Shown here: positions 1-64,000 of the stretch, in pieces
How the letters are laid out: each line of letters starts with the position of its first letter
Numbering within the stretch: position 1 is the stretch's first letter
Source: an uncultured Thermoplasmata archaeon
GTDB lineage: Archaea > Thermoplasmatota > Thermoplasmata > UBA10834
Assembly: GCA_963748615.1 (NCBI GenBank)
Contig: CAVVJQ010000003.1
Location: 97,082 to 161,081 of the forward strand
Length of the DNA stretch: 64,000 bases
Direction of reading: 5' to 3'
Notes under the pieces: model-generated
Database searches by the model: none
Told to the model about the DNA's origin: nothing
What the model saw: the letters and a program-made list of their open reading frames with translations, nothing else
Position numbers and translations under genes: made by a program

Positions 1-364
1 CGAGGACATGATAGGGCGGCTAGGTCTAGAATTGGAGATAAACCTGGTGAAAGCCCCGAGCATCACGTTCAGCGACCATTCATCTTTCTGGGAGGCAGAC
101 TTTCCGAGCATGCTTGTGACCGAGGAAGTCAGCGAATATACCATGATTCCCGTCAATCCATACTACCATACTTCACTTGATACACTAGGTACGCTTTCTG
201 AGGAACAGATAGAAGTGACCACTCAAGCCCTTTTGAGCAGTATAATCTGGTTATCGGCCGAAGAAAACGGTGACTCATCAATAATATTAGGGATTGTAAT
301 AATAACCGTGCCCGCCATTGCGATCATGATGTTCTTCGCGATGCGGAGGAGAAGAGAGAAGTGA
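1..364 (+). CDS. M28-family metallopeptidase, C-terminal part with membrane anchor (5' end outside window)
   Basis: Frame is open back to the window edge. Contains SDHSSF and YHTSLDT motifs typical of M28 peptidases, then a hydrophobic helix and basic tail (RRRREK). Confidence 0.75.
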   Translation, partial: EDMIGRLGLELEINLVKAPSITFSDHSSFWEADFPSMLVTEEVSEYTMIPVNPYYHTSLDTLGTLSEEQIEVTTQALLSSIIWLSAEENGDSSIILGIVIITVPAIAIMMFFAMRRRREK

Positions 365-369
365 TACAT

Positions 370-825
370 ATGATGGACAAAGAAAACCACGAACGTAGGC
401 GTGAATATCCCGATGCCCCATTGATAGGAGTGGGCACAGTCACAATCAAAGATGGCAAAATATTGTTGATAAAGCGAGCTTTCGACCCTGGAGCAGGCAA
501 ATGGAGCATACCAGGTGGACTTGTAGAGGTCGGAGAGAAACTCTCAGAGGCCGCAGTGAGAGAGACCGAGGAAGAGACAGGAATCAAGGTCGAGGTTCTC
601 GAACTTATCAATGTGTTCGACATGATAGATAGAGACGATTCGGGTAAGATCAAGTTCCATTTCGTCCTAGTGGATTTCCTTTCAAAGCCAATCAGCGGGG
701 AGGCGCGGCTGAGCGTTGAGGTCCAGGAAATAAAATGGGCCACCTATGAAGATGCAAAGAAGATGGACCTGACCAGGACCGCGAGGAAGGCACTCGAAGA
801 ACTCTTCGGAGGAATAGTGGGCTAA
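370..825 (+). CDS. NUDIX hydrolase (ADP-ribose pyrophosphatase-like)
   Basis: Nudix box GGLVEVGEKLSEAAVRETEEETG; ATG at 370 directly follows the upstream stop. Confidence 0.92.
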   Translation: MMDKENHERRREYPDAPLIGVGTVTIKDGKILLIKRAFDPGAGKWSIPGGLVEVGEKLSEAAVRETEEETGIKVEVLELINVFDMIDRDDSGKIKFHFVLVDFLSKPISGEARLSVEVQEIKWATYEDAKKMDLTRTARKALEELFGGIVG

Positions 826-3107
826 GTCCTGCCAGGCGGCATAAAGGTCGGGAATGACACGACCGTCCCCGGCTGTAGGGTCTTATTGACATTCGTGGTC
901 TTCAGGACCATCACAGGCACATCCACCGACCGTATGATCCTATCGTATGCAGTCCCGAACAGAGTCTTCTCAATGGCAGTCTGTGCACCTGCGCCCATCA
1001 CCAACAGGTCGCATTTCTCAGCTGCCAGGAGCACTGCATTGACACGCGATTTCGAGCGGACGACATGGACCTCATGAGACACATTGACCCTAGTGCACAT
1101 CTTGCTAAGCCTATTCGCATTGCCCTTGGCAAGTTCGACTTGCTTGTCATCCGTTATCACTGAGAGGATGTCAATCGATGCGCCATATTCCTTCGCGAGT
1201 GGCAGTGCAAGGAGAAGTGCCTTCCTTGTTTCATAGTATTTACCCGAGACAAGGAGTATCTTCTCTATGTTCTTGCTCAGCCTCTTGGTCTTGATGATTG
1301 CCACATCGCAAGGTGCCCGACGCACCACCTCATCGAGATTCCTACCCAATATGGTCCTTCCGCGTCTGCGGGTGCCTTTCCAGCCCAGGACAAGTAGGTT
1401 GGCAGCATCGTGTTTTATCTGGTCGACAATCGCCCCTGGCACGTAATACGATACTGAGACCACAGGACGGATCCTCACAGTAGAGGGCGCAACCTTGATG
1501 GCTTTCTTCAACCCCTGGGCAATTTCATCGACATAGTCCCTGCTGATGGCCTCTAAGGGCATCGCTCGAGGGACTTCGACCACAGTGTTCACGGTCAATT
1601 CACCCTTGAAATACCGCGCAATCACACCTGCAGTCTCCACGAGCCTGAGGTCTCCAAGGTCTCCGAGCGCGAGGAAGACTCTGTACCGTTCGATCTGGTC
1701 CTTCTGGAGAGGCTTGGCCGGGACCCTCTTCCTCTCGACGATCGACTGGAATTCCTCGGCGGGCTTTGCGAAGACGGATAGCGCGAGGCCCGCTCCCAGC
1801 CAAATGAGTGTGATATACCAGGCCATCGGCATGAAGTTGAACATATACACGGCAATCGCGAGGCTGCTGATAATCCCGACAACCGGGAAGAGCGGGAAGA
1901 AAGGGGTCTTGAACCCAATATCAATCTTCGTGAGCCGGCGTCTCAATTTGATGGAAGCCGCGTTCGCGAAAGTGAAAAGAAGAAGGAACATGATCGATGT
2001 CGATGCGACCACCACCTCAAGCGGGAAGAATAACGCCATGAACAACATTATCAATCCAGTTATCGCAATGGCGTTGTGAGGGACGCGCCTCGTCTTGTGA
2101 ACTGCCCCGAAGACCTTTGGCAAGGAGCTATCCCTGCCCATGGCAAAGCTGACTCTGGATGATGAGAAGACGGTTGCATTAAGCGCCGCCATCGCGGACA
2201 GCACGCCCCCAAATATGACCAATGGAGCGCCCAAGTACGGAATCACACGCTCAGCGGTCGCGATGACAGCATTCTCGCCTTGCTCACCAATCCATTCCGG
2301 AGAGAAATTCACAAGGCACGCGAATGCGACCAAGAGGTACAACACAGCCGCAACGAGGACGGATATGAAAATCGCACGAGGTATGTTCCTCTTCGGATCC
2401 TTCACTTCTTCACCGCATTGGACTATTATCTCGTAGCCTTCGAAGGCGATGAATGTGAATCCCATCACCATGAAGATGCGAGTGAAATCATCCGGGAAGA
2501 TCGAATCGAAGCTCTTGAGCATGTAGATGCCAGATATATCAAGGGCGAACAGCACTGAGAACGTAACAAAGAATGCGACAATCATTATCTGAATCAGGGT
2601 GATCATGGCACCAGCTTTGCCAGTAGCACCCACACCAGCATAGTTCACCCCAACGAAGGATATTATCGCGAGAACAGCGAATAGTTTCACGATCATATCA
2701 TTCGTTAGTCCGAAGAAATCGACGCCGAAGTATCCCGCGAATGCCACCATCGCATAGCCCAAGCCCAATGCATAGTAGCTGCAAGCTACAGTATGGCCGA
2801 ACCAAGACATCCACCCAGAAAGAAACGCCGCTGGATGTCTCAACCCCTTCTTCGCCCATAGATACCCTCCACCAGCTTCTGGAAATGTGGAACCTAGCTC
2901 AGCATATGTCCCTGCTGTGAATACTGTCGCTAACGCATTGAGTACGAAGACGAGCAGCACAGCTGCTCCGACCTCTCTTGTGGTGACCCCTATGAGGACG
3001 AATATGCTGGTGCCAATCATGGCACCAATGCCGATCATCGTCACATCGAAAAGGCCTAGGTCGCGCCTCAGAGTGACCGTAACAGACGGATTGCCTGCGC
3101 TTGGCAT
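822..3107 (-). CDS. APC-family amino acid permease fused to two universal stress protein domains
   Basis: GAMIGTSIF, ELGSTFPEAGGGY and FIAFEGYE motifs with ~12 TM helices; two C-terminal USP-like domains (LLVLGWKG...VVRRAPCDVAII; LLVMGA...IIRSVDVPVMVL). Confidence 0.9.
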   Translation of the reverse strand: MPSAGNPSVTVTLRRDLGLFDVTMIGIGAMIGTSIFVLIGVTTREVGAAVLLVFVLNALATVFTAGTYAELGSTFPEAGGGYLWAKKGLRHPAAFLSGWMSWFGHTVACSYYALGLGYAMVAFAGYFGVDFFGLTNDMIVKLFAVLAIISFVGVNYAGVGATGKAGAMITLIQIMIVAFFVTFSVLFALDISGIYMLKSFDSIFPDDFTRIFMVMGFTFIAFEGYEIIVQCGEEVKDPKRNIPRAIFISVLVAAVLYLLVAFACLVNFSPEWIGEQGENAVIATAERVIPYLGAPLVIFGGVLSAMAALNATVFSSSRVSFAMGRDSSLPKVFGAVHKTRRVPHNAIAITGLIMLFMALFFPLEVVVASTSIMFLLLFTFANAASIKLRRRLTKIDIGFKTPFFPLFPVVGIISSLAIAVYMFNFMPMAWYITLIWLGAGLALSVFAKPAEEFQSIVERKRVPAKPLQKDQIERYRVFLALGDLGDLRLVETAGVIARYFKGELTVNTVVEVPRAMPLEAISRDYVDEIAQGLKKAIKVAPSTVRIRPVVSVSYYVPGAIVDQIKHDAANLLVLGWKGTRRRGRTILGRNLDEVVRRAPCDVAIIKTKRLSKNIEKILLVSGKYYETRKALLLALPLAKEYGASIDILSVITDDKQVELAKGNANRLSKMCTRVNVSHEVHVVRSKSRVNAVLLAAEKCDLLVMGAGAQTAIEKTLFGTAYDRIIRSVDVPVMVLKTTNVNKTLQPGTVVSFPTFMPPGRT

Positions 3108-3294
3108 TTTGGATTCTTGAGATTAGACAGGCAGTGTATAAGCCTTTGCGATAAGCGCTTAATCGACACAGGTGGAAAAGGCGTCGTCTCCAACGGATCA
3201 GCACGATCATTAATACGCACCTGGCCATTTCGAAAAGACTCTCGTTTCCAAGGTATAAGTTTATATGCAACCGAATCATGCACATATTTGTCCA

Positions 3295-4986
3295 ATGGCT
3301 AACCTCCTCTTCCAAAACCTCAGCGAGAGCATCATCGACGAGATACTGAGCTGGGACCCCGCCTACGCCACTCAATTAGGATGGCATAGATACGACCACG
3401 AAGTCAAAGCAGTCAACCAAGGAATATTCTCTCAACAGACGAAAAGGCTACGCCAACTCATATCCGAGCTAGAAAGGTTCGACAACACCTCGATCTCTCC
3501 AAGCGAACGCCTGGACAAGGATCTGGCGAAGTATCTGTTCGAGATAAGGATATTCGAGATAGAGAAGTTGAGAATGCACGAACATATGTCCATGGTACCT
3601 GACGAGGTATGCAATTCGCTCTTCTTCCTGTTCGTGCGGGATGATATCCCCTTCGAGAAGCGTTTTGAGGCGATTGCTTCACGGCTTGAGAAATTTCCTC
3701 GATTTATCGAGCAATCGAAATCGATCCTCAAAGACCCATTTAAGATCTGCAATGAAGTGTCTCTCGAGACCTGTATGACGCTATCAACGTTCCTCGATGA
3801 GATCGTTATGATAGCGAAGAAGGTCGCAAAGGATGAGGGAATCGTTGCCAGATTGGAGCGTGCTGTCGATATATGTAACCAGGCGATTGAAGGCTACAAT
3901 CAATGGTTGAAAGATGATGTGATACCACAATCACATGAAGGCTCGATATTGACAGAAGAGGAGTTCCAGGAGTATCTAGAACTCAGAAGCTACGGAGTGA
4001 CCGTCGATGAGGCATTGGAAGTTGCTGATGCCTATTTCCAGATCGTCAAGAGGGAGATGGCGGAAATCTCGGCGGAGATTGTAGACACTTCAGATCCGAT
4101 CGATGCCAGAAACAAGATGCGGTCGAATCATCCAAAGAACTTCGAAGAAGTATTGAAGGCGTATAGAAAGGAGATTGAACGATCACGCCTATTCGTTTTA
4201 GAGAATGATATCGCTACAATTCCTGAGGGGGAGAAACTGCTAGTCATTGAGACTCCCATCTTCATGAGGCACACCGCACCGTTTGCAGCACAATACGAGC
4301 CGGCCAAGTTTTCAACTGACATGAAAGGGTTGTTCCTGGTAACACCGGATGATGATCCAGAACATCTGAAAGACCACGCCTTCGGGACCATCGCGAACAC
4401 TGCAGTCCACGAGGGATATCCAGGACATCACTTGCAGGGGATAGTCGCCAACGCCAACCCATCATACCTGAGGGCTCTGAGCGCATCCATGGATTTCGCC
4501 GAGGGCTGGGCACTCTACTGTGAAGAGATGATGATGGTCCAGGGGTTCAGCAGCACGCCGATCGAGAGACTAGCACAGCTGAACGATCTGATGTTTAGAA
4601 TCGTGAGGGTAATCGCTGATGTGAAGCTATCGACGGGAAGGACGACGACAGAGGAGGTGACCGACTTGCTCGTGAGGGAGGTCGGCCTTCATCGGAAGGC
4701 AGCGATGAACGACGTCCGCACTTACGCGATAACCCCGACATACTATCTATCATACTTCATAGGCAAACTGAACATCCTCCAGCTCAGGGATGATGTGAAG
4801 GAGCTCATGGGAGACAAATTCACACTCAGGTTCTTCCATGACACACTACTGCGCTCAGGGGCTCTGCCGATGAAATTCATGAGACGTTCCATGGCGATCA
4901 GACTCCGCGAAGAGTATGGGATTGAACTCGGTGAACCAAAGGAGTCGCTGTACGAATATGCCATGAGGAATGCTCGACGGAGCTGA
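3295..4986 (+). CDS. DUF885-family protein (zincin-like putative metallopeptidase)
   Basis: HEGYPGHHLQ, FAEGWALYCE and YLSYFIG motifs. A TATA-like TTTATAT at ~3260 favours the ATG at 3295. Confidence 0.88.
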   Translation: MANLLFQNLSESIIDEILSWDPAYATQLGWHRYDHEVKAVNQGIFSQQTKRLRQLISELERFDNTSISPSERLDKDLAKYLFEIRIFEIEKLRMHEHMSMVPDEVCNSLFFLFVRDDIPFEKRFEAIASRLEKFPRFIEQSKSILKDPFKICNEVSLETCMTLSTFLDEIVMIAKKVAKDEGIVARLERAVDICNQAIEGYNQWLKDDVIPQSHEGSILTEEEFQEYLELRSYGVTVDEALEVADAYFQIVKREMAEISAEIVDTSDPIDARNKMRSNHPKNFEEVLKAYRKEIERSRLFVLENDIATIPEGEKLLVIETPIFMRHTAPFAAQYEPAKFSTDMKGLFLVTPDDDPEHLKDHAFGTIANTAVHEGYPGHHLQGIVANANPSYLRALSASMDFAEGWALYCEEMMMVQGFSSTPIERLAQLNDLMFRIVRVIADVKLSTGRTTTEEVTDLLVREVGLHRKAAMNDVRTYAITPTYYLSYFIGKLNILQLRDDVKELMGDKFTLRFFHDTLLRSGALPMKFMRRSMAIRLREEYGIELGEPKESLYEYAMRNARRS

Positions 4987-4996
4987 TCGCACTATT

Positions 4997-7900
4997 TCAG
5001 GATCCCTTGTCGAGGATGTCGACCCATTCCGCTTCTCCGATCTCTTCCTCGGCCTGCCAGGAACCGGGCTTGAACTCGTTTGACATGAATGTCTGCAGCA
5101 TCTCCTGCACGCCCTTGAGCGACTTCATCGTTCCGTTCCAGCGAATGATCCTATCGGCAAACCTCTCCTCGATGTCACGGAGCAGCATCGCAAGGGATGT
5201 GAAGATCTCCTTTCGTGGCCAACCCGAGTAGATCATGGCGATGTACACGGACTTCCCCTTCTCGATGATGACGCTCTTGTCGCCGATCTCGAGCTTCTTC
5301 AGCCCTACTTCACCTTGTTGGAAAGAATCACGCACGAATTCCTGAACAGCAGTGAACATTGCGCTCACCACATCATTGTCCATGTTCGTGTTTTCCTCCT
5401 CTGTTACATGGGCAATAAGTCTGCCATCATTGTGAATCAGGAAGAGGTTCTCAAGAGAGTATGGCCTTGGCATCCTCATTGCAGCGAAGTAGCTCGCGAT
5501 TCCAGCAGCCAGCAACACCAACGGGAAAGTGTACGGCCATCCAATCGTCTCGGCCATGGTCTTAGTCACGCCGACATTGAAGCTGACCTTATTCGATGTC
5601 GCGCCGTCTTCGTCTGTAGCTTGAAGAGTGATCGTGATGACGTCCACGTCATCTGGCAGACTAACGTAGAGGTAATTTCCGACGACGCTCACGTGCAAAT
5701 CAGGGGTTGCCGATATCAAGAGCGAACTGTACGGCGTCTCACTGTCGATGAAGAATTGGCAGATGATGTAATGGGAGTTCCTTGGCCAACCCTTGAACAC
5801 GAAATCATGAATCGGTAGGATGATCGGCGCATCATTAACTGGCGTCACTGAGACCATGACAATCCACGAAGCCCAGGCGCCGTGGGAGTCCATGGCTACG
5901 AATCCGAGGATTTCGTTGCCAGACCAGTTGACCTCGGCCGTGAAGTTGACCACTCCATTAGCATATATCGTGGCGTGTATGTTAGGAGCCGCACTCTCAT
6001 AGACGACCCTGTACGACAGGTCAGTGTCATCGACATCATAGAATAGCAGATTCAAATTCAGGGAATCATTGAGATAGGTATCCTCCGGAAATGAGAGGAG
6101 TGTTGGATAGGGAATTGGGTACGTGACCATTGGAGGATAGTTGTCGCTCACGACCACGCTGAAGTTCAGTATCGCGGATGCATGTTCAGGATCAGTGACG
6201 GTCATGCAGACATTTACGATATAGGGGCTCGTGAACGCCCCACCGCTAAGGTTTGCAGGGAAGAGCAGTTCAATCATTCCATCGGAATAGCTTGCATATG
6301 AACTGTCGAATGAGAAGGTCAGCTCCTCCAAGGTGTGATCAGGATCAGTGACGTACGTGTTCGCATCTATCGAGGCCGTCACATCGTAATGCACGTGAAC
6401 ATCATCAATAGGATCGATCGATGGAGCGTCGTTCACCGCAATGACCGTCACAATGATCGTATCTGTCTTGAAGGCCCCTGTCGGGTCCATCGCTGTTAGG
6501 GTACCCTCCGTGACTCCAGACCATTCGAACGGGGCGGATACGTAGACTTCGTGTGTTTCCTGACCTATGGATATCACGATGTTCTCGAAGCCGGACTGAT
6601 AGACGAGATAATCTTCGGGATCCTGGTCGAAGAAGAAGTCATCCAAATCAAAGGCATAGACATTGAGATCGCCCTCGTTCAATTCTATGTCTGGCAACGT
6701 GTCGTTCAGAGACGGTGGCGTATCGTCCGTCACCCATATGACGACATTGAGATAATCGGAATTGGTCGAATCCGATAGCTCGGCAGTGGAAGCATCAGTC
6801 AGAGTGATTGTGACGATTTCGAAGTAGCTATTTGTCCCATCCTTTTCCAGAAAGAGGAATGTTGAGATCAGATGGTCGAAAAGAACATCACCATAGTTTG
6901 AAGATTCGGCGAACATCAACAGGTCGCCCTTTGGGTTGTCGACATCTGTTACGTAGTAGCTGTAGTCGATAGCGTATGGAGTTGAGAACTTGACATAAAT
7001 CTCGGTCGGTGGACTGTGGACGAAACGAGGTCTGTCGTTCACTGGCTGGATGCTCACCATTATATCCTGATAGGTGGAAAACCCGTCAGGATCCCTTACC
7101 CAGAGTCTGAAAGTATCTGAGCCATACTTGTCAGATTGCGTATAGAACTTCACCAGGGCCTCAGATGATGGGTCGTGCGTGACCAAATAGAGCGAAGTAT
7201 TGACATCCTCTGCAAACCACTTCAGATTCGCTGTGCCGTTGGTGTGATGCCAATATGAAGTCAGACTCAGGGTCCACGTGCTATCTTCAGTTGCAATCTG
7301 GGTCGGTATGGTACTGAGCCTCGGACCATTGAGCGCGTTCGTGACTGTCACATTTATCGAGGTGCGTATGGAACCATACCTGACCTCGATCGCCCCTGAT
7401 TCCGGTATGTACCCGGCAGTGTAGGTAGCGGTGGTCCCGCTACCAACTATCATTCCCGAGGTGTTGGTACTCCAGGTGGCACCTGGCATACTGACAATGT
7501 TGCCGTATGAATCATAGCCCGTTGCCAGAAATACTTGACTCTGACCTTCTGGAATCGATAATGGTCCGCTTGGAGACAATGCAATCCACACTAGGCTTCC
7601 CGCGATAACCGTGATATCCACATTCACATATCTGCTGGTTACAGGGTCAGTGCAGTTGATTCCACCAACACCATCATCCAATGCGACGAAGGAGATGGTC
7701 ATCCCCGTGCCAGAAATCGTCCCAACGCCGCCAAACACAGACCAGGAAGGCGACCAGGAAGTGTTCTCGTTCCCGAGCGAGTCCAGTCCGACAACTGTGA
7801 AAGACACTATCGATCCTGAGAGAAGGGAGGTGAAGGGACCCGCTGGATCAATGGACATCGTACTGATGGGACCACTCCACACGTGAATCTCTGTACTATA

Positions 7901-9223
7901 GCCGAAATGGGAGTTCGAGGATGCGATAAGGATTATCATCTCTTCAGCAGCGTCGTAGGACTGGTTCTCGACCGAGATGATACCATTCTCCGTCCCATCG
8001 AATTCAATTGTTGTGACATTCAGTGATCCAGAAGAGGGTGTCATCGTCTCTGAATAGACGGACGAGATATCGACTGTGCCTCTCCAATTAGGAACAATCT
8101 CTCCGGCCGAATCCAGTGCGGTGATAGTCATTTCGAATTCCTCACCAGTGGTGATATTTGGCGGAGCCAGGACTTCAAAATGATCTGCTGTGACCACGGA
8201 GATCGAAGTTGTCAACCAGGTCGGAGTGCCCAATGCGTCATAGCCATACGCAGTCAAATCGAAGGTTCCGTTGCACAAACGATCGAGAGTGGTCGAGAAC
8301 AGCTTCCAGGAGGGGTTAGAGGACGAGTCCTGCGAAACCAGGGTCAAAGGAGCCGATGGGATGCACACCGTCCCGTTCCCGGAATATGCGACTTCGAGAT
8401 AGGATTCGTGGATATCATATGCTCCAAACGGGTTCGATACGTTCGCGTATACTGTGATCTCCTCGGTGTCAGCGAATACGGTCCTGGGTGCTCCAGATTC
8501 ATCTTCCGTCCATACATCATCGACGCTGATGAAGTCCACGGTCGGAACGATCAGATATGAATCGAATGCATTGCTATCATAGAGTATCATCAGACCATCA
8601 TTAATCGAATCCCCTCTCATGATGGTCAACACGAGAGAGTGGCCGCTCGACAGCACATAATCTATTCCTGGGATGCTGAGATTGTATGCTTTCCATGCCC
8701 AATATAGAGGACCCGTTAGCGCGATCGAGGCACTTCCCACGACGGTCCATGAGCTTGGGCTATAGAATGTGGATGGAGCCATGTCAGATAGCGTAATGGT
8801 CATAATCGATCCCGATTCGTTATCCCTGGATGCCGCCCAGATGTGGGCCGAGATATCGCCCTGGATGTCCACGTCGGAGTTCACAGGTGGGGAAAGCACC
8901 CAGAAATGCCTCCAACGCTGAGATGGGAGGTTCTTCTTGATTGTGATCCCGAGCAATCCATCAGAATCGTAGTCGAGGTTGCTGGGATTCTGAGGAGCAG
9001 AGGTGTTCAGCCAATCATAGTCTCCCGAGGAAACAGGAGTTCCTTCATGCATGCGCAGCAAATGGTTCCAGGAGGTCAGGGAATCTGCAGAGACGCTGAT
9101 GGGGTCGTCCCCAATCATAAGAAGGACTGGACCAGATATCATCAGTATTGCAAGAAGCACTGCAAGTGAGCCGCTCAGAATGCGAGCATGACGACTGCAA
9201 CCTCCTGCAGGAACTTCCTTCAT
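4997..9223 (-). CDS. Large cell-surface protein with Ig/cadherin-like repeats, a C-terminal TM helix and a cytoplasmic longin/roadblock-like domain
   Basis: N-terminal hydrophobic signal; S/T/D-rich beta repeats with VNDRP, DDTPP, VNDAP, DNYPP, VNDAP linkers; TM YTFPLVLLAAGIASYFAAM; then ~150 aa starting LFLIHNDGRLIAH...SAMFTAVQEFVRDSF. Confidence 0.85.
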   Translation of the reverse strand: MKEVPAGGCSRHARILSGSLAVLLAILMISGPVLLMIGDDPISVSADSLTSWNHLLRMHEGTPVSSGDYDWLNTSAPQNPSNLDYDSDGLLGITIKKNLPSQRWRHFWVLSPPVNSDVDIQGDISAHIWAASRDNESGSIMTITLSDMAPSTFYSPSSWTVVGSASIALTGPLYWAWKAYNLSIPGIDYVLSSGHSLVLTIMRGDSINDGLMILYDSNAFDSYLIVPTVDFISVDDVWTEDESGAPRTVFADTEEITVYANVSNPFGAYDIHESYLEVAYSGNGTVCIPSAPLTLVSQDSSSNPSWKLFSTTLDRLCNGTFDLTAYGYDALGTPTWLTTSISVVTADHFEVLAPPNITTGEEFEMTITALDSAGEIVPNWRGTVDISSVYSETMTPSSGSLNVTTIEFDGTENGIISVENQSYDAAEEMIILIASSNSHFGYSTEIHVWSGPISTMSIDPAGPFTSLLSGSIVSFTVVGLDSLGNENTSWSPSWSVFGGVGTISGTGMTISFVALDDGVGGINCTDPVTSRYVNVDITVIAGSLVWIALSPSGPLSIPEGQSQVFLATGYDSYGNIVSMPGATWSTNTSGMIVGSGTTATYTAGYIPESGAIEVRYGSIRTSINVTVTNALNGPRLSTIPTQIATEDSTWTLSLTSYWHHTNGTANLKWFAEDVNTSLYLVTHDPSSEALVKFYTQSDKYGSDTFRLWVRDPDGFSTYQDIMVSIQPVNDRPRFVHSPPTEIYVKFSTPYAIDYSYYVTDVDNPKGDLLMFAESSNYGDVLFDHLISTFLFLEKDGTNSYFEIVTITLTDASTAELSDSTNSDYLNVVIWVTDDTPPSLNDTLPDIELNEGDLNVYAFDLDDFFFDQDPEDYLVYQSGFENIVISIGQETHEVYVSAPFEWSGVTEGTLTAMDPTGAFKTDTIIVTVIAVNDAPSIDPIDDVHVHYDVTASIDANTYVTDPDHTLEELTFSFDSSYASYSDGMIELLFPANLSGGAFTSPYIVNVCMTVTDPEHASAILNFSVVVSDNYPPMVTYPIPYPTLLSFPEDTYLNDSLNLNLLFYDVDDTDLSYRVVYESAAPNIHATIYANGVVNFTAEVNWSGNEILGFVAMDSHGAWASWIVMVSVTPVNDAPIILPIHDFVFKGWPRNSHYIICQFFIDSETPYSSLLISATPDLHVSVVGNYLYVSLPDDVDVITITLQATDEDGATSNKVSFNVGVTKTMAETIGWPYTFPLVLLAAGIASYFAAMRMPRPYSLENLFLIHNDGRLIAHVTEEENTNMDNDVVSAMFTAVQEFVRDSFQQGEVGLKKLEIGDKSVIIEKGKSVYIAMIYSGWPRKEIFTSLAMLLRDIEERFADRIIRWNGTMKSLKGVQEMLQTFMSNEFKPGSWQAEEEIGEAEWVDILDKGS

Positions 9224-9325
9224 GAACTTAAGCCGCCCCTTGACACTTTGCAGGATTTCATAGCCGGCGCTGGGCTTATAAGGGTTATTAATTCGTTATC
9301 ATGGTTGGTAATGGACAACTGGCTA

Positions 9326-9871
9326 CTACCTGGAACCCATCTTCTCTGAGACCGCGAGACCGAGAGCCTTGAAGACATCCTCGACTCCCTGGCCAGTCTT
9401 CGCACTGGTCATGAACGACTTGGCCTTGTATTTCGATGCCAATTCCTGGAGTTCCTCGTCCTTGATTACCCGCTCATTCTCGAGATCTGCCTTGTTTCCC
9501 GCGAACACTATCGGCACATCACCCGCGACATCCGTCAGGGCCTTTATCCAATATCTGAGTTCCTCGAGGGTCTCCTTGTTCGTCAGGTCACAGACCGCGA
9601 TCGCCCCGTGCGCCCCGAAAAAGTATGCTTCGCGCAGGAGTTCGCGGAACCCTTTCTGACCCATGATATCCCAAATGAGCATCATGACCTTCACGTTGGT
9701 TCCCTGGTCACTGACCTCAACTATCTTCTTCGTGACCTTGGTCCCAATGGTTGCGATATACCTGTCGTCGAAGACGTCGAGAACAAATCTCTTGATAAGG
9801 CTGGTCTTACCTACGCCTGCGTCTCCAATGAAGCAAATCTTAACTTTCATGAGGTCATCATCGTTCATCAA
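9326..9871 (-). CDS. Rab-like small GTPase (Ras superfamily)
   Basis: G1 GDAGVGKT, G2 YIATIG, G3 WDIMGQ, G4 NKAD, G5 SAKTG; 181 aa; no C-terminal Cys. Confidence 0.95.
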   Translation of the reverse strand: MMNDDDLMKVKICFIGDAGVGKTSLIKRFVLDVFDDRYIATIGTKVTKKIVEVSDQGTNVKVMMLIWDIMGQKGFRELLREAYFFGAHGAIAVCDLTNKETLEELRYWIKALTDVAGDVPIVFAGNKADLENERVIKDEELQELASKYKAKSFMTSAKTGQGVEDVFKALGLAVSEKMGSR

Positions 9872-10348
9872 GTACCCTCCGAGAGTGGTTTATGAACTGT
9901 CTGTTTAGGTAAATAACCTATACCCCTCTTAAGCCTTTGGTAAATCGCTGGCACCTGTACATTTCCGGTCGCGGCGTTAGTATGGCGGCAATCAACATTG
10001 ATAGTCAATGGCCTACCGACTGACATCAGCAAATGTCTGTAGCAACGCATCTAGGCGAGAGAGGGATGGCTTGTGACAACTCCGATGGATGAAGAAATCC
10101 GATCAGGAGCGTCAAGGGTCAGGTGTAAAAGCTCGTGAACAGTCTCATTCGAGACCACACCGTCCCCTTCAACAATGATCTAGCGGACCCATCAATGACT
10201 GATAACGGATTTGCAGCGTTTTGCATTGCACAGGAATACAACTAAAATCATTCTGATAATTAGTGAATAGCTCTTTTTCTCACACATCATCTTCATGCAT
10301 CATGACGTGAACGATGGCTTTTTCAACCATTGCGCTAGTCATGCAATC

Positions 10349-11128
10349 GTGACGGACGTCGCAGGCCTGTTAGATGCGCTCCGAGCGGCAGTCAAGGAGT
10401 GCATCGGTCAGGAATCAGAGGTTGCGGTAGCATATTCGGGGGGATTGGATAGTTCCATCATCGATTCACTCGCGACAGAGATCACACACACGTCACGATA
10501 CATATGCGCGGTTCGGGGATCACCGGATGACCGACTGGCGATAGAGATGGCGAACATGCATGGGACTAGACCAGAAGTCATCATGCTATCCGAACAGATG
10601 ATCACGTCATATGTCAGAGAGGCTGCATCCGCTTTGAATACGACGAATCCAGTGCAGATCGCATACACGATACCTATACTGGCGGTGATCGCATCCGCGA
10701 CAGAACGGCTTATTCTCGCAGGAAGTGTCGCAGATGAACTCTTCGGCGGTTATGCGAAGTACCTGAGGAAAGAAGATCCGACCATTCAAATGGTCGGAGA
10801 TCTCGAAAAGGCCGTTAGGGAGACCGAGAAGCTCAAGGAGATAGCCTCGTCGAAAGGGAAGGCCATCTGCTTTCCATTCGCATTGAGACAGGTGATGGAC
10901 CTTGCGTCGGGCATCCCTCTGAAGAGGAAGATCGAGGGGGATGGACGCAAGATAATCCTTCGACAAGCGGCCAGGCAACTTGACATCGAAGCGCATGACC
11001 GTCCGAAGAAAGCGGCTCAGTATAGCTCAGGCGTAATGAAGGAGATGGAGAGGCTGGCGAAGAGTGACGGACTCGATACCAAGTCATGGGTTGGGAATAT
11101 AGTCTCGTTCGACCACAGAACTTCTTAA
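10349..11128 (+). CDS. Asparagine synthase C-terminal (ATP pyrophosphatase) domain protein lacking the glutaminase domain
   Basis: YSGGLDSS PP-loop, ADELFGGY, KIILR and RPKKAAQYSSG motifs. Start uncertain (10295 or GTG at 10349). Confidence 0.85.
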   Translation: MTDVAGLLDALRAAVKECIGQESEVAVAYSGGLDSSIIDSLATEITHTSRYICAVRGSPDDRLAIEMANMHGTRPEVIMLSEQMITSYVREAASALNTTNPVQIAYTIPILAVIASATERLILAGSVADELFGGYAKYLRKEDPTIQMVGDLEKAVRETEKLKEIASSKGKAICFPFALRQVMDLASGIPLKRKIEGDGRKIILRQAARQLDIEAHDRPKKAAQYSSGVMKEMERLAKSDGLDTKSWVGNIVSFDHRTS

Positions 11129-11154
11129 TATGCAGGTGGATTTGCACCTTTGTC

Positions 11155-12477
11155 ATGAGCTACACCGACTTGGTAGGCTGGATGTTCAATCTTGAGAGAT
11201 TCGGCATAAAGCTGGGATTGGACAACATGCGGGAGTTCCTAGAAAGGATAGGGAATCCCCACCATGAGTTCCGGTCCATACATGTCACGGGCACCAATGG
11301 CAAAGGATCCGTCTGCACTTTCGTATCAGAGATTCTCAAGGCACACGGCTTCAAGGTCGGACTGTATACCTCACCACATCTCGTCGATTTCCGTGAGAGG
11401 ATCAAGGTCAATGGTCAGGACATACCGGAAGATGCCGTGGTCAGAATCGGAAAAGAACTCCGCGCCGAAATGGAGTCCATGGCGAGAGAAAGCACGGATA
11501 AGCAATTGACTTTCTTCGAATTCACGACCGGGCTCGCATTCAGATACTTTGCCGAGGAGAAAGTGGATTTTGTTGTCGCTGAGGTAGGCATGGGGGGAAG
11601 GCTCGATGCCACCAATGTGATCAAACCAGACGTGTCAGTCATAACTAGAATAGGGCTGGAGCACACTGACTACCTTGGCAGCACAATCTCCGAGATTGCC
11701 TATGAGAAGGCAGGCATAATCAAGAAGGGAGCTCCAGTCGTGACTTGTGAGCGGGATCCATCTATACTCAGCATCTTCGGTAAGAAGTGCGATGAGTATG
11801 ATGTGCCGCTGGTGAGAATCGACCTTGATTTCGCCGTCGATTGCATCAGACAGACTTTGTCTGGAACATCATTCAATTACTCAGGCAAGAGAGAGATCAT
11901 GAATCTTGAGACGGCTCTGATTGGAGGATATCAGGCAGAGAACGCCGCTGCAGCAATCGCATGCATGGAATGTCTCACAGAAAAGGGGGACAACATAACC
12001 GAAGAAGAGATCTGCAAAGGACTCGCAGAAGCCAGTTGGCCCGGTAGAATGCAGATCGTACAGACCGAGCCTCTGCTGATTCTCGATGGAGGCCACAATC
12101 CCGATGGTGTGCGAATGGTAATGTCGACTCTGAAAGCGCTTGGTGTACTGCCGATGACTTTCGTGATTGGCTGCATGAATGATAAGGACGCGAGGGAAAT
12201 CCTCCGGGCGATTGTTCCTCACGCATCCAAGATTATAGCGACCCAGGTTGACAACAAGCGTGCGCTCCCGGCAGACGCTCTATATGAGATCGTGAAGGAG
12301 GAGTTCAAGGGTCATTCATCCGTCTCGATGACTTCCTCCAGGGGGATAGAGATGGCATTGGAGAGCACTCCTGGAAAAGGGGTATGCGTGATAGGGTCCC
12401 TCTACTTGGTCGGAGAAGCCATCCAGTGGATGGAAAAGAATGGGCGTGGAGAGGCCTCGACTTCGCACAAGATATAA
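11155..12477 (+). CDS. folC: Folylpolyglutamate/dihydrofolate synthase
   Basis: HVTGTNGKGS, YTSPHL, EVGMGGRLDATN, WPGR, LDGGHNPDG and GSLYLVGE motifs. Confidence 0.95.
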   Translation: MSYTDLVGWMFNLERFGIKLGLDNMREFLERIGNPHHEFRSIHVTGTNGKGSVCTFVSEILKAHGFKVGLYTSPHLVDFRERIKVNGQDIPEDAVVRIGKELRAEMESMARESTDKQLTFFEFTTGLAFRYFAEEKVDFVVAEVGMGGRLDATNVIKPDVSVITRIGLEHTDYLGSTISEIAYEKAGIIKKGAPVVTCERDPSILSIFGKKCDEYDVPLVRIDLDFAVDCIRQTLSGTSFNYSGKREIMNLETALIGGYQAENAAAAIACMECLTEKGDNITEEEICKGLAEASWPGRMQIVQTEPLLILDGGHNPDGVRMVMSTLKALGVLPMTFVIGCMNDKDAREILRAIVPHASKIIATQVDNKRALPADALYEIVKEEFKGHSSVSMTSSRGIEMALESTPGKGVCVIGSLYLVGEAIQWMEKNGRGEASTSHKI

Positions 12478-12511
12478 ATGGGCCCTGTGTATTGAGGCGT
12501 ACAACCAGTAT

Positions 12512-12585
12512 GCGGCTGTAGTGTAGTCTGGTTATCACTTGAGCTTGCCAAGCTCAAAACTCGGGTTCAAATCCCGGCGGCCGCA
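12512..12585 (+). tRNA. tRNA-Gly(GCC)
   Basis: Cloverleaf: acceptor GCGGCTG/CGGCCGC, anticodon stem TGAGC/GCTCA with GCC at 12547-12549, T-arm CGGG-TTCAAAT-CCCG, discriminator A. CCA is not encoded. Confidence 0.97.
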
Positions 12586-12630
12586 CGTCCATTCTTTTAG
12601 GAAAAGGCCATATGGGCGGAGGGATATCAC

Positions 12631-13503
12631 TCATCCGGCTGTATTCTTCTTCAATCTATGCAGAGTCAAGAAAATCAATACAACAATGATTGCTGGCACA
12701 AGAACTGCAGCTGAAGCCAGGATCCAGATATTCAGAGAATCGTCCTCTACATATGGGCTCATCAATGGATAGAGATCCGCGAAAAACCATGAGCGGGACC
12801 CGATGAAGTACGTATCACCTATGCCATCGCTGCCGTCCAAATCCTGATTTGGCCCGCTTTTGACGTCTACCCCTGAATAGACGTCCCAGAAGTTGCCCCC
12901 GTTCGGATAACCGTCGTCGAGCCGCACGACATCGTTTGTCCAATCGATTGCCAGCATCAGGCTATCATAGATATTGTTGTGATAGAAACTGATGCGAGTG
13001 CAATAGCGCATTAACAGCGCTCCGTCATCGTTGGTTGAGAAGTCATTTTCGCTGATGGTAATATCGTGGCAATTTGAACAGATAATGCCGGCAGAGTTGC
13101 CCTCGATTTCATTTTCTGTCACTCTCCCATTCTGGCATGAACTGAACCATATGCCCGTGGAACATTCCTGAATCCTGGTGCCCCGGATAACAAAATGAGA
13201 CGTTGTATTGGAAATTCTGATTCCTGTCGATTCTGGAGAATTGATCACCCAATTCTCAATAACAAATGGGTCACTGGGGGATCCAGTTCCCATTCTTACG
13301 CCATTCTCCGAAGTGAAGTCGATATTACTATCGATGATAATCGCGGCATGGTCATAATGCGCTGAGCCTCGACCTAGGAAGACTGATGGCAAAGCAATGC
13401 AGAGAGCGAGGACAACGAACAACATCGCAACAAAGATCATCGTCAATCGGCTGCGTCTTCCTCTTCGATGATGATCGCAGCTGGAAGAGTCATGACTGCT
13501 CAT
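12631..13503 (-). CDS. NosD/parallel beta-helix (pectin lyase-like) surface protein with N- and C-terminal TM helices
   Basis: GI..S...N..I..N beta-helix repeats and the motif GGNFWD...DGIGDT...DLYPLM; hydrophobic segments at both ends. Confidence 0.82.
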   Translation of the reverse strand: MSSHDSSSCDHHRRGRRSRLTMIFVAMLFVVLALCIALPSVFLGRGSAHYDHAAIIIDSNIDFTSENGVRMGTGSPSDPFVIENWVINSPESTGIRISNTTSHFVIRGTRIQECSTGIWFSSCQNGRVTENEIEGNSAGIICSNCHDITISENDFSTNDDGALLMRYCTRISFYHNNIYDSLMLAIDWTNDVVRLDDGYPNGGNFWDVYSGVDVKSGPNQDLDGSDGIGDTYFIGSRSWFFADLYPLMSPYVEDDSLNIWILASAAVLVPAIIVVLIFLTLHRLKKNTAG

Positions 13504-13840
13504 TTTCGTGAGGCATCCCTTCCGTAAATTGATTATAGAAGCTGACTGCAAGACATTCATTAGATCTTGTGATCACACACAGACGGGCATAAGCAATCAT
13601 CAGGTCGGCCGCATATTCATACCGCCCAAATTCCAGCTCAGCCCATATGTACATGTCCGGTAGGGGGATTTCATATTCACCGGACACTCCTCCCCAAAAC
13701 ACCATGCATTCATCACCTTGATGCCAAGAGAGCAGGTAGGAAATCACATCCGAACTTTGGCGAATAACAGGGACGCTAGGGAGATGATAGTGTGCCTTGG
13801 AAAAAATCTGGCTTGAGTCCCAACCACCCTCGGACATCAC
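13490..13840 (-). CDS. Hypothetical protein or gene remnant
   Basis: 116-aa ORF filling the cassette between the NosD gene and repeat R2; no recognisable motif. Confidence 0.3.
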   Translation of the reverse strand: MMSEGGWDSSQIFSKAHYHLPSVPVIRQSSDVISYLLSWHQGDECMVFWGGVSGEYEIPLPDMYIWAELEFGRYEYAADLMIAYARLCVITRSNECLAVSFYNQFTEGMPHENEQS

Positions 13841-13874
13841 TAGGATTAATAAGCGCTCCGCTATAAGAGGTTGT

Positions 13875-13904
13875 GTCTAGCCACATCATTCTCCCTCGTG
13901 AATG
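13875..13904 (+). repeat. Truncated 5' arm of the tRNA-Gly-associated repeat
   Basis: GTCTAGCCACATCATTCTCCCTCGTGAATG aligns with R3 GTCTAGCTCCGGTCATTTTCCCTCTTGATTG. Confidence 0.55.
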
Positions 13905-13944
13905 TATCCACGATATACTTTATTACGCTCTAGTGCCACCTAGA

Positions 13945-14060
13945 AGGTCTAGCCCCCGTCAATTCCCCCTCTGATTGAAATCAGAAAAATGGGGACTGGC
14001 TAGCGCAGGGTTCGCGGCCCGGCGGCCGCACGTCCATCTTTCTCAGAATATGCCATAAGG
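13945..14060 (+). repeat. Repeat R2: hairpin + tRNA-Gly 3'-end copy + downstream arm (att-like)
   Basis: CCCGGCGGCCGCACGTCCAT at 14018-14037 is identical to 12573-12592. It is preceded by the imperfect palindrome CTAGCC...TCCCC-C-TCTGAT-TGAA-ATCAGA-AAAAT-GGGGA-CT-GGCTAG. Confidence 0.92.
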
Positions 14061-14112
14061 ACAGAATGAAGCTCTCAATGAGTCGAAGGCGATTCGTAAA
14101 CGGGCTGCTGGA

Positions 14113-14463
14113 TTACTCATTCTTGCTGTCCTCGGAGTCAAATCTGTGCTCTCCCCAACGCCTTCGCATCCTCTCGAGGTGTTTCGGTTCTCCTACATGA
14201 TACTCATACATCACCCAAAAGAAAATCAGGCAGCTCCCAGCAATCCAGCTTATCACGAAGAGCATGAGCTCTTTGGCGGAGAGCGCCTCCATTTCTGCGA
14301 GGATGCTCAAGACAATGTAACCTCCGCCTCCAACGAGCACAAGGAGAACAAAAAGAGCTGTCCTGTACCACTCATATGGCACCTTCTTCGGATGATACTG
14401 TTTGATGTGACTACTGTAATCCTCGAAAGAAACAAAGTTGTCACATATATCGCATCTGACCAT
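14113..14463 (-). CDS. Small membrane protein with N-terminal C2H2-like zinc finger and two TM helices
   Basis: MVRCDICDNFVSFEDYSSHIKQYH (CX2CX11HX4H) followed by two hydrophobic helices; GAGG just upstream of the ATG. Confidence 0.7.
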   Translation of the reverse strand: MVRCDICDNFVSFEDYSSHIKQYHPKKVPYEWYRTALFVLLVLVGGGGYIVLSILAEMEALSAKELMLFVISWIAGSCLIFFWVMYEYHVGEPKHLERMRRRWGEHRFDSEDSKNE

Positions 14464-14465
14464 CC

Positions 14466-14804
14466 TCTTGAGAATGACTTCCCGCGCCATCTTACGCGCC
14501 TCTTTGACTTGCTCCGGTATGGTGAAGTGAATTGTGAGGCCGATCACTCCAATTCCGATGAAAACTCCTGCGATTGCCAGGACAGTAAGGCATGCTCGCC
14601 TCGACGCCAAGAACGAAAAGGATGAAGACAATGAAGGCCTCTAACCCAACCCAAACACATACTGCGAGAAGCCCCTTCTTCTCACAGTTCCGTCGACCCT
14701 TTGATGGTATTCTCAGCTTCAATCAAGTCGCGGTGTGCTAGGTTCTTATGTTCCTCGATCCGCGTGCGGTGCATGCGTTCGAAGCAGTACTCGCAGACCT
14801 CCAT
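14466..14804 (-). pseudogene. Frameshifted paralog of the zinc-finger/2-TM protein
   Basis: MEVCEYCFERMHRTRIEEHKNLAH (14682-14804) has the same CX2CX11HX4H spacing. Its TM helices (GLLAVCVWVGLEAFIVFILFVLG; LTVLAIAGVFIGIGVIGLTI) lie in two successive other frames. Confidence 0.55.
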
Positions 14805-14891
14805 TTCCCATGCAGAGCCAGCTACCATCTAAACCGCGGATTCGCGAGTGTCGTAATAATCGTTTCTATGGAAGGCCGAGGAATGAGAATG

Positions 14892-15006
14892 AGGTCTAGC
14901 TCCGGTCATTTTCCCTCTTGATTGAAATCGGAAAAAGGGAGTCTGGCTTGTGCAGGGTGCACGGCCCGGCGGCCGCACCACAATTCTTCTGAGAAAAGAC
15001 CTTAGG
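14892..15006 (+). repeat. Repeat R3: hairpin + tRNA-Gly 3'-end copy + downstream arm
   Basis: AGGTCTAGC...TTCCCTCTTGATTGAAATCGGAAAAAGGGAGTCTGGC...CAGGGT...GGCCCGGCGGCCGCAC...TTCTGAGAAAAGACC is colinear with R2 over its whole length. Confidence 0.9.
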
Positions 15007-15037
15007 GAAGGAAAGGCGTCTGGAGGTCCAATAGAGG

Positions 15038-15571
15038 GTGTGTCTCGTGGCTGAGAAACATGTCAGTCTGATATCAAAGGCGCTCCTAGCGCCCTGGTTT
15101 GGTGAGGTCTACGACATCATTCTCACAGACAGGAGATTCTTATTCGTGTTTGTCGAGAAGTTCGGATTGAGCAACAAGCTTGACGAGAAGCCGAATGAGG
15201 ACAAATACGTAAATGATGATCTCGATTCCCTGACAGCAAGAGAGGGATCTATAACGATTCCCTACTCATCTGTTCAACGCATTCGCATGAAAGGCGTCCA
15301 CAAGAACGAAGGAGGACTGCACTACCTCTACTTGGAGTACAACAATCCTGATGGAAAAAAGAAGAAGCTCAAAGTCTTGCTGCAGAGTCCGACCAGGGTT
15401 GGCAGGGATTCGTTCTTGGCCGCTGTTAGGGACAGCGGAAAACTAGCGGTCGAACAAAATTCGATTCAGCTAGAGTATGCTAACAGCATCAGGCAGAGAC
15501 TTGAGAGGGCTCTTCCAACGTCTATCCTCGAGGATGCTGAGTGGCGCATTGAATACGCTCGCTTTCCCTAG
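15038..15571 (+). CDS. Hypothetical protein, possible PH-like fold
   Basis: YDIILTDRRFLFV...SITIPYSSVQRIRM pattern resembles bacterial PH-like domains; GAGGGTG SD-like sequence upstream. Confidence 0.6.
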   Translation: MCLVAEKHVSLISKALLAPWFGEVYDIILTDRRFLFVFVEKFGLSNKLDEKPNEDKYVNDDLDSLTAREGSITIPYSSVQRIRMKGVHKNEGGLHYLYLEYNNPDGKKKKLKVLLQSPTRVGRDSFLAAVRDSGKLAVEQNSIQLEYANSIRQRLERALPTSILEDAEWRIEYARFP

Positions 15572-15729
15572 TGAATCGGAAAGAAACCTCCTTGTTGAAA
15601 TGCGTCGGCCCATCACAACGACATCAATTGAGAAGGACCGTCATTTTGGTGGCATCTAATCTCGCATATTCCTCAATTCTTGGAAAAGGCCTTGTACTTT
15701 GATGCTGCTTCCCAGAACGGGGAAATGGC

Positions 15730-16320
15730 ATGGCTGCAAGTGTTCCGCCCATTGTAACGAATCCAAAATCGACCCAGACAGATACGCATATTCCAGATCG
15801 GAAAAATCGCAAACCGGTAACAATCTCATCATATGAGACGGCCACCTTCGCAGCTGCTATCGGTCTAGTATTGCTCATCATGGGACTTGCGCTGTCTGTT
15901 TACTACGGAGAGAGATTCATAGTACTGATGAATAGTCCTGAACAGGATATTGATGATTTCCAATCTCTATCGGATGTATCCAATGCGATGGAGTATCTTT
16001 GGAAGCTTGGCGATTTAGCTGTGGTTCTCTCCATTGTTCTGATGATTCATGGCGAGATGAACAGGCGGCAACAAGGTAGGAACGCCACACGTCTACGGCG
16101 AATCCCTCTGCTCAATGCCGAGCTACTGCTACTTCTGGCACTTGCTGCCATGATGGCATCCTTGATTCTATGGGTGTATCTGAGGGAGTTCGAAACCGGC
16201 TTTGACGGAGATCTGATATTGAGACTCTTCAACATAGCAGGCAATATGTCACAGATTGCATGGATTCTTGCGACATCAGCAGTTCTACTAGTCGCAAATG
16301 GACTTCGGAGCGTTGACTGA
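15730..16320 (+). CDS. Hypothetical membrane protein (about 4 TM)
   Basis: 196-aa ORF with four hydrophobic segments. Confidence 0.65.
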   Translation: MAASVPPIVTNPKSTQTDTHIPDRKNRKPVTISSYETATFAAAIGLVLLIMGLALSVYYGERFIVLMNSPEQDIDDFQSLSDVSNAMEYLWKLGDLAVVLSIVLMIHGEMNRRQQGRNATRLRRIPLLNAELLLLLALAAMMASLILWVYLREFETGFDGDLILRLFNIAGNMSQIAWILATSAVLLVANGLRSVD

Positions 16321-16354
16321 TAGGACAGTCAAGAAGCCGAACCCGCTTCCGGGT

Positions 16355-16445
16355 TTGATTGAAATCAGAAAAAGATGCATGGTTAGCTCCACCTCCAGAT
16401 GCATGACCCAGTGATCGCTCATTCATTTTTCTTGAAAAGACGTAG
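16355..16445 (+). repeat. Repeat R4: decayed copy
   Basis: TTGATTGAAATCAGAAAAAG core retained. TGCATGACCCAGTGATCGCTC versus R3 TGCACGGCCCGGCGGCCGCAC differs mostly by transitions. TTCTTGAAAAGAC downstream arm present. Confidence 0.7.
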
Positions 16446-16505
16446 AAACAGGATACCTGCGAAAAGACAATAGAGTTGAACTGCTATCGAGAAAGAGGGA
16501 GAGAA

Positions 16506-16739
16506 ATGACGAGTAGCAGAGAGACTCCACCATCTATCAAGAGTCCTCTATCGCTTGAGGCAGACTATGCTGACCCGATGTTGTACGGTTGGGCGAGTAT
16601 CCTTGTGGGCGTCCTTTCGCTGTTCATCGGGGCATTCATGTTGTTCATATCACCGGTCCTGTTTCCAGTTGCTATCATCCTCGTGTTAGGAGCGGTGTTA
16701 GTTATCGCTGGCACCTGGATGGTCAAAAGAGAGGAATGA
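16506..16739 (+). CDS. Small 2-TM membrane protein
   Basis: Hydrophobic hairpin ending in KREE; GAGGGAG upstream of the ATG. Confidence 0.6.
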   Translation: MTSSRETPPSIKSPLSLEADYADPMLYGWASILVGVLSLFIGAFMLFISPVLFPVAIILVLGAVLVIAGTWMVKREE

Positions 16740-16882
16740 GAGTCATCGTGAGAAGAGACCACAAGGGATGTAATGCTGCAGAAACAGAATTACTCCACAA
16801 GCAGTGTCCCTCCGCCACATCCTATCCATCTTCGGGCAACAGGATAATAAGGGTTCTTCCAGAACAGAGAATTCTGGGCATT

Positions 16883-18127
16883 CTATCTCGATCGATGAGG
16901 TCGCTCATTTCGTCGATTCGTGTTTGACCTTCTCTGACCTCTTTGTTGTTTTGGCGGTGGTCTTGCAGCAGCACCAACGGCATCTCTTGCCGTATTGGAA
17001 TGGAATGAATGAGACATTACTTCGATATTCATCTTTATGAGGCTTTCAATTTCTCTCAAGGCATCCCGTTCATAGCTCGCGCACAGGGAATATGCGGTGC
17101 CCTTCGCTCCTGCTCTTGCGGTACGGCCAATTCGATGGACATAGTTATCAATCTGGTCAACAGGCAAATCATAATTTATTACATGAGATATGTCGTCGAT
17201 ATCAATGCCTCTTGCAGCAATGTCTGTCGCAACCATCACTCTTGCATGTCCAGATTTGAAATTATCTAATGCTCTTGTTCTTTGACTCTGCGATTTGTTA
17301 CCATGTATAGCTTCGGCCCGAATGCCCTGAGTGGTCAGCAACTTGGCGACATTGTTTGCTCTTCTTTTTGTTCTTGTGAATATCAGCACACATTTCAGAT
17401 CTTTATGTTTCAGCAATTCCAATAGAATCGAGATCTTGTCTCTTTCGTCCACAAAGAGGACCTTCTGCTGAACTAGTTTTACCGTGGTTGCCTGAGGGGC
17501 AACTTCAACACGCACAGGATGATGGAGCAGGGTCTTTGCTAGTTCACTTATCCTCGGGGGCATCGTTGCTGAAAGGAATATTGATTGTCTGTGTTCCGGC
17601 AATTTCGCAATGATTCTCTTGACATCAACTAAGAAGCCCATGTCAAGCATTCTATCAACTTCATCGAGGACAAGGAATTCTAAATGGTTTAGATTCACAT
17701 GGCGCTGATTCATCAAGTCCAATAATCTGCCAGGTGTAGCGACAAGGACATCGACTCCCATGGAAATTGCTCTAACCTGAGCGCCTTGGCTGACACCGCC
17801 GAAAATTACGGTGTGCCTGAATCTCATAAATGAGCCGTAGGTTGCAAAGCTTTCATCTATCTGCGCAGCCAATTCTCTAGTCGGCGCAAGAACCAGGGTT
17901 CTGGGAGATCTAGGGATAATACGCCCAGGTGATTGAGACATTATCTGCAATAGGGGCAGAACAAATGCAGCAGTCTTTCCTGTGCCCGTTTGTGCTATCC
18001 CGACCAAATCCTTGCCTTGAAGAATATGTGGGATTGCCCGTTCCTGTATTGGCGTTGGCACGGTATAACCCTGTTTAGCAACTGCATCCAGTAGAGGCTC
18101 TATGAGCTTGAGATCTTTGAACGTCAT
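16883..18127 (-). CDS. rhlE: DEAD-box RNA helicase, RhlE-like
   Basis: Q motif PTPIQ, AQTGTGKT, PTRELA, DEVD, SAT, ARGID, HRIGRTARAG; basic C-terminal tail. Confidence 0.9.
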   Translation of the reverse strand: MTFKDLKLIEPLLDAVAKQGYTVPTPIQERAIPHILQGKDLVGIAQTGTGKTAAFVLPLLQIMSQSPGRIIPRSPRTLVLAPTRELAAQIDESFATYGSFMRFRHTVIFGGVSQGAQVRAISMGVDVLVATPGRLLDLMNQRHVNLNHLEFLVLDEVDRMLDMGFLVDVKRIIAKLPEHRQSIFLSATMPPRISELAKTLLHHPVRVEVAPQATTVKLVQQKVLFVDERDKISILLELLKHKDLKCVLIFTRTKRRANNVAKLLTTQGIRAEAIHGNKSQSQRTRALDNFKSGHARVMVATDIAARGIDIDDISHVINYDLPVDQIDNYVHRIGRTARAGAKGTAYSLCASYERDALREIESLIKMNIEVMSHSFHSNTARDAVGAAARPPPKQQRGQRRSNTNRRNERPHRSR

Positions 18128-18302
18128 TTGTTCCTCTCTCCAATCGTCATCCCCGCAACAGGAGATAAGGGTTATTCATAACTATGTGGACGGTGTAGGC
18201 GCCCATGCTTGTCGCGATTTGAACACAAGCCAGGCAGAGTTTCCCACAATGCCAGGATCATTCGAAAGCACAACATGTCAATGACAATCATACGCATCAC
18301 CC

Positions 18303-18746
18303 ATGGGCTTGTTCAGACGTGATGAACCTCCGAGTCGCCTTCCTAGGAAGACACGGAGGGCAATCGACGAGATATCTAAAGCGCTCGAATCATTGAGTAG
18401 GAATGCATCGGAGGAGGATCTCGCCATTTCCGTTGATGGCCTATCACTCAAATCTGCAATGGGAGACGGCTCCAGATTGACAGCTATATCGAGATGTCAG
18501 GATGAGGACTCTATGGCTCACATCGAATGCATTGCGTCCATATGGTCATTTATGGCGAAGACACTCAGGGAAAGGAATCGTATGCAGAACAGCCTCTGGG
18601 AACTCACCCCCAGAAACCCAGATTCCTCACGATCTGATCCGCAGGATGCGGCAGAACAAGTAAGAGAGCATATGAGCGAAGCACTCATCAAGGGCCTGAC
18701 TCTTCTGGAGAACGAAATTGAATCTCATACGCGGGAAGTGCAGTAA
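18303..18746 (+). CDS. Hypothetical protein
   Basis: 147-aa helical ORF with no recognised motif. Confidence 0.55.
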   Translation: MGLFRRDEPPSRLPRKTRRAIDEISKALESLSRNASEEDLAISVDGLSLKSAMGDGSRLTAISRCQDEDSMAHIECIASIWSFMAKTLRERNRMQNSLWELTPRNPDSSRSDPQDAAEQVREHMSEALIKGLTLLENEIESHTREVQ

Positions 18747-18849
18747 CCTTTCCCGGAATATCCCCTTGAACGAAACCTGGGAAGGGCCGTCCGCAATCAC
18801 AATGATCAGGATCGATGCGAACATCGTCCACGTGGGCATATCGATTGAA

Positions 18850-19146
18850 TCAGATCCGTCTCAGATTGATTTCGTATCTTGACGTCCGGCTCAGTTCATC
18901 CATCGGTATATGCGTCCGCTCAGTCCTCGGGCCTAGGATCGTTGCTGCCAAGACAGCATAGAGGATGATAGTGAATAGCACCATGATGCATGGCTGAACT
19001 AATGGATTCTCCCACCAGGGTTGATTGAGTTCATCAGCAGACAGCCTTGCAGACGCAGTCTCCGTTCCAAACGCGAGAAAGAGCACCAGAGATGATAGCA
19101 ATACCAGCACGACAGACCTCATTATCTGTTTGTTTGAGACACTCAC
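18850..19146 (-). CDS. Small hypothetical membrane protein
   Basis: Signal-like N-terminus plus a second TM helix; GGGGA SD-like and TATA-like sequences upstream. Confidence 0.55.
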   Translation of the reverse strand: MSVSNKQIMRSVVLVLLSSLVLFLAFGTETASARLSADELNQPWWENPLVQPCIMVLFTIILYAVLAATILGPRTERTHIPMDELSRTSRYEINLRRI

Positions 19147-19322
19147 TCCAAATCCCCAATAATAAAGACAGAGATTTCGCTATATTAAAGTGATTATGAA
19201 TCCGCCAGAATCAGGTCTAAATCAAAGACCAACTGGCAAACAAGATCACGGCGCTCGCAACACAAAAGGTATATCCCAATCCACAAGTCTATGCTATTTA
19301 GCAGGAATTTGGGGATTCGTGA

Positions 19323-20192
19323 ATGAGTGCGTCACATAACGATTCGATGAAAGGAAAAGTCGTGATGGTAACCGGGGCCACCGGCGGCATAGGCAAAGAG
19401 ACTGCGAAAGGGTTGGCCTACATGGGAGCAACGGTTGTTCTCGTTAGTCGGTCGATGGAGAAGTTGGCTAGAGTCGCGAGCGAAATGAAGTCTGAGACGA
19501 AAAATGATGACATCAGCCATCTGTCCTGTGACTTGACATCCATGGATAGTGTCCGCAGGCTTGCATCCGAGTTCAGGGAGCGATACGACAGACTCGATGT
19601 ACTTATCAATAATGCAGGGGAGATAATCAACGATAGAAGGATTTCAGTCGATGGTAACGAATACACTCTGGCCCTTGACCATCTGTCACACTTCCTTCTG
19701 ACATCGCTGCTTCTGGACATCATCAGAAGGAGTGCCCCATCGAGGATAATCAACGTGAGTTCAATGGCTCATATCATGGGGCACATAGATTTCGATGACA
19801 TCATGATCGAGAAGGGATATACTCCTGGAAAGGCGTATGGACAGGCCAAGCTAGCGAACATATTATTCACATATGAACTCGCGAGGAGACTCGCAAGCAC
19901 CGGAGTAACCGTCAACTGTCTCCATCCTGGAATGGTGAGGACCAATTTCGGGAAAGACACGACAGGTGCCTGGAAGCTGTTCATCTTGCTGAGCAAGCCA
20001 TTCATGATCAGCGCCAGGAAGGGCGCCCAGACATCGATATACTTAGCATCCTCCCCCGAGGTCGTCTCGGTAACCGGGAAGTTTTTCGCTAAGAAGAGAG
20101 AGAAGAAATCCTCGAAGGAATCATATGATAAGAATACAGCGAAGAGGCTTTGGGAAATCAGCGAGGAGTTGACAGGCACGAGTCATGCATGA
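19323..20192 (+). CDS. Short-chain dehydrogenase/reductase (retinol dehydrogenase-like subfamily)
   Basis: TGATGGIG, LINNAG, NVSS, YGQAK and LHPG motifs. Confidence 0.93.
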   Translation: MSASHNDSMKGKVVMVTGATGGIGKETAKGLAYMGATVVLVSRSMEKLARVASEMKSETKNDDISHLSCDLTSMDSVRRLASEFRERYDRLDVLINNAGEIINDRRISVDGNEYTLALDHLSHFLLTSLLLDIIRRSAPSRIINVSSMAHIMGHIDFDDIMIEKGYTPGKAYGQAKLANILFTYELARRLASTGVTVNCLHPGMVRTNFGKDTTGAWKLFILLSKPFMISARKGAQTSIYLASSPEVVSVTGKFFAKKREKKSSKESYDKNTAKRLWEISEELTGTSHA

Positions 20193-20284
20193 ATGATGAT
20201 GACCCGCACAGATATAACATCGGAGATCATATCGAAGGATTGCGAGCATCAGAGGACTGAATCATATCTTGAAGGAGGGAAAAC

Positions 20285-20575
20285 ATGAAATCATCAAGAT
20301 TCCCCAACGGCCCATTCAATGGCAAGATGAGGAGACTCGTTACCAGTCTCGTGTTGCCGATAGATTCCAAGAGGAGCGGAAGCTGCAAGAATTGCGGGGC
20401 GTGTTGTGAGTTCCTTGTCAAATGCCCATTCCTTGAGTATTCTGATGACGACCCACCGAAAGCAAGGTGCAAGGCATATGCGATAAGACCTCTTCAGTGT
20501 CGCAAGTATCCAAGAACCAATGATGAGCAGATACACGAACCATGCGGGTATCACTTCGAGCAATCAGAGAGATAG
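20285..20575 (+). CDS. YkgJ-like cysteine-cluster (CxxCxxCC) protein
   Basis: CKNCGACC...CPFL...CKAYAIRPLQCRKYP. Confidence 0.8.
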   Translation: MKSSRFPNGPFNGKMRRLVTSLVLPIDSKRSGSCKNCGACCEFLVKCPFLEYSDDDPPKARCKAYAIRPLQCRKYPRTNDEQIHEPCGYHFEQSER

Positions 20576-22471
20576 CGCATCATCAGATGATGATATGCGG
20601 GACTGCTCGTCCACCGTTCGATCGATAGTTCTTAGATACCCTGCTACCAATTCGAGGCCACCAGCCGTCAACAACCGGATCAAGCTTGCCTTCTTCTTGA
20701 TTCCTCTGTTCGATGCGAACATTTTCCCCAAGATACGGATATTATCAACAATGTTCAGTTCACGATTCTCGCCGAAATCGAAATAGTTCAAATCCACATC
20801 CATATTGATAGTGTTCAGATCAGATTTTCCTGGGATGACCTGGATATACTCTACCCCGTCTCGCGTGGTTTTCATGATCCAGCTGGTAACGGCCAGTCCA
20901 TTATTCATCACTGTGAGCTGCATCGTCTGATTGCCAAGGAGCCGCAGGAACGTGCCCATGTCGATGAGGTTGTGTACACCCACATCCCTCGTGTAACGCT
21001 CCACACCATGGTCTGCGGACGCCTCTATCACCGCCAGCACATGTTTCCCGAGGTTCTTGTTCTGAAGCTGCGAGCCCATCTCAACCGAGAAACTCAGCTC
21101 ATGGAGCCTTTCAGCGATGAATTTGGCGAGCGATCTCTTGGACGCATGCCTTATCATATGCATCCGCTCCTTCTCAAGGAACGTGTCTACTGTCCAGAAT
21201 TTGGCCATACAGATGGAGGCTAGCTCTTCAATCCGTTCACTGGAGATGTACTTTAACTTGAATATCGAGTGCATCTCATCATAACGATTCCAGTCTGTCT
21301 CAAAGATCAGTCCTTGGGCATTCAAATCCTCGTAGAATCGAGTGCCTGGAAAAGGTGTTGCGATGCCGTAGGCTGTGCTCGTAAGCCCCAACATCTTGGC
21401 ATATGCGGGGAACCCCAGTATCTGGTCTTCGGTCTGGTCGGGGAGGCCGATGACGAACGTCCCGCCTGCATTCCCGCCCCATCGTTTTATGTTGTTGACC
21501 GCTTGGACATGCACGTCTGTGCTCAGGCCCTTGGATGTGGATTCGAGGTCATCCATGTGCGGACTCTCTATGCCCATCTCGAAGCCCTCTATCCCCACTG
21601 CGATCATTTTCCGAATGGTGTCAGGGTGCTTCGCCACCGAGTCGGCCCGCACCTTGACGCCGAAGCGTATGTCGAGCTCATGTGGAGCCAATAGATCGCA
21701 TAGCCGATTCACCAGCGCGGGTCTGCCCAGGAAATGAGGGTCGGTGATATCTACGCTAAGGGGCTTGTGGTTGTGGAAGGAGTCCATTTCCAAGATCTCC
21801 GCCAACACATTCTCGGGAGAGCGGAAGCGCTGATGACCATTGCTCATGGTTGGTTCGCAACAGAAAGTGCATTCACCATAACATCCTCTGGATGTCGTCA
21901 GGACGTCGTAGTCCCGACCTCGCGACGTCCTTGTACCATAAGTATATCTCCTAAGGTGCCTGGCGGGAAAAGGTAGACTATCCAGGTCCTTGATGAACGC
22001 TCTATCAGGGTTATGGATTATTTGCTCCTTCGCCTTGTACGAGACTCCCTGCACGTCTTGTGGTTCTCCTTTTTCAATCAGCTCCCGCATGGTGATTTCA
22101 CCCTCGCCACGGACTATCAGGTCCACTTGGGGCTGCAATAAGAGTTCGTCCGCGATGGCCGAGGGATGATACCCACCCAATATGGTCAAGGCACCGTGAC
22201 CCTTGGCCAACCGCGCGATTTCCAGACCTTCGCCGTGATCCGTCGCAGACATCGTTATCCCCACAAGGTCAGGGTCCAGAGCCATCAAAGACTCCTTGAA
22301 CGTCTCTTCGAAAGGCCCAGGCTCCATCTCGAGGTCCAAGACGGTCACAGTGTCTGTGACGTCCTCCACCGTGGCAGCGATGTATTCAAGCGCAGTCGGA
22401 ACCAAGTCGAATGCATAGGAAAGGCCGTGCCTGCCGGAAGGCTTGACCAGAAGAACTCTTTTGAATGACAT
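20564..22471 (-). CDS. Cobalamin-binding radical SAM protein
   Basis: N-terminal B12-binding domain (GGYHPS, VRGEGE), SRGCYGECTFC cluster motif, GIES and TPFPGT; extra C-terminal domain. Confidence 0.9.
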   Translation of the reverse strand: MSFKRVLLVKPSGRHGLSYAFDLVPTALEYIAATVEDVTDTVTVLDLEMEPGPFEETFKESLMALDPDLVGITMSATDHGEGLEIARLAKGHGALTILGGYHPSAIADELLLQPQVDLIVRGEGEITMRELIEKGEPQDVQGVSYKAKEQIIHNPDRAFIKDLDSLPFPARHLRRYTYGTRTSRGRDYDVLTTSRGCYGECTFCCEPTMSNGHQRFRSPENVLAEILEMDSFHNHKPLSVDITDPHFLGRPALVNRLCDLLAPHELDIRFGVKVRADSVAKHPDTIRKMIAVGIEGFEMGIESPHMDDLESTSKGLSTDVHVQAVNNIKRWGGNAGGTFVIGLPDQTEDQILGFPAYAKMLGLTSTAYGIATPFPGTRFYEDLNAQGLIFETDWNRYDEMHSIFKLKYISSERIEELASICMAKFWTVDTFLEKERMHMIRHASKRSLAKFIAERLHELSFSVEMGSQLQNKNLGKHVLAVIEASADHGVERYTRDVGVHNLIDMGTFLRLLGNQTMQLTVMNNGLAVTSWIMKTTRDGVEYIQVIPGKSDLNTINMDVDLNYFDFGENRELNIVDNIRILGKMFASNRGIKKKASLIRLLTAGGLELVAGYLRTIDRTVDEQSRISSSDDALSL

Positions 22472-22968
22472 GACTGAGCTTCACCTATCAGCGCTCGATA
22501 AGAGCAATTAGTATTAATAGCAAACTAAAATCACAGAATCTGGGTCGCGCTTCGATGACTCAAAAACCCTGGCACTGCCGCATCATAGCGCATTCCATCA
22601 TTATCCCATCCCACAGTCGTCCATAAGCTCAAAGATACCAAGCTGGGGGAAACAATGATGTACATATTAGACAAATGGATATACCTGGCTTTGACGGTTA
22701 CGCAGGCAGCCGATTCGCACTCGTGCGCAAATCATAGGCTGAGATTCCCCACCAATATGGTTCTAGGGGCAATGGTTATTTGCTCTGCAAGCACATGCTC
22801 TCGTGGAGCCCTCTCGGGCTCAGTGATACGATCCTTGGCTCATGTTTGCACAAACACTAGCAAGGAAGAGATGACTCCAGATCAATTCCGAAAATGATAC
22901 ATTGACCAGGGAAGCAGACTACGTCAGTGAACGACTTTACGAATTGCAGAGATCCAGAAGGTGTTGAA

Positions 22969-24132
22969 ATGCAGTACAGAGATTTTGGAAAGCTCGACTG
23001 GAAGACTTCGGCTCTAGGTTTCGGATGCATGCGTCTTCCCACCACCGATGGCAATCCCTTTGGAGGGAACATCGATGAAGGGATAGCAACCAAGATGATC
23101 CGCTTGGCCATCGATAAAGGTGTCAATTACATAGATACCGCATATCCATATCACGAAGGCAGGAGCGAGGTTTTGCTGGGCAATGTGCTCAAGGACGGAT
23201 ATAGGGAGAAAGTCAGACTCGCAACGAAATCCCCCGTATGGTTGGTCAAGGAGACTGATGATTTTGATAAATATCTGAACGAACAGCTCCAGAGGCTTCA
23301 GACAGATCATATCGACTTCTACTTACTCCATGGTCTGGGAAAGGAGAAATGGGAAGATACCGTAATCAAGCTGGGATTGCTCGATAGAGCGGAGGCTGCA
23401 ATCAAAGACGGAAGAATCAGACATCTCGGATTCTCATTCCATGACGACATCGCAGCGTTCAGAACGATAATGGATGGATATGACAAGTGGACATTCTGTC
23501 AGATACAGTACAACTACATGGACACAGAGAACCAAGCAGGCATGGAAGGGTTGCGGTACGCTGCATCAAAGGGACTCGCAGTCGTGATAATGGAACCGCT
23601 CCTGGGCGGAAAGCTAGCGAGGCCGACTATGCAGATAACTGATGTTCTGAATGAATCGAAATCAACACGGACTCCGGCAGAGTTGGCTCTTCAATGGATA
23701 TGGGATCAACCAGAGGTCTCCCTCATCCTGAGTGGCATGAGCACCATGGACCAAGTCGATGAGAACCTGAGGTCAGCGGATGCATCAGTATCGCGTCGCC
23801 TGAGCGAGGATGAGCAGAACCTAATCACGCGAATTCAGGAGAAGTATCGGCAGAATATGCTCGTCCAGTGCACCCAGTGCGGATATTGCATGCCCTGCCC
23901 GAGCGGAGTCAAGATACCGTCCAATTTCGAACTATACAATGAGGGACATATGTACAACGCCTTGGAGTCATCACGGTTCTCCTATCAGAGGTTCCTCGAA
24001 GAAGGAGGGCGTGCGAGTGCGTGCACACAATGCGGGGAATGTGTGGAGAAGTGCCCGCAGAAGATACCTATCAAGGAGCTTATGCCAAAGGTACATGCAG
24101 TGCTGGGCGAAGGTAAATCATACGAAGAATGA
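22969..24132 (+). CDS. Aldo/keto reductase with C-terminal 4Fe-4S domain
   Basis: LGFGCMRLP, YIDTAYPY, LGFSFH, MEPLLGG; CTQCGYCMPCP and CTQCGECVEKCP. Confidence 0.92.
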   Translation: MQYRDFGKLDWKTSALGFGCMRLPTTDGNPFGGNIDEGIATKMIRLAIDKGVNYIDTAYPYHEGRSEVLLGNVLKDGYREKVRLATKSPVWLVKETDDFDKYLNEQLQRLQTDHIDFYLLHGLGKEKWEDTVIKLGLLDRAEAAIKDGRIRHLGFSFHDDIAAFRTIMDGYDKWTFCQIQYNYMDTENQAGMEGLRYAASKGLAVVIMEPLLGGKLARPTMQITDVLNESKSTRTPAELALQWIWDQPEVSLILSGMSTMDQVDENLRSADASVSRRLSEDEQNLITRIQEKYRQNMLVQCTQCGYCMPCPSGVKIPSNFELYNEGHMYNALESSRFSYQRFLEEGGRASACTQCGECVEKCPQKIPIKELMPKVHAVLGEGKSYEE

Positions 24133-24150
24133 AGAATCTGGGTCAATGAA

Positions 24151-24627
24151 TCAGGAGACCGTACTTGGCATTGACCCTAATTTCTTTACTATTATTGCCG
24201 GATGACAGGTCTTGTTGCGCTCTGGGCATCCTCGACATCCATCGAGAGTCTTCAGACCTCGCTCACCCTTGCTCAGAATACGATAGCCGATCCTCCTGTA
24301 GAAATCCGGAATCCTTGCTTTTGCCCAGAGTTCGGCCATACCTCTAGACGTCGCCTCGGCCTCAATCATTGCCACGAGTGATGCCCCTATTCCTCTAAGC
24401 CTCATACTGTCATCGACAGCGACCCATTCGAGGAAATAGTTGCCTTCCTCGAATTCTAGGGCGGCACAGCCCATGAGTCGTCCTCCGACATAGTATCCGT
24501 AGGCTGCGACTATGCAATCGATCGATTTGTCCACTACATCCAGACCCGCTCTGAGTGCCATTTCCTTGACCGCGCCATAGTCATCTATCCGCCGGAACTC
24601 GGAATTATCTGATGCAACGGGATCCAT
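24151..24627 (-). CDS. GNAT-family N-acetyltransferase
   Basis: VAVDDSMRLRGIG acetyl-CoA motif and FYRRIGY; Cys-rich tail as in short ArgA-like proteins. Confidence 0.85.
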   Translation of the reverse strand: MDPVASDNSEFRRIDDYGAVKEMALRAGLDVVDKSIDCIVAAYGYYVGGRLMGCAALEFEEGNYFLEWVAVDDSMRLRGIGASLVAMIEAEATSRGMAELWAKARIPDFYRRIGYRILSKGERGLKTLDGCRGCPERNKTCHPAIIVKKLGSMPSTVS

Positions 24628-24680
24628 GAGCTCATCGCATGGATGAACTTGGCTTGAACCTTGCTATATGAGGTCTTTGA

Positions 24681-25766
24681 CTACCTTTCCTTCCAAGACA
24701 TCAACCTGCTGGCCAGTATGAAAAACACTGCCCCCATGACAACAATGATGACGAAGTTGGCCATCGCGCCCATCTCGTTCCCGAAGACCATGGTGTCCCT
24801 CAGCCCTTCGTTTAGATAGGTCAGTGGCATGACCTTCGATATCCATTGCAGGGATTCCGGCATCGACCCGAGGTCCCAGAACGATCCGGAAAGGAACATC
24901 ATCGGGAAACCAATTGCGTTTGAAATCGCCGACCCAGACTCCGGATCCTTCACAACAGTCCCCAGCAGCATGCCCAAGCTCGTGAACAGGAACGCCCCGC
25001 CTATGACCAAGACGATAGACATGGGCGTCAGAACTGCGTTCAGGTCGAAGACCATCATGGCCACGGCGAAGGTCAGTAGGAGAGAAGCTATCAACAGGAC
25101 CGAATTGAAAAGAAATTTGGATATTAGCCAATCGGATTTTCTGAGCCTGGTCGTGGCCAGGAGCTTGAAGTATCCGCGACTCCTGTACTCGGCGCATGTG
25201 GATGTCATGAAGTACATCGCCGTGATCATGACTGTGAGGCCGACGAAACCTGGCAAGAAGAAATCATACGCCGTGAGTTCGTCGGAGCCAGGATTCTGGG
25301 TAACGAATCCAATCGCGCTCTCCGAGCCAGATAGATCATAGTTCAGCTGCGAGATGACGGCCTGGAACACCCCTGCAGCTACCTGGGACGATGATTTAGA
25401 CTGGTCGATGTACAGTGTCACATCAATGTGCGTACCGGCCATGATGTCCTCGCTGAAATTGGATGGGATCAGGGTAGCGAGCGAAAGGCTGTTGTCGCTG
25501 ATGTACTCCTGGATGTCCGAGGATGTGGGTATCATGTGTATCTCGAAATAGCCCGTCGAGTTGAGAGCTTCCATCAGAGCCAAGGAATATGGACCATCAT
25601 CCATGTTCTGCACATGGAGGGTTATCCCACTCACATCGCCTCCGCTGAAGACTGCCCCGAACAGCATGATCAGCAGCAGAGGAAATATGAATGTGAAGAA
25701 CGCCCCAATCTTAGTGCGCATGTACTGCCGCCCGAAGCTGACGGCATCGGAGAGTATCCTGTTCAT
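24681..25766 (-). CDS. ABC-2 type transporter permease
   Basis: Six TM helices with an extracellular loop; PMMFLSG and PLTY motifs; overlaps the ATPase gene. Confidence 0.9.
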   Translation of the reverse strand: MNRILSDAVSFGRQYMRTKIGAFFTFIFPLLLIMLFGAVFSGGDVSGITLHVQNMDDGPYSLALMEALNSTGYFEIHMIPTSSDIQEYISDNSLSLATLIPSNFSEDIMAGTHIDVTLYIDQSKSSSQVAAGVFQAVISQLNYDLSGSESAIGFVTQNPGSDELTAYDFFLPGFVGLTVMITAMYFMTSTCAEYRSRGYFKLLATTRLRKSDWLISKFLFNSVLLIASLLLTFAVAMMVFDLNAVLTPMSIVLVIGGAFLFTSLGMLLGTVVKDPESGSAISNAIGFPMMFLSGSFWDLGSMPESLQWISKVMPLTYLNEGLRDTMVFGNEMGAMANFVIIVVMGAVFFILASRLMSWKER

Positions 25767-26701
25767 TTCTGGAGCACCCCCTCGTCCATCTTGGCGCCGA
25801 CCAGATTGAGGAATACATCCTCTAGTGTGTCTCTGCGAGTGAATATCTCCTTGATCTCAATCTCCATGGATGATAGCTTGGCGAACATGATCCGCAGCTC
25901 CGCAGGATCCGAGACGGTAACGGTCGCATCCCCATTCCTCTCCTCTGCGGAAATCCCTCGCCGGGACAGTTCGAGCATTCCATGATGTCCGATGCCTCTA
26001 AGAACGATAGAGGTCTTCTTGCCGTGCCTCGACACGAGTTCTTCGGGAGAACCCGAGACCAATATCTTGCCTCTGAACATTATAGCGACATCATCCGCCA
26101 GCTTCTCCGCTTCATCAAGATAATGGGTTGTGAGAACAACCGTGACCCCATTCTTCTTCGACCTCTCGATGAGCTCCCAAAGGTCTCGCCTGGCGCGCGG
26201 GTCGAGACCGGTCGTCGGTTCGTCCAAGAAGAGAAGCTCGGGGTCGTTCACAAGGGATAATGCAATCCCCAGCTTCCGCTTCTCACCACCCGAGAGCTTC
26301 TTCGACATCACATTCTTCCGGTCAGATAGGCCGACCTCATCCAGGAGCCGGTTCGCCTCTTTCTTGGTCTTTGGTTCCTCGAACAGATCACCCCAATACC
26401 CTACTGCTTCGAACGGAGTCAGCAGGTCGAACGGCTCGTAGTCCTGAGGCAGCACTCCAATCCTCTTTCGTATGCTCGAGTAATCCTTCAGAGCATCTAC
26501 TCCGAGGATTGTCACCTCACCAGATGTGGGGGTCCGGAGACCTTCAAGTATCTCGACGGTCGTCGTCTTCCCAGCGCCGTTAGGTCCAAGGATGGAGTGT
26601 ATCTTTCCTCTAACGATGGAGAACGATACATCATCCACGGCCTTGATGTCGGGAGGGTATCTCTTGCAGAGGTTCCGAACATCGATTACATAATCGACCA
26701 T
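25763..26701 (-). CDS. ABC transporter ATP-binding protein
   Basis: GPNGAGKTT, LSGGE, LFLDEPTTGLD and TTH motifs. Confidence 0.95.
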   Translation of the reverse strand: MVDYVIDVRNLCKRYPPDIKAVDDVSFSIVRGKIHSILGPNGAGKTTTVEILEGLRTPTSGEVTILGVDALKDYSSIRKRIGVLPQDYEPFDLLTPFEAVGYWGDLFEEPKTKKEANRLLDEVGLSDRKNVMSKKLSGGEKRKLGIALSLVNDPELLFLDEPTTGLDPRARRDLWELIERSKKNGVTVVLTTHYLDEAEKLADDVAIMFRGKILVSGSPEELVSRHGKKTSIVLRGIGHHGMLELSRRGISAEERNGDATVTVSDPAELRIMFAKLSSMEIEIKEIFTRRDTLEDVFLNLVGAKMDEGVLQK

Positions 26702-26891
26702 GCGAGTCGACCTCCCATCAACAATCGGTGCAATGTTCTTCCGCCCTAGATACTTTGTGGAATCAGACGGATATCTGGTCTAATATCCCTATCGAAGCTT
26801 CATGGCATGCCATTATTAAGAAAATGTGAGCAAGGAGTTTGAGATTCCTGAGGCAATGAATAGATTGGGCCCAAGGTCTGGACGGTCAAGC

Positions 26892-27173
26892 TCAGTTCTT
26901 ATCCAAGACTCGAATCAGGTGCCAGCCGAACTGAGTCTTGACAGGACCCACGACCTGGCCCTTCTCGCCCTCAAAGGCTGCTATCTCGAATTCTCGAACC
27001 ATCATGTTCTTGCCGAACCAGCCAAGATCTCCTCCGGATTTTCCGGAAGGGCACTGAGAATGTTTCTTAGCCATTTCTCCAAAGTTCTCTCCGCCCTTGA
27101 TCTTGTTCAGGAGTTCCTTGGCCTCGCCCTCGCTCTTCACCAGTATGTGCGCTGCGTGAACCTTGTTGACCAT
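26892..27173 (-). CDS. ppiC: Parvulin-type peptidyl-prolyl isomerase
   Basis: HILVK, HSQCPS, GGDLGWF, MVREF and VKTQFGWHLI motifs. Confidence 0.93.
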   Translation of the reverse strand: MVNKVHAAHILVKSEGEAKELLNKIKGGENFGEMAKKHSQCPSGKSGGDLGWFGKNMMVREFEIAAFEGEKGQVVGPVKTQFGWHLIRVLDKN

Positions 27174-27245
27174 ACAGCTGCATCCAGTCGTCGATATAAT
27201 AAGGTTTTCGGGGCAATGTGTACAGGTGATAACAGATGCTTGACC

Positions 27246-28676
27246 TCACATCGATCGCTTCTCGCACTCCGAAATCAGCCCATCACCTTGACGAATGACC
27301 TCTGAATCATATGCGGGGACCCTGTGCTCAGACAATAGCTTCCGAGCAATGCTACGCGCGTCCTCGACCATTGAATCGGACATGGTAGCATCCCATTCAT
27401 CCATGGCAGCATTCTTGATGGTCAGCTCGGTCTTGAAATGCTTGGCGGTATGCGGATGCGTGATGAACGTGTTCCCATGACCGACCTGGCGCACTACGTC
27501 CAATGCGATCGAATCCTCATCGACCACATGCTTTCTCATGAACCCTCGCACCTGCTCCCACAGTTTGGAGTCGATAACCGCCTGATCGAAGGATGCGCCT
27601 TTGACAGCATCCAGGCCGCCGATTCCCGAGACCAGGTCCGTGTTGCCGAGAGTGCTCAAGGCCAAGCCCATTATCTCAGTGAAAGTATGTGGCACACCGG
27701 GCTCCGGAGTGTCGTTAGCGCCCCAATCCCCGACCATGCTCGGCAATCCATATCTGCGAGCCATCTGACCTAATCCCGCCGCGATGAGACTCTGCTCGAC
27801 CGACATGTAATTCATCGATCCAGTCCTCATGTTAATTGGCGCTGACGACGAACAATAGACATGTGGCGCACCTGGAGCCGCACACTGTGTCATGACAAGG
27901 CTTGCGAGGTTCTCCGTGTTCGCGTTGCAGATGGTACCAGCATACGTGACCGGGGCAGAGCCTCCAGATAGAGACATGGACATAGCCATGACGGGAATCC
28001 CTGCCCGAGACAGCTCAAGCATGCCCTCAACAATGCCGGTCTCGTACGACAGAGGAGCGATCGAGCAACATATCACCGAGAACAGAGGTCTCTTCCTCAG
28101 AGCATCCTCGCCTCCTGCAAGAAGCGATGCCAGTGATACCTGCATGCGTGCATCCTCTGCACTGAGGATCGACACACCTGTCACATGCTTCGTGGTGTTC
28201 TGGAGAGCAGTCCACAGTTCGTGGAGGCTGTGCGACACTGGCGACACTTCAGTGGCTGTGAGGGTGGTCCATACGTAATCGACACCCTGGAGCGCATCGG
28301 CCAGTCTTATGATGTCCGCGATATCCTTCCGAGTCGAGGGCTTCTTCTCACCAGTATCCATGTCCCGGAGATATACACCGAGGCCGGTTGTGGCGGCGAA
28401 TGGAGGACCTTCGACGGGGATATCCATGTCGTGCTTCGGATCTCTGGCACACATCCGGAATCGCTTAGGCGCCCTTCTAAGCGCCTCCTTTACGAGATCT
28501 TCCGACAATCTGGCAATCATCTTGGAACGGTCCACCTGGGCACCATTTCCTTCGAGGAGGTCGAGCACGTGGTTACTGGGAACGTGTATCCCGATCTCCG
28601 CCAAACATCTCAGGCTCTGTTCGTGCACTATCTCTATCTCGTCTTTGCTAAGACTAACAAAACGTCCCACGGCCAT
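27246..28676 (-). CDS. Trimethylamine methyltransferase (MttB/MtgB) superfamily protein, non-pyrrolysine
   Basis: IVHEQSLRCLAEIGI, APVTYAG, NTENLA, ARRYGLP and VGHGNTF motifs; no internal amber codon. Confidence 0.88.
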   Translation of the reverse strand: MAVGRFVSLSKDEIEIVHEQSLRCLAEIGIHVPSNHVLDLLEGNGAQVDRSKMIARLSEDLVKEALRRAPKRFRMCARDPKHDMDIPVEGPPFAATTGLGVYLRDMDTGEKKPSTRKDIADIIRLADALQGVDYVWTTLTATEVSPVSHSLHELWTALQNTTKHVTGVSILSAEDARMQVSLASLLAGGEDALRKRPLFSVICCSIAPLSYETGIVEGMLELSRAGIPVMAMSMSLSGGSAPVTYAGTICNANTENLASLVMTQCAAPGAPHVYCSSSAPINMRTGSMNYMSVEQSLIAAGLGQMARRYGLPSMVGDWGANDTPEPGVPHTFTEIMGLALSTLGNTDLVSGIGGLDAVKGASFDQAVIDSKLWEQVRGFMRKHVVDEDSIALDVVRQVGHGNTFITHPHTAKHFKTELTIKNAAMDEWDATMSDSMVEDARSIARKLLSEHRVPAYDSEVIRQGDGLISECEKRSM

Positions 28677-28770
28677 TCCTGCTCAACCCCCCGGCCGCCG
28701 CCCTCACCAGGATATCGCAGCGAGCCAATTCAGAATCATGGAGCAAATAGTTAATCTCTGGTGCGAAGAT

Positions 28771-29439
28771 TTAAGTCGATTTTGGTGCGGCTATGTCTCC
28801 AGGTTTCCGCATCAGAACCTTGAGGACATCCCTCTTGCCAGCCACCGCACCGAAGGTAACCCGCCGTATAGCACCGATTTCCATCACGATCTCGAATGTC
28901 CGGAACAAGGACTGGACTTCACCCTCTTGGAAATAGTGCGTCATTATGCCGTCGCCACGAAGGTAAGAGAAATCCTCGATCTCCTTGCCTTCCCCGCATC
29001 TTATGTCCCCACGCCCGAAGACCTCGACGAGCATGAACCCGCCCGTTTTGAGGGCCGCCGATAACTGGTTCGCCGCTGTGACCCTTTCCGCTCCGACCAT
29101 GTGCGAAAGGATGTGAACGCAGGAGACTACATCGAACTTTTCTTCACCAAATGGGAGTTTTAGTATGTTGCACTCGACCAAATTAACGATTCTATCCTGA
29201 TCACGCTGAGACCTCAGGGCCATGAGAGCTTCTCGAGAAAAATCACAAGCCACGACGTCGCATCTCTTCAGGAGGGCCTCGGTCGTCTTCCCATCTCCGC
29301 AACCGGCATCCAAGGCGAGGCTCCCTTTGCTCAGATGAGGCTCGAGGAATGATATGTCGCCAGTTCCCCCATAGTGAAGCCCGCGCTTTGAATATAACTT
29401 CTGCCAGGCGTCCCTTGCCTTGGATAAGCCACCGACCAT
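28771..29439 (-). CDS. Class I SAM-dependent methyltransferase
   Basis: LDAGCGDG motif I, CDFS, LPF..EKFD and LKTGG. Confidence 0.88.
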   Translation of the reverse strand: MVGGLSKARDAWQKLYSKRGLHYGGTGDISFLEPHLSKGSLALDAGCGDGKTTEALLKRCDVVACDFSREALMALRSQRDQDRIVNLVECNILKLPFGEEKFDVVSCVHILSHMVGAERVTAANQLSAALKTGGFMLVEVFGRGDIRCGEGKEIEDFSYLRGDGIMTHYFQEGEVQSLFRTFEIVMEIGAIRRVTFGAVAGKRDVLKVLMRKPGDIAAPKST

Positions 29440-29528
29440 CTTACGACCCGCGCTTAGAAACCATATGGATTCAAATAGTACAAAAAGACTAACTCGATAT
29501 CTGGAATAAGACAAGGAAGATTGAAAGC

Positions 29529-30941
29529 ATGGAATTTAAAGAGCTCATAAGCAGCCAAGAATTACTCAGAGCTATATCCGAATTGGAATGGGAAGATCCG
29601 ACCCCAGTCCAGGAACAGACCATACCGTTGGCCAACCAAGGCTACGACCTGATGGCCCAGGCCCAGACGGGCACTGGGAAGACAGGAGCGTTCGCTATCC
29701 CGATCATATCAAAGATACAGCCCAAGAAAGGGATCCAGGTCCTCGTGCTGGTGCCGACAAGGGAGTTAGCTGTGCAGGTGGCCGAGGATTTCTTCGAACT
29801 ATCGAAGCACATGGACCTCCGGCCCCTGGCAATCTACGGTGGACAGTCGATAAACATCCAGGTCAGCAGACTGAGGAAGGGTGTAGAGATCGTGGTAGGT
29901 ACTCCTGGTCGATTGATGGACCTCATGAGGAGAGGCGAACTCGCGTTCGATAGTGTGTCCGTCGTCGTGCTAGATGAAGCTGACAGGATGTTGGACATGG
30001 GATTCATCGATGATATTGAATGGATACTCCAGAGGGTCCCAAAGAAGCGGCAGACGATGCTCTTCTCCGCAACCCTTCCTGAGGCCATAAGAGAACTCGC
30101 CCTCAGATACATGAAGGATCCAAAGACGGTGAATATCAGCCAAGACACCTTGACTGTCGACCAGACGGAGCAGGTCTACATCAACGTGGGCAGGAAGAAC
30201 AAGCTCTGGGCCCTATGCAGGATACTTGACACAGAGAAGCCAGAACTCTCATTGATATTCTGTTCCACGAAGAGGATGGTTGATACGCTAGTAAGAAAGC
30301 TCAGGGCATATGGATACTCAGTTGAGGGCATCCATGGAGACCTGAGCCAGTCCGCAAGAGAGAAGGTCATGGCGAAGTACCGGAGTGGCAAGTTGAAGAT
30401 ACTTGTCGCAACCGACGTCGCTGCCAGAGGCATAGACGTCGAAGGCATATCTCATGTGTTCAACTACGACATTCCAGGGAACCCCGAAGACTACGTCCAC
30501 AGGATCGGCAGAACCGCAAGAGCTGGACGTACAGGGAAGGCGATCACCTTCGTATCCAATGAGGAGCGGCATCTGGTCAAGGCCATAGAGAGCTTTGGCA
30601 GGACGACGATTCAAGAAGAAGACGTGCCCGATTCCAGTGGCAGGGACACCGTGAAGCGTCAGCTTGACTTCGAAGAGTACGCAGACCATTTCGGAATGGT
30701 GGCCTTCGCGATCAACCTTGGAAGGAAGGACGGCATCGACATGGTCAACCTGCTGAGGTTCATAGAGAGGAAGGCCAGGGTCCAGGAACACCTCATAGGG
30801 GATGTGACGATAGGTGATGAGGATAGCAGGGTCCATCTGCACAAGAGCGTCGCATTCGGAGCAATGAAGGATCTCGAGAGATGCACGGTGGCGGAAAAGC
30901 GCGTCCGGGTCAGTCTGATAAGAGACCGGCTCAGGCGTTGA
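29529..30941 (+). CDS. DEAD-box RNA helicase with C-terminal DbpA-type RNA-binding domain (DeaD/CsdA-like)
   Basis: AQTGTGKT, PTRELA, DEAD, SAT, HRIGRTARAG; INLGRKDG...IGDVTI C-terminal domain. Confidence 0.93.
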   Translation: MEFKELISSQELLRAISELEWEDPTPVQEQTIPLANQGYDLMAQAQTGTGKTGAFAIPIISKIQPKKGIQVLVLVPTRELAVQVAEDFFELSKHMDLRPLAIYGGQSINIQVSRLRKGVEIVVGTPGRLMDLMRRGELAFDSVSVVVLDEADRMLDMGFIDDIEWILQRVPKKRQTMLFSATLPEAIRELALRYMKDPKTVNISQDTLTVDQTEQVYINVGRKNKLWALCRILDTEKPELSLIFCSTKRMVDTLVRKLRAYGYSVEGIHGDLSQSAREKVMAKYRSGKLKILVATDVAARGIDVEGISHVFNYDIPGNPEDYVHRIGRTARAGRTGKAITFVSNEERHLVKAIESFGRTTIQEEDVPDSSGRDTVKRQLDFEEYADHFGMVAFAINLGRKDGIDMVNLLRFIERKARVQEHLIGDVTIGDEDSRVHLHKSVAFGAMKDLERCTVAEKRVRVSLIRDRLRR

Positions 30942-31209
30942 CCTCTCGGTTGATATCATCCGCCCGGATGTGTCCAATCACTTTGACATTCACTTTCGTG
31001 ATGCCATCGACTGTCAGGACTTGGTCCTTGATCGCCTTCGCAAGTTCGACGCCTACGGGGCAGAACGGGCTTGTCGGCATGAACGTGAGCTCGACAGAAT
31101 TCTCGCTCACAACTATGTCGGAAATCAATCCCATGTCGTATACGCTGACGCCTGTGTGAGGGTCCAATACACCCCTGAGCGCCTCGACGACAAACTCCTT
31201 CTTATCCAT
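30931..31209 (-). CDS. DUF59/SufT (MIP18-like) Fe-S cluster assembly protein
   Basis: VLDPHTGVSVYDMGLI and TSPFCP motifs. Confidence 0.88.
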   Translation of the reverse strand: MDKKEFVVEALRGVLDPHTGVSVYDMGLISDIVVSENSVELTFMPTSPFCPVGVELAKAIKDQVLTVDGITKVNVKVIGHIRADDINREVNA

Positions 31210-31270
31210 GTCCAGGTGCAAATTGTGGACTGAGTATTATAAACTGTCGAGGAATGATTTCCAGCATGAA

Positions 31271-33892
31271 TCACTTGTATATCAGCACAGAAAGTCCACC
31301 CGCAGTGATATGGTTGAGCTCTCCGCGCTCGGAGGAAATCGTCTTCACGACATCATAGAACTCCCGTCCAAGAGAGATCTTCCTGCCATCGCTCATAGGC
31401 ACTTCTATGCCGCTGTCCGATGCTGCAATCGCATCGCCACTCAATGAGGAGACGTAAGCGACGATCTCCTTGGCATCCTTCTTGAAGGTCGGTCCGAGTT
31501 TCGCGTGGATGAGCTTCATCCCTGTGATGGTCTCATTCAACCTGACATCGACCAGCAGCTGCAGTTCCTTCGTCTTCACTGTCGCGCGGATGTCCTCCTC
31601 GGAGCCAGCGATCAAAGACGCGGCCTCGCGACCAACTATCTCGACACGGGACAGCTCAGAATTCAGAGACATACCATTGGCCGCCTTCCACGCACGGATC
31701 GAAGACACGATATCTTTCACCGATTCACCCATTATCTCGTGCGTCTCGTCCTTATCCGGCTTCTCGGGCCAGGCGGACACGTGTATGCTCACGGGTTCCT
31801 CGAACTCTCTGAAATTGACCTGATAGGCATCCTCCGCCATGTGAGGCAGTATGATGGACATCATCTTGAGTAGGCCAAGGCCGACCGTGTAGAGCGCATA
31901 TCTGGCGCCCTCGTCATCGTCGGAGTAGACTCTGTGCTTCACGAGTTCAATATAATGATCGGCGAACTCGTGCCAGAGGAAATCCTCCAGGAGCGCAGTG
32001 GAACGATCGAACTGGTATTGCTCATTGTGTGTCTCGATTCTTCCGATCAGTTCCCCGAATCGGCTCAGTATCCATCTGTCGATAGCATGCATCTTCTCAG
32101 GCTTGGAAGGGCGACCCTTACAGGCAGCACCGACCAATCTCATGATGTTCCATGTCTTGACAGAGAGCCGGTTCCCGCGGACCAGTTCTTGTTCCTTGAA
32201 TGAATGATCCATTCCCAAGCTGCAGGTGGAAGCATAGTATCTCATTGCGTCCCCACCGTATTTGGCCAGCAAGGGCATGGGATCGATGACATTCCCTGCG
32301 GACGTGTGCATCGGTCTCCCGTCCGGAGCCATTATGAAGCCATGGATCATGACCTCGTTCCATGGCTTCTTGTCCAGGAGATGTAGTTCACGGAGGATCG
32401 TGTAGTAAGCCCATGTGCGGATGATGTCATGGCTTTGAGCGCGAAGACTCATCGGATACAGCTTCCCGAACATCTTCGCATCCCGCTCCCAGAAGGTGTT
32501 GTACAGGGGCGAGATGCTGGAATCCATCCATGTATCGAAGACGTCCCTCGAGCCGACAAGTCCGCCATCACATTTCGGACACTTGTCAACGCTTGGCCTG
32601 TCGACGGTTGGGTCCACATAACAACGGTCCTCCTCTGGAAGAACCACCTCGCCGCACTTGTCGCATTCCCAAAGAGGGATGGCAGTTGCGAAGTACCTCT
32701 GGCGGGATACCACCCAATCCCAAGCAAGTGAATTGATCCAATCCTTGATCCGGATCTTCATGAAATCAGGTTTCCAGACGATCTCGTCGACCATCCTCAA
32801 CACTTCGTCTTTGTATTGAACGGTCCTGATGAACCATTGGGGGACCTTCAGGAATTCAATTGGCGTGCTGCATCTCCAGCACATTCCAACATTCTGATCC
32901 AGCGGCTCCTGTTTCGTCAATAGCCCTTGCGACCGGAGCTCCTCGATGACCGCCTTCCTGGCATCTGCAACTGGCATTCCCTCGTATTTTCCTGCAAGTG
33001 AGGTCATCCGACCATCTTCGCTGATCCCCTTCTCCAAAGGCAGGTTGTATTTCATGATCCATTCCAGGTCGTCCTTGTCACCGATAGAACAGATCATGAC
33101 TGTCCCGGTTCCGAACTCTGGGTCGACCTTCGGGTCGGCGATGACTTTCACGTGTCGGTCGTAGACCGGAGTGACCAGCTCTTTCCCCAAGAGATGGGCT
33201 TTGGATTTGTCATCTGGATGCACGGCGACCAGAAGGCAAGTACAGAGCAACTCTGGTCGAGTCGTTGCAATCAATACCTCCTGACCGGACACTGCTTCGT
33301 GGAATCTGACAAAGTTCAACTTCGTCGATCGGTGCTCGTAATCGACCTCTGCATCGGCGAGGGCGGTCCCGCATCGAGTGCACCAATTCACCGGGAAATG
33401 GCCTTTGTACACGAGCCCTTTCTTGAACATGCGTAAGAACGATATTTGCGTGAGACGACGGTAATACTCTGCATCTGTCTGATAGAATATCGACGGATCC
33501 ATGCTCTCTCCCAGTATCTCGAACTGGTGGATCATCTCGCCTATGTATTTCTCTGCGAATTCGCTGCACATCTTCACGAATTCCTTGCGGGGAACATCCG
33601 ATGCCTTGATTCCTTTGACCTTCTCTACGCGCACCTCGACAGGCGTGCCATTGACATCGAAACAAAGCGGGAAGAATACATTGTACCCCTTGAGACGCTT
33701 GTATCTCGCGGCAAAATCGATGACCGTATATCCATAAGCATGCCCCAAATGAATCGCACCAGAAGCATATCGGGGAGGATTGTCGATGCTGAAAATGTCC
33801 TTTTCAGAGGAGGGGTCGAATCTGTAAATCTCCCATTCCTTCCACTTCGACTGCCACTTGGGCTCGCTCTCTCGCCAATCGTACTGGGCCAT
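31271..33892 (-). CDS. valS: Valine--tRNA ligase (archaeal type)
   Basis: DNPPRY, HLGH, ATTRPE, DWVVSRQR and DTWMDSS motifs; KMSKS variant PMHTS. Confidence 0.95.
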   Translation of the reverse strand: MAQYDWRESEPKWQSKWKEWEIYRFDPSSEKDIFSIDNPPRYASGAIHLGHAYGYTVIDFAARYKRLKGYNVFFPLCFDVNGTPVEVRVEKVKGIKASDVPRKEFVKMCSEFAEKYIGEMIHQFEILGESMDPSIFYQTDAEYYRRLTQISFLRMFKKGLVYKGHFPVNWCTRCGTALADAEVDYEHRSTKLNFVRFHEAVSGQEVLIATTRPELLCTCLLVAVHPDDKSKAHLLGKELVTPVYDRHVKVIADPKVDPEFGTGTVMICSIGDKDDLEWIMKYNLPLEKGISEDGRMTSLAGKYEGMPVADARKAVIEELRSQGLLTKQEPLDQNVGMCWRCSTPIEFLKVPQWFIRTVQYKDEVLRMVDEIVWKPDFMKIRIKDWINSLAWDWVVSRQRYFATAIPLWECDKCGEVVLPEEDRCYVDPTVDRPSVDKCPKCDGGLVGSRDVFDTWMDSSISPLYNTFWERDAKMFGKLYPMSLRAQSHDIIRTWAYYTILRELHLLDKKPWNEVMIHGFIMAPDGRPMHTSAGNVIDPMPLLAKYGGDAMRYYASTCSLGMDHSFKEQELVRGNRLSVKTWNIMRLVGAACKGRPSKPEKMHAIDRWILSRFGELIGRIETHNEQYQFDRSTALLEDFLWHEFADHYIELVKHRVYSDDDEGARYALYTVGLGLLKMMSIILPHMAEDAYQVNFREFEEPVSIHVSAWPEKPDKDETHEIMGESVKDIVSSIRAWKAANGMSLNSELSRVEIVGREAASLIAGSEEDIRATVKTKELQLLVDVRLNETITGMKLIHAKLGPTFKKDAKEIVAYVSSLSGDAIAASDSGIEVPMSDGRKISLGREFYDVVKTISSERGELNHITAGGLSVLIYK

Positions 33893-33962
33893 GACTTTCG
33901 GGACAAAAGAGTAAGCATAGATAAAGCTTGTCAACGAGATGTCTGGCCAGAGGTCATGTATC

Positions 33963-34505
33963 CTAGCGTCTGGCCCGCTTCTTCCTGAACACGTTGGCTA
34001 GGATTATGTCTTCGATTTCAGAGGTCATGGGACCGGTCCATTGGTCCAACGTGAAGAGCCCTTCCTGCAGGCATCGAACAAGAGTGGCCATCTGATGAGC
34101 GCAGAAATATCCTTTCTCCCTGAACTCAAGGCACTGGCAAGAGGTGCCGATGTCATCCGTCGTCTGATTCACGAAACGAATGTTGTAGACCTCGTAACCA
34201 TCGGACCGACGGAGAGTGAATGTGGCATTCGCAATCGTGTGATCACTCTCGGGGTCGAGCTCTATGACCTTCCTGCTCCCAGACCATTTGATCGCCTTGG
34301 CCATGTTCTCCACGAAATAGATCTCTTCCTGCACCGTGCAGAAATCCTCGAGTACCCTGGGCTTGATGTTCTTCAAGATGAACTTGACCAATTCATCCTT
34401 CTTCAAATTCGACCATCCAGATAGCTTCTGAGCGTCACAGAGATTCTTCAGGCTGGTGACGGTCAACCTAGAAAGTCTCAATTTAAGAGGCGGTTCAACT
34501 GGCAT
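33963..34505 (-). CDS. SAP/Rho-N-like helix-extension-helix plus SWIM zinc-finger protein
   Basis: LTVTSLKNLC...LSGWSNLKKDELV at the N-terminus; CQC...FCAH SWIM motif. Confidence 0.72.
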   Translation of the reverse strand: MPVEPPLKLRLSRLTVTSLKNLCDAQKLSGWSNLKKDELVKFILKNIKPRVLEDFCTVQEEIYFVENMAKAIKWSGSRKVIELDPESDHTIANATFTLRRSDGYEVYNIRFVNQTTDDIGTSCQCLEFREKGYFCAHQMATLVRCLQEGLFTLDQWTGPMTSEIEDIILANVFRKKRARR

Positions 34506-34705
34506 GATCCCATCCTTCCAAAGACATGATTAGAAACCGGGCATAATAAGATAGCGATTCCCGACCTCTCGACATAATGAATAACCTCGAAGGCGCAATA
34601 TCAGAGCCCAGAGTACCTAGAAGGCGAGGGCAGGGCATCAATAGTTGTCCGAAACGATTGCGTTAAATCATTTGCATGCAGATACATGTACAGGTAGGTT
34701 CAAAG

Positions 34706-35923
34706 ATGGAGATAGAGCGAGGAGGTGACCAGGCATGCGAAGAGGGTTCTATCCTCGACTCGAAACAGCTTCTCGACATTGCAAACAAGATTGTCCCGAT
34801 ATTCTTGAATTCGCCAGATGATGAGATGTACAATGAAGTGCTGAAGTTACTGCTCAGAGATACAGATAGCAGACATGGAATCTTCGGCTACATCGATGAG
34901 AATGGTTCGATGGTTGCGCCCTCGATGACCAGAGACATATGGGACCAATGCCAGATACCGGGAAAGACCTACGTCTTCCCGCGGGAAGTCTGGGGAGGTT
35001 TGTGGGGGCGCGCAATGATCAAGAGAAGGGCGCTGTATTCAAACAGCACGCATCATGTTCCCACAGGGCATATAGCAATAGTCAGATCCATCTGCGTCCC
35101 TATAATCCACCAGGGTGAGCTCATCGGCTTGTTTGCCGTAGCGAACAGGTCCTCGGATTATGTGGAGTGCGATGTGAAACATGTGAAAGCGATTGCCGAT
35201 TTCGTGGCGCCTGTGCTGCATGCAAGATTACAGAGAGATCTCATGGACGTCGAGAAACGGAAAGCAGATGAAGCCGTCAAGCTCGCGAATAAGAAGCTCG
35301 GACTCATGAGCGCAGTCACGCGGCACGATGGTCTGAATCAACTAAGCCTCATACTCGGCTACGCGCAGATAGCGAGGGAAATGTCGAAGGACCAAAAGAT
35401 GACATCATACCTGGACAAGATAATCCACTCAGGCGAGTCGATGAGCGCTCAACTGGAATTCACTCGTATCTATCAATCGATAGGTTCCACTAGCCCAGAA
35501 TGGCAGGATGTCCGGCAGGTATTCGACAAGGCGATGTCAGGGTTGGACCTGAGCGGGATCAAAGTGGTCAATGGATTGAGTGACATTCAGATCTATGCGG
35601 ATATGATGCTCGAGAGAATCCTCTACAATCTCGCGGAGAATTCATTGAGGCATGGAACAAGGGTCACCACGATAAACATTCATGACACACAGACTGAGAA
35701 TGGATTGATAATAAGCGTCGATGATGACGGGATCGGGGTCCCAGACAACGAGAAGGAGATCATATTCGAAAAGGGATATGGGAAGAACACGGGATACGGG
35801 TTGTACGTGACCAGAGAGATTCTGGATCTGACGGGCATATTCATAAGGGAAAAAGGGGAATGTGGCAAGGGAGCGAAGTTCGAGATACTCGTCCCGATAA
35901 ATGGATACAGGACGCCTTCGTGA
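34706..35923 (+). CDS. GAF-domain sensor histidine kinase
   Basis: GAF (ICVPII...LIGLFAVAN), H-box TRHD, N-box NLAENSLRHG, DDGIG and GYGLY. Confidence 0.92.
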   Translation: MEIERGGDQACEEGSILDSKQLLDIANKIVPIFLNSPDDEMYNEVLKLLLRDTDSRHGIFGYIDENGSMVAPSMTRDIWDQCQIPGKTYVFPREVWGGLWGRAMIKRRALYSNSTHHVPTGHIAIVRSICVPIIHQGELIGLFAVANRSSDYVECDVKHVKAIADFVAPVLHARLQRDLMDVEKRKADEAVKLANKKLGLMSAVTRHDGLNQLSLILGYAQIAREMSKDQKMTSYLDKIIHSGESMSAQLEFTRIYQSIGSTSPEWQDVRQVFDKAMSGLDLSGIKVVNGLSDIQIYADMMLERILYNLAENSLRHGTRVTTINIHDTQTENGLIISVDDDGIGVPDNEKEIIFEKGYGKNTGYGLYVTREILDLTGIFIREKGECGKGAKFEILVPINGYRTPS

Positions 35924-35934
35924 CGTTGATCGAT

Positions 35935-37257
35935 TCAGAGGCAGTCCATGGAGGGTCTTCTCTTTCTCTGAAGAACCAGTATGTAGTCCCGTTCGATCCG
36001 ACTATCGTTCCAGCGCGGAATGTCAAGATGTCGATTTATCACATCATAGACATATATCCCTTTGAGTTCGTATCCGCATTGTGAAGCGATCCTTGCTAGG
36101 ATGAGATAAGTCGGTATTCTGACCTTCCTGAAAGTGTTCTCACCGACCACCATGCAATATATACCGTTCCGCCCAAGGACACGATTGACCTCACAGAGGT
36201 TCCGCCTCATATCATCGAAGTACTTGTAAACGATGTACGCGCTCTTCTTCTCGTTCTCAATCAGCTCAGTCAACACTCGTTTCAATTCAGGGACGCTCGT
36301 CTTTGGCTCCCAAGGTTTGTACTCCCTGACATATGCCCTAGATGTCCCCACAACCTGACCATCCAACCTCGCCATGTCATCGAGCAGGTCGAGCCAGAAC
36401 ATCTCCAGCTTGTGCACACTCACATAGTGGACGGCACTGGCATATGGTGGAGATGTGACAGCGAGGTCGACCGATGAATCGTCCATTTCTATATCCCTAG
36501 CATCTCGTCCGATTATGTTGATGGAAGGGGGGTTCCTGAATTCCTCCTGCACATCCTGAGAAATCTTCCAAAGTCCCTCGGCATCCAGCAGTTTGTTGCT
36601 GACGGTGTTCTCGAATTTGGACATAACATCGAACGAGGTCTTACCTTGCTCATCCAGTTTCTTCCTGAAGCTCGTGACCTCGGGAATCAACGAGTCGGCG
36701 TCCGAGTTCGACATCTTCCGAATTATCGATGAGAAGCATATCTTGAAGAAGTCCTGTGTGGGTCCGCTTCTTATACGCCACACATGCTTCTTTATCGTAG
36801 CCAGATTTCCAAGGACCTCAGGGCGGAACCAGTGGTCCCTGTTGGGTATTTCAGGGATCAGCGAGCTGTTATCACCATCATCCGAACGGATATCACCCAA
36901 TAATCTCTCCGCGACACGAGAGAGATGCTTGGGGTCGATCGGCGTGGTCTTGACTTTGGCTATCATCCTGGCCAATGGATGGATATCGATGCCGTTGCTC
37001 TCCCTCCCGAGTATGTACGATTCCAGGAGCGTAGTCCCCGAACCCATGAACGGATCAAGAACAACATCATCCTCCTTGGAAAAGGATTCAATGCAGAATC
37101 GTGGGATCTGTGGAATGAACTTCGCAGGATATTTATGGATACCATGAGTGGCATAGCTGACTTGCTTGCCTATGTATTTCCTGAACTCGCCGGATAAGTC
37201 CACGGGCCTTGGAAGTCCGCGGAAATCAGGCGGGTCGCTGGAAGATTGTGAGGACAT
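35935..37257 (-). CDS. DNA amino-methyltransferase (probably N4-cytosine), orphan
   Basis: HKYPAKF, motif I DPFMGSGTT and motif IV TSPPY in alpha order. Confidence 0.88.
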   Translation of the reverse strand: MSSQSSSDPPDFRGLPRPVDLSGEFRKYIGKQVSYATHGIHKYPAKFIPQIPRFCIESFSKEDDVVLDPFMGSGTTLLESYILGRESNGIDIHPLARMIAKVKTTPIDPKHLSRVAERLLGDIRSDDGDNSSLIPEIPNRDHWFRPEVLGNLATIKKHVWRIRSGPTQDFFKICFSSIIRKMSNSDADSLIPEVTSFRKKLDEQGKTSFDVMSKFENTVSNKLLDAEGLWKISQDVQEEFRNPPSINIIGRDARDIEMDDSSVDLAVTSPPYASAVHYVSVHKLEMFWLDLLDDMARLDGQVVGTSRAYVREYKPWEPKTSVPELKRVLTELIENEKKSAYIVYKYFDDMRRNLCEVNRVLGRNGIYCMVVGENTFRKVRIPTYLILARIASQCGYELKGIYVYDVINRHLDIPRWNDSRIERDYILVLQRKRRPSMDCL

Positions 37258-37277
37258 ACTGTTTCCTGATCTCCCCT

Positions 37278-38972
37278 TCAGAGTCCTTCGAGAGCGTTTA
37301 GACCCGCTCCCGACACGATCCTCGCAACAGCTACAGCGACGTTCTCCTTCTTAACCCTAACTTGCTCGGCGCTGTCCCTATCGCGAATCGTCACCGTTCC
37401 GTTCGTCTTGGTCTCGTAATCGATTGTGACACAGCATGGAGCCCCGATCTCGTCCATTCTAGCGTATCTGCGTCCGATCGACCCCGAATCATCATAATAG
37501 GCGGTCATGCTCGCAGAGGTGAGTGAATCCTGCACTTCCGCTGCAATCGAATCGAGTCCATCTCGGGCCATGAGCGGGAACACGCCAGCCTTTACCGGGG
37601 CCATGCGTCCATTGAATCTCAACACGATGTAATCATCCTTCTTGGCGTACGAATGCTCCAGAAGGGAATATAGCATCCTATCCACACCATAGGACGGTTC
37701 TATCACATGAGGCACCAGCTTCCGCCCAGAGACCTTCTCTCTTCGCATCACCACTTCGAAGCAGTCCGAGGAGACCGTGTATGCCGTTCCATCCACATCC
37801 AACGAGACTTCGGCCTTTCCTCGGACAGATTCCGCGGGAAGCTTAGATAGGGCGTCTGCGATCTTCTTCGTCTCGCCCTTGAACAATTTGCCCATCACGT
37901 CGAAGCGGGCCCTCACGACTTCCTCCTCCACCTCTTTCGGTTCATCGAATAGCTCAAACGCCATGAGCTCGGACCCGGAATGGTTGATGTGAGCCTGAAG
38001 ATCGTAACAACCCCGGTCGGCTATTCCGACCAGTTCTATCCAGCCGAAGGAGAGTTCGGCTTCCATATCCCAGCAATCAGATGCGTAATGCGCCATCTCG
38101 TCCTTCTCGTGTTGCCTAAAACGCAACCTCGAGGGATCCAGTCCGATATCACATGCATATTTGAATGTGAGATAGATGAAATAGGCGAGAGTCTCGTTGA
38201 CAATGACCTTCTGCTCCACCGCTTCCGCAAGGGTCATCACCCTTGGCGGTTCGGAGTTGGGGACCAGCGGCAGCTTCGTATCCTTCACCGCAGAGAATCT
38301 AGGCCACGATTTGTTCTCAGGATGGACGAATAGTTCGGCCTCCATCTGGTGGAACTCCCTCAGGCGGAGAAGGCCCTGCCTGGGTGATATCTCATTTCTG
38401 AATGCCGTGCCAATCTGGACCGCGCCCACAGGGAGTTTCTCACGAGCATGTCTGTAGACCTGGGAGAAATTGACAAACATGCCCTGAGCAGTTTCCGGTC
38501 GAAGGTATCCTGGCTTGGATACTCCGGCACCTACAGAGGTCTTGAACATGAGGTTGAATTTCCTGGGATCTGTGAGGTCGCCCTTGCAGTTGGGACACTT
38601 CACGTCACTGGCCCTCAACAGCTTGCCCAGTTCATCCTCCTTGAGAGTCGCAGGGTTATCATGGAAGCCTTCCGCGAGGTGGTCCGCACGGTAGCTCTCA
38701 TGACATTTGAGACATTCCACATACATGTCAGAGAACGCATCCAGATGTCCAGATGCCTTGAACACCGGTTCCGGTGCGATGATCGGGCATGAAATCTCCA
38801 GAAATCCCTCGCCCAGAACATATAGACTGCGCCAGTGGTTCTCCATGTTGTTCTTGAGGGCAGCGCCTAGTGGGCCATAATCATACATTCCCGCCAGCCC
38901 ACCATATATGTCGTAGGCGGGCCAGAGGAATCCTCTGCGTTTGCAGAGAGAGAGAATCTCCTGCGAGTCCAT
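37278..38972 (-). CDS. glyS: Glycine--tRNA ligase (alpha2, archaeal/eukaryotic type)
   Basis: YDYGPLG, LRPETAQG, FRNEISPR, MAHYA, VIEPSYG and GSIGRRYAR motifs. Confidence 0.96.
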   Translation of the reverse strand: MDSQEILSLCKRRGFLWPAYDIYGGLAGMYDYGPLGAALKNNMENHWRSLYVLGEGFLEISCPIIAPEPVFKASGHLDAFSDMYVECLKCHESYRADHLAEGFHDNPATLKEDELGKLLRASDVKCPNCKGDLTDPRKFNLMFKTSVGAGVSKPGYLRPETAQGMFVNFSQVYRHAREKLPVGAVQIGTAFRNEISPRQGLLRLREFHQMEAELFVHPENKSWPRFSAVKDTKLPLVPNSEPPRVMTLAEAVEQKVIVNETLAYFIYLTFKYACDIGLDPSRLRFRQHEKDEMAHYASDCWDMEAELSFGWIELVGIADRGCYDLQAHINHSGSELMAFELFDEPKEVEEEVVRARFDVMGKLFKGETKKIADALSKLPAESVRGKAEVSLDVDGTAYTVSSDCFEVVMRREKVSGRKLVPHVIEPSYGVDRMLYSLLEHSYAKKDDYIVLRFNGRMAPVKAGVFPLMARDGLDSIAAEVQDSLTSASMTAYYDDSGSIGRRYARMDEIGAPCCVTIDYETKTNGTVTIRDRDSAEQVRVKKENVAVAVARIVSGAGLNALEGL

Positions 38973-38979
38973 ATCTGCA

Positions 38980-39822
38980 TCACTTTGTGAGTGTGGATAC
39001 AACATCGACATCATAAATCATTGCCACGAGGTTGTCCTTCGAATCCCTCACTGGGAGTTGTCCGAAATCGCTTTTTCTCATTATTCGAGCCGCGTCTCCA
39101 ACGAGAGTCTTCCTGAATACCGTGATCGGGTTCTTGATCATGATGTCCTTGACAGTCAATTTAGGGAGGTCCACTTTCGAGACTTCATACCAGAGCTTCA
39201 TGACATTCCGCAAACCTTCCCAAGTCCAGTTGTCGTCACCATCGCTTATTCCAAGGTCACTCATCGCGACTGTCCTGTCGACAATCGTCTGATTGAAAAT
39301 GTCTCTGTCCGTCACGATGCCCACGAGCTTGGCGTCGTCATCCAGCACAGGCAGGGCGTAGACCTTCGCGGTCTTGAATGTGGCGAGTGCGACCGTCAAC
39401 GGAGCGCCGTGATATATGGGGATGCAGGGAGACCGGACGATGTCTTCCACGGACAATTCTGGATTCATCTTCTCGACTACGATCAGAAGGTCTGTGGGCG
39501 TTACGATCCCAATGAGCTTGCCTTTCTCCACCACGGGCAGGTGACCAAGATCCCTCTCGACCAATATTCGAGCGGCGTCCTTGACGCTGGCGTTCGGACC
39601 GATCGAAGGGTAGTCCCTCTTCATGACCAGTGCGAGCTGCTCCTCCTCTGGCTTGAAGAAGATGTCCTGACGGGTCACGAAACCAGCGAGGGTTCCGTCA
39701 TCGGTCTTCACGACGGGCATGCCGGTGATATTGTGGCTGACGAGCTGCTTCAGCACTTCGGAACGCGTTCCTGGCAATTCGGCGACTATCGGATTCTCAG
39801 TCATTATCTCTCTTACTTTCAT
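38980..39822 (-). CDS. CBS-domain protein (four CBS repeats)
   Basis: Repeated LPVV/GIVT/VKDIM CBS motifs. Confidence 0.9.
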   Translation of the reverse strand: MKVREIMTENPIVAELPGTRSEVLKQLVSHNITGMPVVKTDDGTLAGFVTRQDIFFKPEEEQLALVMKRDYPSIGPNASVKDAARILVERDLGHLPVVEKGKLIGIVTPTDLLIVVEKMNPELSVEDIVRSPCIPIYHGAPLTVALATFKTAKVYALPVLDDDAKLVGIVTDRDIFNQTIVDRTVAMSDLGISDGDDNWTWEGLRNVMKLWYEVSKVDLPKLTVKDIMIKNPITVFRKTLVGDAARIMRKSDFGQLPVRDSKDNLVAMIYDVDVVSTLTK

Positions 39823-39829
39823 CAGGTCG

Positions 39830-40267
39830 TCACCTCTTCCTGCTCCTAACTACCAGAACGGGGCACGGAGCATAGCGAGTAACCCTTTCGGCAACACTGC
39901 CCATGAAAAGCTTGGCTATTGCCGAGCGCCCAAGAGTGCCGAGAACGACAAGATCGAAATCGGAAGAAGCATCGATGATCTTCCGCGTAGGTGAACCTTC
40001 AAGGACCATCGGAGTGACTTTCACACCCATTTCCTCTCCATCTTTACGAACTTCCTCCACCGCCTTCTTGCCCTCGCTCTCGAGCAGCGAGAAGACGCTG
40101 ACAATGGACGAATCCATGGGATAGCTGACAAACGATGTCTGGTCGATGACATAGAGAGCGGTGACCTCTGCATCCAGCCGCTTGGCAAGCCAGAGGCCGT
40201 ATGTGACCGCCTCTCTAGTGTATTCGGATCCGTCTGTGGCTATGAGTATCTTCTTGATATCATCCAA
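39830..40267 (-). CDS. Universal stress protein
   Basis: ILIATDGS, DLVVLGTLGR and GSVAERVTRYAPCPVLVV. Confidence 0.93.
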   Translation of the reverse strand: MDDIKKILIATDGSEYTREAVTYGLWLAKRLDAEVTALYVIDQTSFVSYPMDSSIVSVFSLLESEGKKAVEEVRKDGEEMGVKVTPMVLEGSPTRKIIDASSDFDLVVLGTLGRSAIAKLFMGSVAERVTRYAPCPVLVVRSRKR

Positions 40268-41342
40268 CTTGCGGCCTCCGTAACCTTCCTCCCAGGGAGA
40301 TAGCAGATACGTTCGCAGATCCCGCAGCAGTGGCCACCTCAGTCAAAGGCTCGTCGCCCGTGACATCGATGACCGCGAGGTCATCATTACAACTGATTTC
40401 TGTAGTGATGCTCTCCGCATTTAATACTTTGCGCCCGGAATACGTCGCCAGACGTATCGCAATCTCAGGAGATATGACACCTCTTCGTCTGCTCAACCTA
40501 TGGGCAGCCTGCAACTCAAGTAGCATGTTCGGGGGAGCAATCATAGCATTGTCCGTCCCCAATGCGACTTCCACTCCATGACGCAACAAGGTGGGTATGC
40601 GAGGATCCATCCCGAAGAATTCATTGGACCTCGGGCAAACGACAATAGGAACCCCTGCCTCAGCACATCGCGCGAGATCGGATTCCGCAGCAGAGGTCAT
40701 ATGGATGAGGAATCCGGGTTTCAGGTCCAGCACCCTGTCGATGTCGTCACGCACGGTTTCGCTGCAGTGCAACGCGAATATCTTACCGGACGCCCTCGCG
40801 AGTCTCGATGCCCGTTCAAGGAGATCGTATGGGATATCCCTTATCGAACTCATTCCAAACCCATCAGACTGTGACAACATTTCCCTCAGCTCAACATCCC
40901 CAGCATCGATGTTCAATGGACGGCTAAGAATGATTGGTTTGAGCAACGAACCAGTCATGGCCTCTAGGATCATGACTACCCCGTCGATCCCTTCCTCTCT
41001 GAAGTCCGCGAAAACCGATGATCCGGTGGAAGACATCAATCGGGCGGATTCGCGCATTGCATGGACCTTGATGTCACGGCTGGCTTCCCTCAGTTTCCGG
41101 TGTTTATAGCCATCAGGGGGCCCAACGATTTCCTCCACCGACCCTTTTAGAGAAGGATAAGCAAAAGCATCACCCAAATGAGTGTGCGCATTTACGAAAG
41201 ATGGGACGATCAGTGATTTTGTGGAGCCCTGGGGGGCTTTGCCCATTCGCACATCGATTACCTCATTCTCAGCAAGGACAAGGTATCCATCTTCAAGACC
41301 CTCTTCAGTGAGAATCCACCGCCCGATATAATTTGCCGTCAT
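40260..41342 (-). CDS. Amidohydrolase-family protein
   Basis: NAHTHLGD, LHCSE, IHMT, CPRSN and LGTDN motifs. Confidence 0.9.
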   Translation of the reverse strand: MTANYIGRWILTEEGLEDGYLVLAENEVIDVRMGKAPQGSTKSLIVPSFVNAHTHLGDAFAYPSLKGSVEEIVGPPDGYKHRKLREASRDIKVHAMRESARLMSSTGSSVFADFREEGIDGVVMILEAMTGSLLKPIILSRPLNIDAGDVELREMLSQSDGFGMSSIRDIPYDLLERASRLARASGKIFALHCSETVRDDIDRVLDLKPGFLIHMTSAAESDLARCAEAGVPIVVCPRSNEFFGMDPRIPTLLRHGVEVALGTDNAMIAPPNMLLELQAAHRLSRRRGVISPEIAIRLATYSGRKVLNAESITTEISCNDDLAVIDVTGDEPLTEVATAAGSANVSAISLGGRLRRPQVG

Positions 41343-41479
41343 CTTCAATACAAGCGAAGGAGCATTCCAGACAAATACTTTGTCGAGAAGACCTAACCGC
41401 AGCCTCATCTATCTCGATGACGACTTGCCAGAATTAGATTTCAGAGTTGAATAAAAATCTAACACTATAAGATTCGGTC

Positions 41480-41493
41480 AAGAAAGTTTATAT
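41480..41493 (+). promoter_or_regulatory. Archaeal BRE-TATA promoter of the ferredoxin gene
   Basis: AAGAAAG-TTTATAT about 45 bp upstream of the ATG; GGAGG SD at 41523. Confidence 0.65.
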
Positions 41494-41535
41494 GGCGGCA
41501 GATAATGCCGAAAAATACCAACGGAGGTTAGTCAG

Positions 41536-41709
41536 ATGCCAGCTAAGATCACAAAGGACGAATGCGTTGCATGTGGCGCTTGCGTAGATGTTTGCCCAGA
41601 GGGAGCAATCACTTGTGAAGATGTCGCAGTCGTGGACGAGAAGAAGTGCCTAGACTGCGGCGCTTGCGTGGACGAGTGTCCGAACAACGCGATCAAGATG
41701 GAGGACTAG
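41536..41709 (+). CDS. 2x[4Fe-4S] ferredoxin (57 aa, absent from the ORF track)
   Basis: MPAKITKDECVACGACVDVCPEGAITCEDVAVVDEKKCLDCGACVDECPNNAIKMED; two CxxCxxCxxxCP motifs, an SD and a downstream T-tract. Confidence 0.95.
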   Translation: MPAKITKDECVACGACVDVCPEGAITCEDVAVVDEKKCLDCGACVDECPNNAIKMED

Positions 41710-41860
41710 GCGAGTCCTCAAACCCCTTTTTCCCAATACATCCTATTTAGAGAACCTTGTTTCCATTGTTCAAGGCGTAAATGGACCATCTTTTTCACGG
41801 CGAGAGGAGCATGTGTCAATCTTGATATAATATGGCAATCCTTCGCGATATGGTGCGGTA

Positions 41861-42631
41861 TTGGACGATTGGGTGTTGTTCGCGATAGCCATAATTCTTG
41901 TCGCATTCGTGCCATCCCTGCTGTACTTGGTATGGGTCAGGAACACGGAGAAGTACTCACGCGAACCGTGGGGCCCTGTCGTCAGAGTCTTCTTCTATGG
42001 ATCCCTAATCTCCGTGATAATCGCGATCGCATTGGAGATAGTCCTTGCATCATTCTTCGACAGGAACCTGGAAAGGCTATACGAGTTCGTTGGAGAGAAT
42101 CCGAGCATCCCCATGCTCATCCTCGCATGTGTCATCGCACCTTTCGTCGAGGAGGCAGCGAAGGCGGTCGGCGTGTTCAGAGCCAGATCCCGCAGGATGT
42201 TGACCGAGCTGGAGAACGGGATCGTGTACGGGGCAGCTGCAGGATTGGGGTTCGCAGCGACTGAGAACCTCCTTTATGAATTCAGCGCCTACGCATCCGA
42301 TGGGGCGGGTGCATGGATCGCTACAGCCATCGTAAGAAGCCTATCCTCGGCGCTCCTCCATGCCACTGCATCCGCGCTATTCGGTTTCGGAATAGCGAAG
42401 AGCGGGATTCTGAGAAAGTCCTGGCTACCATATTATCTTGGAGCGGTGGGACTGCACAGCGCTTTCAATTTCTCAGCCTCGTTCGGAGCGCTGTATGAGA
42501 GTTCGCTCGGGGACCTCGCATATATGATAGGCCTGTCTGTGGCATTCATCATAGCCATCATGGGGTTCAGCATGCTCAGGAAGAAGATACGATCTCTGGA
42601 CACGAGACATCGCAGGAGAAGGCTGAAGTAA
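41861..42631 (+). CDS. PrsW-family intramembrane glutamic protease
   Basis: APFVEEAAK, GFAATEN, LHA and LHSAFN motifs. Confidence 0.92.
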   Translation: MDDWVLFAIAIILVAFVPSLLYLVWVRNTEKYSREPWGPVVRVFFYGSLISVIIAIALEIVLASFFDRNLERLYEFVGENPSIPMLILACVIAPFVEEAAKAVGVFRARSRRMLTELENGIVYGAAAGLGFAATENLLYEFSAYASDGAGAWIATAIVRSLSSALLHATASALFGFGIAKSGILRKSWLPYYLGAVGLHSAFNFSASFGALYESSLGDLAYMIGLSVAFIIAIMGFSMLRKKIRSLDTRHRRRRLK

Positions 42632-42700
42632 TCAATGCGCAAGTTCACCGTCACTCGCGCGCAAGAAGGACTATTAGTCGAGAAGTCATTTCCTCAGCCA

Positions 42701-43264
42701 TTGAGGATCAGGGCGTTCATCTCAGTCGATATCGAACCGACGCAGGAGCTGGTCAGGCTTCTGGGTGAGCTTCGCCATTTGGGGACGGACTTGAAGATCG
42801 TGAAGCCGGAGTTACTCCACCTTACGTTGAAATTCCTGGGAGACACCGAAGAGGATCTCGTCGGCGAGATATGTTCGCGAATGGGCAGGATATCCGAGGA
42901 GACCACACCATTCTCCATCAGATTGACGGGATTAGGAGCTTTTCCATCGGTGTCAAACATCAGGGTGGTCTGGATTGGCGTGCACGATGGTCAGCTGCTT
43001 ACTGTCATCGCGGAGCACTTGGACATCGCTCTTGGAGGAATCGGATTCGAACGAGACCAGAAGGGGTTCAAGCCGCATCTAACGATCGCTAGAACGAGGA
43101 GTTCTAGAGATATTGGTCCACTTCAGGAGATGATCAATGAGAAGGCTGCTACACAATATGGCAGCTACAGGGTCGACCGCATACGCCTGAAGAAGAGCGT
43201 CCTCGGTCCTGGCGGACCGACCTATCACACGATCGGAGAATTCGCCCTGGACGGACACGGATGA
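42701..43264 (+). CDS. thpR: RNA 2',3'-cyclic phosphodiesterase
   Basis: RAFIS, two HxT motifs (HLTLKFLG, PHLTIAR) and GPTY. Confidence 0.92.
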   Translation: MRIRAFISVDIEPTQELVRLLGELRHLGTDLKIVKPELLHLTLKFLGDTEEDLVGEICSRMGRISEETTPFSIRLTGLGAFPSVSNIRVVWIGVHDGQLLTVIAEHLDIALGGIGFERDQKGFKPHLTIARTRSSRDIGPLQEMINEKAATQYGSYRVDRIRLKKSVLGPGGPTYHTIGEFALDGHG

Positions 43265-43282
43265 TCCGGACAGGTTCCGTCA

Positions 43283-45286
43283 TTACTTGGGCATGAGCGC
43301 TTCGTGGACAATTTCCACCAAGTCCTTCACCGGGATCTTGGCCCTCGACTTCTGACATTCTCGTAGGCTTTGAACGCACCACGGGCATGAAGTCACTATC
43401 AGCTCTGCGCCCACGGATTTGGCCATCTGAATCCGATCCGCACCCATCGCTTCGGAGAGCGAGGGGAATCCACTCTTGACGCCACCACCAGAACCACAGC
43501 AAGAACTGTTCCTGCGAGATCGGTCCATCTCCGTCATCGGTGCATCCAGGACCTGTGAAAGCACACGACGAGGTTCTTCATAAACGCCCTGAATTCTTCC
43601 GAGGTCACAGGGATCGTGATATGTCACCTTGCCTTTGAAGCGTACAGGGGAGAGCGATTCAAGCGACAGCTTGCCATCGAGGAATTGAGAGATGTGACTG
43701 ACCTTGATCCCGTATTCTTCTATCAGGTCAGGATAATGATTCAGAGCGGACGAGCATCCAGGACAGGATGTGATCACAACCCTTGCCCCGGCATTACGGA
43801 AATCTCGGAAACATGCTTCCGCCTTGTCGCGCGCGATAGAGAACGCACCCAGTTTTCTGGCAGTCGACCCGCAACATTTCTCCTTGGAGCCTATGTATGC
43901 GGGTTCCACCCCGAGGGCCCTCAGTATCTCAATCATCTTCTGCGCATTCTCAGGGAAGAGAAGGGATGTTGAGCAACCTGCGAAGAACATGACCTCGCCA
44001 TTAGGTTTCAATCCAAGGCCTTTCGACCACTTGGACTTCTGCGCCCTTGGAACCTTCCAAGGGTTGTCGTAATTTCTAAGGCTTGCAAGGACCTCCTTGT
44101 GCTCGGATATATCAACCTTTTTGGAGTCTATTGCGGAACATCTGAGTTCAGCTACCCCTTTTTTAGTATCAATCCTTGACGGGCATACTTCGGTGCATGC
44201 ACCGCATGAAGTGCAGAGAAACAGACCACCCTTCACGGAGTCATCGAGCTTTCCAGTCGAGCCTGAGAGATAGACCCCCTGACCACCCATGTGACCTGAA
44301 CTCCCGAAACTCGGCCCAATCACATTGTATACGGGACAATGCAGAAGGCACATGCCGCATCCGATGCAATACTGAGGCTCCTTATCAACGGCCGACAGCC
44401 TCCCATCATCGACCAGTATCACGACGACGTCCTTCGGTCCGTGCATCCCGCGATATAGCTTCTTCTCGATATCGGCTGTGTAACTTGGACCAGTGATGAT
44501 GTTGATATACGAACTGACTATCTTCCCAGTCGAAAGATAAGTCTGCAACCTGACAGAGTTCATGGCGTCCTCAAGAGTGGGTACTATCTTCTCTGGCGTT
44601 GTAACGATGATATGTTTGTCAGGGAGCATCGCGCACTTCGCTGCATTGCCCTCGTTATGTACGATCACCACTGCCCCCTCGGCCGCGGTGATAGCATTCG
44701 CACCTGTTATCCCCGCCCTCGCTTTCGATAGATACTCCGCGATCTCGTCGCGCATGACTGATGTAAGCTCCATGGGATCGTCGGATATCTTCCGTCCAAA
44801 ATGCTCTGAGAAGAGTTGCGCGATCTCAGACCGCGTCATATGGCAGGCAGGTCCAGTGGGGTGAGCAGCTTCGCAACCAGCCAGCTGGACGATCCTGTCT
44901 CCAAGATCCGTCTCTATCACTTCGACACCCGATTTCGCAAGTTGTTCGGCCAGGTGCAGCTCCTTCGTGACGTTCGACTTTGATTTGACAACTAGCTCGT
45001 GACCGTGCAGCTCGTGTTGGATGGCTTTAAGAGCAGCCTCGGCGGTTTTGACCATAAGGACTCTGAATCCGTTCTCCTTGAGAGCGGAAATCGCTTCTAA
45101 GAGCAGCTCCTGGTTACCCACCGAACTCTCTTTCATGGCGCGCAATCTGTCCTTACGGTCCTCGAGGTCAGGTATCTTCGCCTTGTTCTTGCACTGTCGC
45201 TCCTCGATGGTCCTAAAAGAATGCCTCATACCATCAAGAGACGACTTGTCACGAACAATCTGGTCAACCCGCTCCTTGAGCCCCAT
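43283..45286 (-). CDS. LUD-domain/4Fe-4S/CCG-domain fusion oxidoreductase (LutB-LutA-like)
   Basis: VKSKS, ETDLG, NEGN, ITGPS and GMHGP; CIGCGMCLLHCP and CTSCGACTEVCP; two CCG domains and YHDPC. Confidence 0.88.
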   Translation of the reverse strand: MGLKERVDQIVRDKSSLDGMRHSFRTIEERQCKNKAKIPDLEDRKDRLRAMKESSVGNQELLLEAISALKENGFRVLMVKTAEAALKAIQHELHGHELVVKSKSNVTKELHLAEQLAKSGVEVIETDLGDRIVQLAGCEAAHPTGPACHMTRSEIAQLFSEHFGRKISDDPMELTSVMRDEIAEYLSKARAGITGANAITAAEGAVVIVHNEGNAAKCAMLPDKHIIVTTPEKIVPTLEDAMNSVRLQTYLSTGKIVSSYINIITGPSYTADIEKKLYRGMHGPKDVVVILVDDGRLSAVDKEPQYCIGCGMCLLHCPVYNVIGPSFGSSGHMGGQGVYLSGSTGKLDDSVKGGLFLCTSCGACTEVCPSRIDTKKGVAELRCSAIDSKKVDISEHKEVLASLRNYDNPWKVPRAQKSKWSKGLGLKPNGEVMFFAGCSTSLLFPENAQKMIEILRALGVEPAYIGSKEKCCGSTARKLGAFSIARDKAEACFRDFRNAGARVVITSCPGCSSALNHYPDLIEEYGIKVSHISQFLDGKLSLESLSPVRFKGKVTYHDPCDLGRIQGVYEEPRRVLSQVLDAPMTEMDRSRRNSSCCGSGGGVKSGFPSLSEAMGADRIQMAKSVGAELIVTSCPWCVQSLRECQKSRAKIPVKDLVEIVHEALMPK

Positions 45287-45326
45287 GGATCACACGACTC
45301 ACGCAATGCAATTGTATCGACCAAGC

Positions 45327-45701
45327 TCAAACCTGGAGATGTTTAAGCTGATCCCATTCGACCGTGTGAGGCACTCCCGCCTTCTTCAAAAACCTGCTGA
45401 GCTTCTCGGTTATCCTGATGATCTCAGTGGTCTTCGAATCCGACCGGATATAGAACTCCTTCTTGGCAGGAGTGTTGGGAAACACCATCCTGATCCGCCC
45501 TCTTCGGTTGAACCCCTCGGGTTTCCGATTCTTCTCGATGTCCATCATATTGATCCTGAGGAACATCTGGACGATCTCATCGTCGTCGGGGACCTGGTCG
45601 GTCTCCTCAAGAAAAGTCTTGAGAAGTTCCTCGAAACAGTCTTTCAGGGATTTCCACCTGAACTTCTCCTTGAACACGATATGGCCCGACTCAGCCTTCA
45701 T
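45327..45701 (-). CDS. Hypothetical protein
   Basis: 124-aa ORF with host-like codon usage and a TATA-like TTATAT upstream. Confidence 0.65.
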   Translation of the reverse strand: MKAESGHIVFKEKFRWKSLKDCFEELLKTFLEETDQVPDDDEIVQMFLRINMMDIEKNRKPEGFNRRGRIRMVFPNTPAKKEFYIRSDSKTTEIIRITEKLSRFLKKAGVPHTVEWDQLKHLQV

Positions 45702-45809
45702 ACAAACCGTTCTGATTGGCTACCGCATATATAACCGTGATGTAGCGTCCATGGGGTAGGTTCACCATCGGACACAAGAGATTTATCAATAGGAATCCAT
45801 GGAGCCTCG

Positions 45810-47126
45810 ATGGCGAACGCTCTGACTATTGCTGGCTCCGATTCCGTCGGAGGGGCAGGCCTACAGGCCGACCTTAAGGCGTTCGAGGCCCTGGGGATCC
45901 ACGGATGTACGGTCGTGACCTGCGTGACCTCCCAGAACACCAATGGCGTATCCTCGATATTCCCCATACCCCAGCAGGAGGTAGCCAGCCAGATCAGGTC
46001 AGTCCTTGAAGACGTGAAGCTGGGAGCTGTCAAGACAGGGATGCTTTTCAGCAGCGAGACGGTCAAGACCGTGGCTACCCTCCTCAAAGGCGTTCGAGCG
46101 CCGATCGTCGTAGACCCTGTAATGGTCGCAACGACTGGCAGCCCACTCCACGAATCAGGATTCCTTGAGATGCTCATCACCAAACTGATTCCAATGAGCA
46201 CCATTGTGACGCCAAACCTCCTCGAAGCCGAGAGGATGACTGGCATTAAGGTGAAGGACGAGAGGAGCGCGAAACGAGCGGCCACTGAGATCCTGGAGCT
46301 CGGTCCAGATGCAGTCCTGTTGAAGGGGGGGCATCTCAGGACCAAGGAGGCGACGGATTTCCTCTTGTGGGACGGAGAGATTCTGAAGCTATCGACGCCT
46401 AGAATCGATGTCGAAGTCCATGGGACCGGTTGCACACTCGCCTCACTGATTGCGGGCAACCTCGCGCATGGATACGAGATCGAGGAAGCTGTGAGGATCT
46501 CAAAATCGATGATATACAAGGCAATACTGAGCAGAGAGGTCGTCGGTGCTGGCATACCTTGTGCGAACCCCCTTTCCATACTCAGAGCCGAGGCGCAGAA
46601 GGCGACCGTGCTCGAGGATTTGGAGGTTGCTTCAAAGGCTCTCGAGGACATAATGGATTCAGATCTCATCCCGGAAGTCGGAACGAACATGGGATATGGG
46701 ATGTTAGGGGCATTGGAACCCGAAGAGGTCGCAGCCTTCGACGGAAGAATCGTCAGATGCGGCACGAGGGCGAAGAAGGTCGGATGCGCGCGATTCGGTG
46801 CGTCAAAGCATGTCGCGAGGATTGTGCTGGCCACATCCTCGTGCGACCCTGAGACCCGATGCGCCATGAATGTCAAGTATTCGGAAGCGAATGTCTCCGC
46901 TTGCAGGAAGGCCAAGTTATCGGTGGCTTCGTTCGAAAGGGCCAAGGAGCCGAAAGGAGTATCATCCATGACATGGGGCGTTCTCGATGCTATTGAAAGA
47001 TATGGCCGAGTTCCGGATGTGATATATGACAAGGGCGGGATGGGCAAAGAGCCCATGATCAGATTGCTCGGCAGATCCCCGGAAGATCTGCTATTGAAAC
47101 TCAAGAAGATATCGTCCAACAGATAG
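45810..47126 (+). CDS. thiD: Bifunctional HMP/HMP-P kinase - thiamine-phosphate synthase (ThiD-ThiN)
   Basis: TIAGSDSVGGAG, VDPVM, TPN and HGTGC, plus a ThiN domain (IPEVGTN, FGASKHVAR, GKEPM). Confidence 0.94.
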   Translation: MANALTIAGSDSVGGAGLQADLKAFEALGIHGCTVVTCVTSQNTNGVSSIFPIPQQEVASQIRSVLEDVKLGAVKTGMLFSSETVKTVATLLKGVRAPIVVDPVMVATTGSPLHESGFLEMLITKLIPMSTIVTPNLLEAERMTGIKVKDERSAKRAATEILELGPDAVLLKGGHLRTKEATDFLLWDGEILKLSTPRIDVEVHGTGCTLASLIAGNLAHGYEIEEAVRISKSMIYKAILSREVVGAGIPCANPLSILRAEAQKATVLEDLEVASKALEDIMDSDLIPEVGTNMGYGMLGALEPEEVAAFDGRIVRCGTRAKKVGCARFGASKHVARIVLATSSCDPETRCAMNVKYSEANVSACRKAKLSVASFERAKEPKGVSSMTWGVLDAIERYGRVPDVIYDKGGMGKEPMIRLLGRSPEDLLLKLKKISSNR

Positions 47127-47145
47127 GCGGGGTGATTCTCTGAAA

Positions 47146-48303
47146 GTGGCCATGTTCGCAGATTCGTTCTATCCGACCATCGATGGTGCCGTCGTCTCCA
47201 TGGAGACTCAGGCCAGAGGGCTTGAGGCACGGGGACATGAAGTGGTCATGTTCGCCCCAGACACTCCGAAGAGGCTGAAGATGGATCGACCGGTCCATTA
47301 CTTCCCATCGTTCGCATTCAGGTCATACACGGATTATCGCATCGTCTGGGCAGCCCCCCGCATGATGGAATGCGTCAGAAAGGAGAAGGTCGACGTGCTT
47401 CACTGCCATGGCCTTGCATCTATGGCAATCCTGAGCCTTACCGTCGCCAGGGCGTTGAACATACCTCACGTGCTGACGTTCCATACGATGGCAAATGAGG
47501 CAGTGAAATACTATTCGTTCGTTCCTTTGAGAGAAGATATGATGGTGCCAATGGTCTGGATATATCTCCGGAACCTCCTGAGACGTCCGGAGGTCGTCAT
47601 AGCGCCTTCGGCCCCTGTAAGGGACGAATTGGTCGAGAACAGGATCAAGATGAAGGCCTGCGAGGTGGTCCCCACAGGTATCGACATACAACGGTTCACA
47701 CCGAAGAATCACGACTCGGCGTTCTTGGAGAGATGGGGGCTCAACGGGAACCGGGTCATCTTGCACGTTGGCAGGCTATCATTCGAGAAGCGGCTGGATA
47801 TCGTGCTGAATGCGATTGCTGACCTGAGGAAGGAAGAGCCAGACCTGCGGCTATTGGTTGCAGGGAAGGGACCGGCTTCGGATCATTATCAACGACTTGC
47901 GGAATCCCTCGGGATCAAGGACAGAGTGGTCTTCACGGGATTCCTGCCAGACGACGATCTGCCAAAGGCGTATGCAAGTTGCGACATGCTCGCCATAGCC
48001 TCAACCTTCGAGACCCAGGGATTGGTGGTACTCGAGGCGATGGCGTCGGGCACGCCGGTCGCGGGAATACGGAGCAGGGCGATACCAGAGTTCGTGAAGG
48101 AAGGCAAGAACGGTTGCCTCTTCGACGAGGAATTTTGCACCGATGCTATCAGGAGATGCCTGTCCAAGGCAAACTCCATGAAGATGGAAGCAGTGGCGAC
48201 GGCAAGGGATTTCTCCATCGATTCGTGCACTGCCAAATTAGAGAAAACATACAATCTGGCTGCTGAGATAATGAAGAACGATCTGGAGAACAGATGGTTC
48301 TGA
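47146..48303 (+). CDS. GT4 glycosyltransferase (diacylglycerol glucosyltransferase-like)
   Basis: DSFYPTIDG, TFHT, VGRLSFEK and ETQGLVVLEAMASG. Confidence 0.9.
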   Translation: MAMFADSFYPTIDGAVVSMETQARGLEARGHEVVMFAPDTPKRLKMDRPVHYFPSFAFRSYTDYRIVWAAPRMMECVRKEKVDVLHCHGLASMAILSLTVARALNIPHVLTFHTMANEAVKYYSFVPLREDMMVPMVWIYLRNLLRRPEVVIAPSAPVRDELVENRIKMKACEVVPTGIDIQRFTPKNHDSAFLERWGLNGNRVILHVGRLSFEKRLDIVLNAIADLRKEEPDLRLLVAGKGPASDHYQRLAESLGIKDRVVFTGFLPDDDLPKAYASCDMLAIASTFETQGLVVLEAMASGTPVAGIRSRAIPEFVKEGKNGCLFDEEFCTDAIRRCLSKANSMKMEAVATARDFSIDSCTAKLEKTYNLAAEIMKNDLENRWF

Positions 48304-48357
48304 GAGAACCATAGGAGCCATTCTCTGGTAACCTTTTTCTATGCCAGTTCAGATGTA

Positions 48358-49251
48358 ATGGCGGGACATATGCCGTTATCGTATCCAGTCTTCCTGCTGT
48401 TATATGTCGTTTCCATGATCGTGGGAGTCGTAGCGGGTGTGCTACTGCTGGTTGGCTGGAAGAACATCTCGATGCACAAGACGTTTCAGGCCCTGAAATT
48501 CAACCTGGCATATGTTCTGATGCTCATCATGCTCCCGCTCATAACCCTACTGGAGAGCACCATCCGGAGCGCCGACGAGGTCTCCAAGGAGGTGATCTAT
48601 ACAAACTGGATCTTCAGCATAAGCGGGAACGCGATACGCGTCCTCCAAGACCGCCTTGATTACCAGATCATCGTGGACATGTCCATATTGGTCTACGTCT
48701 GGATATTCACATTCATACTCTACTTCACACCAGTCATCCTGCTTACTGTACGCGAGATGGACCTGGTAAGACGATACTCTGTCGCGATGATGTTCAATTA
48801 CATCATATTGCTGCCATTCTACATCCTAGTCCCGATCACCGTGACAGGGTTCTATGCGGACTCCGGTCTCACACCCTTGCTATACATAAACACAAATTGG
48901 GGAAGGATGGTCACTAGCGTCGATCCGCTCAACAATGATTTTCCGAGCGGGCACGTCAGTATCGTGATGACCACTCTGCTGGTTCTGAGTTCAGCAGGCC
49001 TCAAAGGGATAAACATCGACTGGAGAAAGAAGGTATACGTCTATTTTGTCGGATTCTCGGTTGTGGGGATAACCTTCACCGTCCTATATCTCGGGGTGCA
49101 CTGGCTCGCGGATGTGTTCGCAGGTTTCCTATTGGCCGTGGGTGCGACCCTCATATCTGGGAACGAGAAGGTGCAACTCACCATGGATAAGCAGTTCAGA
49201 AGACTCACGGCAGGATTGATTAGAGATGGGTACATCGACCCAGAGAAATGA
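48358..49251 (+). CDS. PAP2-superfamily membrane protein (AUR1/IPC synthase-like)
   Basis: Multiple TM helices; FPSGH and LYLGVHWLADV motifs. Confidence 0.82.
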   Translation: MAGHMPLSYPVFLLLYVVSMIVGVVAGVLLLVGWKNISMHKTFQALKFNLAYVLMLIMLPLITLLESTIRSADEVSKEVIYTNWIFSISGNAIRVLQDRLDYQIIVDMSILVYVWIFTFILYFTPVILLTVREMDLVRRYSVAMMFNYIILLPFYILVPITVTGFYADSGLTPLLYINTNWGRMVTSVDPLNNDFPSGHVSIVMTTLLVLSSAGLKGINIDWRKKVYVYFVGFSVVGITFTVLYLGVHWLADVFAGFLLAVGATLISGNEKVQLTMDKQFRRLTAGLIRDGYIDPEK

Positions 49252-49265
49252 TGGACGAAGAAGGA

Positions 49266-50216
49266 CTAGGCCTTCACTACACCACGGATGTAAACCTCAA
49301 AGACGAGCGTCCGTCCCGCAATCTCACCGTTGTATCCGACCTCGCTGTTGCTCCAATGGACCTGGAATGTGCCTGCGCTTTCATTATATCCAGACACGAT
49401 GAAGATTGAACCATCATATGTCACGCCCTTGACATCGTACACATCGGACTCCGTGATGTCGTGGTGGACTACTATCTTCCCGATACCATCTTCAGCTGCA
49501 GGGTCGTATGACACAACAGTGCACGCCCATCCCGATGGAGTGAATTCGTCCCCAGGGTTCCCGAACGGATAGACCACCTGGCCAACACTCGGGGCATGCT
49601 TGTAGGTCACCATGCCGTATTCATCTGATATGACCAGGACATCCCAACCCCATTCATAGTGAGTCACATAGCTGAACGGGGTCGCTGACGTGCCGAAGAG
49701 TTCTGAGAAATCATCCGAGGATATCGTCTCCACGATCGGTATCTCCTGATAGAGGCTGATGTTGCTCACCATAGTGGGATTGACAGCGTAGGCATCCTCG
49801 GGCGCAATCACAATGGTTCTGACATCGTGGGCCTTCAAACCTATGACACCCATGGCGAATCCCTTGATTGTTCCGCCGGACTCGCCATACAAACCAGCGG
49901 TCATTTCGAAGGGAGAATACGACGATTCCTCTCTCGGAGAGAATGTGAGTGATTTCGGATAGCTCGTGTCGTTCGAGGCCACGTTGTAGAGGCTCGTATC
50001 GAAGACCCTGCCATCTTCGAACATGCCGATATAGTCGAGATAGACCGTGTCCCCCTCCTCAGCTATGTAGGTTTGCGCTGCGTCCGCGGCCTGGGAGTTG
50101 TCGTATATCACATATCCAATCAGACCTATGGATACAACGATGAGCGCTGTCAGTACGGCCAAAACCATGCCCAGCTGGTCTCTGGGCTTGCGTGGTGGCT
50201 CGGTCTCGCTTGCCAT
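49266..50216 (-). CDS. Membrane-anchored FKBP-type peptidyl-prolyl isomerase
   Basis: N-terminal TM; GDTVYLDYIG, GRVFDTS, IKGF, PEDAY and AGRTLVFEV with a long insertion. Confidence 0.85.
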   Translation of the reverse strand: MASETEPPRKPRDQLGMVLAVLTALIVVSIGLIGYVIYDNSQAADAAQTYIAEEGDTVYLDYIGMFEDGRVFDTSLYNVASNDTSYPKSLTFSPREESSYSPFEMTAGLYGESGGTIKGFAMGVIGLKAHDVRTIVIAPEDAYAVNPTMVSNISLYQEIPIVETISSDDFSELFGTSATPFSYVTHYEWGWDVLVISDEYGMVTYKHAPSVGQVVYPFGNPGDEFTPSGWACTVVSYDPAAEDGIGKIVVHHDITESDVYDVKGVTYDGSIFIVSGYNESAGTFQVHWSNSEVGYNGEIAGRTLVFEVYIRGVVKA

Positions 50217-50301
50217 CTCAAATCCTGAATCGCGGTTATGGCCTGGCCCGATATAAAGCTTATCTTGCGATCCGCAAGACTTACTGAAGGGCATTTGGTC
50301 G

Positions 50302-50577
50302 TCATCCACCTGAGATCGGCGGGAACAAGGATACTTCATCATCATCGGTCAGGGGGGTGTCCATCCCTTTCAGCTGACGGATATTCTGGCCATTCACCAA
50401 TATCACGAGAGAATCTGATATGGCATCAAGGTCGTTACCCGCAGTAACTGTGGTGAGACCATAGTTCATTGACAGGTGCGAGATCAGAGAGCCGAGATCA
50501 TCGACATTCAAGCTGATCGATGCAATCCCTGCAGCCTCACGCAAGGTAGCGAAGAACTTGACATTGACTCGGACCAA
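50302..50577 (-). CDS. MoaD/ThiS-family ubiquitin-like protein (SAMP-like)
   Basis: VKFFATLRE, ILVNG and FPPISGG C-terminal diglycine; TTG start. Confidence 0.9.
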   Translation of the reverse strand: MVRVNVKFFATLREAAGIASISLNVDDLGSLISHLSMNYGLTTVTAGNDLDAISDSLVILVNGQNIRQLKGMDTPLTDDDEVSLFPPISGG

Positions 50578-51013
50578 TTTGCGATACCCCGCATCGCCGC
50601 ATATGCGATGCTCCATAGTAAATACATCCATGTGAAAGCACATGGGTGACCAATCAGCGGGCAGATGTGCCCGCCTAGAACGACCAGGATGACCATGCAT
50701 TTGCTTCATACATGACAATCGGAATAACCGTCGGGAAACAAAGGACATTCGTGGAGATGGAGAAGAACTCGAGCGCTCGCGACGAGAGAGCAGCGAAGAT
50801 CTCGTGGAAGACACTATTGCGACATAGGATCGTTCATGAAAGAAGTACCTTTTTGGTGACAATCAAGCATATGTATTGAAATAACATTCCCCTTTTTGAT
50901 ACATTGTCCACCCTCTGATCGATCGATTCGAGGATTATGCAGACAAGCGGCATCGAACCGGCACAATTGATATTTGATTGCATGTGCTAGGACCACTTGT
51001 AAGCGGGGGGAGA

Positions 51014-53452
51014 TTGGACTTGTCTAGTTCGAGAAAGGGGTCGGTTCGAATCAAGGGCATGCATTGTGCAACGTGCGTGGACACAGTGCGAGAATCCATG
51101 GAATCTCTGGAAGGAGTTGACGACATCTCAGTCAACCTGGCGACCGAGAAAGCTACCTTCCGATTTGACCCAGATAGGATTTCGATGGAAGATATTGTCA
51201 ACGCAGTCAGATCAACGGGGTACGATATCGCACGGGACGAATCGACCCTCACGATTGGTGGCATGCATTGCGCCACATGCGCGCTCACTATCAAGGAGAG
51301 TCTGGAAGAGGTTCCAGGGGTGAAAGAGGCAAAGGTCAATTTCGCCCTCGGGAAGGCGACGGTGGACTACGATTCCACATTGGCGTCAAGATCCATGCTG
51401 GCAGCAGCGGTTGAGAAGGCCGGATACAAAGTCCTCGAGATAGAGGGGGTCATGGCCGAAAGGCTGGCGAGGAGAGCAGAGTTGAATGCCGTGATGAGGG
51501 ACCTCATCATAGCGCTGGCATTCGTGATCCCGGTCGCATCGATCACCATGACGTACTCGTTCTGGTCAGACCTTATGACTACAGACATCAGGAATTACAT
51601 CCTGTTGATCCTTGCTGCTCCAGTCCAGTTCTTCGCGGGATTCAGGTACTACAAGGGTGCCTACAGGGCGACCTTGAATAAGAGGGCTAACATGGACACA
51701 TTAGTGGTCCTTGGGACCAGCTCCGCATTCATATACAGTCTGATAGTCACACTCAGTCCAGATTTGGTGAGCACGCCCGATGTTTACTTCGACACTTCGG
51801 CAGTGATAATCAGTCTGGTCCTTGCAGGGAAGTATCTCGAACTAAGGTCCAGAGGTTCCACATCAGAGGCGATAATGAAACTCATGGACCTCCAACCATC
51901 CACAGCAGTGACGATAAGGGATGGCGCTGAAACACAAGTCAGCATCGATGAGATCAAAGAAGGAGACCTGGTCTTGGTGAAGCCAGGTGAGAGAATGCCG
52001 ATAGATGGCATGGTCCAATCAGGACTTTCATCTGTGGACGAATCCATGGTAACTGGCGAATCGATACCGCAAGAGAAGGTCGAGGGGGCCGAAGTCATTG
52101 GTGGAACAGTCAACATATCAGGAATGTTGAAGGTGAAGGCCACTCGCATCGGCAGGAATACGACCTTGGCCCAGATAGTGAAGCTTGTCGAGGATGCGCA
52201 GAGCTCGAAAGCGCCGATAGAGAGGTATGCTGACAAGATCGCAGGATACTTCGTGCCAGCGGTACTGATAGTCGCAGTATCCACATTCATCTTCTGGTAC
52301 TACCTGGGATCCGAGATATGGGATGTTGGAGACGCACTGTCATTCTCCCTCACCGCGTTCGTGGCGGTGCTCGTGATCGCATGCCCATGTGCATTGGGGC
52401 TCGCAACTCCCACAGCCATCGTCGTCGGCACAGGCAGGGGCGCGCAGCTGGGAGTGCTGATAAAGGATGCCGATGCTCTGGAGACCGCTGGAAAACTCAC
52501 CACCCTGATATTCGATAAGACGGGTACGCTTACCATTGGCGAACCGAAGGTCGTGAAGTTGATTCTTGGAGATGCGCACGACGAGCGAGAGCTGCTCCAC
52601 TACGCTGGAAGCGCGGAGAGGGGTTCTGAGCATGTCCTGTCCGGCGCGGTGATAGAAGCCGCTCGCGAAGCTGGCATCGTTCTAGACGAACCCGAAACGT
52701 CAACTGTAGTGCCAGGCGAAGGGGTGACTTCGGTCGTGAAGGGCGTGACCATCCATGTCGGTAACAGGAAGATGGCAGCGCGGCTGATGCCTACATCATC
52801 CAACCTTGACCAATCCATCTCCCAGATGGAGGATGAGGGCATGACCGTCATGGTCTGCATCGCTGAGAACAAGGTGTTGGGAGCCATAGGAGTCGCCGAT
52901 ACTCTGAAGGCAGGAACGGAAGAGGTGGTCCGCACACTCATGGACATGGGACTGAAGGTGGTGATGCTCACAGGAGACAATGAGAGGACCGCCAGAGCAA
53001 TCGCCGCTAGAGCAGGGATACATGATTTCAGAGCACAACTCCTGCCAAAGGACAAGGCATCCGTCATACGATCGTATCAGGAGGTCGGAGAGATCGTCGC
53101 GATGGTAGGCGATGGGATAAATGATGCACCCGCACTTGCACAAGCAGATATTGGGATTGCCATCGGGAGCGGGACCGACATCGCCCTCGAGTCTGGCAAT
53201 ATCGTTCTCGTCCGAGACGATCTGAAAGGGGTTTCCACGGCAATACGGCTCAGCCGGCGCACTTTCCGCAAGATCAGAGAGAACCTGTTCTGGGCACTCA
53301 TCTACAACACGGCATCGATACCCATAGCAGCAGGGATACTCTATCCATTCACTGATTGGCTTCTAAGTCCGATGATAGCAGCCGGAGCCATGGCGTTCAG
53401 TTCGGTCTCGGTCGTGGCGAACGCATCCTTGCTGAGGAGATTCAGACCTTGA
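51014..53452 (+). CDS. copA: Copper-translocating P1B-type ATPase
   Basis: Two GMHCATC metal-binding domains, TGES, CPC, DKTGT, GDGIND, YN and MAFSS. Confidence 0.95.
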
Positions 53453-53658
53453 CAATGATCCATCGGACAAGTGCATGATCGATGCGTTTGCCTCGCATGG
53501 CACGAACTCATTATAGATATCTAAAGGGAAAAGGTTATGTTCAGGCGACCCGATAACAACTGCCAATCGTCCAGGTATGCGGGCATCACACAGATGGTTC
53601 GAATGGTCTATGCCCGTACCCCAACGACCCGGTCGACACCCCCGTCGGAAGTGGTCTA

Positions 53659-55887
53659 ATGTTTGGGAAAAAGATGCACAAGGGATTTCTAGTTGAGCCA
53701 GATGGCCGACTTCTGAAGGAGTTCGTATTCAGCACAAAGGCAGATATCCGCTATGATGATGTCAAGAAGGCCATCAAGGACAAGGGAGACATTGCGGCCA
53801 TTGGAGCTTTCGAGGTCGACAGACTCGTCGGCACGGTCATAAGAGGCCAGAAACTCCATTTCATACTCGTGGGAAAGGATCTGGCAGAGGACGATGAGAC
53901 GGGGTTCATAAAAGAGATGCTCAACTCGGTCGAAGGCACATTCGATGCGGCGATAGAGACCAGAAGCAAGGCAGCTCTTGAGGCCGAGCAGAAGGCCAAG
54001 GATGAACGGGCGAGCGCTCAGGAAGCCGTAAAGGTTATGGATGCTGAGAAGACCGCCCATGCCCAGGAGATCGAGGAACTCGAGAATCTCAGGAACGAAC
54101 TCTCGAAGTATCAACAGGACACTGAATCATGGCAGAAGGAGCTTGAGGAGTTCGAGGTAGAGGTCTCGGACAGACATTCCCAGATAAACGAGAGGGTCAC
54201 ACTACTATTGGAGAGGGAGCAGAACCTCAACCGCAGCAAACAGTCGTTCGAGGCGGCAGCAGATGCCAAGCGAGGCCTGATGAGATCACTGCAGGTAGGC
54301 ATTGGACAATCGATAAACGAGTACGAGATCGGTTATGGACGGTTGGTGAAGGAGAGACTCGGATTCGAAGAGAGTCAGAAGAGGTTCGACGAGGAGATGG
54401 AGAGCTTCGAACAGGCCAAGACCGAGTGGCAGAAAGAGGTCGAGGAGACCAAGGTGCGTCTTGAGAGCCTTGACAGGGATCGGAAGCAGATTGAGGCCGA
54501 ACGCGAAGAGGTCGATGCCAAGGAACGCTCTCTTAAGCAGCTGCAATCCAGCCTGGAGGCGCGGAAGATGGACCTGGACCATTCGACCTCCGCTCTGGAG
54601 GAAGAGAGGAGAGCATTCGTAGTCGAGACGGAGAACCTCAGGGCAGATTTGACGGACATGGATGTCAACCTCAGAGAAAGGGAGGAGAAGATATCCCGAG
54701 CAGAAGAGGACCTCAAAGCACGACAAGAGGAATCCCAGAGGTCTGCTGATGAGCTGGAGCAGAGGAAATCCTCCTTCGAATCGGTGGAGCAGGAATTCAA
54801 GGATAAGATTGCCAACATAGAAGAGAGGGAGCGGGAACTGGCCTCAGAGAAAGAGGAATTGGAGAAGAGGAGAGCGGAGATCGACTCCAGTGCCGAATCA
54901 CAGCAGGCAGAACTATCCAAATTACTCGGCAACATAGGCAAGGAGAACGAGGACCTCAAGAAGAGGACCGAGGAACTCGACTCTATACAAGCCGCCTTGA
55001 CCGAACGAGAAGAAGGCGTTCAGGAGTCCGAAACGCGCATCGAATCAATGCTCAGAGACCTGGACAAGAGAGAGAAGGAAAACCAGAAAAGGGAGGCGAA
55101 GCTCAGCGAATCGCTATCAGGTCATGAGGAGGCCGTCCAGAGCATGTTGGACCGCGAATCGGCGATAACTGATAAGGAACGGACTCTGGCGGCAAAAGAG
55201 GGCGAAAGCGAAGAGCTCAAGGCGAAACTCGAGACCGAATCCGCCGAAATCGCCAGACAGAGGATGGAGCTGGAATCGATCAGAACCGAGATAGACAAGA
55301 AGACGAGCGATTTCGAAGAGCGTGAGAGGCTCATCGAGGAACGCGAGCAAAGGGTCGAAGGGGACAGAGCCGAGATGGATAAGATGGTGGAGGAGCAGAA
55401 GGCCACCAAACTGGACCTCGATTCCAAGCTTCAGACGCTCGCGGACCGCGAGAGCAACCTAGGACTGGAAGTAGACCAGACGAAGACCCAAGTGGAAGAT
55501 GAGATGAAGCGACTCGATGCCGAGCGCAAACATGTCTCCGAGAGGATGGCCGAGATGGAAGAGAAGGAACGGAATATCCAGGAGAGGATGGATTCCTTCG
55601 ATCAGCGCGAGGAGCAGCTAAGGGCAAGAGAGCAGGCATTCGAGGAGAAGACGCGGGAGATGGACGAGCGCAGAGAGCATATGGCAGAGGAGATGGAGAA
55701 GATAGAGCTCGAGAAGACCAAGACGGCGAAGATGAGAGAGACCATCGAACGCAGGAAGCAGGTCATCGGGGACCAGGTAGACAGCATCTCAGAGATCACC
55801 AAGAAGCTCGAGGAGATTAGGAGCCGAGCGAAGAGAAGGGCGGATGCCCAAGGCGAACCTGTGGATAAGAAGACTGAAGCAGAATGA
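53659..55887 (+). CDS. Long coiled-coil protein with a small N-terminal alpha/beta (longin-like?) domain
   Basis: About 650 aa of E/K/R-rich heptads with no Walker motifs and no TM helix; N-terminal GFLVEPDGRLL...VIRGQKLHFILV. Confidence 0.8.
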   Translation: MFGKKMHKGFLVEPDGRLLKEFVFSTKADIRYDDVKKAIKDKGDIAAIGAFEVDRLVGTVIRGQKLHFILVGKDLAEDDETGFIKEMLNSVEGTFDAAIETRSKAALEAEQKAKDERASAQEAVKVMDAEKTAHAQEIEELENLRNELSKYQQDTESWQKELEEFEVEVSDRHSQINERVTLLLEREQNLNRSKQSFEAAADAKRGLMRSLQVGIGQSINEYEIGYGRLVKERLGFEESQKRFDEEMESFEQAKTEWQKEVEETKVRLESLDRDRKQIEAEREEVDAKERSLKQLQSSLEARKMDLDHSTSALEEERRAFVVETENLRADLTDMDVNLREREEKISRAEEDLKARQEESQRSADELEQRKSSFESVEQEFKDKIANIEERERELASEKEELEKRRAEIDSSAESQQAELSKLLGNIGKENEDLKKRTEELDSIQAALTEREEGVQESETRIESMLRDLDKREKENQKREAKLSESLSGHEEAVQSMLDRESAITDKERTLAAKEGESEELKAKLETESAEIARQRMELESIRTEIDKKTSDFEERERLIEEREQRVEGDRAEMDKMVEEQKATKLDLDSKLQTLADRESNLGLEVDQTKTQVEDEMKRLDAERKHVSERMAEMEEKERNIQERMDSFDQREEQLRAREQAFEEKTREMDERREHMAEEMEKIELEKTKTAKMRETIERRKQVIGDQVDSISEITKKLEEIRSRAKRRADAQGEPVDKKTEAE

Positions 55888-55933
55888 GACATACCCTCCA
55901 TCAAATCGTCAAAGGCCTGCAATAGATAATCAT

Positions 55934-56665
55934 CTAGGCGAGACTGGGCCAACCGTGCTCAAGAGTCTGCGCGACTTTTTCAAATGGCCTCCGGAATAGA
56001 GGCTTCGACCGGACAGAACTACGCAGATGCTTGGCCACGTATGGTCTGACACTCTCGAGAGATTCCAAACCACTCGCGTCTTCGTATCCTTCAAGCATTG
56101 TGAAGCATAGGTCGAACTTTATAGGCGTGAAGAACGGCTCGCTGCCAAGTATGGAAGCGGCCATCTGACCCAGATCATCCAATGGTTCCCCAGGAGACGC
56201 ATCTTCGAGATCGAAACCGAATATACGATCATCTTGCATGATGAAATTCTGAAGGGTGGCATCCGCCATCACAAGTGGCCGACCGAAGCTCTCGAGACGA
56301 TCGTGGAATGTCGCAAACCATCGACCCAATCCTGCGGCAGCATCATGGCTGAACATGTGGTTTATCAGCAGATCACATGATTCACCAGTGACGAACTCCG
56401 TGATCAAATAATGCTGGTCCATGTAGAGTGGGTAGGGCACATCGACCCCTGCCTTCTTCGCCAACAGCATGGTCTCGAACTCCACGGGCGAGCGGCCTGA
56501 AAAAGAACGCTTCATGACTACCGGCCGCACATCGGTCTCGACGAACCAGACCCGGTTCCTATTGCTCGGGACGATCCTGGACCTCGTGACAACTACTCTC
56601 TGATTCAATGCTTTCTTAAGGACTTCCATGCCCAGTGAGTCTATGGAGGTATGGTCCGAAGACAT
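55934..56665 (-). CDS. Protein kinase-like/phosphotransferase-fold protein
   Basis: VVMK, ITEFVTG, catalytic ADATLQNF, FDLE and DDLG. Confidence 0.78.
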   Translation of the reverse strand: MSSDHTSIDSLGMEVLKKALNQRVVVTRSRIVPSNRNRVWFVETDVRPVVMKRSFSGRSPVEFETMLLAKKAGVDVPYPLYMDQHYLITEFVTGESCDLLINHMFSHDAAAGLGRWFATFHDRLESFGRPLVMADATLQNFIMQDDRIFGFDLEDASPGEPLDDLGQMAASILGSEPFFTPIKFDLCFTMLEGYEDASGLESLESVRPYVAKHLRSSVRSKPLFRRPFEKVAQTLEHGWPSLA

Positions 56666-56712
56666 CGCTCACACTACCCATTTCCAATGATAAGAATCCT
56701 TTCCCCGAGTTC

Positions 56713-57642
56713 TCACAACGGGGAGAGTAAGGAGTTTCTGGAAGCGGGTGATCCACCTTTCCTCCAGGAGACCGAGTCCTCTCTCAGGACATCCATCAGA
56801 TCCTTGGTTATCCGGAGCGCCTCGTCGACATCGTTGGCTTTCAGGCTATTCATGGCAGCCTTCATGCGCAGGACATAGTCTGAGACCTCGACCCCTGCAG
56901 CCTTCGCATCCATGAGATACTCTCTGGCTCTGGCCAGTTCGGACCTCACCAGCGATGGTATGTTCGGGGTCATGACCTCTTCCGTCTGTCTCGCAAGGGC
57001 AGAGACCAGCGTCCAATTGCCTTCCCTGCAGGCCTCCCATGCATTGCCTATCAGCCTCCGTGCCCTCGAGGTGTCCGTGCCCAGAGAGCTGATGTCTGAG
57101 ATCAGGCGCTCGATCTCCTCGAGAAGCCGAGCCGAACCAGCAAATCCGTTCAGAGCCTCCTGGTAGAGGAGTTCTCGTGCCCGAACACGTGTCTTCATCA
57201 TGCCGAACAGGTCGAACTTCTCCGGTCGGACGAACTCCTCACGGATCATCGGAGGGGCGTCTGATGGCTTCTCATCCGCTTCCGCGGTCTCATCCGAAGA
57301 CGATAGCGGGCCGTCTGCGAATATAGCACCGCAGAACGGACAGTATGGATCAGAATCCCTCACCATCATGTCGCACTCGGTGCATTGATACTGCACGCAC
57401 TCGTCTTCTGAGACCGATGCAGGCACTAGCAGTTCAGGCGAGAGGGTTGCTTGCTTCTGCGCCAAGCTCGGGCTGGAGGTCTCCCTCGGACCGAACTCAC
57501 CGGACACATCACGCAACTTCAGGTCCTGGTTCCGAACGATCCTCTGAAGCTTTCGCCTTTGCTTATTGAGCGAAGCACCATCATCGAAGGACCCGACTGC
57601 AGTCCGCGTCCTGGATCCCTCTCTGCTATCATTTCGGGACAT
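56713..57642 (-). CDS. Zinc-ribbon plus helical-repeat hypothetical protein
   Basis: CTEC...CPFCG; two helical repeats (LGTDTSRARRLI..A; AGVEVSDYVLRM..A). Confidence 0.7.
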   Translation of the reverse strand: MSRNDSREGSRTRTAVGSFDDGASLNKQRRKLQRIVRNQDLKLRDVSGEFGPRETSSPSLAQKQATLSPELLVPASVSEDECVQYQCTECDMMVRDSDPYCPFCGAIFADGPLSSSDETAEADEKPSDAPPMIREEFVRPEKFDLFGMMKTRVRARELLYQEALNGFAGSARLLEEIERLISDISSLGTDTSRARRLIGNAWEACREGNWTLVSALARQTEEVMTPNIPSLVRSELARAREYLMDAKAAGVEVSDYVLRMKAAMNSLKANDVDEALRITKDLMDVLREDSVSWRKGGSPASRNSLLSPL

Positions 57643-57770
57643 CTCGTGTTCACTCCGCTAGCAATAACCTGCACCTATTAATGTGTCAATTTCGAGTATT
57701 TGAATCCGCGCGTCTGGCTATCAGCGACTGCAAGCGATGATATGCATGGCGAGGTGCCCGAGAGATGTGA

Positions 57771-61495
<3,725 letters not shown>

Positions 61496-61622
61496 TCCAC
61501 TCCGGGGCTGAATCCAAATCCATCACCGTCGGAATATACGTTTCCATAGAGTCCTAGATCACGTGCTCATGCGTTGGGGTTTTATGCCACTTCGACAATG
61601 TCGCAATCAAGGGGGAGTTTAG

Positions 61623-62579
61623 CTGAAGATACAGAAGCCGCCGAAACTAAAGAAGAATTCTACCGTGGCAGTCATATCGCCTTCCAGCAACCCAGACCAC
61701 TTCGGAATACATACGGGCGTGGAACTGCTCAGGAAGATGGGACTGAAGGTCAAGCTTGGAGACACCACGAGGAAATTGCTCAGCGTCAGAACGCTGGCAG
61801 CGGACGATAAGGCCAGAGCAGATGACTTCAACTGGGCGTTCGAGGACGATTCCATAGATGGGGTGCTCTGCGCGACTGGTGGCTATGGTTCGATGAGGAT
61901 ACTGGACATGATCGATTTCGACATGATCAAGGACCATCCAAAGGTGTTCATGGGATTCAGTGACATCACTGCTTACCATACCGCACTGAACCAATTATGC
62001 GGAATGATCACATTCCATGGCCCTCTAGTAGATATATGGCCTGCCAAAGGAGAAGAGTTCGTCAAGGCCCAGTCAGAGGATCTGAAGACCTCCATCAGGG
62101 TAATGATGGGGCAGGAAGAGCTCCAGGTAATCAAGAACCCGCCAAAGGGCATGATGATGATGACGATTGGGGAGGGCAAGGCCACTGGAAGACTGTGCGG
62201 TGGGAATCTGACGCTGGTGTGTGGCATCCTCGGGAGCAAATACGAGCTCGATACCAAGGACAAGATCCTGCTCCTCGAAGAGGTCGGTGAGACCTATTAT
62301 CACATCGAGTACCACCTGACTCAGCTCAGATTGTGCAAGAAGATCGAGGACGCCAGGGCGATAATCATAGGCGAGATCTCAGACATGAGGAAGCCGGACG
62401 AACCATACCCCAGCGTTGAGGAGATAGTCAGGGAGCGAATAGGAGGCGTGAACAGACCAGCCATATGGGGCCTCTGCTCAGGCCATGGCATGTACAATGC
62501 ACCCCTGCCGTTGAATGCCAAGATAGCCATCGACGCGACCGAGAGGGAGATCCGCGTCCTAGAGTCCGTCGTGGATTGA
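61623..62579 (+). CDS. S66-family LD-carboxypeptidase/MccF-like peptidase
   Basis: GGYG, GFSDIT, GGNL, LEE and GH motifs. The family-like N-terminus KPPKLKKNSTVAVISPS implies a CTG start at 61623. Confidence 0.9.
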   Translation: MKIQKPPKLKKNSTVAVISPSSNPDHFGIHTGVELLRKMGLKVKLGDTTRKLLSVRTLAADDKARADDFNWAFEDDSIDGVLCATGGYGSMRILDMIDFDMIKDHPKVFMGFSDITAYHTALNQLCGMITFHGPLVDIWPAKGEEFVKAQSEDLKTSIRVMMGQEELQVIKNPPKGMMMMTIGEGKATGRLCGGNLTLVCGILGSKYELDTKDKILLLEEVGETYYHIEYHLTQLRLCKKIEDARAIIIGEISDMRKPDEPYPSVEEIVRERIGGVNRPAIWGLCSGHGMYNAPLPLNAKIAIDATEREIRVLESVVD

Positions 62580-62677
62580 ACGAAACCACAACTTATGTTT
62601 TTGTTTTTCATTCATACTGGCGTGACTTATGTATTCATTTCTTATACCACACATGATATATCCGTACCAATGATGAT

Positions 62678-63268
62678 ATGAATAACACGATTTCAAGGGA
62701 ATTCATAAGGGTACTGGCCAAGAAAGGCAGAATAGAAATAATTCGAACCTTGAGGGCACATCATGATCACCGGTTCAGTATCAACGAACTCTCGAGAACC
62801 TCCGGAATTCCGACCATGACCGTGTGGAGAGCGGTCGATGAACTGAAGGGGCTAGGATTGATCAAGACAAGAACGGTGGGAAATTCCACTTCGGTGAGGC
62901 TAACAGACGATAGGGAGAAACTCCGACCGTTGAAGATCCTACCAGATGCGGACCCCCACAAAGATGCTGCTAGGTCGTATTCGTTGATGATGAGCAGATA
63001 CGATTGGTTGGAGGAATGCAGACTGTTTGGAACCGTCGGAAGAGGGGAACATGGACCTGGAGAAGAGGTTGATATCGCAGTGGTTTTCGATGATGATAAG
63101 GTCACGGAACAGCAGGCGAAGGAGGCGGCCATGAGCCTATCAGATGAAGTGAAGGGTAGACTCAACATAACCGTGATTCCACTCTGCGTGGCGAAGAGGG
63201 ACATGTCGAGAAAGGGTGGCCTCGCAGCCGAACTCAGGGAGAAGGAGACCATTTGGAAAAGGCGGTAA
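62678..63268 (+). CDS. wHTH plus minimal nucleotidyltransferase-like domain protein
   Basis: SINELSRTSGIPTMTVWRAVDELKGLGLI wHTH; LFGTVGRGE...EVDIAVV. Confidence 0.8.
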   Translation: MNNTISREFIRVLAKKGRIEIIRTLRAHHDHRFSINELSRTSGIPTMTVWRAVDELKGLGLIKTRTVGNSTSVRLTDDREKLRPLKILPDADPHKDAARSYSLMMSRYDWLEECRLFGTVGRGEHGPGEEVDIAVVFDDDKVTEQQAKEAAMSLSDEVKGRLNITVIPLCVAKRDMSRKGGLAAELREKETIWKRR

Positions 63269-63349
63269 TGACCCTATAGTAGACCTTACCTGCAAGAGAT
63301 TCAAAATATACCGACAAACGCCATCTTACAGAGGAACGGAGGAAGGGAT

Positions 63350-64000
63350 TTGAGATTCGCGCTCCCGAGGACAACTCGAGGATGGTTTCTCACCGCAGCA
63401 GTGCTCGTATTCGCGGCATCCATGCTAATGCTCTTGGCAAATGATGAGCAGGCGGAATTCATGGCCAACGTGGTCACCCCCGCGATTTCGGTCCTCGCTG
63501 CGATTCTATCGTTCATCCTCTACTGGACAAACCGGAAGACCCCGTTCCGACAAATCGGGGTATTCTTCGTAATCGCCTTTGCGTTCTTTGCGGCAGGATG
63601 GGTCGCATGGCCGATATATCATCAATTGATGTATGATGTGCCACCGGTGACTTTGGCTGACGCGTTCTGGTTGGCGGGGTATGTCATCCTTGCATCAATC
63701 CTCACAACGACCGTACTGAAGACCTGGACACGAATCCCTAATTCAGTCCTGGCAGCCGAGCTAGCTTTCTGGGTCCCAATGAGCGGCTTGCTCGAATTCA
63801 TGGTATACACCACTGCGAAATCAACGGACATCACGGTCATAGAGAAGGTGGTGTACAGCATGTATCCCATACTCGATTCGATCATGCTGACGTTGCTCAT
63901 TGTTCTGATATGGCTATACAAGCGAGGGCGGCTCGAGGATTATTGGTTGTCAATATTGGTATCTGTGTTGTTCTGGACGGTTGGGGACCTCCTGTACGCA
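63350..64000 (+). CDS. Polytopic membrane protein, probable sensor domain (3' end outside window)
   Basis: TTG after GGAGG and open to the window end; multiple TM helices with ADAFWLAGY and YPILD patterns seen in membrane sensor domains. Confidence 0.65.
   Translation, partial: MRFALPRTTRGWFLTAAVLVFAASMLMLLANDEQAEFMANVVTPAISVLAAILSFILYWTNRKTPFRQIGVFFVIAFAFFAAGWVAWPIYHQLMYDVPPVTLADAFWLAGYVILASILTTTVLKTWTRIPNSVLAAELAFWVPMSGLLEFMVYTTAKSTDITVIEKVVYSMYPILDSIMLTLLIVLIWLYKRGRLEDYWLSILVSVLFWTVGDLLYA

Follow-up and report, generated by a model that had tools for sequence, protein, structure and literature searches.

How did a row of small genes come to be laid out behind one tRNA gene of an uncultured Thermoplasmata archaeon, each group closed by a further copy of the end of that tRNA? 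The locus lies in a 64,000-nt stretch of contig CAVVJQ010000003.1 (here, the window), in which ARAGORN calls a single tRNA, tRNA-Gly(GCC) (Table 1). The last 14 nt of this gene (CCCGGCGGCCGCAC, 12573-12586), which form the recombination core, occur at 12573, 14018 and 14965: three matches where 0.03 are expected, a number reached by none of 100 shuffled sequences. With the adjoining GTCCAT included, 12573-12592 and 14018-14037 are the same over all 20 nt, and a decayed copy, whose register is set by the flanking arms, lies at 16407-16426. The core-to-core spacings (1445, 947 and 1442 bp) are those given in a preliminary description of this DNA, which had also noted that the same non-tRNA arm (P arm) precedes each copy and that a second conserved motif (P') follows it. 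Both points hold: the arm word TGATTGAAATCRGAAAAA is found at 13972, 14919 and 16356 (three matches; 0.01 expected), and P' stands 3' of all four cores, that of the real tRNA among them. Core and arm words are thus both repeated far above chance, and a repeat search of the window found the 122-nt R2 and R3 units to be 77% identical.

Table 1. Features of the tRNA-Gly(GCC) locus, in window coordinates
Feature	Position	Strand	Details
tRNA-Gly(GCC), anchor (attB/attL)	12512..12586	+	ARAGORN; Rfam tRNA 63.3 bits
P' motif (TTTAGGAAAAGGCCATATGGGCGGAG) after the real tRNA, left end of cassette 1	12596..12621	+	Sequence match
Cassette 1 cargo	12631..13840	-	309-aa membrane-anchored beta-helix/NosD-like protein (12631-13560); 116-aa hypothetical protein (13490-13840)
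R2 junction	13945..14066	+	P arm 13945-14007; core 14008-14037 (20 nt = tRNA end and flank); P' 14041-14066
Cassette 2 cargo	14113..14828	-	172-aa membrane protein (14113-14631); 48-aa Cys-rich ORF (14682-14828)
R3 junction	14892..15013	+	P arm 14892-14954; core 14955-14984 (14 nt exact); P' 14988-15013
Cassette 3 cargo	15038..16320	+	177-aa hypothetical protein (15038-15571); 196-aa membrane protein (15730-16320)
R4 junction, presumably oldest	16330..16450	+	P arm, hairpin box intact (16356-16373); core 16407-16426, decayed; P' diverged
Fourth cassette	16476..16772	+	87-aa membrane protein m87 (16476-16739), then lone P'-like motif (16750-16772)
DEAD-box helicase, probably further cargo	16883..18127	-	Start follows P'-like motif

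Each cassette therefore has the P' motif at its start and, at its end, a P arm of 45-65 nt (in which the only regular hairpin is a 14-nt palindrome, CTGATTGAAATCAG) followed by 14-20 nt that repeat the tRNA 3' end. As in integrative elements, the inserted DNA lies between directly repeated tRNA ends, and tRNA-Gly(GCC) itself stays intact. The match of the junctions to the tRNA end falls with distance from the tRNA (20/20, 17/20 and 13/20 positions), and because decay rises in this way the array fits serial insertion at the tRNA, as originally proposed.

What do the cassettes carry? The intervals contain one or two small ORFs each, in both orientations, and a scan with PF00589 gave no integrase match within the genome coordinates of the window, which bears out the earlier picture of integrase-less intervals. 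By definition, a complete tRNA-targeting integrative element would encode a tyrosine integrase of its own. One of the six interval proteins matches the beta-helix/NosD family and the other five match no Pfam family; the two ORFs of cassette 2 resemble a single 275-aa open frame in a relative (G047). Hydrophobic, TM-like segments, found by a simple Kyte-Doolittle scan in four of the six, are the basis on which a role in surface diversification may be suggested. The GC content of the array is 0.484, against 0.527 for the rest of the window.

The origin of the P arm became apparent from relatives. Its homologues belong to a family of tyrosine-integrase genes of about 370-415 codons that adjoin tRNA 3' ends: there the sequence makes up either the final 45-65 nt of the gene, with the last codons reading NSPLIExRxDYTGYA-stop, or the stretch directly 3' of the gene, next to a tRNA-derived core. 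The C-terminus is GYA at 14 of 25 integrase loci, and at 11 of the 25 ARAGORN calls a tRNA that faces the integrase gene tail-to-tail, no more than about 45 nt from its stop codon. An HMM built from P arms only matches the last ~45 nt of the integrase ORF at six loci (L052, L053, L054, L056, L057 and L074; E 3e-5 to 9e-3, 105,544 bases searched). When P arms and integrase ends are aligned (alignment A3), GCTCCG..TCAATTCCCC..CTGATTGAA..ACTGGCT is collinear between them, GATTGA is unchanged in all 12 sequences, and the hairpin box is invariant despite a mean column identity of 52%. The order integrase, P arm, sense core, as in R2-R4, is seen in G005 (L116), at L072 and L073, and at C1 of G006, and the order P arm, core, inverted integrase end at L058 and L088. 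Since the P arm corresponds to the end of an integrase gene, we take R2-R4 to be att junctions of tandem integrative elements that lack an integrase. The cassettes thus appear to derive, by loss of the integrase and retention of the att (docking) sequence, from integrative elements of the ordinary tRNA-targeting kind, and not to be a separate recombination system. The preliminary description had called the array functionally integron-like, and at the level of function the likeness holds. It had also recommended looking for a XerC/D-like or SSV-type integrase that accompanies the repeat; relatives have a tyrosine integrase, but not one of SSV-type (suicidal) elements: the tRNA core begins a few nucleotides past the integrase stop, or past a non-coding P arm, so that attP lies outside the ORF and the 370-415-aa frames stay open.

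The repeat is by no means confined to this locus. There are about 13 copies, some inverted, in the source genome (G000, 65% complete), and 32 of 46 genomes of the family have the repeat, all the genomes compared being MAGs; among 80 environmental contigs fetched by the hairpin 20-mer, 69 held it (97 repeats). The cores in G000 match at least four tRNAs (Gly-GCC, Gly-CCC, Ala-CGC and Ala-TGC), with Leu added for the repeat family overall. The tRNA anchoring first described holds. Behind the tRNA genes for Gly-GCC and Gly-CCC, copies whose cores match stand in register with the tRNA, as they do on seven metagenome contigs (L152, L176, L179, L210, L215, L217 and L219). Although the loci were picked for holding repeats and the metagenome set includes duplicates, making the counts biased and non-independent, an integrase match was present in 1 of 24 inter-repeat intervals in genomes, which range from 311 to 12,983 nt with 23 at ≤ 4.1 kb, and in none of 26 in metagenome contigs. 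Intervals have a median length of about 1.1 kb, and an integrase match lies within 2 kb of 9 of the 97 metagenome repeats.

Comparison of the tRNA-Gly locus across strains, which the preliminary description had recommended, showed presence/absence polymorphism at the same tRNA, in both number and content of cassettes, and inter-repeat DNA is missing from the same locus in close relatives. There are two repeats in G003, three in G024, four in G011 and none in G013; in G005 the tRNA is followed by a single 0.56-kb cassette and then the DEAD-box gene, and in G006 by m87, a cassette X and a repeat. Cargo also recurs at other loci and in other genera above background identity. The helicase of the window is 90.8% identical in amino acid sequence to a copy between two repeats in another genus (FolC, 54%), the tRNA-Ala island of G000 shares 1221 nt at 97.5% with a tRNA-Leu element of G006, and 436 nt at C1 467k in G000 are 95% identical to part of the Gly array of G010, though this last block runs across the junction instead of stopping there, which counts against the reading that follows.

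We read 12587 to ~16850, with about even confidence, as an accretion island of mini integrative elements that is anchored on the 3' end of tRNA-Gly(GCC). The island may possibly reach ~20500, and comprises three clear cassettes and probably five in all, of 0.8-1.4 kb with one or two small genes each; they are best read as non-autonomous, CIME- or MITE-like elements. Against this, m87 is bounded by P' motifs without P arm or core; its homologue in G006 is directly 3' of the tRNA. How might such an island grow? We infer a mechanism, a direction of growth and a present-day mobility in trans. A circular cassette with P arm, core and P' would recombine with the tRNA 3' end, regenerating the tRNA and pushing older cassettes distally; because the cassettes carry no integrase, one would have to be supplied from outside, by a sibling or extrachromosomal element, and the junction repeats would also permit loss and shuffling through recombination between them. 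No circular or empty-site junction was seen. The stretch is represented in only one public run (share 0.07), as 151-nt contigs.

The most serious rival, which we consider a real possibility though a somewhat improbable one, is that integrase-bearing elements inserted serially at the tRNA and were each trimmed in place, leaving immobile debris, with shared cargo explained either by transfer of the elements while they were still full-length or by homologous recombination among the repeats. That the P arm is integrase-gene-end sequence speaks for this account, and relics of the required kind exist: in G000 the integrase copy beside tRNA-Ala(CGC) is frameshifted and integrase-end remnants lie directly 3' of tRNA-Gly(CCC), tRNA-Gly(GCC) of G005 and G010 is itself followed by such a remnant, and decay is seen in R4 and in several further copies. 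Archaeal integrated elements without an integrase are, moreover, said in PMC8371274 (section 24) to arise 'presumably' by gene loss after integration. Several observations tell against our own reading. The 65%-complete G000 yielded no intact close homologue of the integrase, nor, bar one 71-aa fragment, did any integrase adjoin a Gly(GCC) core among 43 loci. Only 1 of 31 tRNA flanks of G000 matched an inverted P arm at E < 0.001, the other five being matched by eye. Some arrays mix core types, and some repeats run opposite to the tRNA closest to them, a pattern that suggests rearrangement or homologous recombination more than clean insertion at a specific site. Against the relic account, independent deletions predict ragged integrase fragments and a broad range of sizes, whereas 49 of 50 intervals lack any integrase match and the median is short; copies with different cores share a 5' boundary (GGGGTTTAGCTCC) or a common short form beginning at the hairpin, and the hairpin box has remained invariant.

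It is very improbable that the repeat is a tRNA-derived, MITE- or SINE-like sequence transposing independently of tRNA genes, with ordinary chromosomal genes between its copies. The copies are indeed dispersed and sometimes inverted, one (C2 292.6k) is 16 kb from any called tRNA, and in G005 inverted P arms stand at the two ends of the cassette, an arrangement occurring only in cassettes of that type. Scatter independent of tRNAs had been named at the outset as grounds for giving up the idea; genome-wide scatter was found, but the cores correspond to particular tRNA 3' ends, a tRNA gene lies within 8 kb of 9 of the 14 listed copies, and the register of copies behind matching tRNAs, the integrase origin of the arm and the absence of inter-repeat DNA from close relatives all tell against it. 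The cassettes also carry genes and, in the window, end in P' and P arms, not inverted repeats. A true integron or CALIN, with attC-bounded cassettes and an IntI-type integrase, is more improbable still: cassettes of ~1 kb, ~110-nt repeats and variable arrays are suggestive, and archaeal MAGs are reported to contain integrons (bioRxiv 10.1101/2022.02.06.479319), but on the integron-integrase model TIGR02249, with its cut-off of 265, the associated integrases reach 22.8 and 32.4 bits, the RNAalifold consensus stem is just 4 bp with no long imperfect hairpin of attC type, the anchor is a tRNA and not attI beside intI, and cassette genes face both ways. Collapsed or chimeric assembly is scarcely credible, for although many repeats in relatives are at contig ends, so that the repeat evidently breaks short-read assemblies, the window lies within a 390-kb contig, its repeats, 74-100% identical, do not exceed 122 nt, and arrays like it recur in metagenome contigs and in four genera assembled independently. 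Contigs of 151 nt from the public run also match 12580-12730 (no differences) and 14950-15100 (one difference), but this run may be the source sample and would then lend no independent weight.

An accretion island has several known counterparts. The available text of PMC5704250 describes cis-mobilizable elements (CIMEs) and tandem ICE/IME accretion at streptococcal tRNA genes; CIMEs keep att sites on both sides without integration and transfer genes, as is the case here at sequence level. Unlike CIMEs, the array is archaeal, its units are far smaller (median ~1.1 kb), very numerous and spread across genera, there is no conjugation module, and the retained arm is an integrase gene end; any mobilisation of the cassettes, in cis or in trans, is putative. 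Tycheposons of Prochlorococcus, in what is available of bioRxiv 10.1101/2020.12.28.424599, form tRNA-anchored islands with partial tRNA repeats and fragmented integrases, and share with the array tandem elements, newcomers that push older ones inward, degenerate remnants and adaptive cargo; they have an integrase and often replication genes and span ~10-20 kb, where the array has almost uniformly integrase-less intervals and an att module of ~110 nt. Archaeal elements of the SSV and pNOB8 types likewise integrate at tRNA 3' ends and in tandem, and may be without an integrase after gene loss, but the accessible portion of PMC8371274 describes no regular arrays of miniature integrase-less cassettes; in SSV-type elements, unlike here, the crossover lies within the integrase gene, which is split. 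The array acts like an integron, yet is not one: small cassettes are lined up at one fixed site, the newest presumably closest to it, and vary between strains, but IntI, an attC fold and attI are all missing, a tRNA 3' end serves for attachment, and cassette orientation is mixed. 'Gene capture' by archaeal integrative elements has reportedly been discussed by She et al.

Integrative elements that target tRNAs are well known; what is new here is the homology of the P arm to the end of an integrase gene, and the box TGATTGAA...CTGGCT beside a known core gives a concrete picture of how the att site may be organised in an uncharacterised family of archaeal integrases. Even as relics, the repeats mark integration history and are one cause of assembly breaks in these MAGs. 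A more far-reaching and less probable reading is that archaea have here an equivalent of the integron made of other parts: cassettes of 0.3-3 kb with an att module of ~110 nt would leave as circles and insert again at several tRNA 3' ends, through integrases acting in trans whose own gene end is the arm site. If so, uncultured sediment Thermoplasmata of different genera would draw on a common stock of small cargo genes, those for membrane proteins and a DEAD-box helicase among them. Were the cassettes mobile, this widespread uncultured archaeal lineage would possess a gene-shuffling platform as compact as an integron but derived from ordinary tRNA-targeting integrases, which would account for the small accessory genes that fill tRNA-linked islands and for the passage of a housekeeping-type helicase between genera.

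Behind the only tRNA gene of the window, tRNA-Gly(GCC), stand three junction repeats (R2-R4), which separate three cassettes and are followed by a fourth, the gene for an 87-aa membrane protein (m87; see the table). The last 14 nt of the tRNA recur exactly in R2 and R3 (three matches, against 0.03 expected from shuffling), and a hairpin box, TGATTGAAATCRGAAAAA, lies upstream of every non-tRNA copy of this core (three matches, against 0.01 expected); a repeat finder delimits units of 122 nt that are 77% identical. We name the parts of a repeat P (the arm on the upstream side), core (the stretch that resembles the tRNA) and P', a motif of approximately GAGAAAAGGCCATAGGGGCGGA on the downstream side, which is present also behind the real tRNA-Gly. 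Each interval holds one or two small ORFs, in both orientations; one product has a beta-helix/NosD match and the others belong to no Pfam family, and hydrophobic segments are found in four of the six cassette proteins. The preliminary description of a tRNA-anchored array with repeat arms and small intervening genes was accurate, and its statement that the window has no integrase agrees with a search for PF00589, which gave no match there.

Coordinates of the features discussed (positions are in the window unless a contig is named)
Feature	Position	Strand	Remarks
1408-aa ORF	4997-9223	-	From the ORF list only: N-terminal hydrophobic segment and long repetitive regions rich in Asp, Thr and Ser; has the look of a giant surface protein
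tRNA-Gly(GCC)	12512-12586
R2	13945-14066		Core at 14018-14037
ORFs of cassette 2	14113-14828	-	48-aa Cys-rich and 172-aa membrane ORFs
R3	14892-15013		Core at 14965
R4	16330-16450		Decayed core at 16407
m87	16476-16739
Low-GC stretch past R4	16851-20500		Passes the helicase; covers three small ORFs and an SDR gene
DEAD-box helicase	16883-18127	-	Just past R4
Radical-SAM gene	20564-22471
Helicase copy, another genus	G024 C1 (L108), 5127-6368		Lies between two repeats
Tyrosine-integrase pseudogene	source genome C1, 83298-84313		L010/L051; multiply frameshifted
'tRNA-Ile' call on a repeat core	source genome C1, 466186-466474		L011; 194-nt intron; almost certainly spurious
Solo P' sites (no P arm or core)	source genome C1, 63710, 74709, 171372, 173364, 174844, 466965, 505968; C2, 155892, 156375
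188-aa integrase-like frame	source genome C1, 173037

Over the tRNA 3' end and the next 6 nt of flank, identity falls with distance from the tRNA, from 20/20 in R2 through 17/20 to 13/20 in R4, the trend that insertion of newcomers at the tRNA would produce. In Gly(GCC)-type repeats (R2 and R3, relatives and metagenome loci) the T-loop of the element copy is nearly always GCGG, ACGG or ATGG, versus AAAT in the tRNA, so that the core becomes a GC-rich near-palindrome (GCGGCC-CGGC-GGCCGC); this variant, conserved across genera, would place the crossover 3' of the near-palindrome. The G+C content is 0.484 in the array, 0.477 out to 20.5 kb and 0.527 beyond, so the island may extend past the end first assigned to it. 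In one relative (G013) the radical-SAM gene directly adjoins the FolC-like gene (folC), a conserved neighbour of the tRNA-Gly locus, and the block between R4 and the radical-SAM gene may therefore also be island DNA. In G047 C38 (L141) a single open frame of 275 aa, directly downstream of tRNA-Asp(GTC), is the counterpart of the two cassette 2 ORFs, and the gene may have been split or broken in the window.

How widespread is the repeat? An iterated HMM built from R2-R4, a search proposed in the preliminary description, gave 14 hits at E 1e-3 or better in the source genome (1.45 Mb, three contigs, 65% complete): the end of the tRNA itself, R2-R4 and ten more copies over all three contigs. One additional partial copy scored more weakly. 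The P arm is common to these copies; the core varies, representing the 3' ends of tRNA-Gly(GCC), Gly(CCC), Ala(CGC) and Ala(TGC), and a tRNA gene lies within 8 kb of nine of the 14 listed copies. By BLAST with R2, 32 of the 46 genomes in the taxonomic family carry the repeat, with all four genera represented. Exact matches to its hairpin 20-mer are present in 89 metagenome stretches, and 69 of 80 fetched metagenome loci gave a significant hit (97 repeats, 82 distinct), with cores of Gly(GCC), Gly(CCC), Leu and Ala type and with arrays downstream of tRNA-Gly(GCC) (L210, L217) and of tRNA-Gly(CCC). The repeat is thus a family, not a local oddity. Many copies in relatives (e.g. G022 C35, G006 C4, G010 C8 and G054 C8) lie about 100-1000 nt from contig ends, and the family seems to interrupt short-read assembly in this lineage. 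One copy in the source genome (L011) is called as a tRNA-Ile by ARAGORN when introns are allowed. The P' motif has 16 sites in the source genome, several of them solo; two solo sites come after another shared 40-nt sequence, near the 188-aa integrase-like frame.

What is the P arm? Just 3 nt separate the end of the source genome's integrase pseudogene from the tRNA-Ala(CGC) 3' end; the pseudogene stands at the head of about 33 kb of DNA with four repeats. Relatives of its C-terminal fragment are present in 31 of 41 family genomes, many as open frames of 370-415 aa (including 378 aa in L052 and 370 aa in L116). At 11 of 25 fetched loci ARAGORN calls a tRNA that is tail-to-tail with the integrase gene and within about 45 nt of its stop, and at 14 of 25 the protein ends in ...GYA (typically ...NSPLIExRxDYTGYA-stop). 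The P arm is collinear with the DNA coding for this tail (..GCTCCG..TCAATTCCCC.CTGATTGAA....ACTGGCTATGC): all 12 aligned P arms and integrase ends share an invariant GATTGA, and an HMM of the P arm alone matches the final ~45 nt of the integrase ORF at six loci. At other loci (the 370-aa frame of G005, L072, L073 and G006 C1) the ORF stops and is followed by a non-coding P arm and then a sense tRNA core, an order that in terms of sequence is that of R2-R4 minus the integrase. As the box is conserved whether translated or not, we take it to act at the DNA level, as the integrase-proximal att arm. At L058 and L088 the order is P arm, core and inverted integrase end, i.e. the arms are inverted repeats flanking the core; besides P', the P-arm boxes TGATTGAA and CTGGCT are candidate arm sites. 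PF00589 is the only match of these integrases, apart from a SAM-like N-domain in one; they fall under all NCBIfam cut-offs (XerA, 53.6 versus 220; integron integrase, 22.8 versus 265), and their closest relatives are in Thermoplasmata/Thermoplasmatota archaeon MAGs. We hold with high confidence that the junctions are att sites of a tRNA-targeting tyrosine-integrase family. The preliminary description had suggested seeking a XerC/D-like or SSV-type integrase alongside the repeat; relatives have a tyrosine-integrase family whose gene end or 3' flank is the P arm.

The array is an accretion island of integrase-less elements. Are its cassettes still mobile in trans, or relics only? We prefer the former, with our judgement evenly poised as to its truth; the latter seems to us possible and somewhat improbable. 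Among 24 same-strand repeat-to-repeat (or tRNA-to-repeat) intervals of the source genome and relatives (311-12,983 nt, 23 of them no longer than 4.1 kb, median about 1.1 kb) one had an integrase match, and among 26 from metagenome loci (191-6,553 nt) none had, counts that are descriptive, as the presence of repeats governed the choice of loci and the metagenome set includes duplicate contigs. An integrase match lay within 2 kb of nine of the 97 metagenome repeats, and seven integrase queries against 30 Gly(GCC)-type repeats (+/-1.5 kb) and 13 tRNA-Gly arrays (up to 15 kb) recovered a single 71-aa fragment. This almost complete absence of integrase sequence between repeats, and the small, narrowly ranging cassette sizes, argue against mere relics, as do the invariance of the box and the arm boundaries common to different core types. 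On G014 C8 tRNA-Gly is separated from two repeats by 44 kb of DNA, which was not accepted as a single element, the contig having no PF00589 match.

Comparison of the tRNA-Gly locus among relatives, also envisaged in the preliminary description, revealed variable cassette content and order: the FolC-like gene and tRNA-Gly are conserved, and the DNA behind them differs. G005 (flanks of about 84-89% nucleotide identity) has a single cassette of 0.56 kb between an inverted integrase-end remnant and a P arm, and then the DEAD-box helicase; in G006 the m87 gene, fourth in line in the window, is directly behind the tRNA; in G010 the first cassette differs; and the locus has two repeats in G003, three in G024, four in G011 and none in G013. 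Cargo is also found at different tRNAs and in different genera, a further argument for mobility. Against a background identity of roughly 85%, a tRNA-Ala island of the source genome is 97.5% identical over 1221 nt to an integrase-bearing tRNA-Leu element of G006, and the C1 467k region of the source genome is 95% identical over 436 nt to the Gly array of G010; the C1 52k region is 82% and 79% identical over ~800 nt to the Gly arrays of G010 and G006. The window's helicase is 90.8% identical in amino acids to the G024 copy, whereas FolC is only 54% identical between the same two genera; given also the position of that copy between repeats, the helicase is likely to be horizontally moved cargo. 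Homologues of a 177-aa cassette protein (27-37% identity) lie beside tRNA-Thr(TGT) at nine of 14 loci in four genera, often with tRNA-Arg(CCT) nearby (L128, L130, L132-L136, L138, L139); lacking P' and repeats, they look like a conserved paralogue and were dropped as cassettes.

Against mobility, the search yielded no intact integrase that matches, and no circle; the one public run that carried the stretch (share 0.07) gave 11 short contigs with no joints or informative loose ends, which bear on excision in neither direction. Arrays combine cores of different types, and inverted copies occur. In addition, m87 lies between two P' motifs without arm or core, and one shared cargo block crosses a junction; both of these last points suggest homologous recombination among repeats.

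The nearest concept is a CIME with tandem accretion (PMC5704250); for tycheposons (bioRxiv 10.1101/2020.12.28.424599), islands anchored at tRNA genes are described that contain repeats of partial tRNAs and degenerate integrases, and for archaeal integrated elements, tandem integration and integrase-gene loss are mentioned (PMC8371274). Within the literature and terms searched, no such miniature cassette arrays were described in archaea. The observation is thus confirmed and its first interpretation partly supported: serial insertion fits the junction decay, and the locus varies among relatives. The array is not an integron: there is no IntI (the integrases fall below the integron cut-off), no attI and no attC fold. 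RNAalifold on 24 copies gave four pairs (-3.39 kcal/mol), which also counts against the arm as a structured RNA or ssDNA; Rfam, scanned over 12000-17500 at E up to 5, returned only the tRNA and three sub-threshold C/D-box hits, taken as chance. An SSV-type element was rejected because the integrase gene is not split, and a viral origin because the hairpin-box and P' 20-mers had no exact match in a viral contig database and PHROGs gave the six cassette proteins no viral hallmark (one weak beta-helix/tail-spike match, E 4e-4). A casposon-like target duplication was dropped after the arm matched tyrosine-integrase gene ends, a CRISPR-like array because the 'spacers' are genes, and a split tRNA or tRNA pseudogene because only the last 14-30 nt are tRNA-like. 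Returning to the reading that we prefer, if the cassettes are site-specifically mobile, new joints would fall exactly inside CCCGGCGGCCGCAC.
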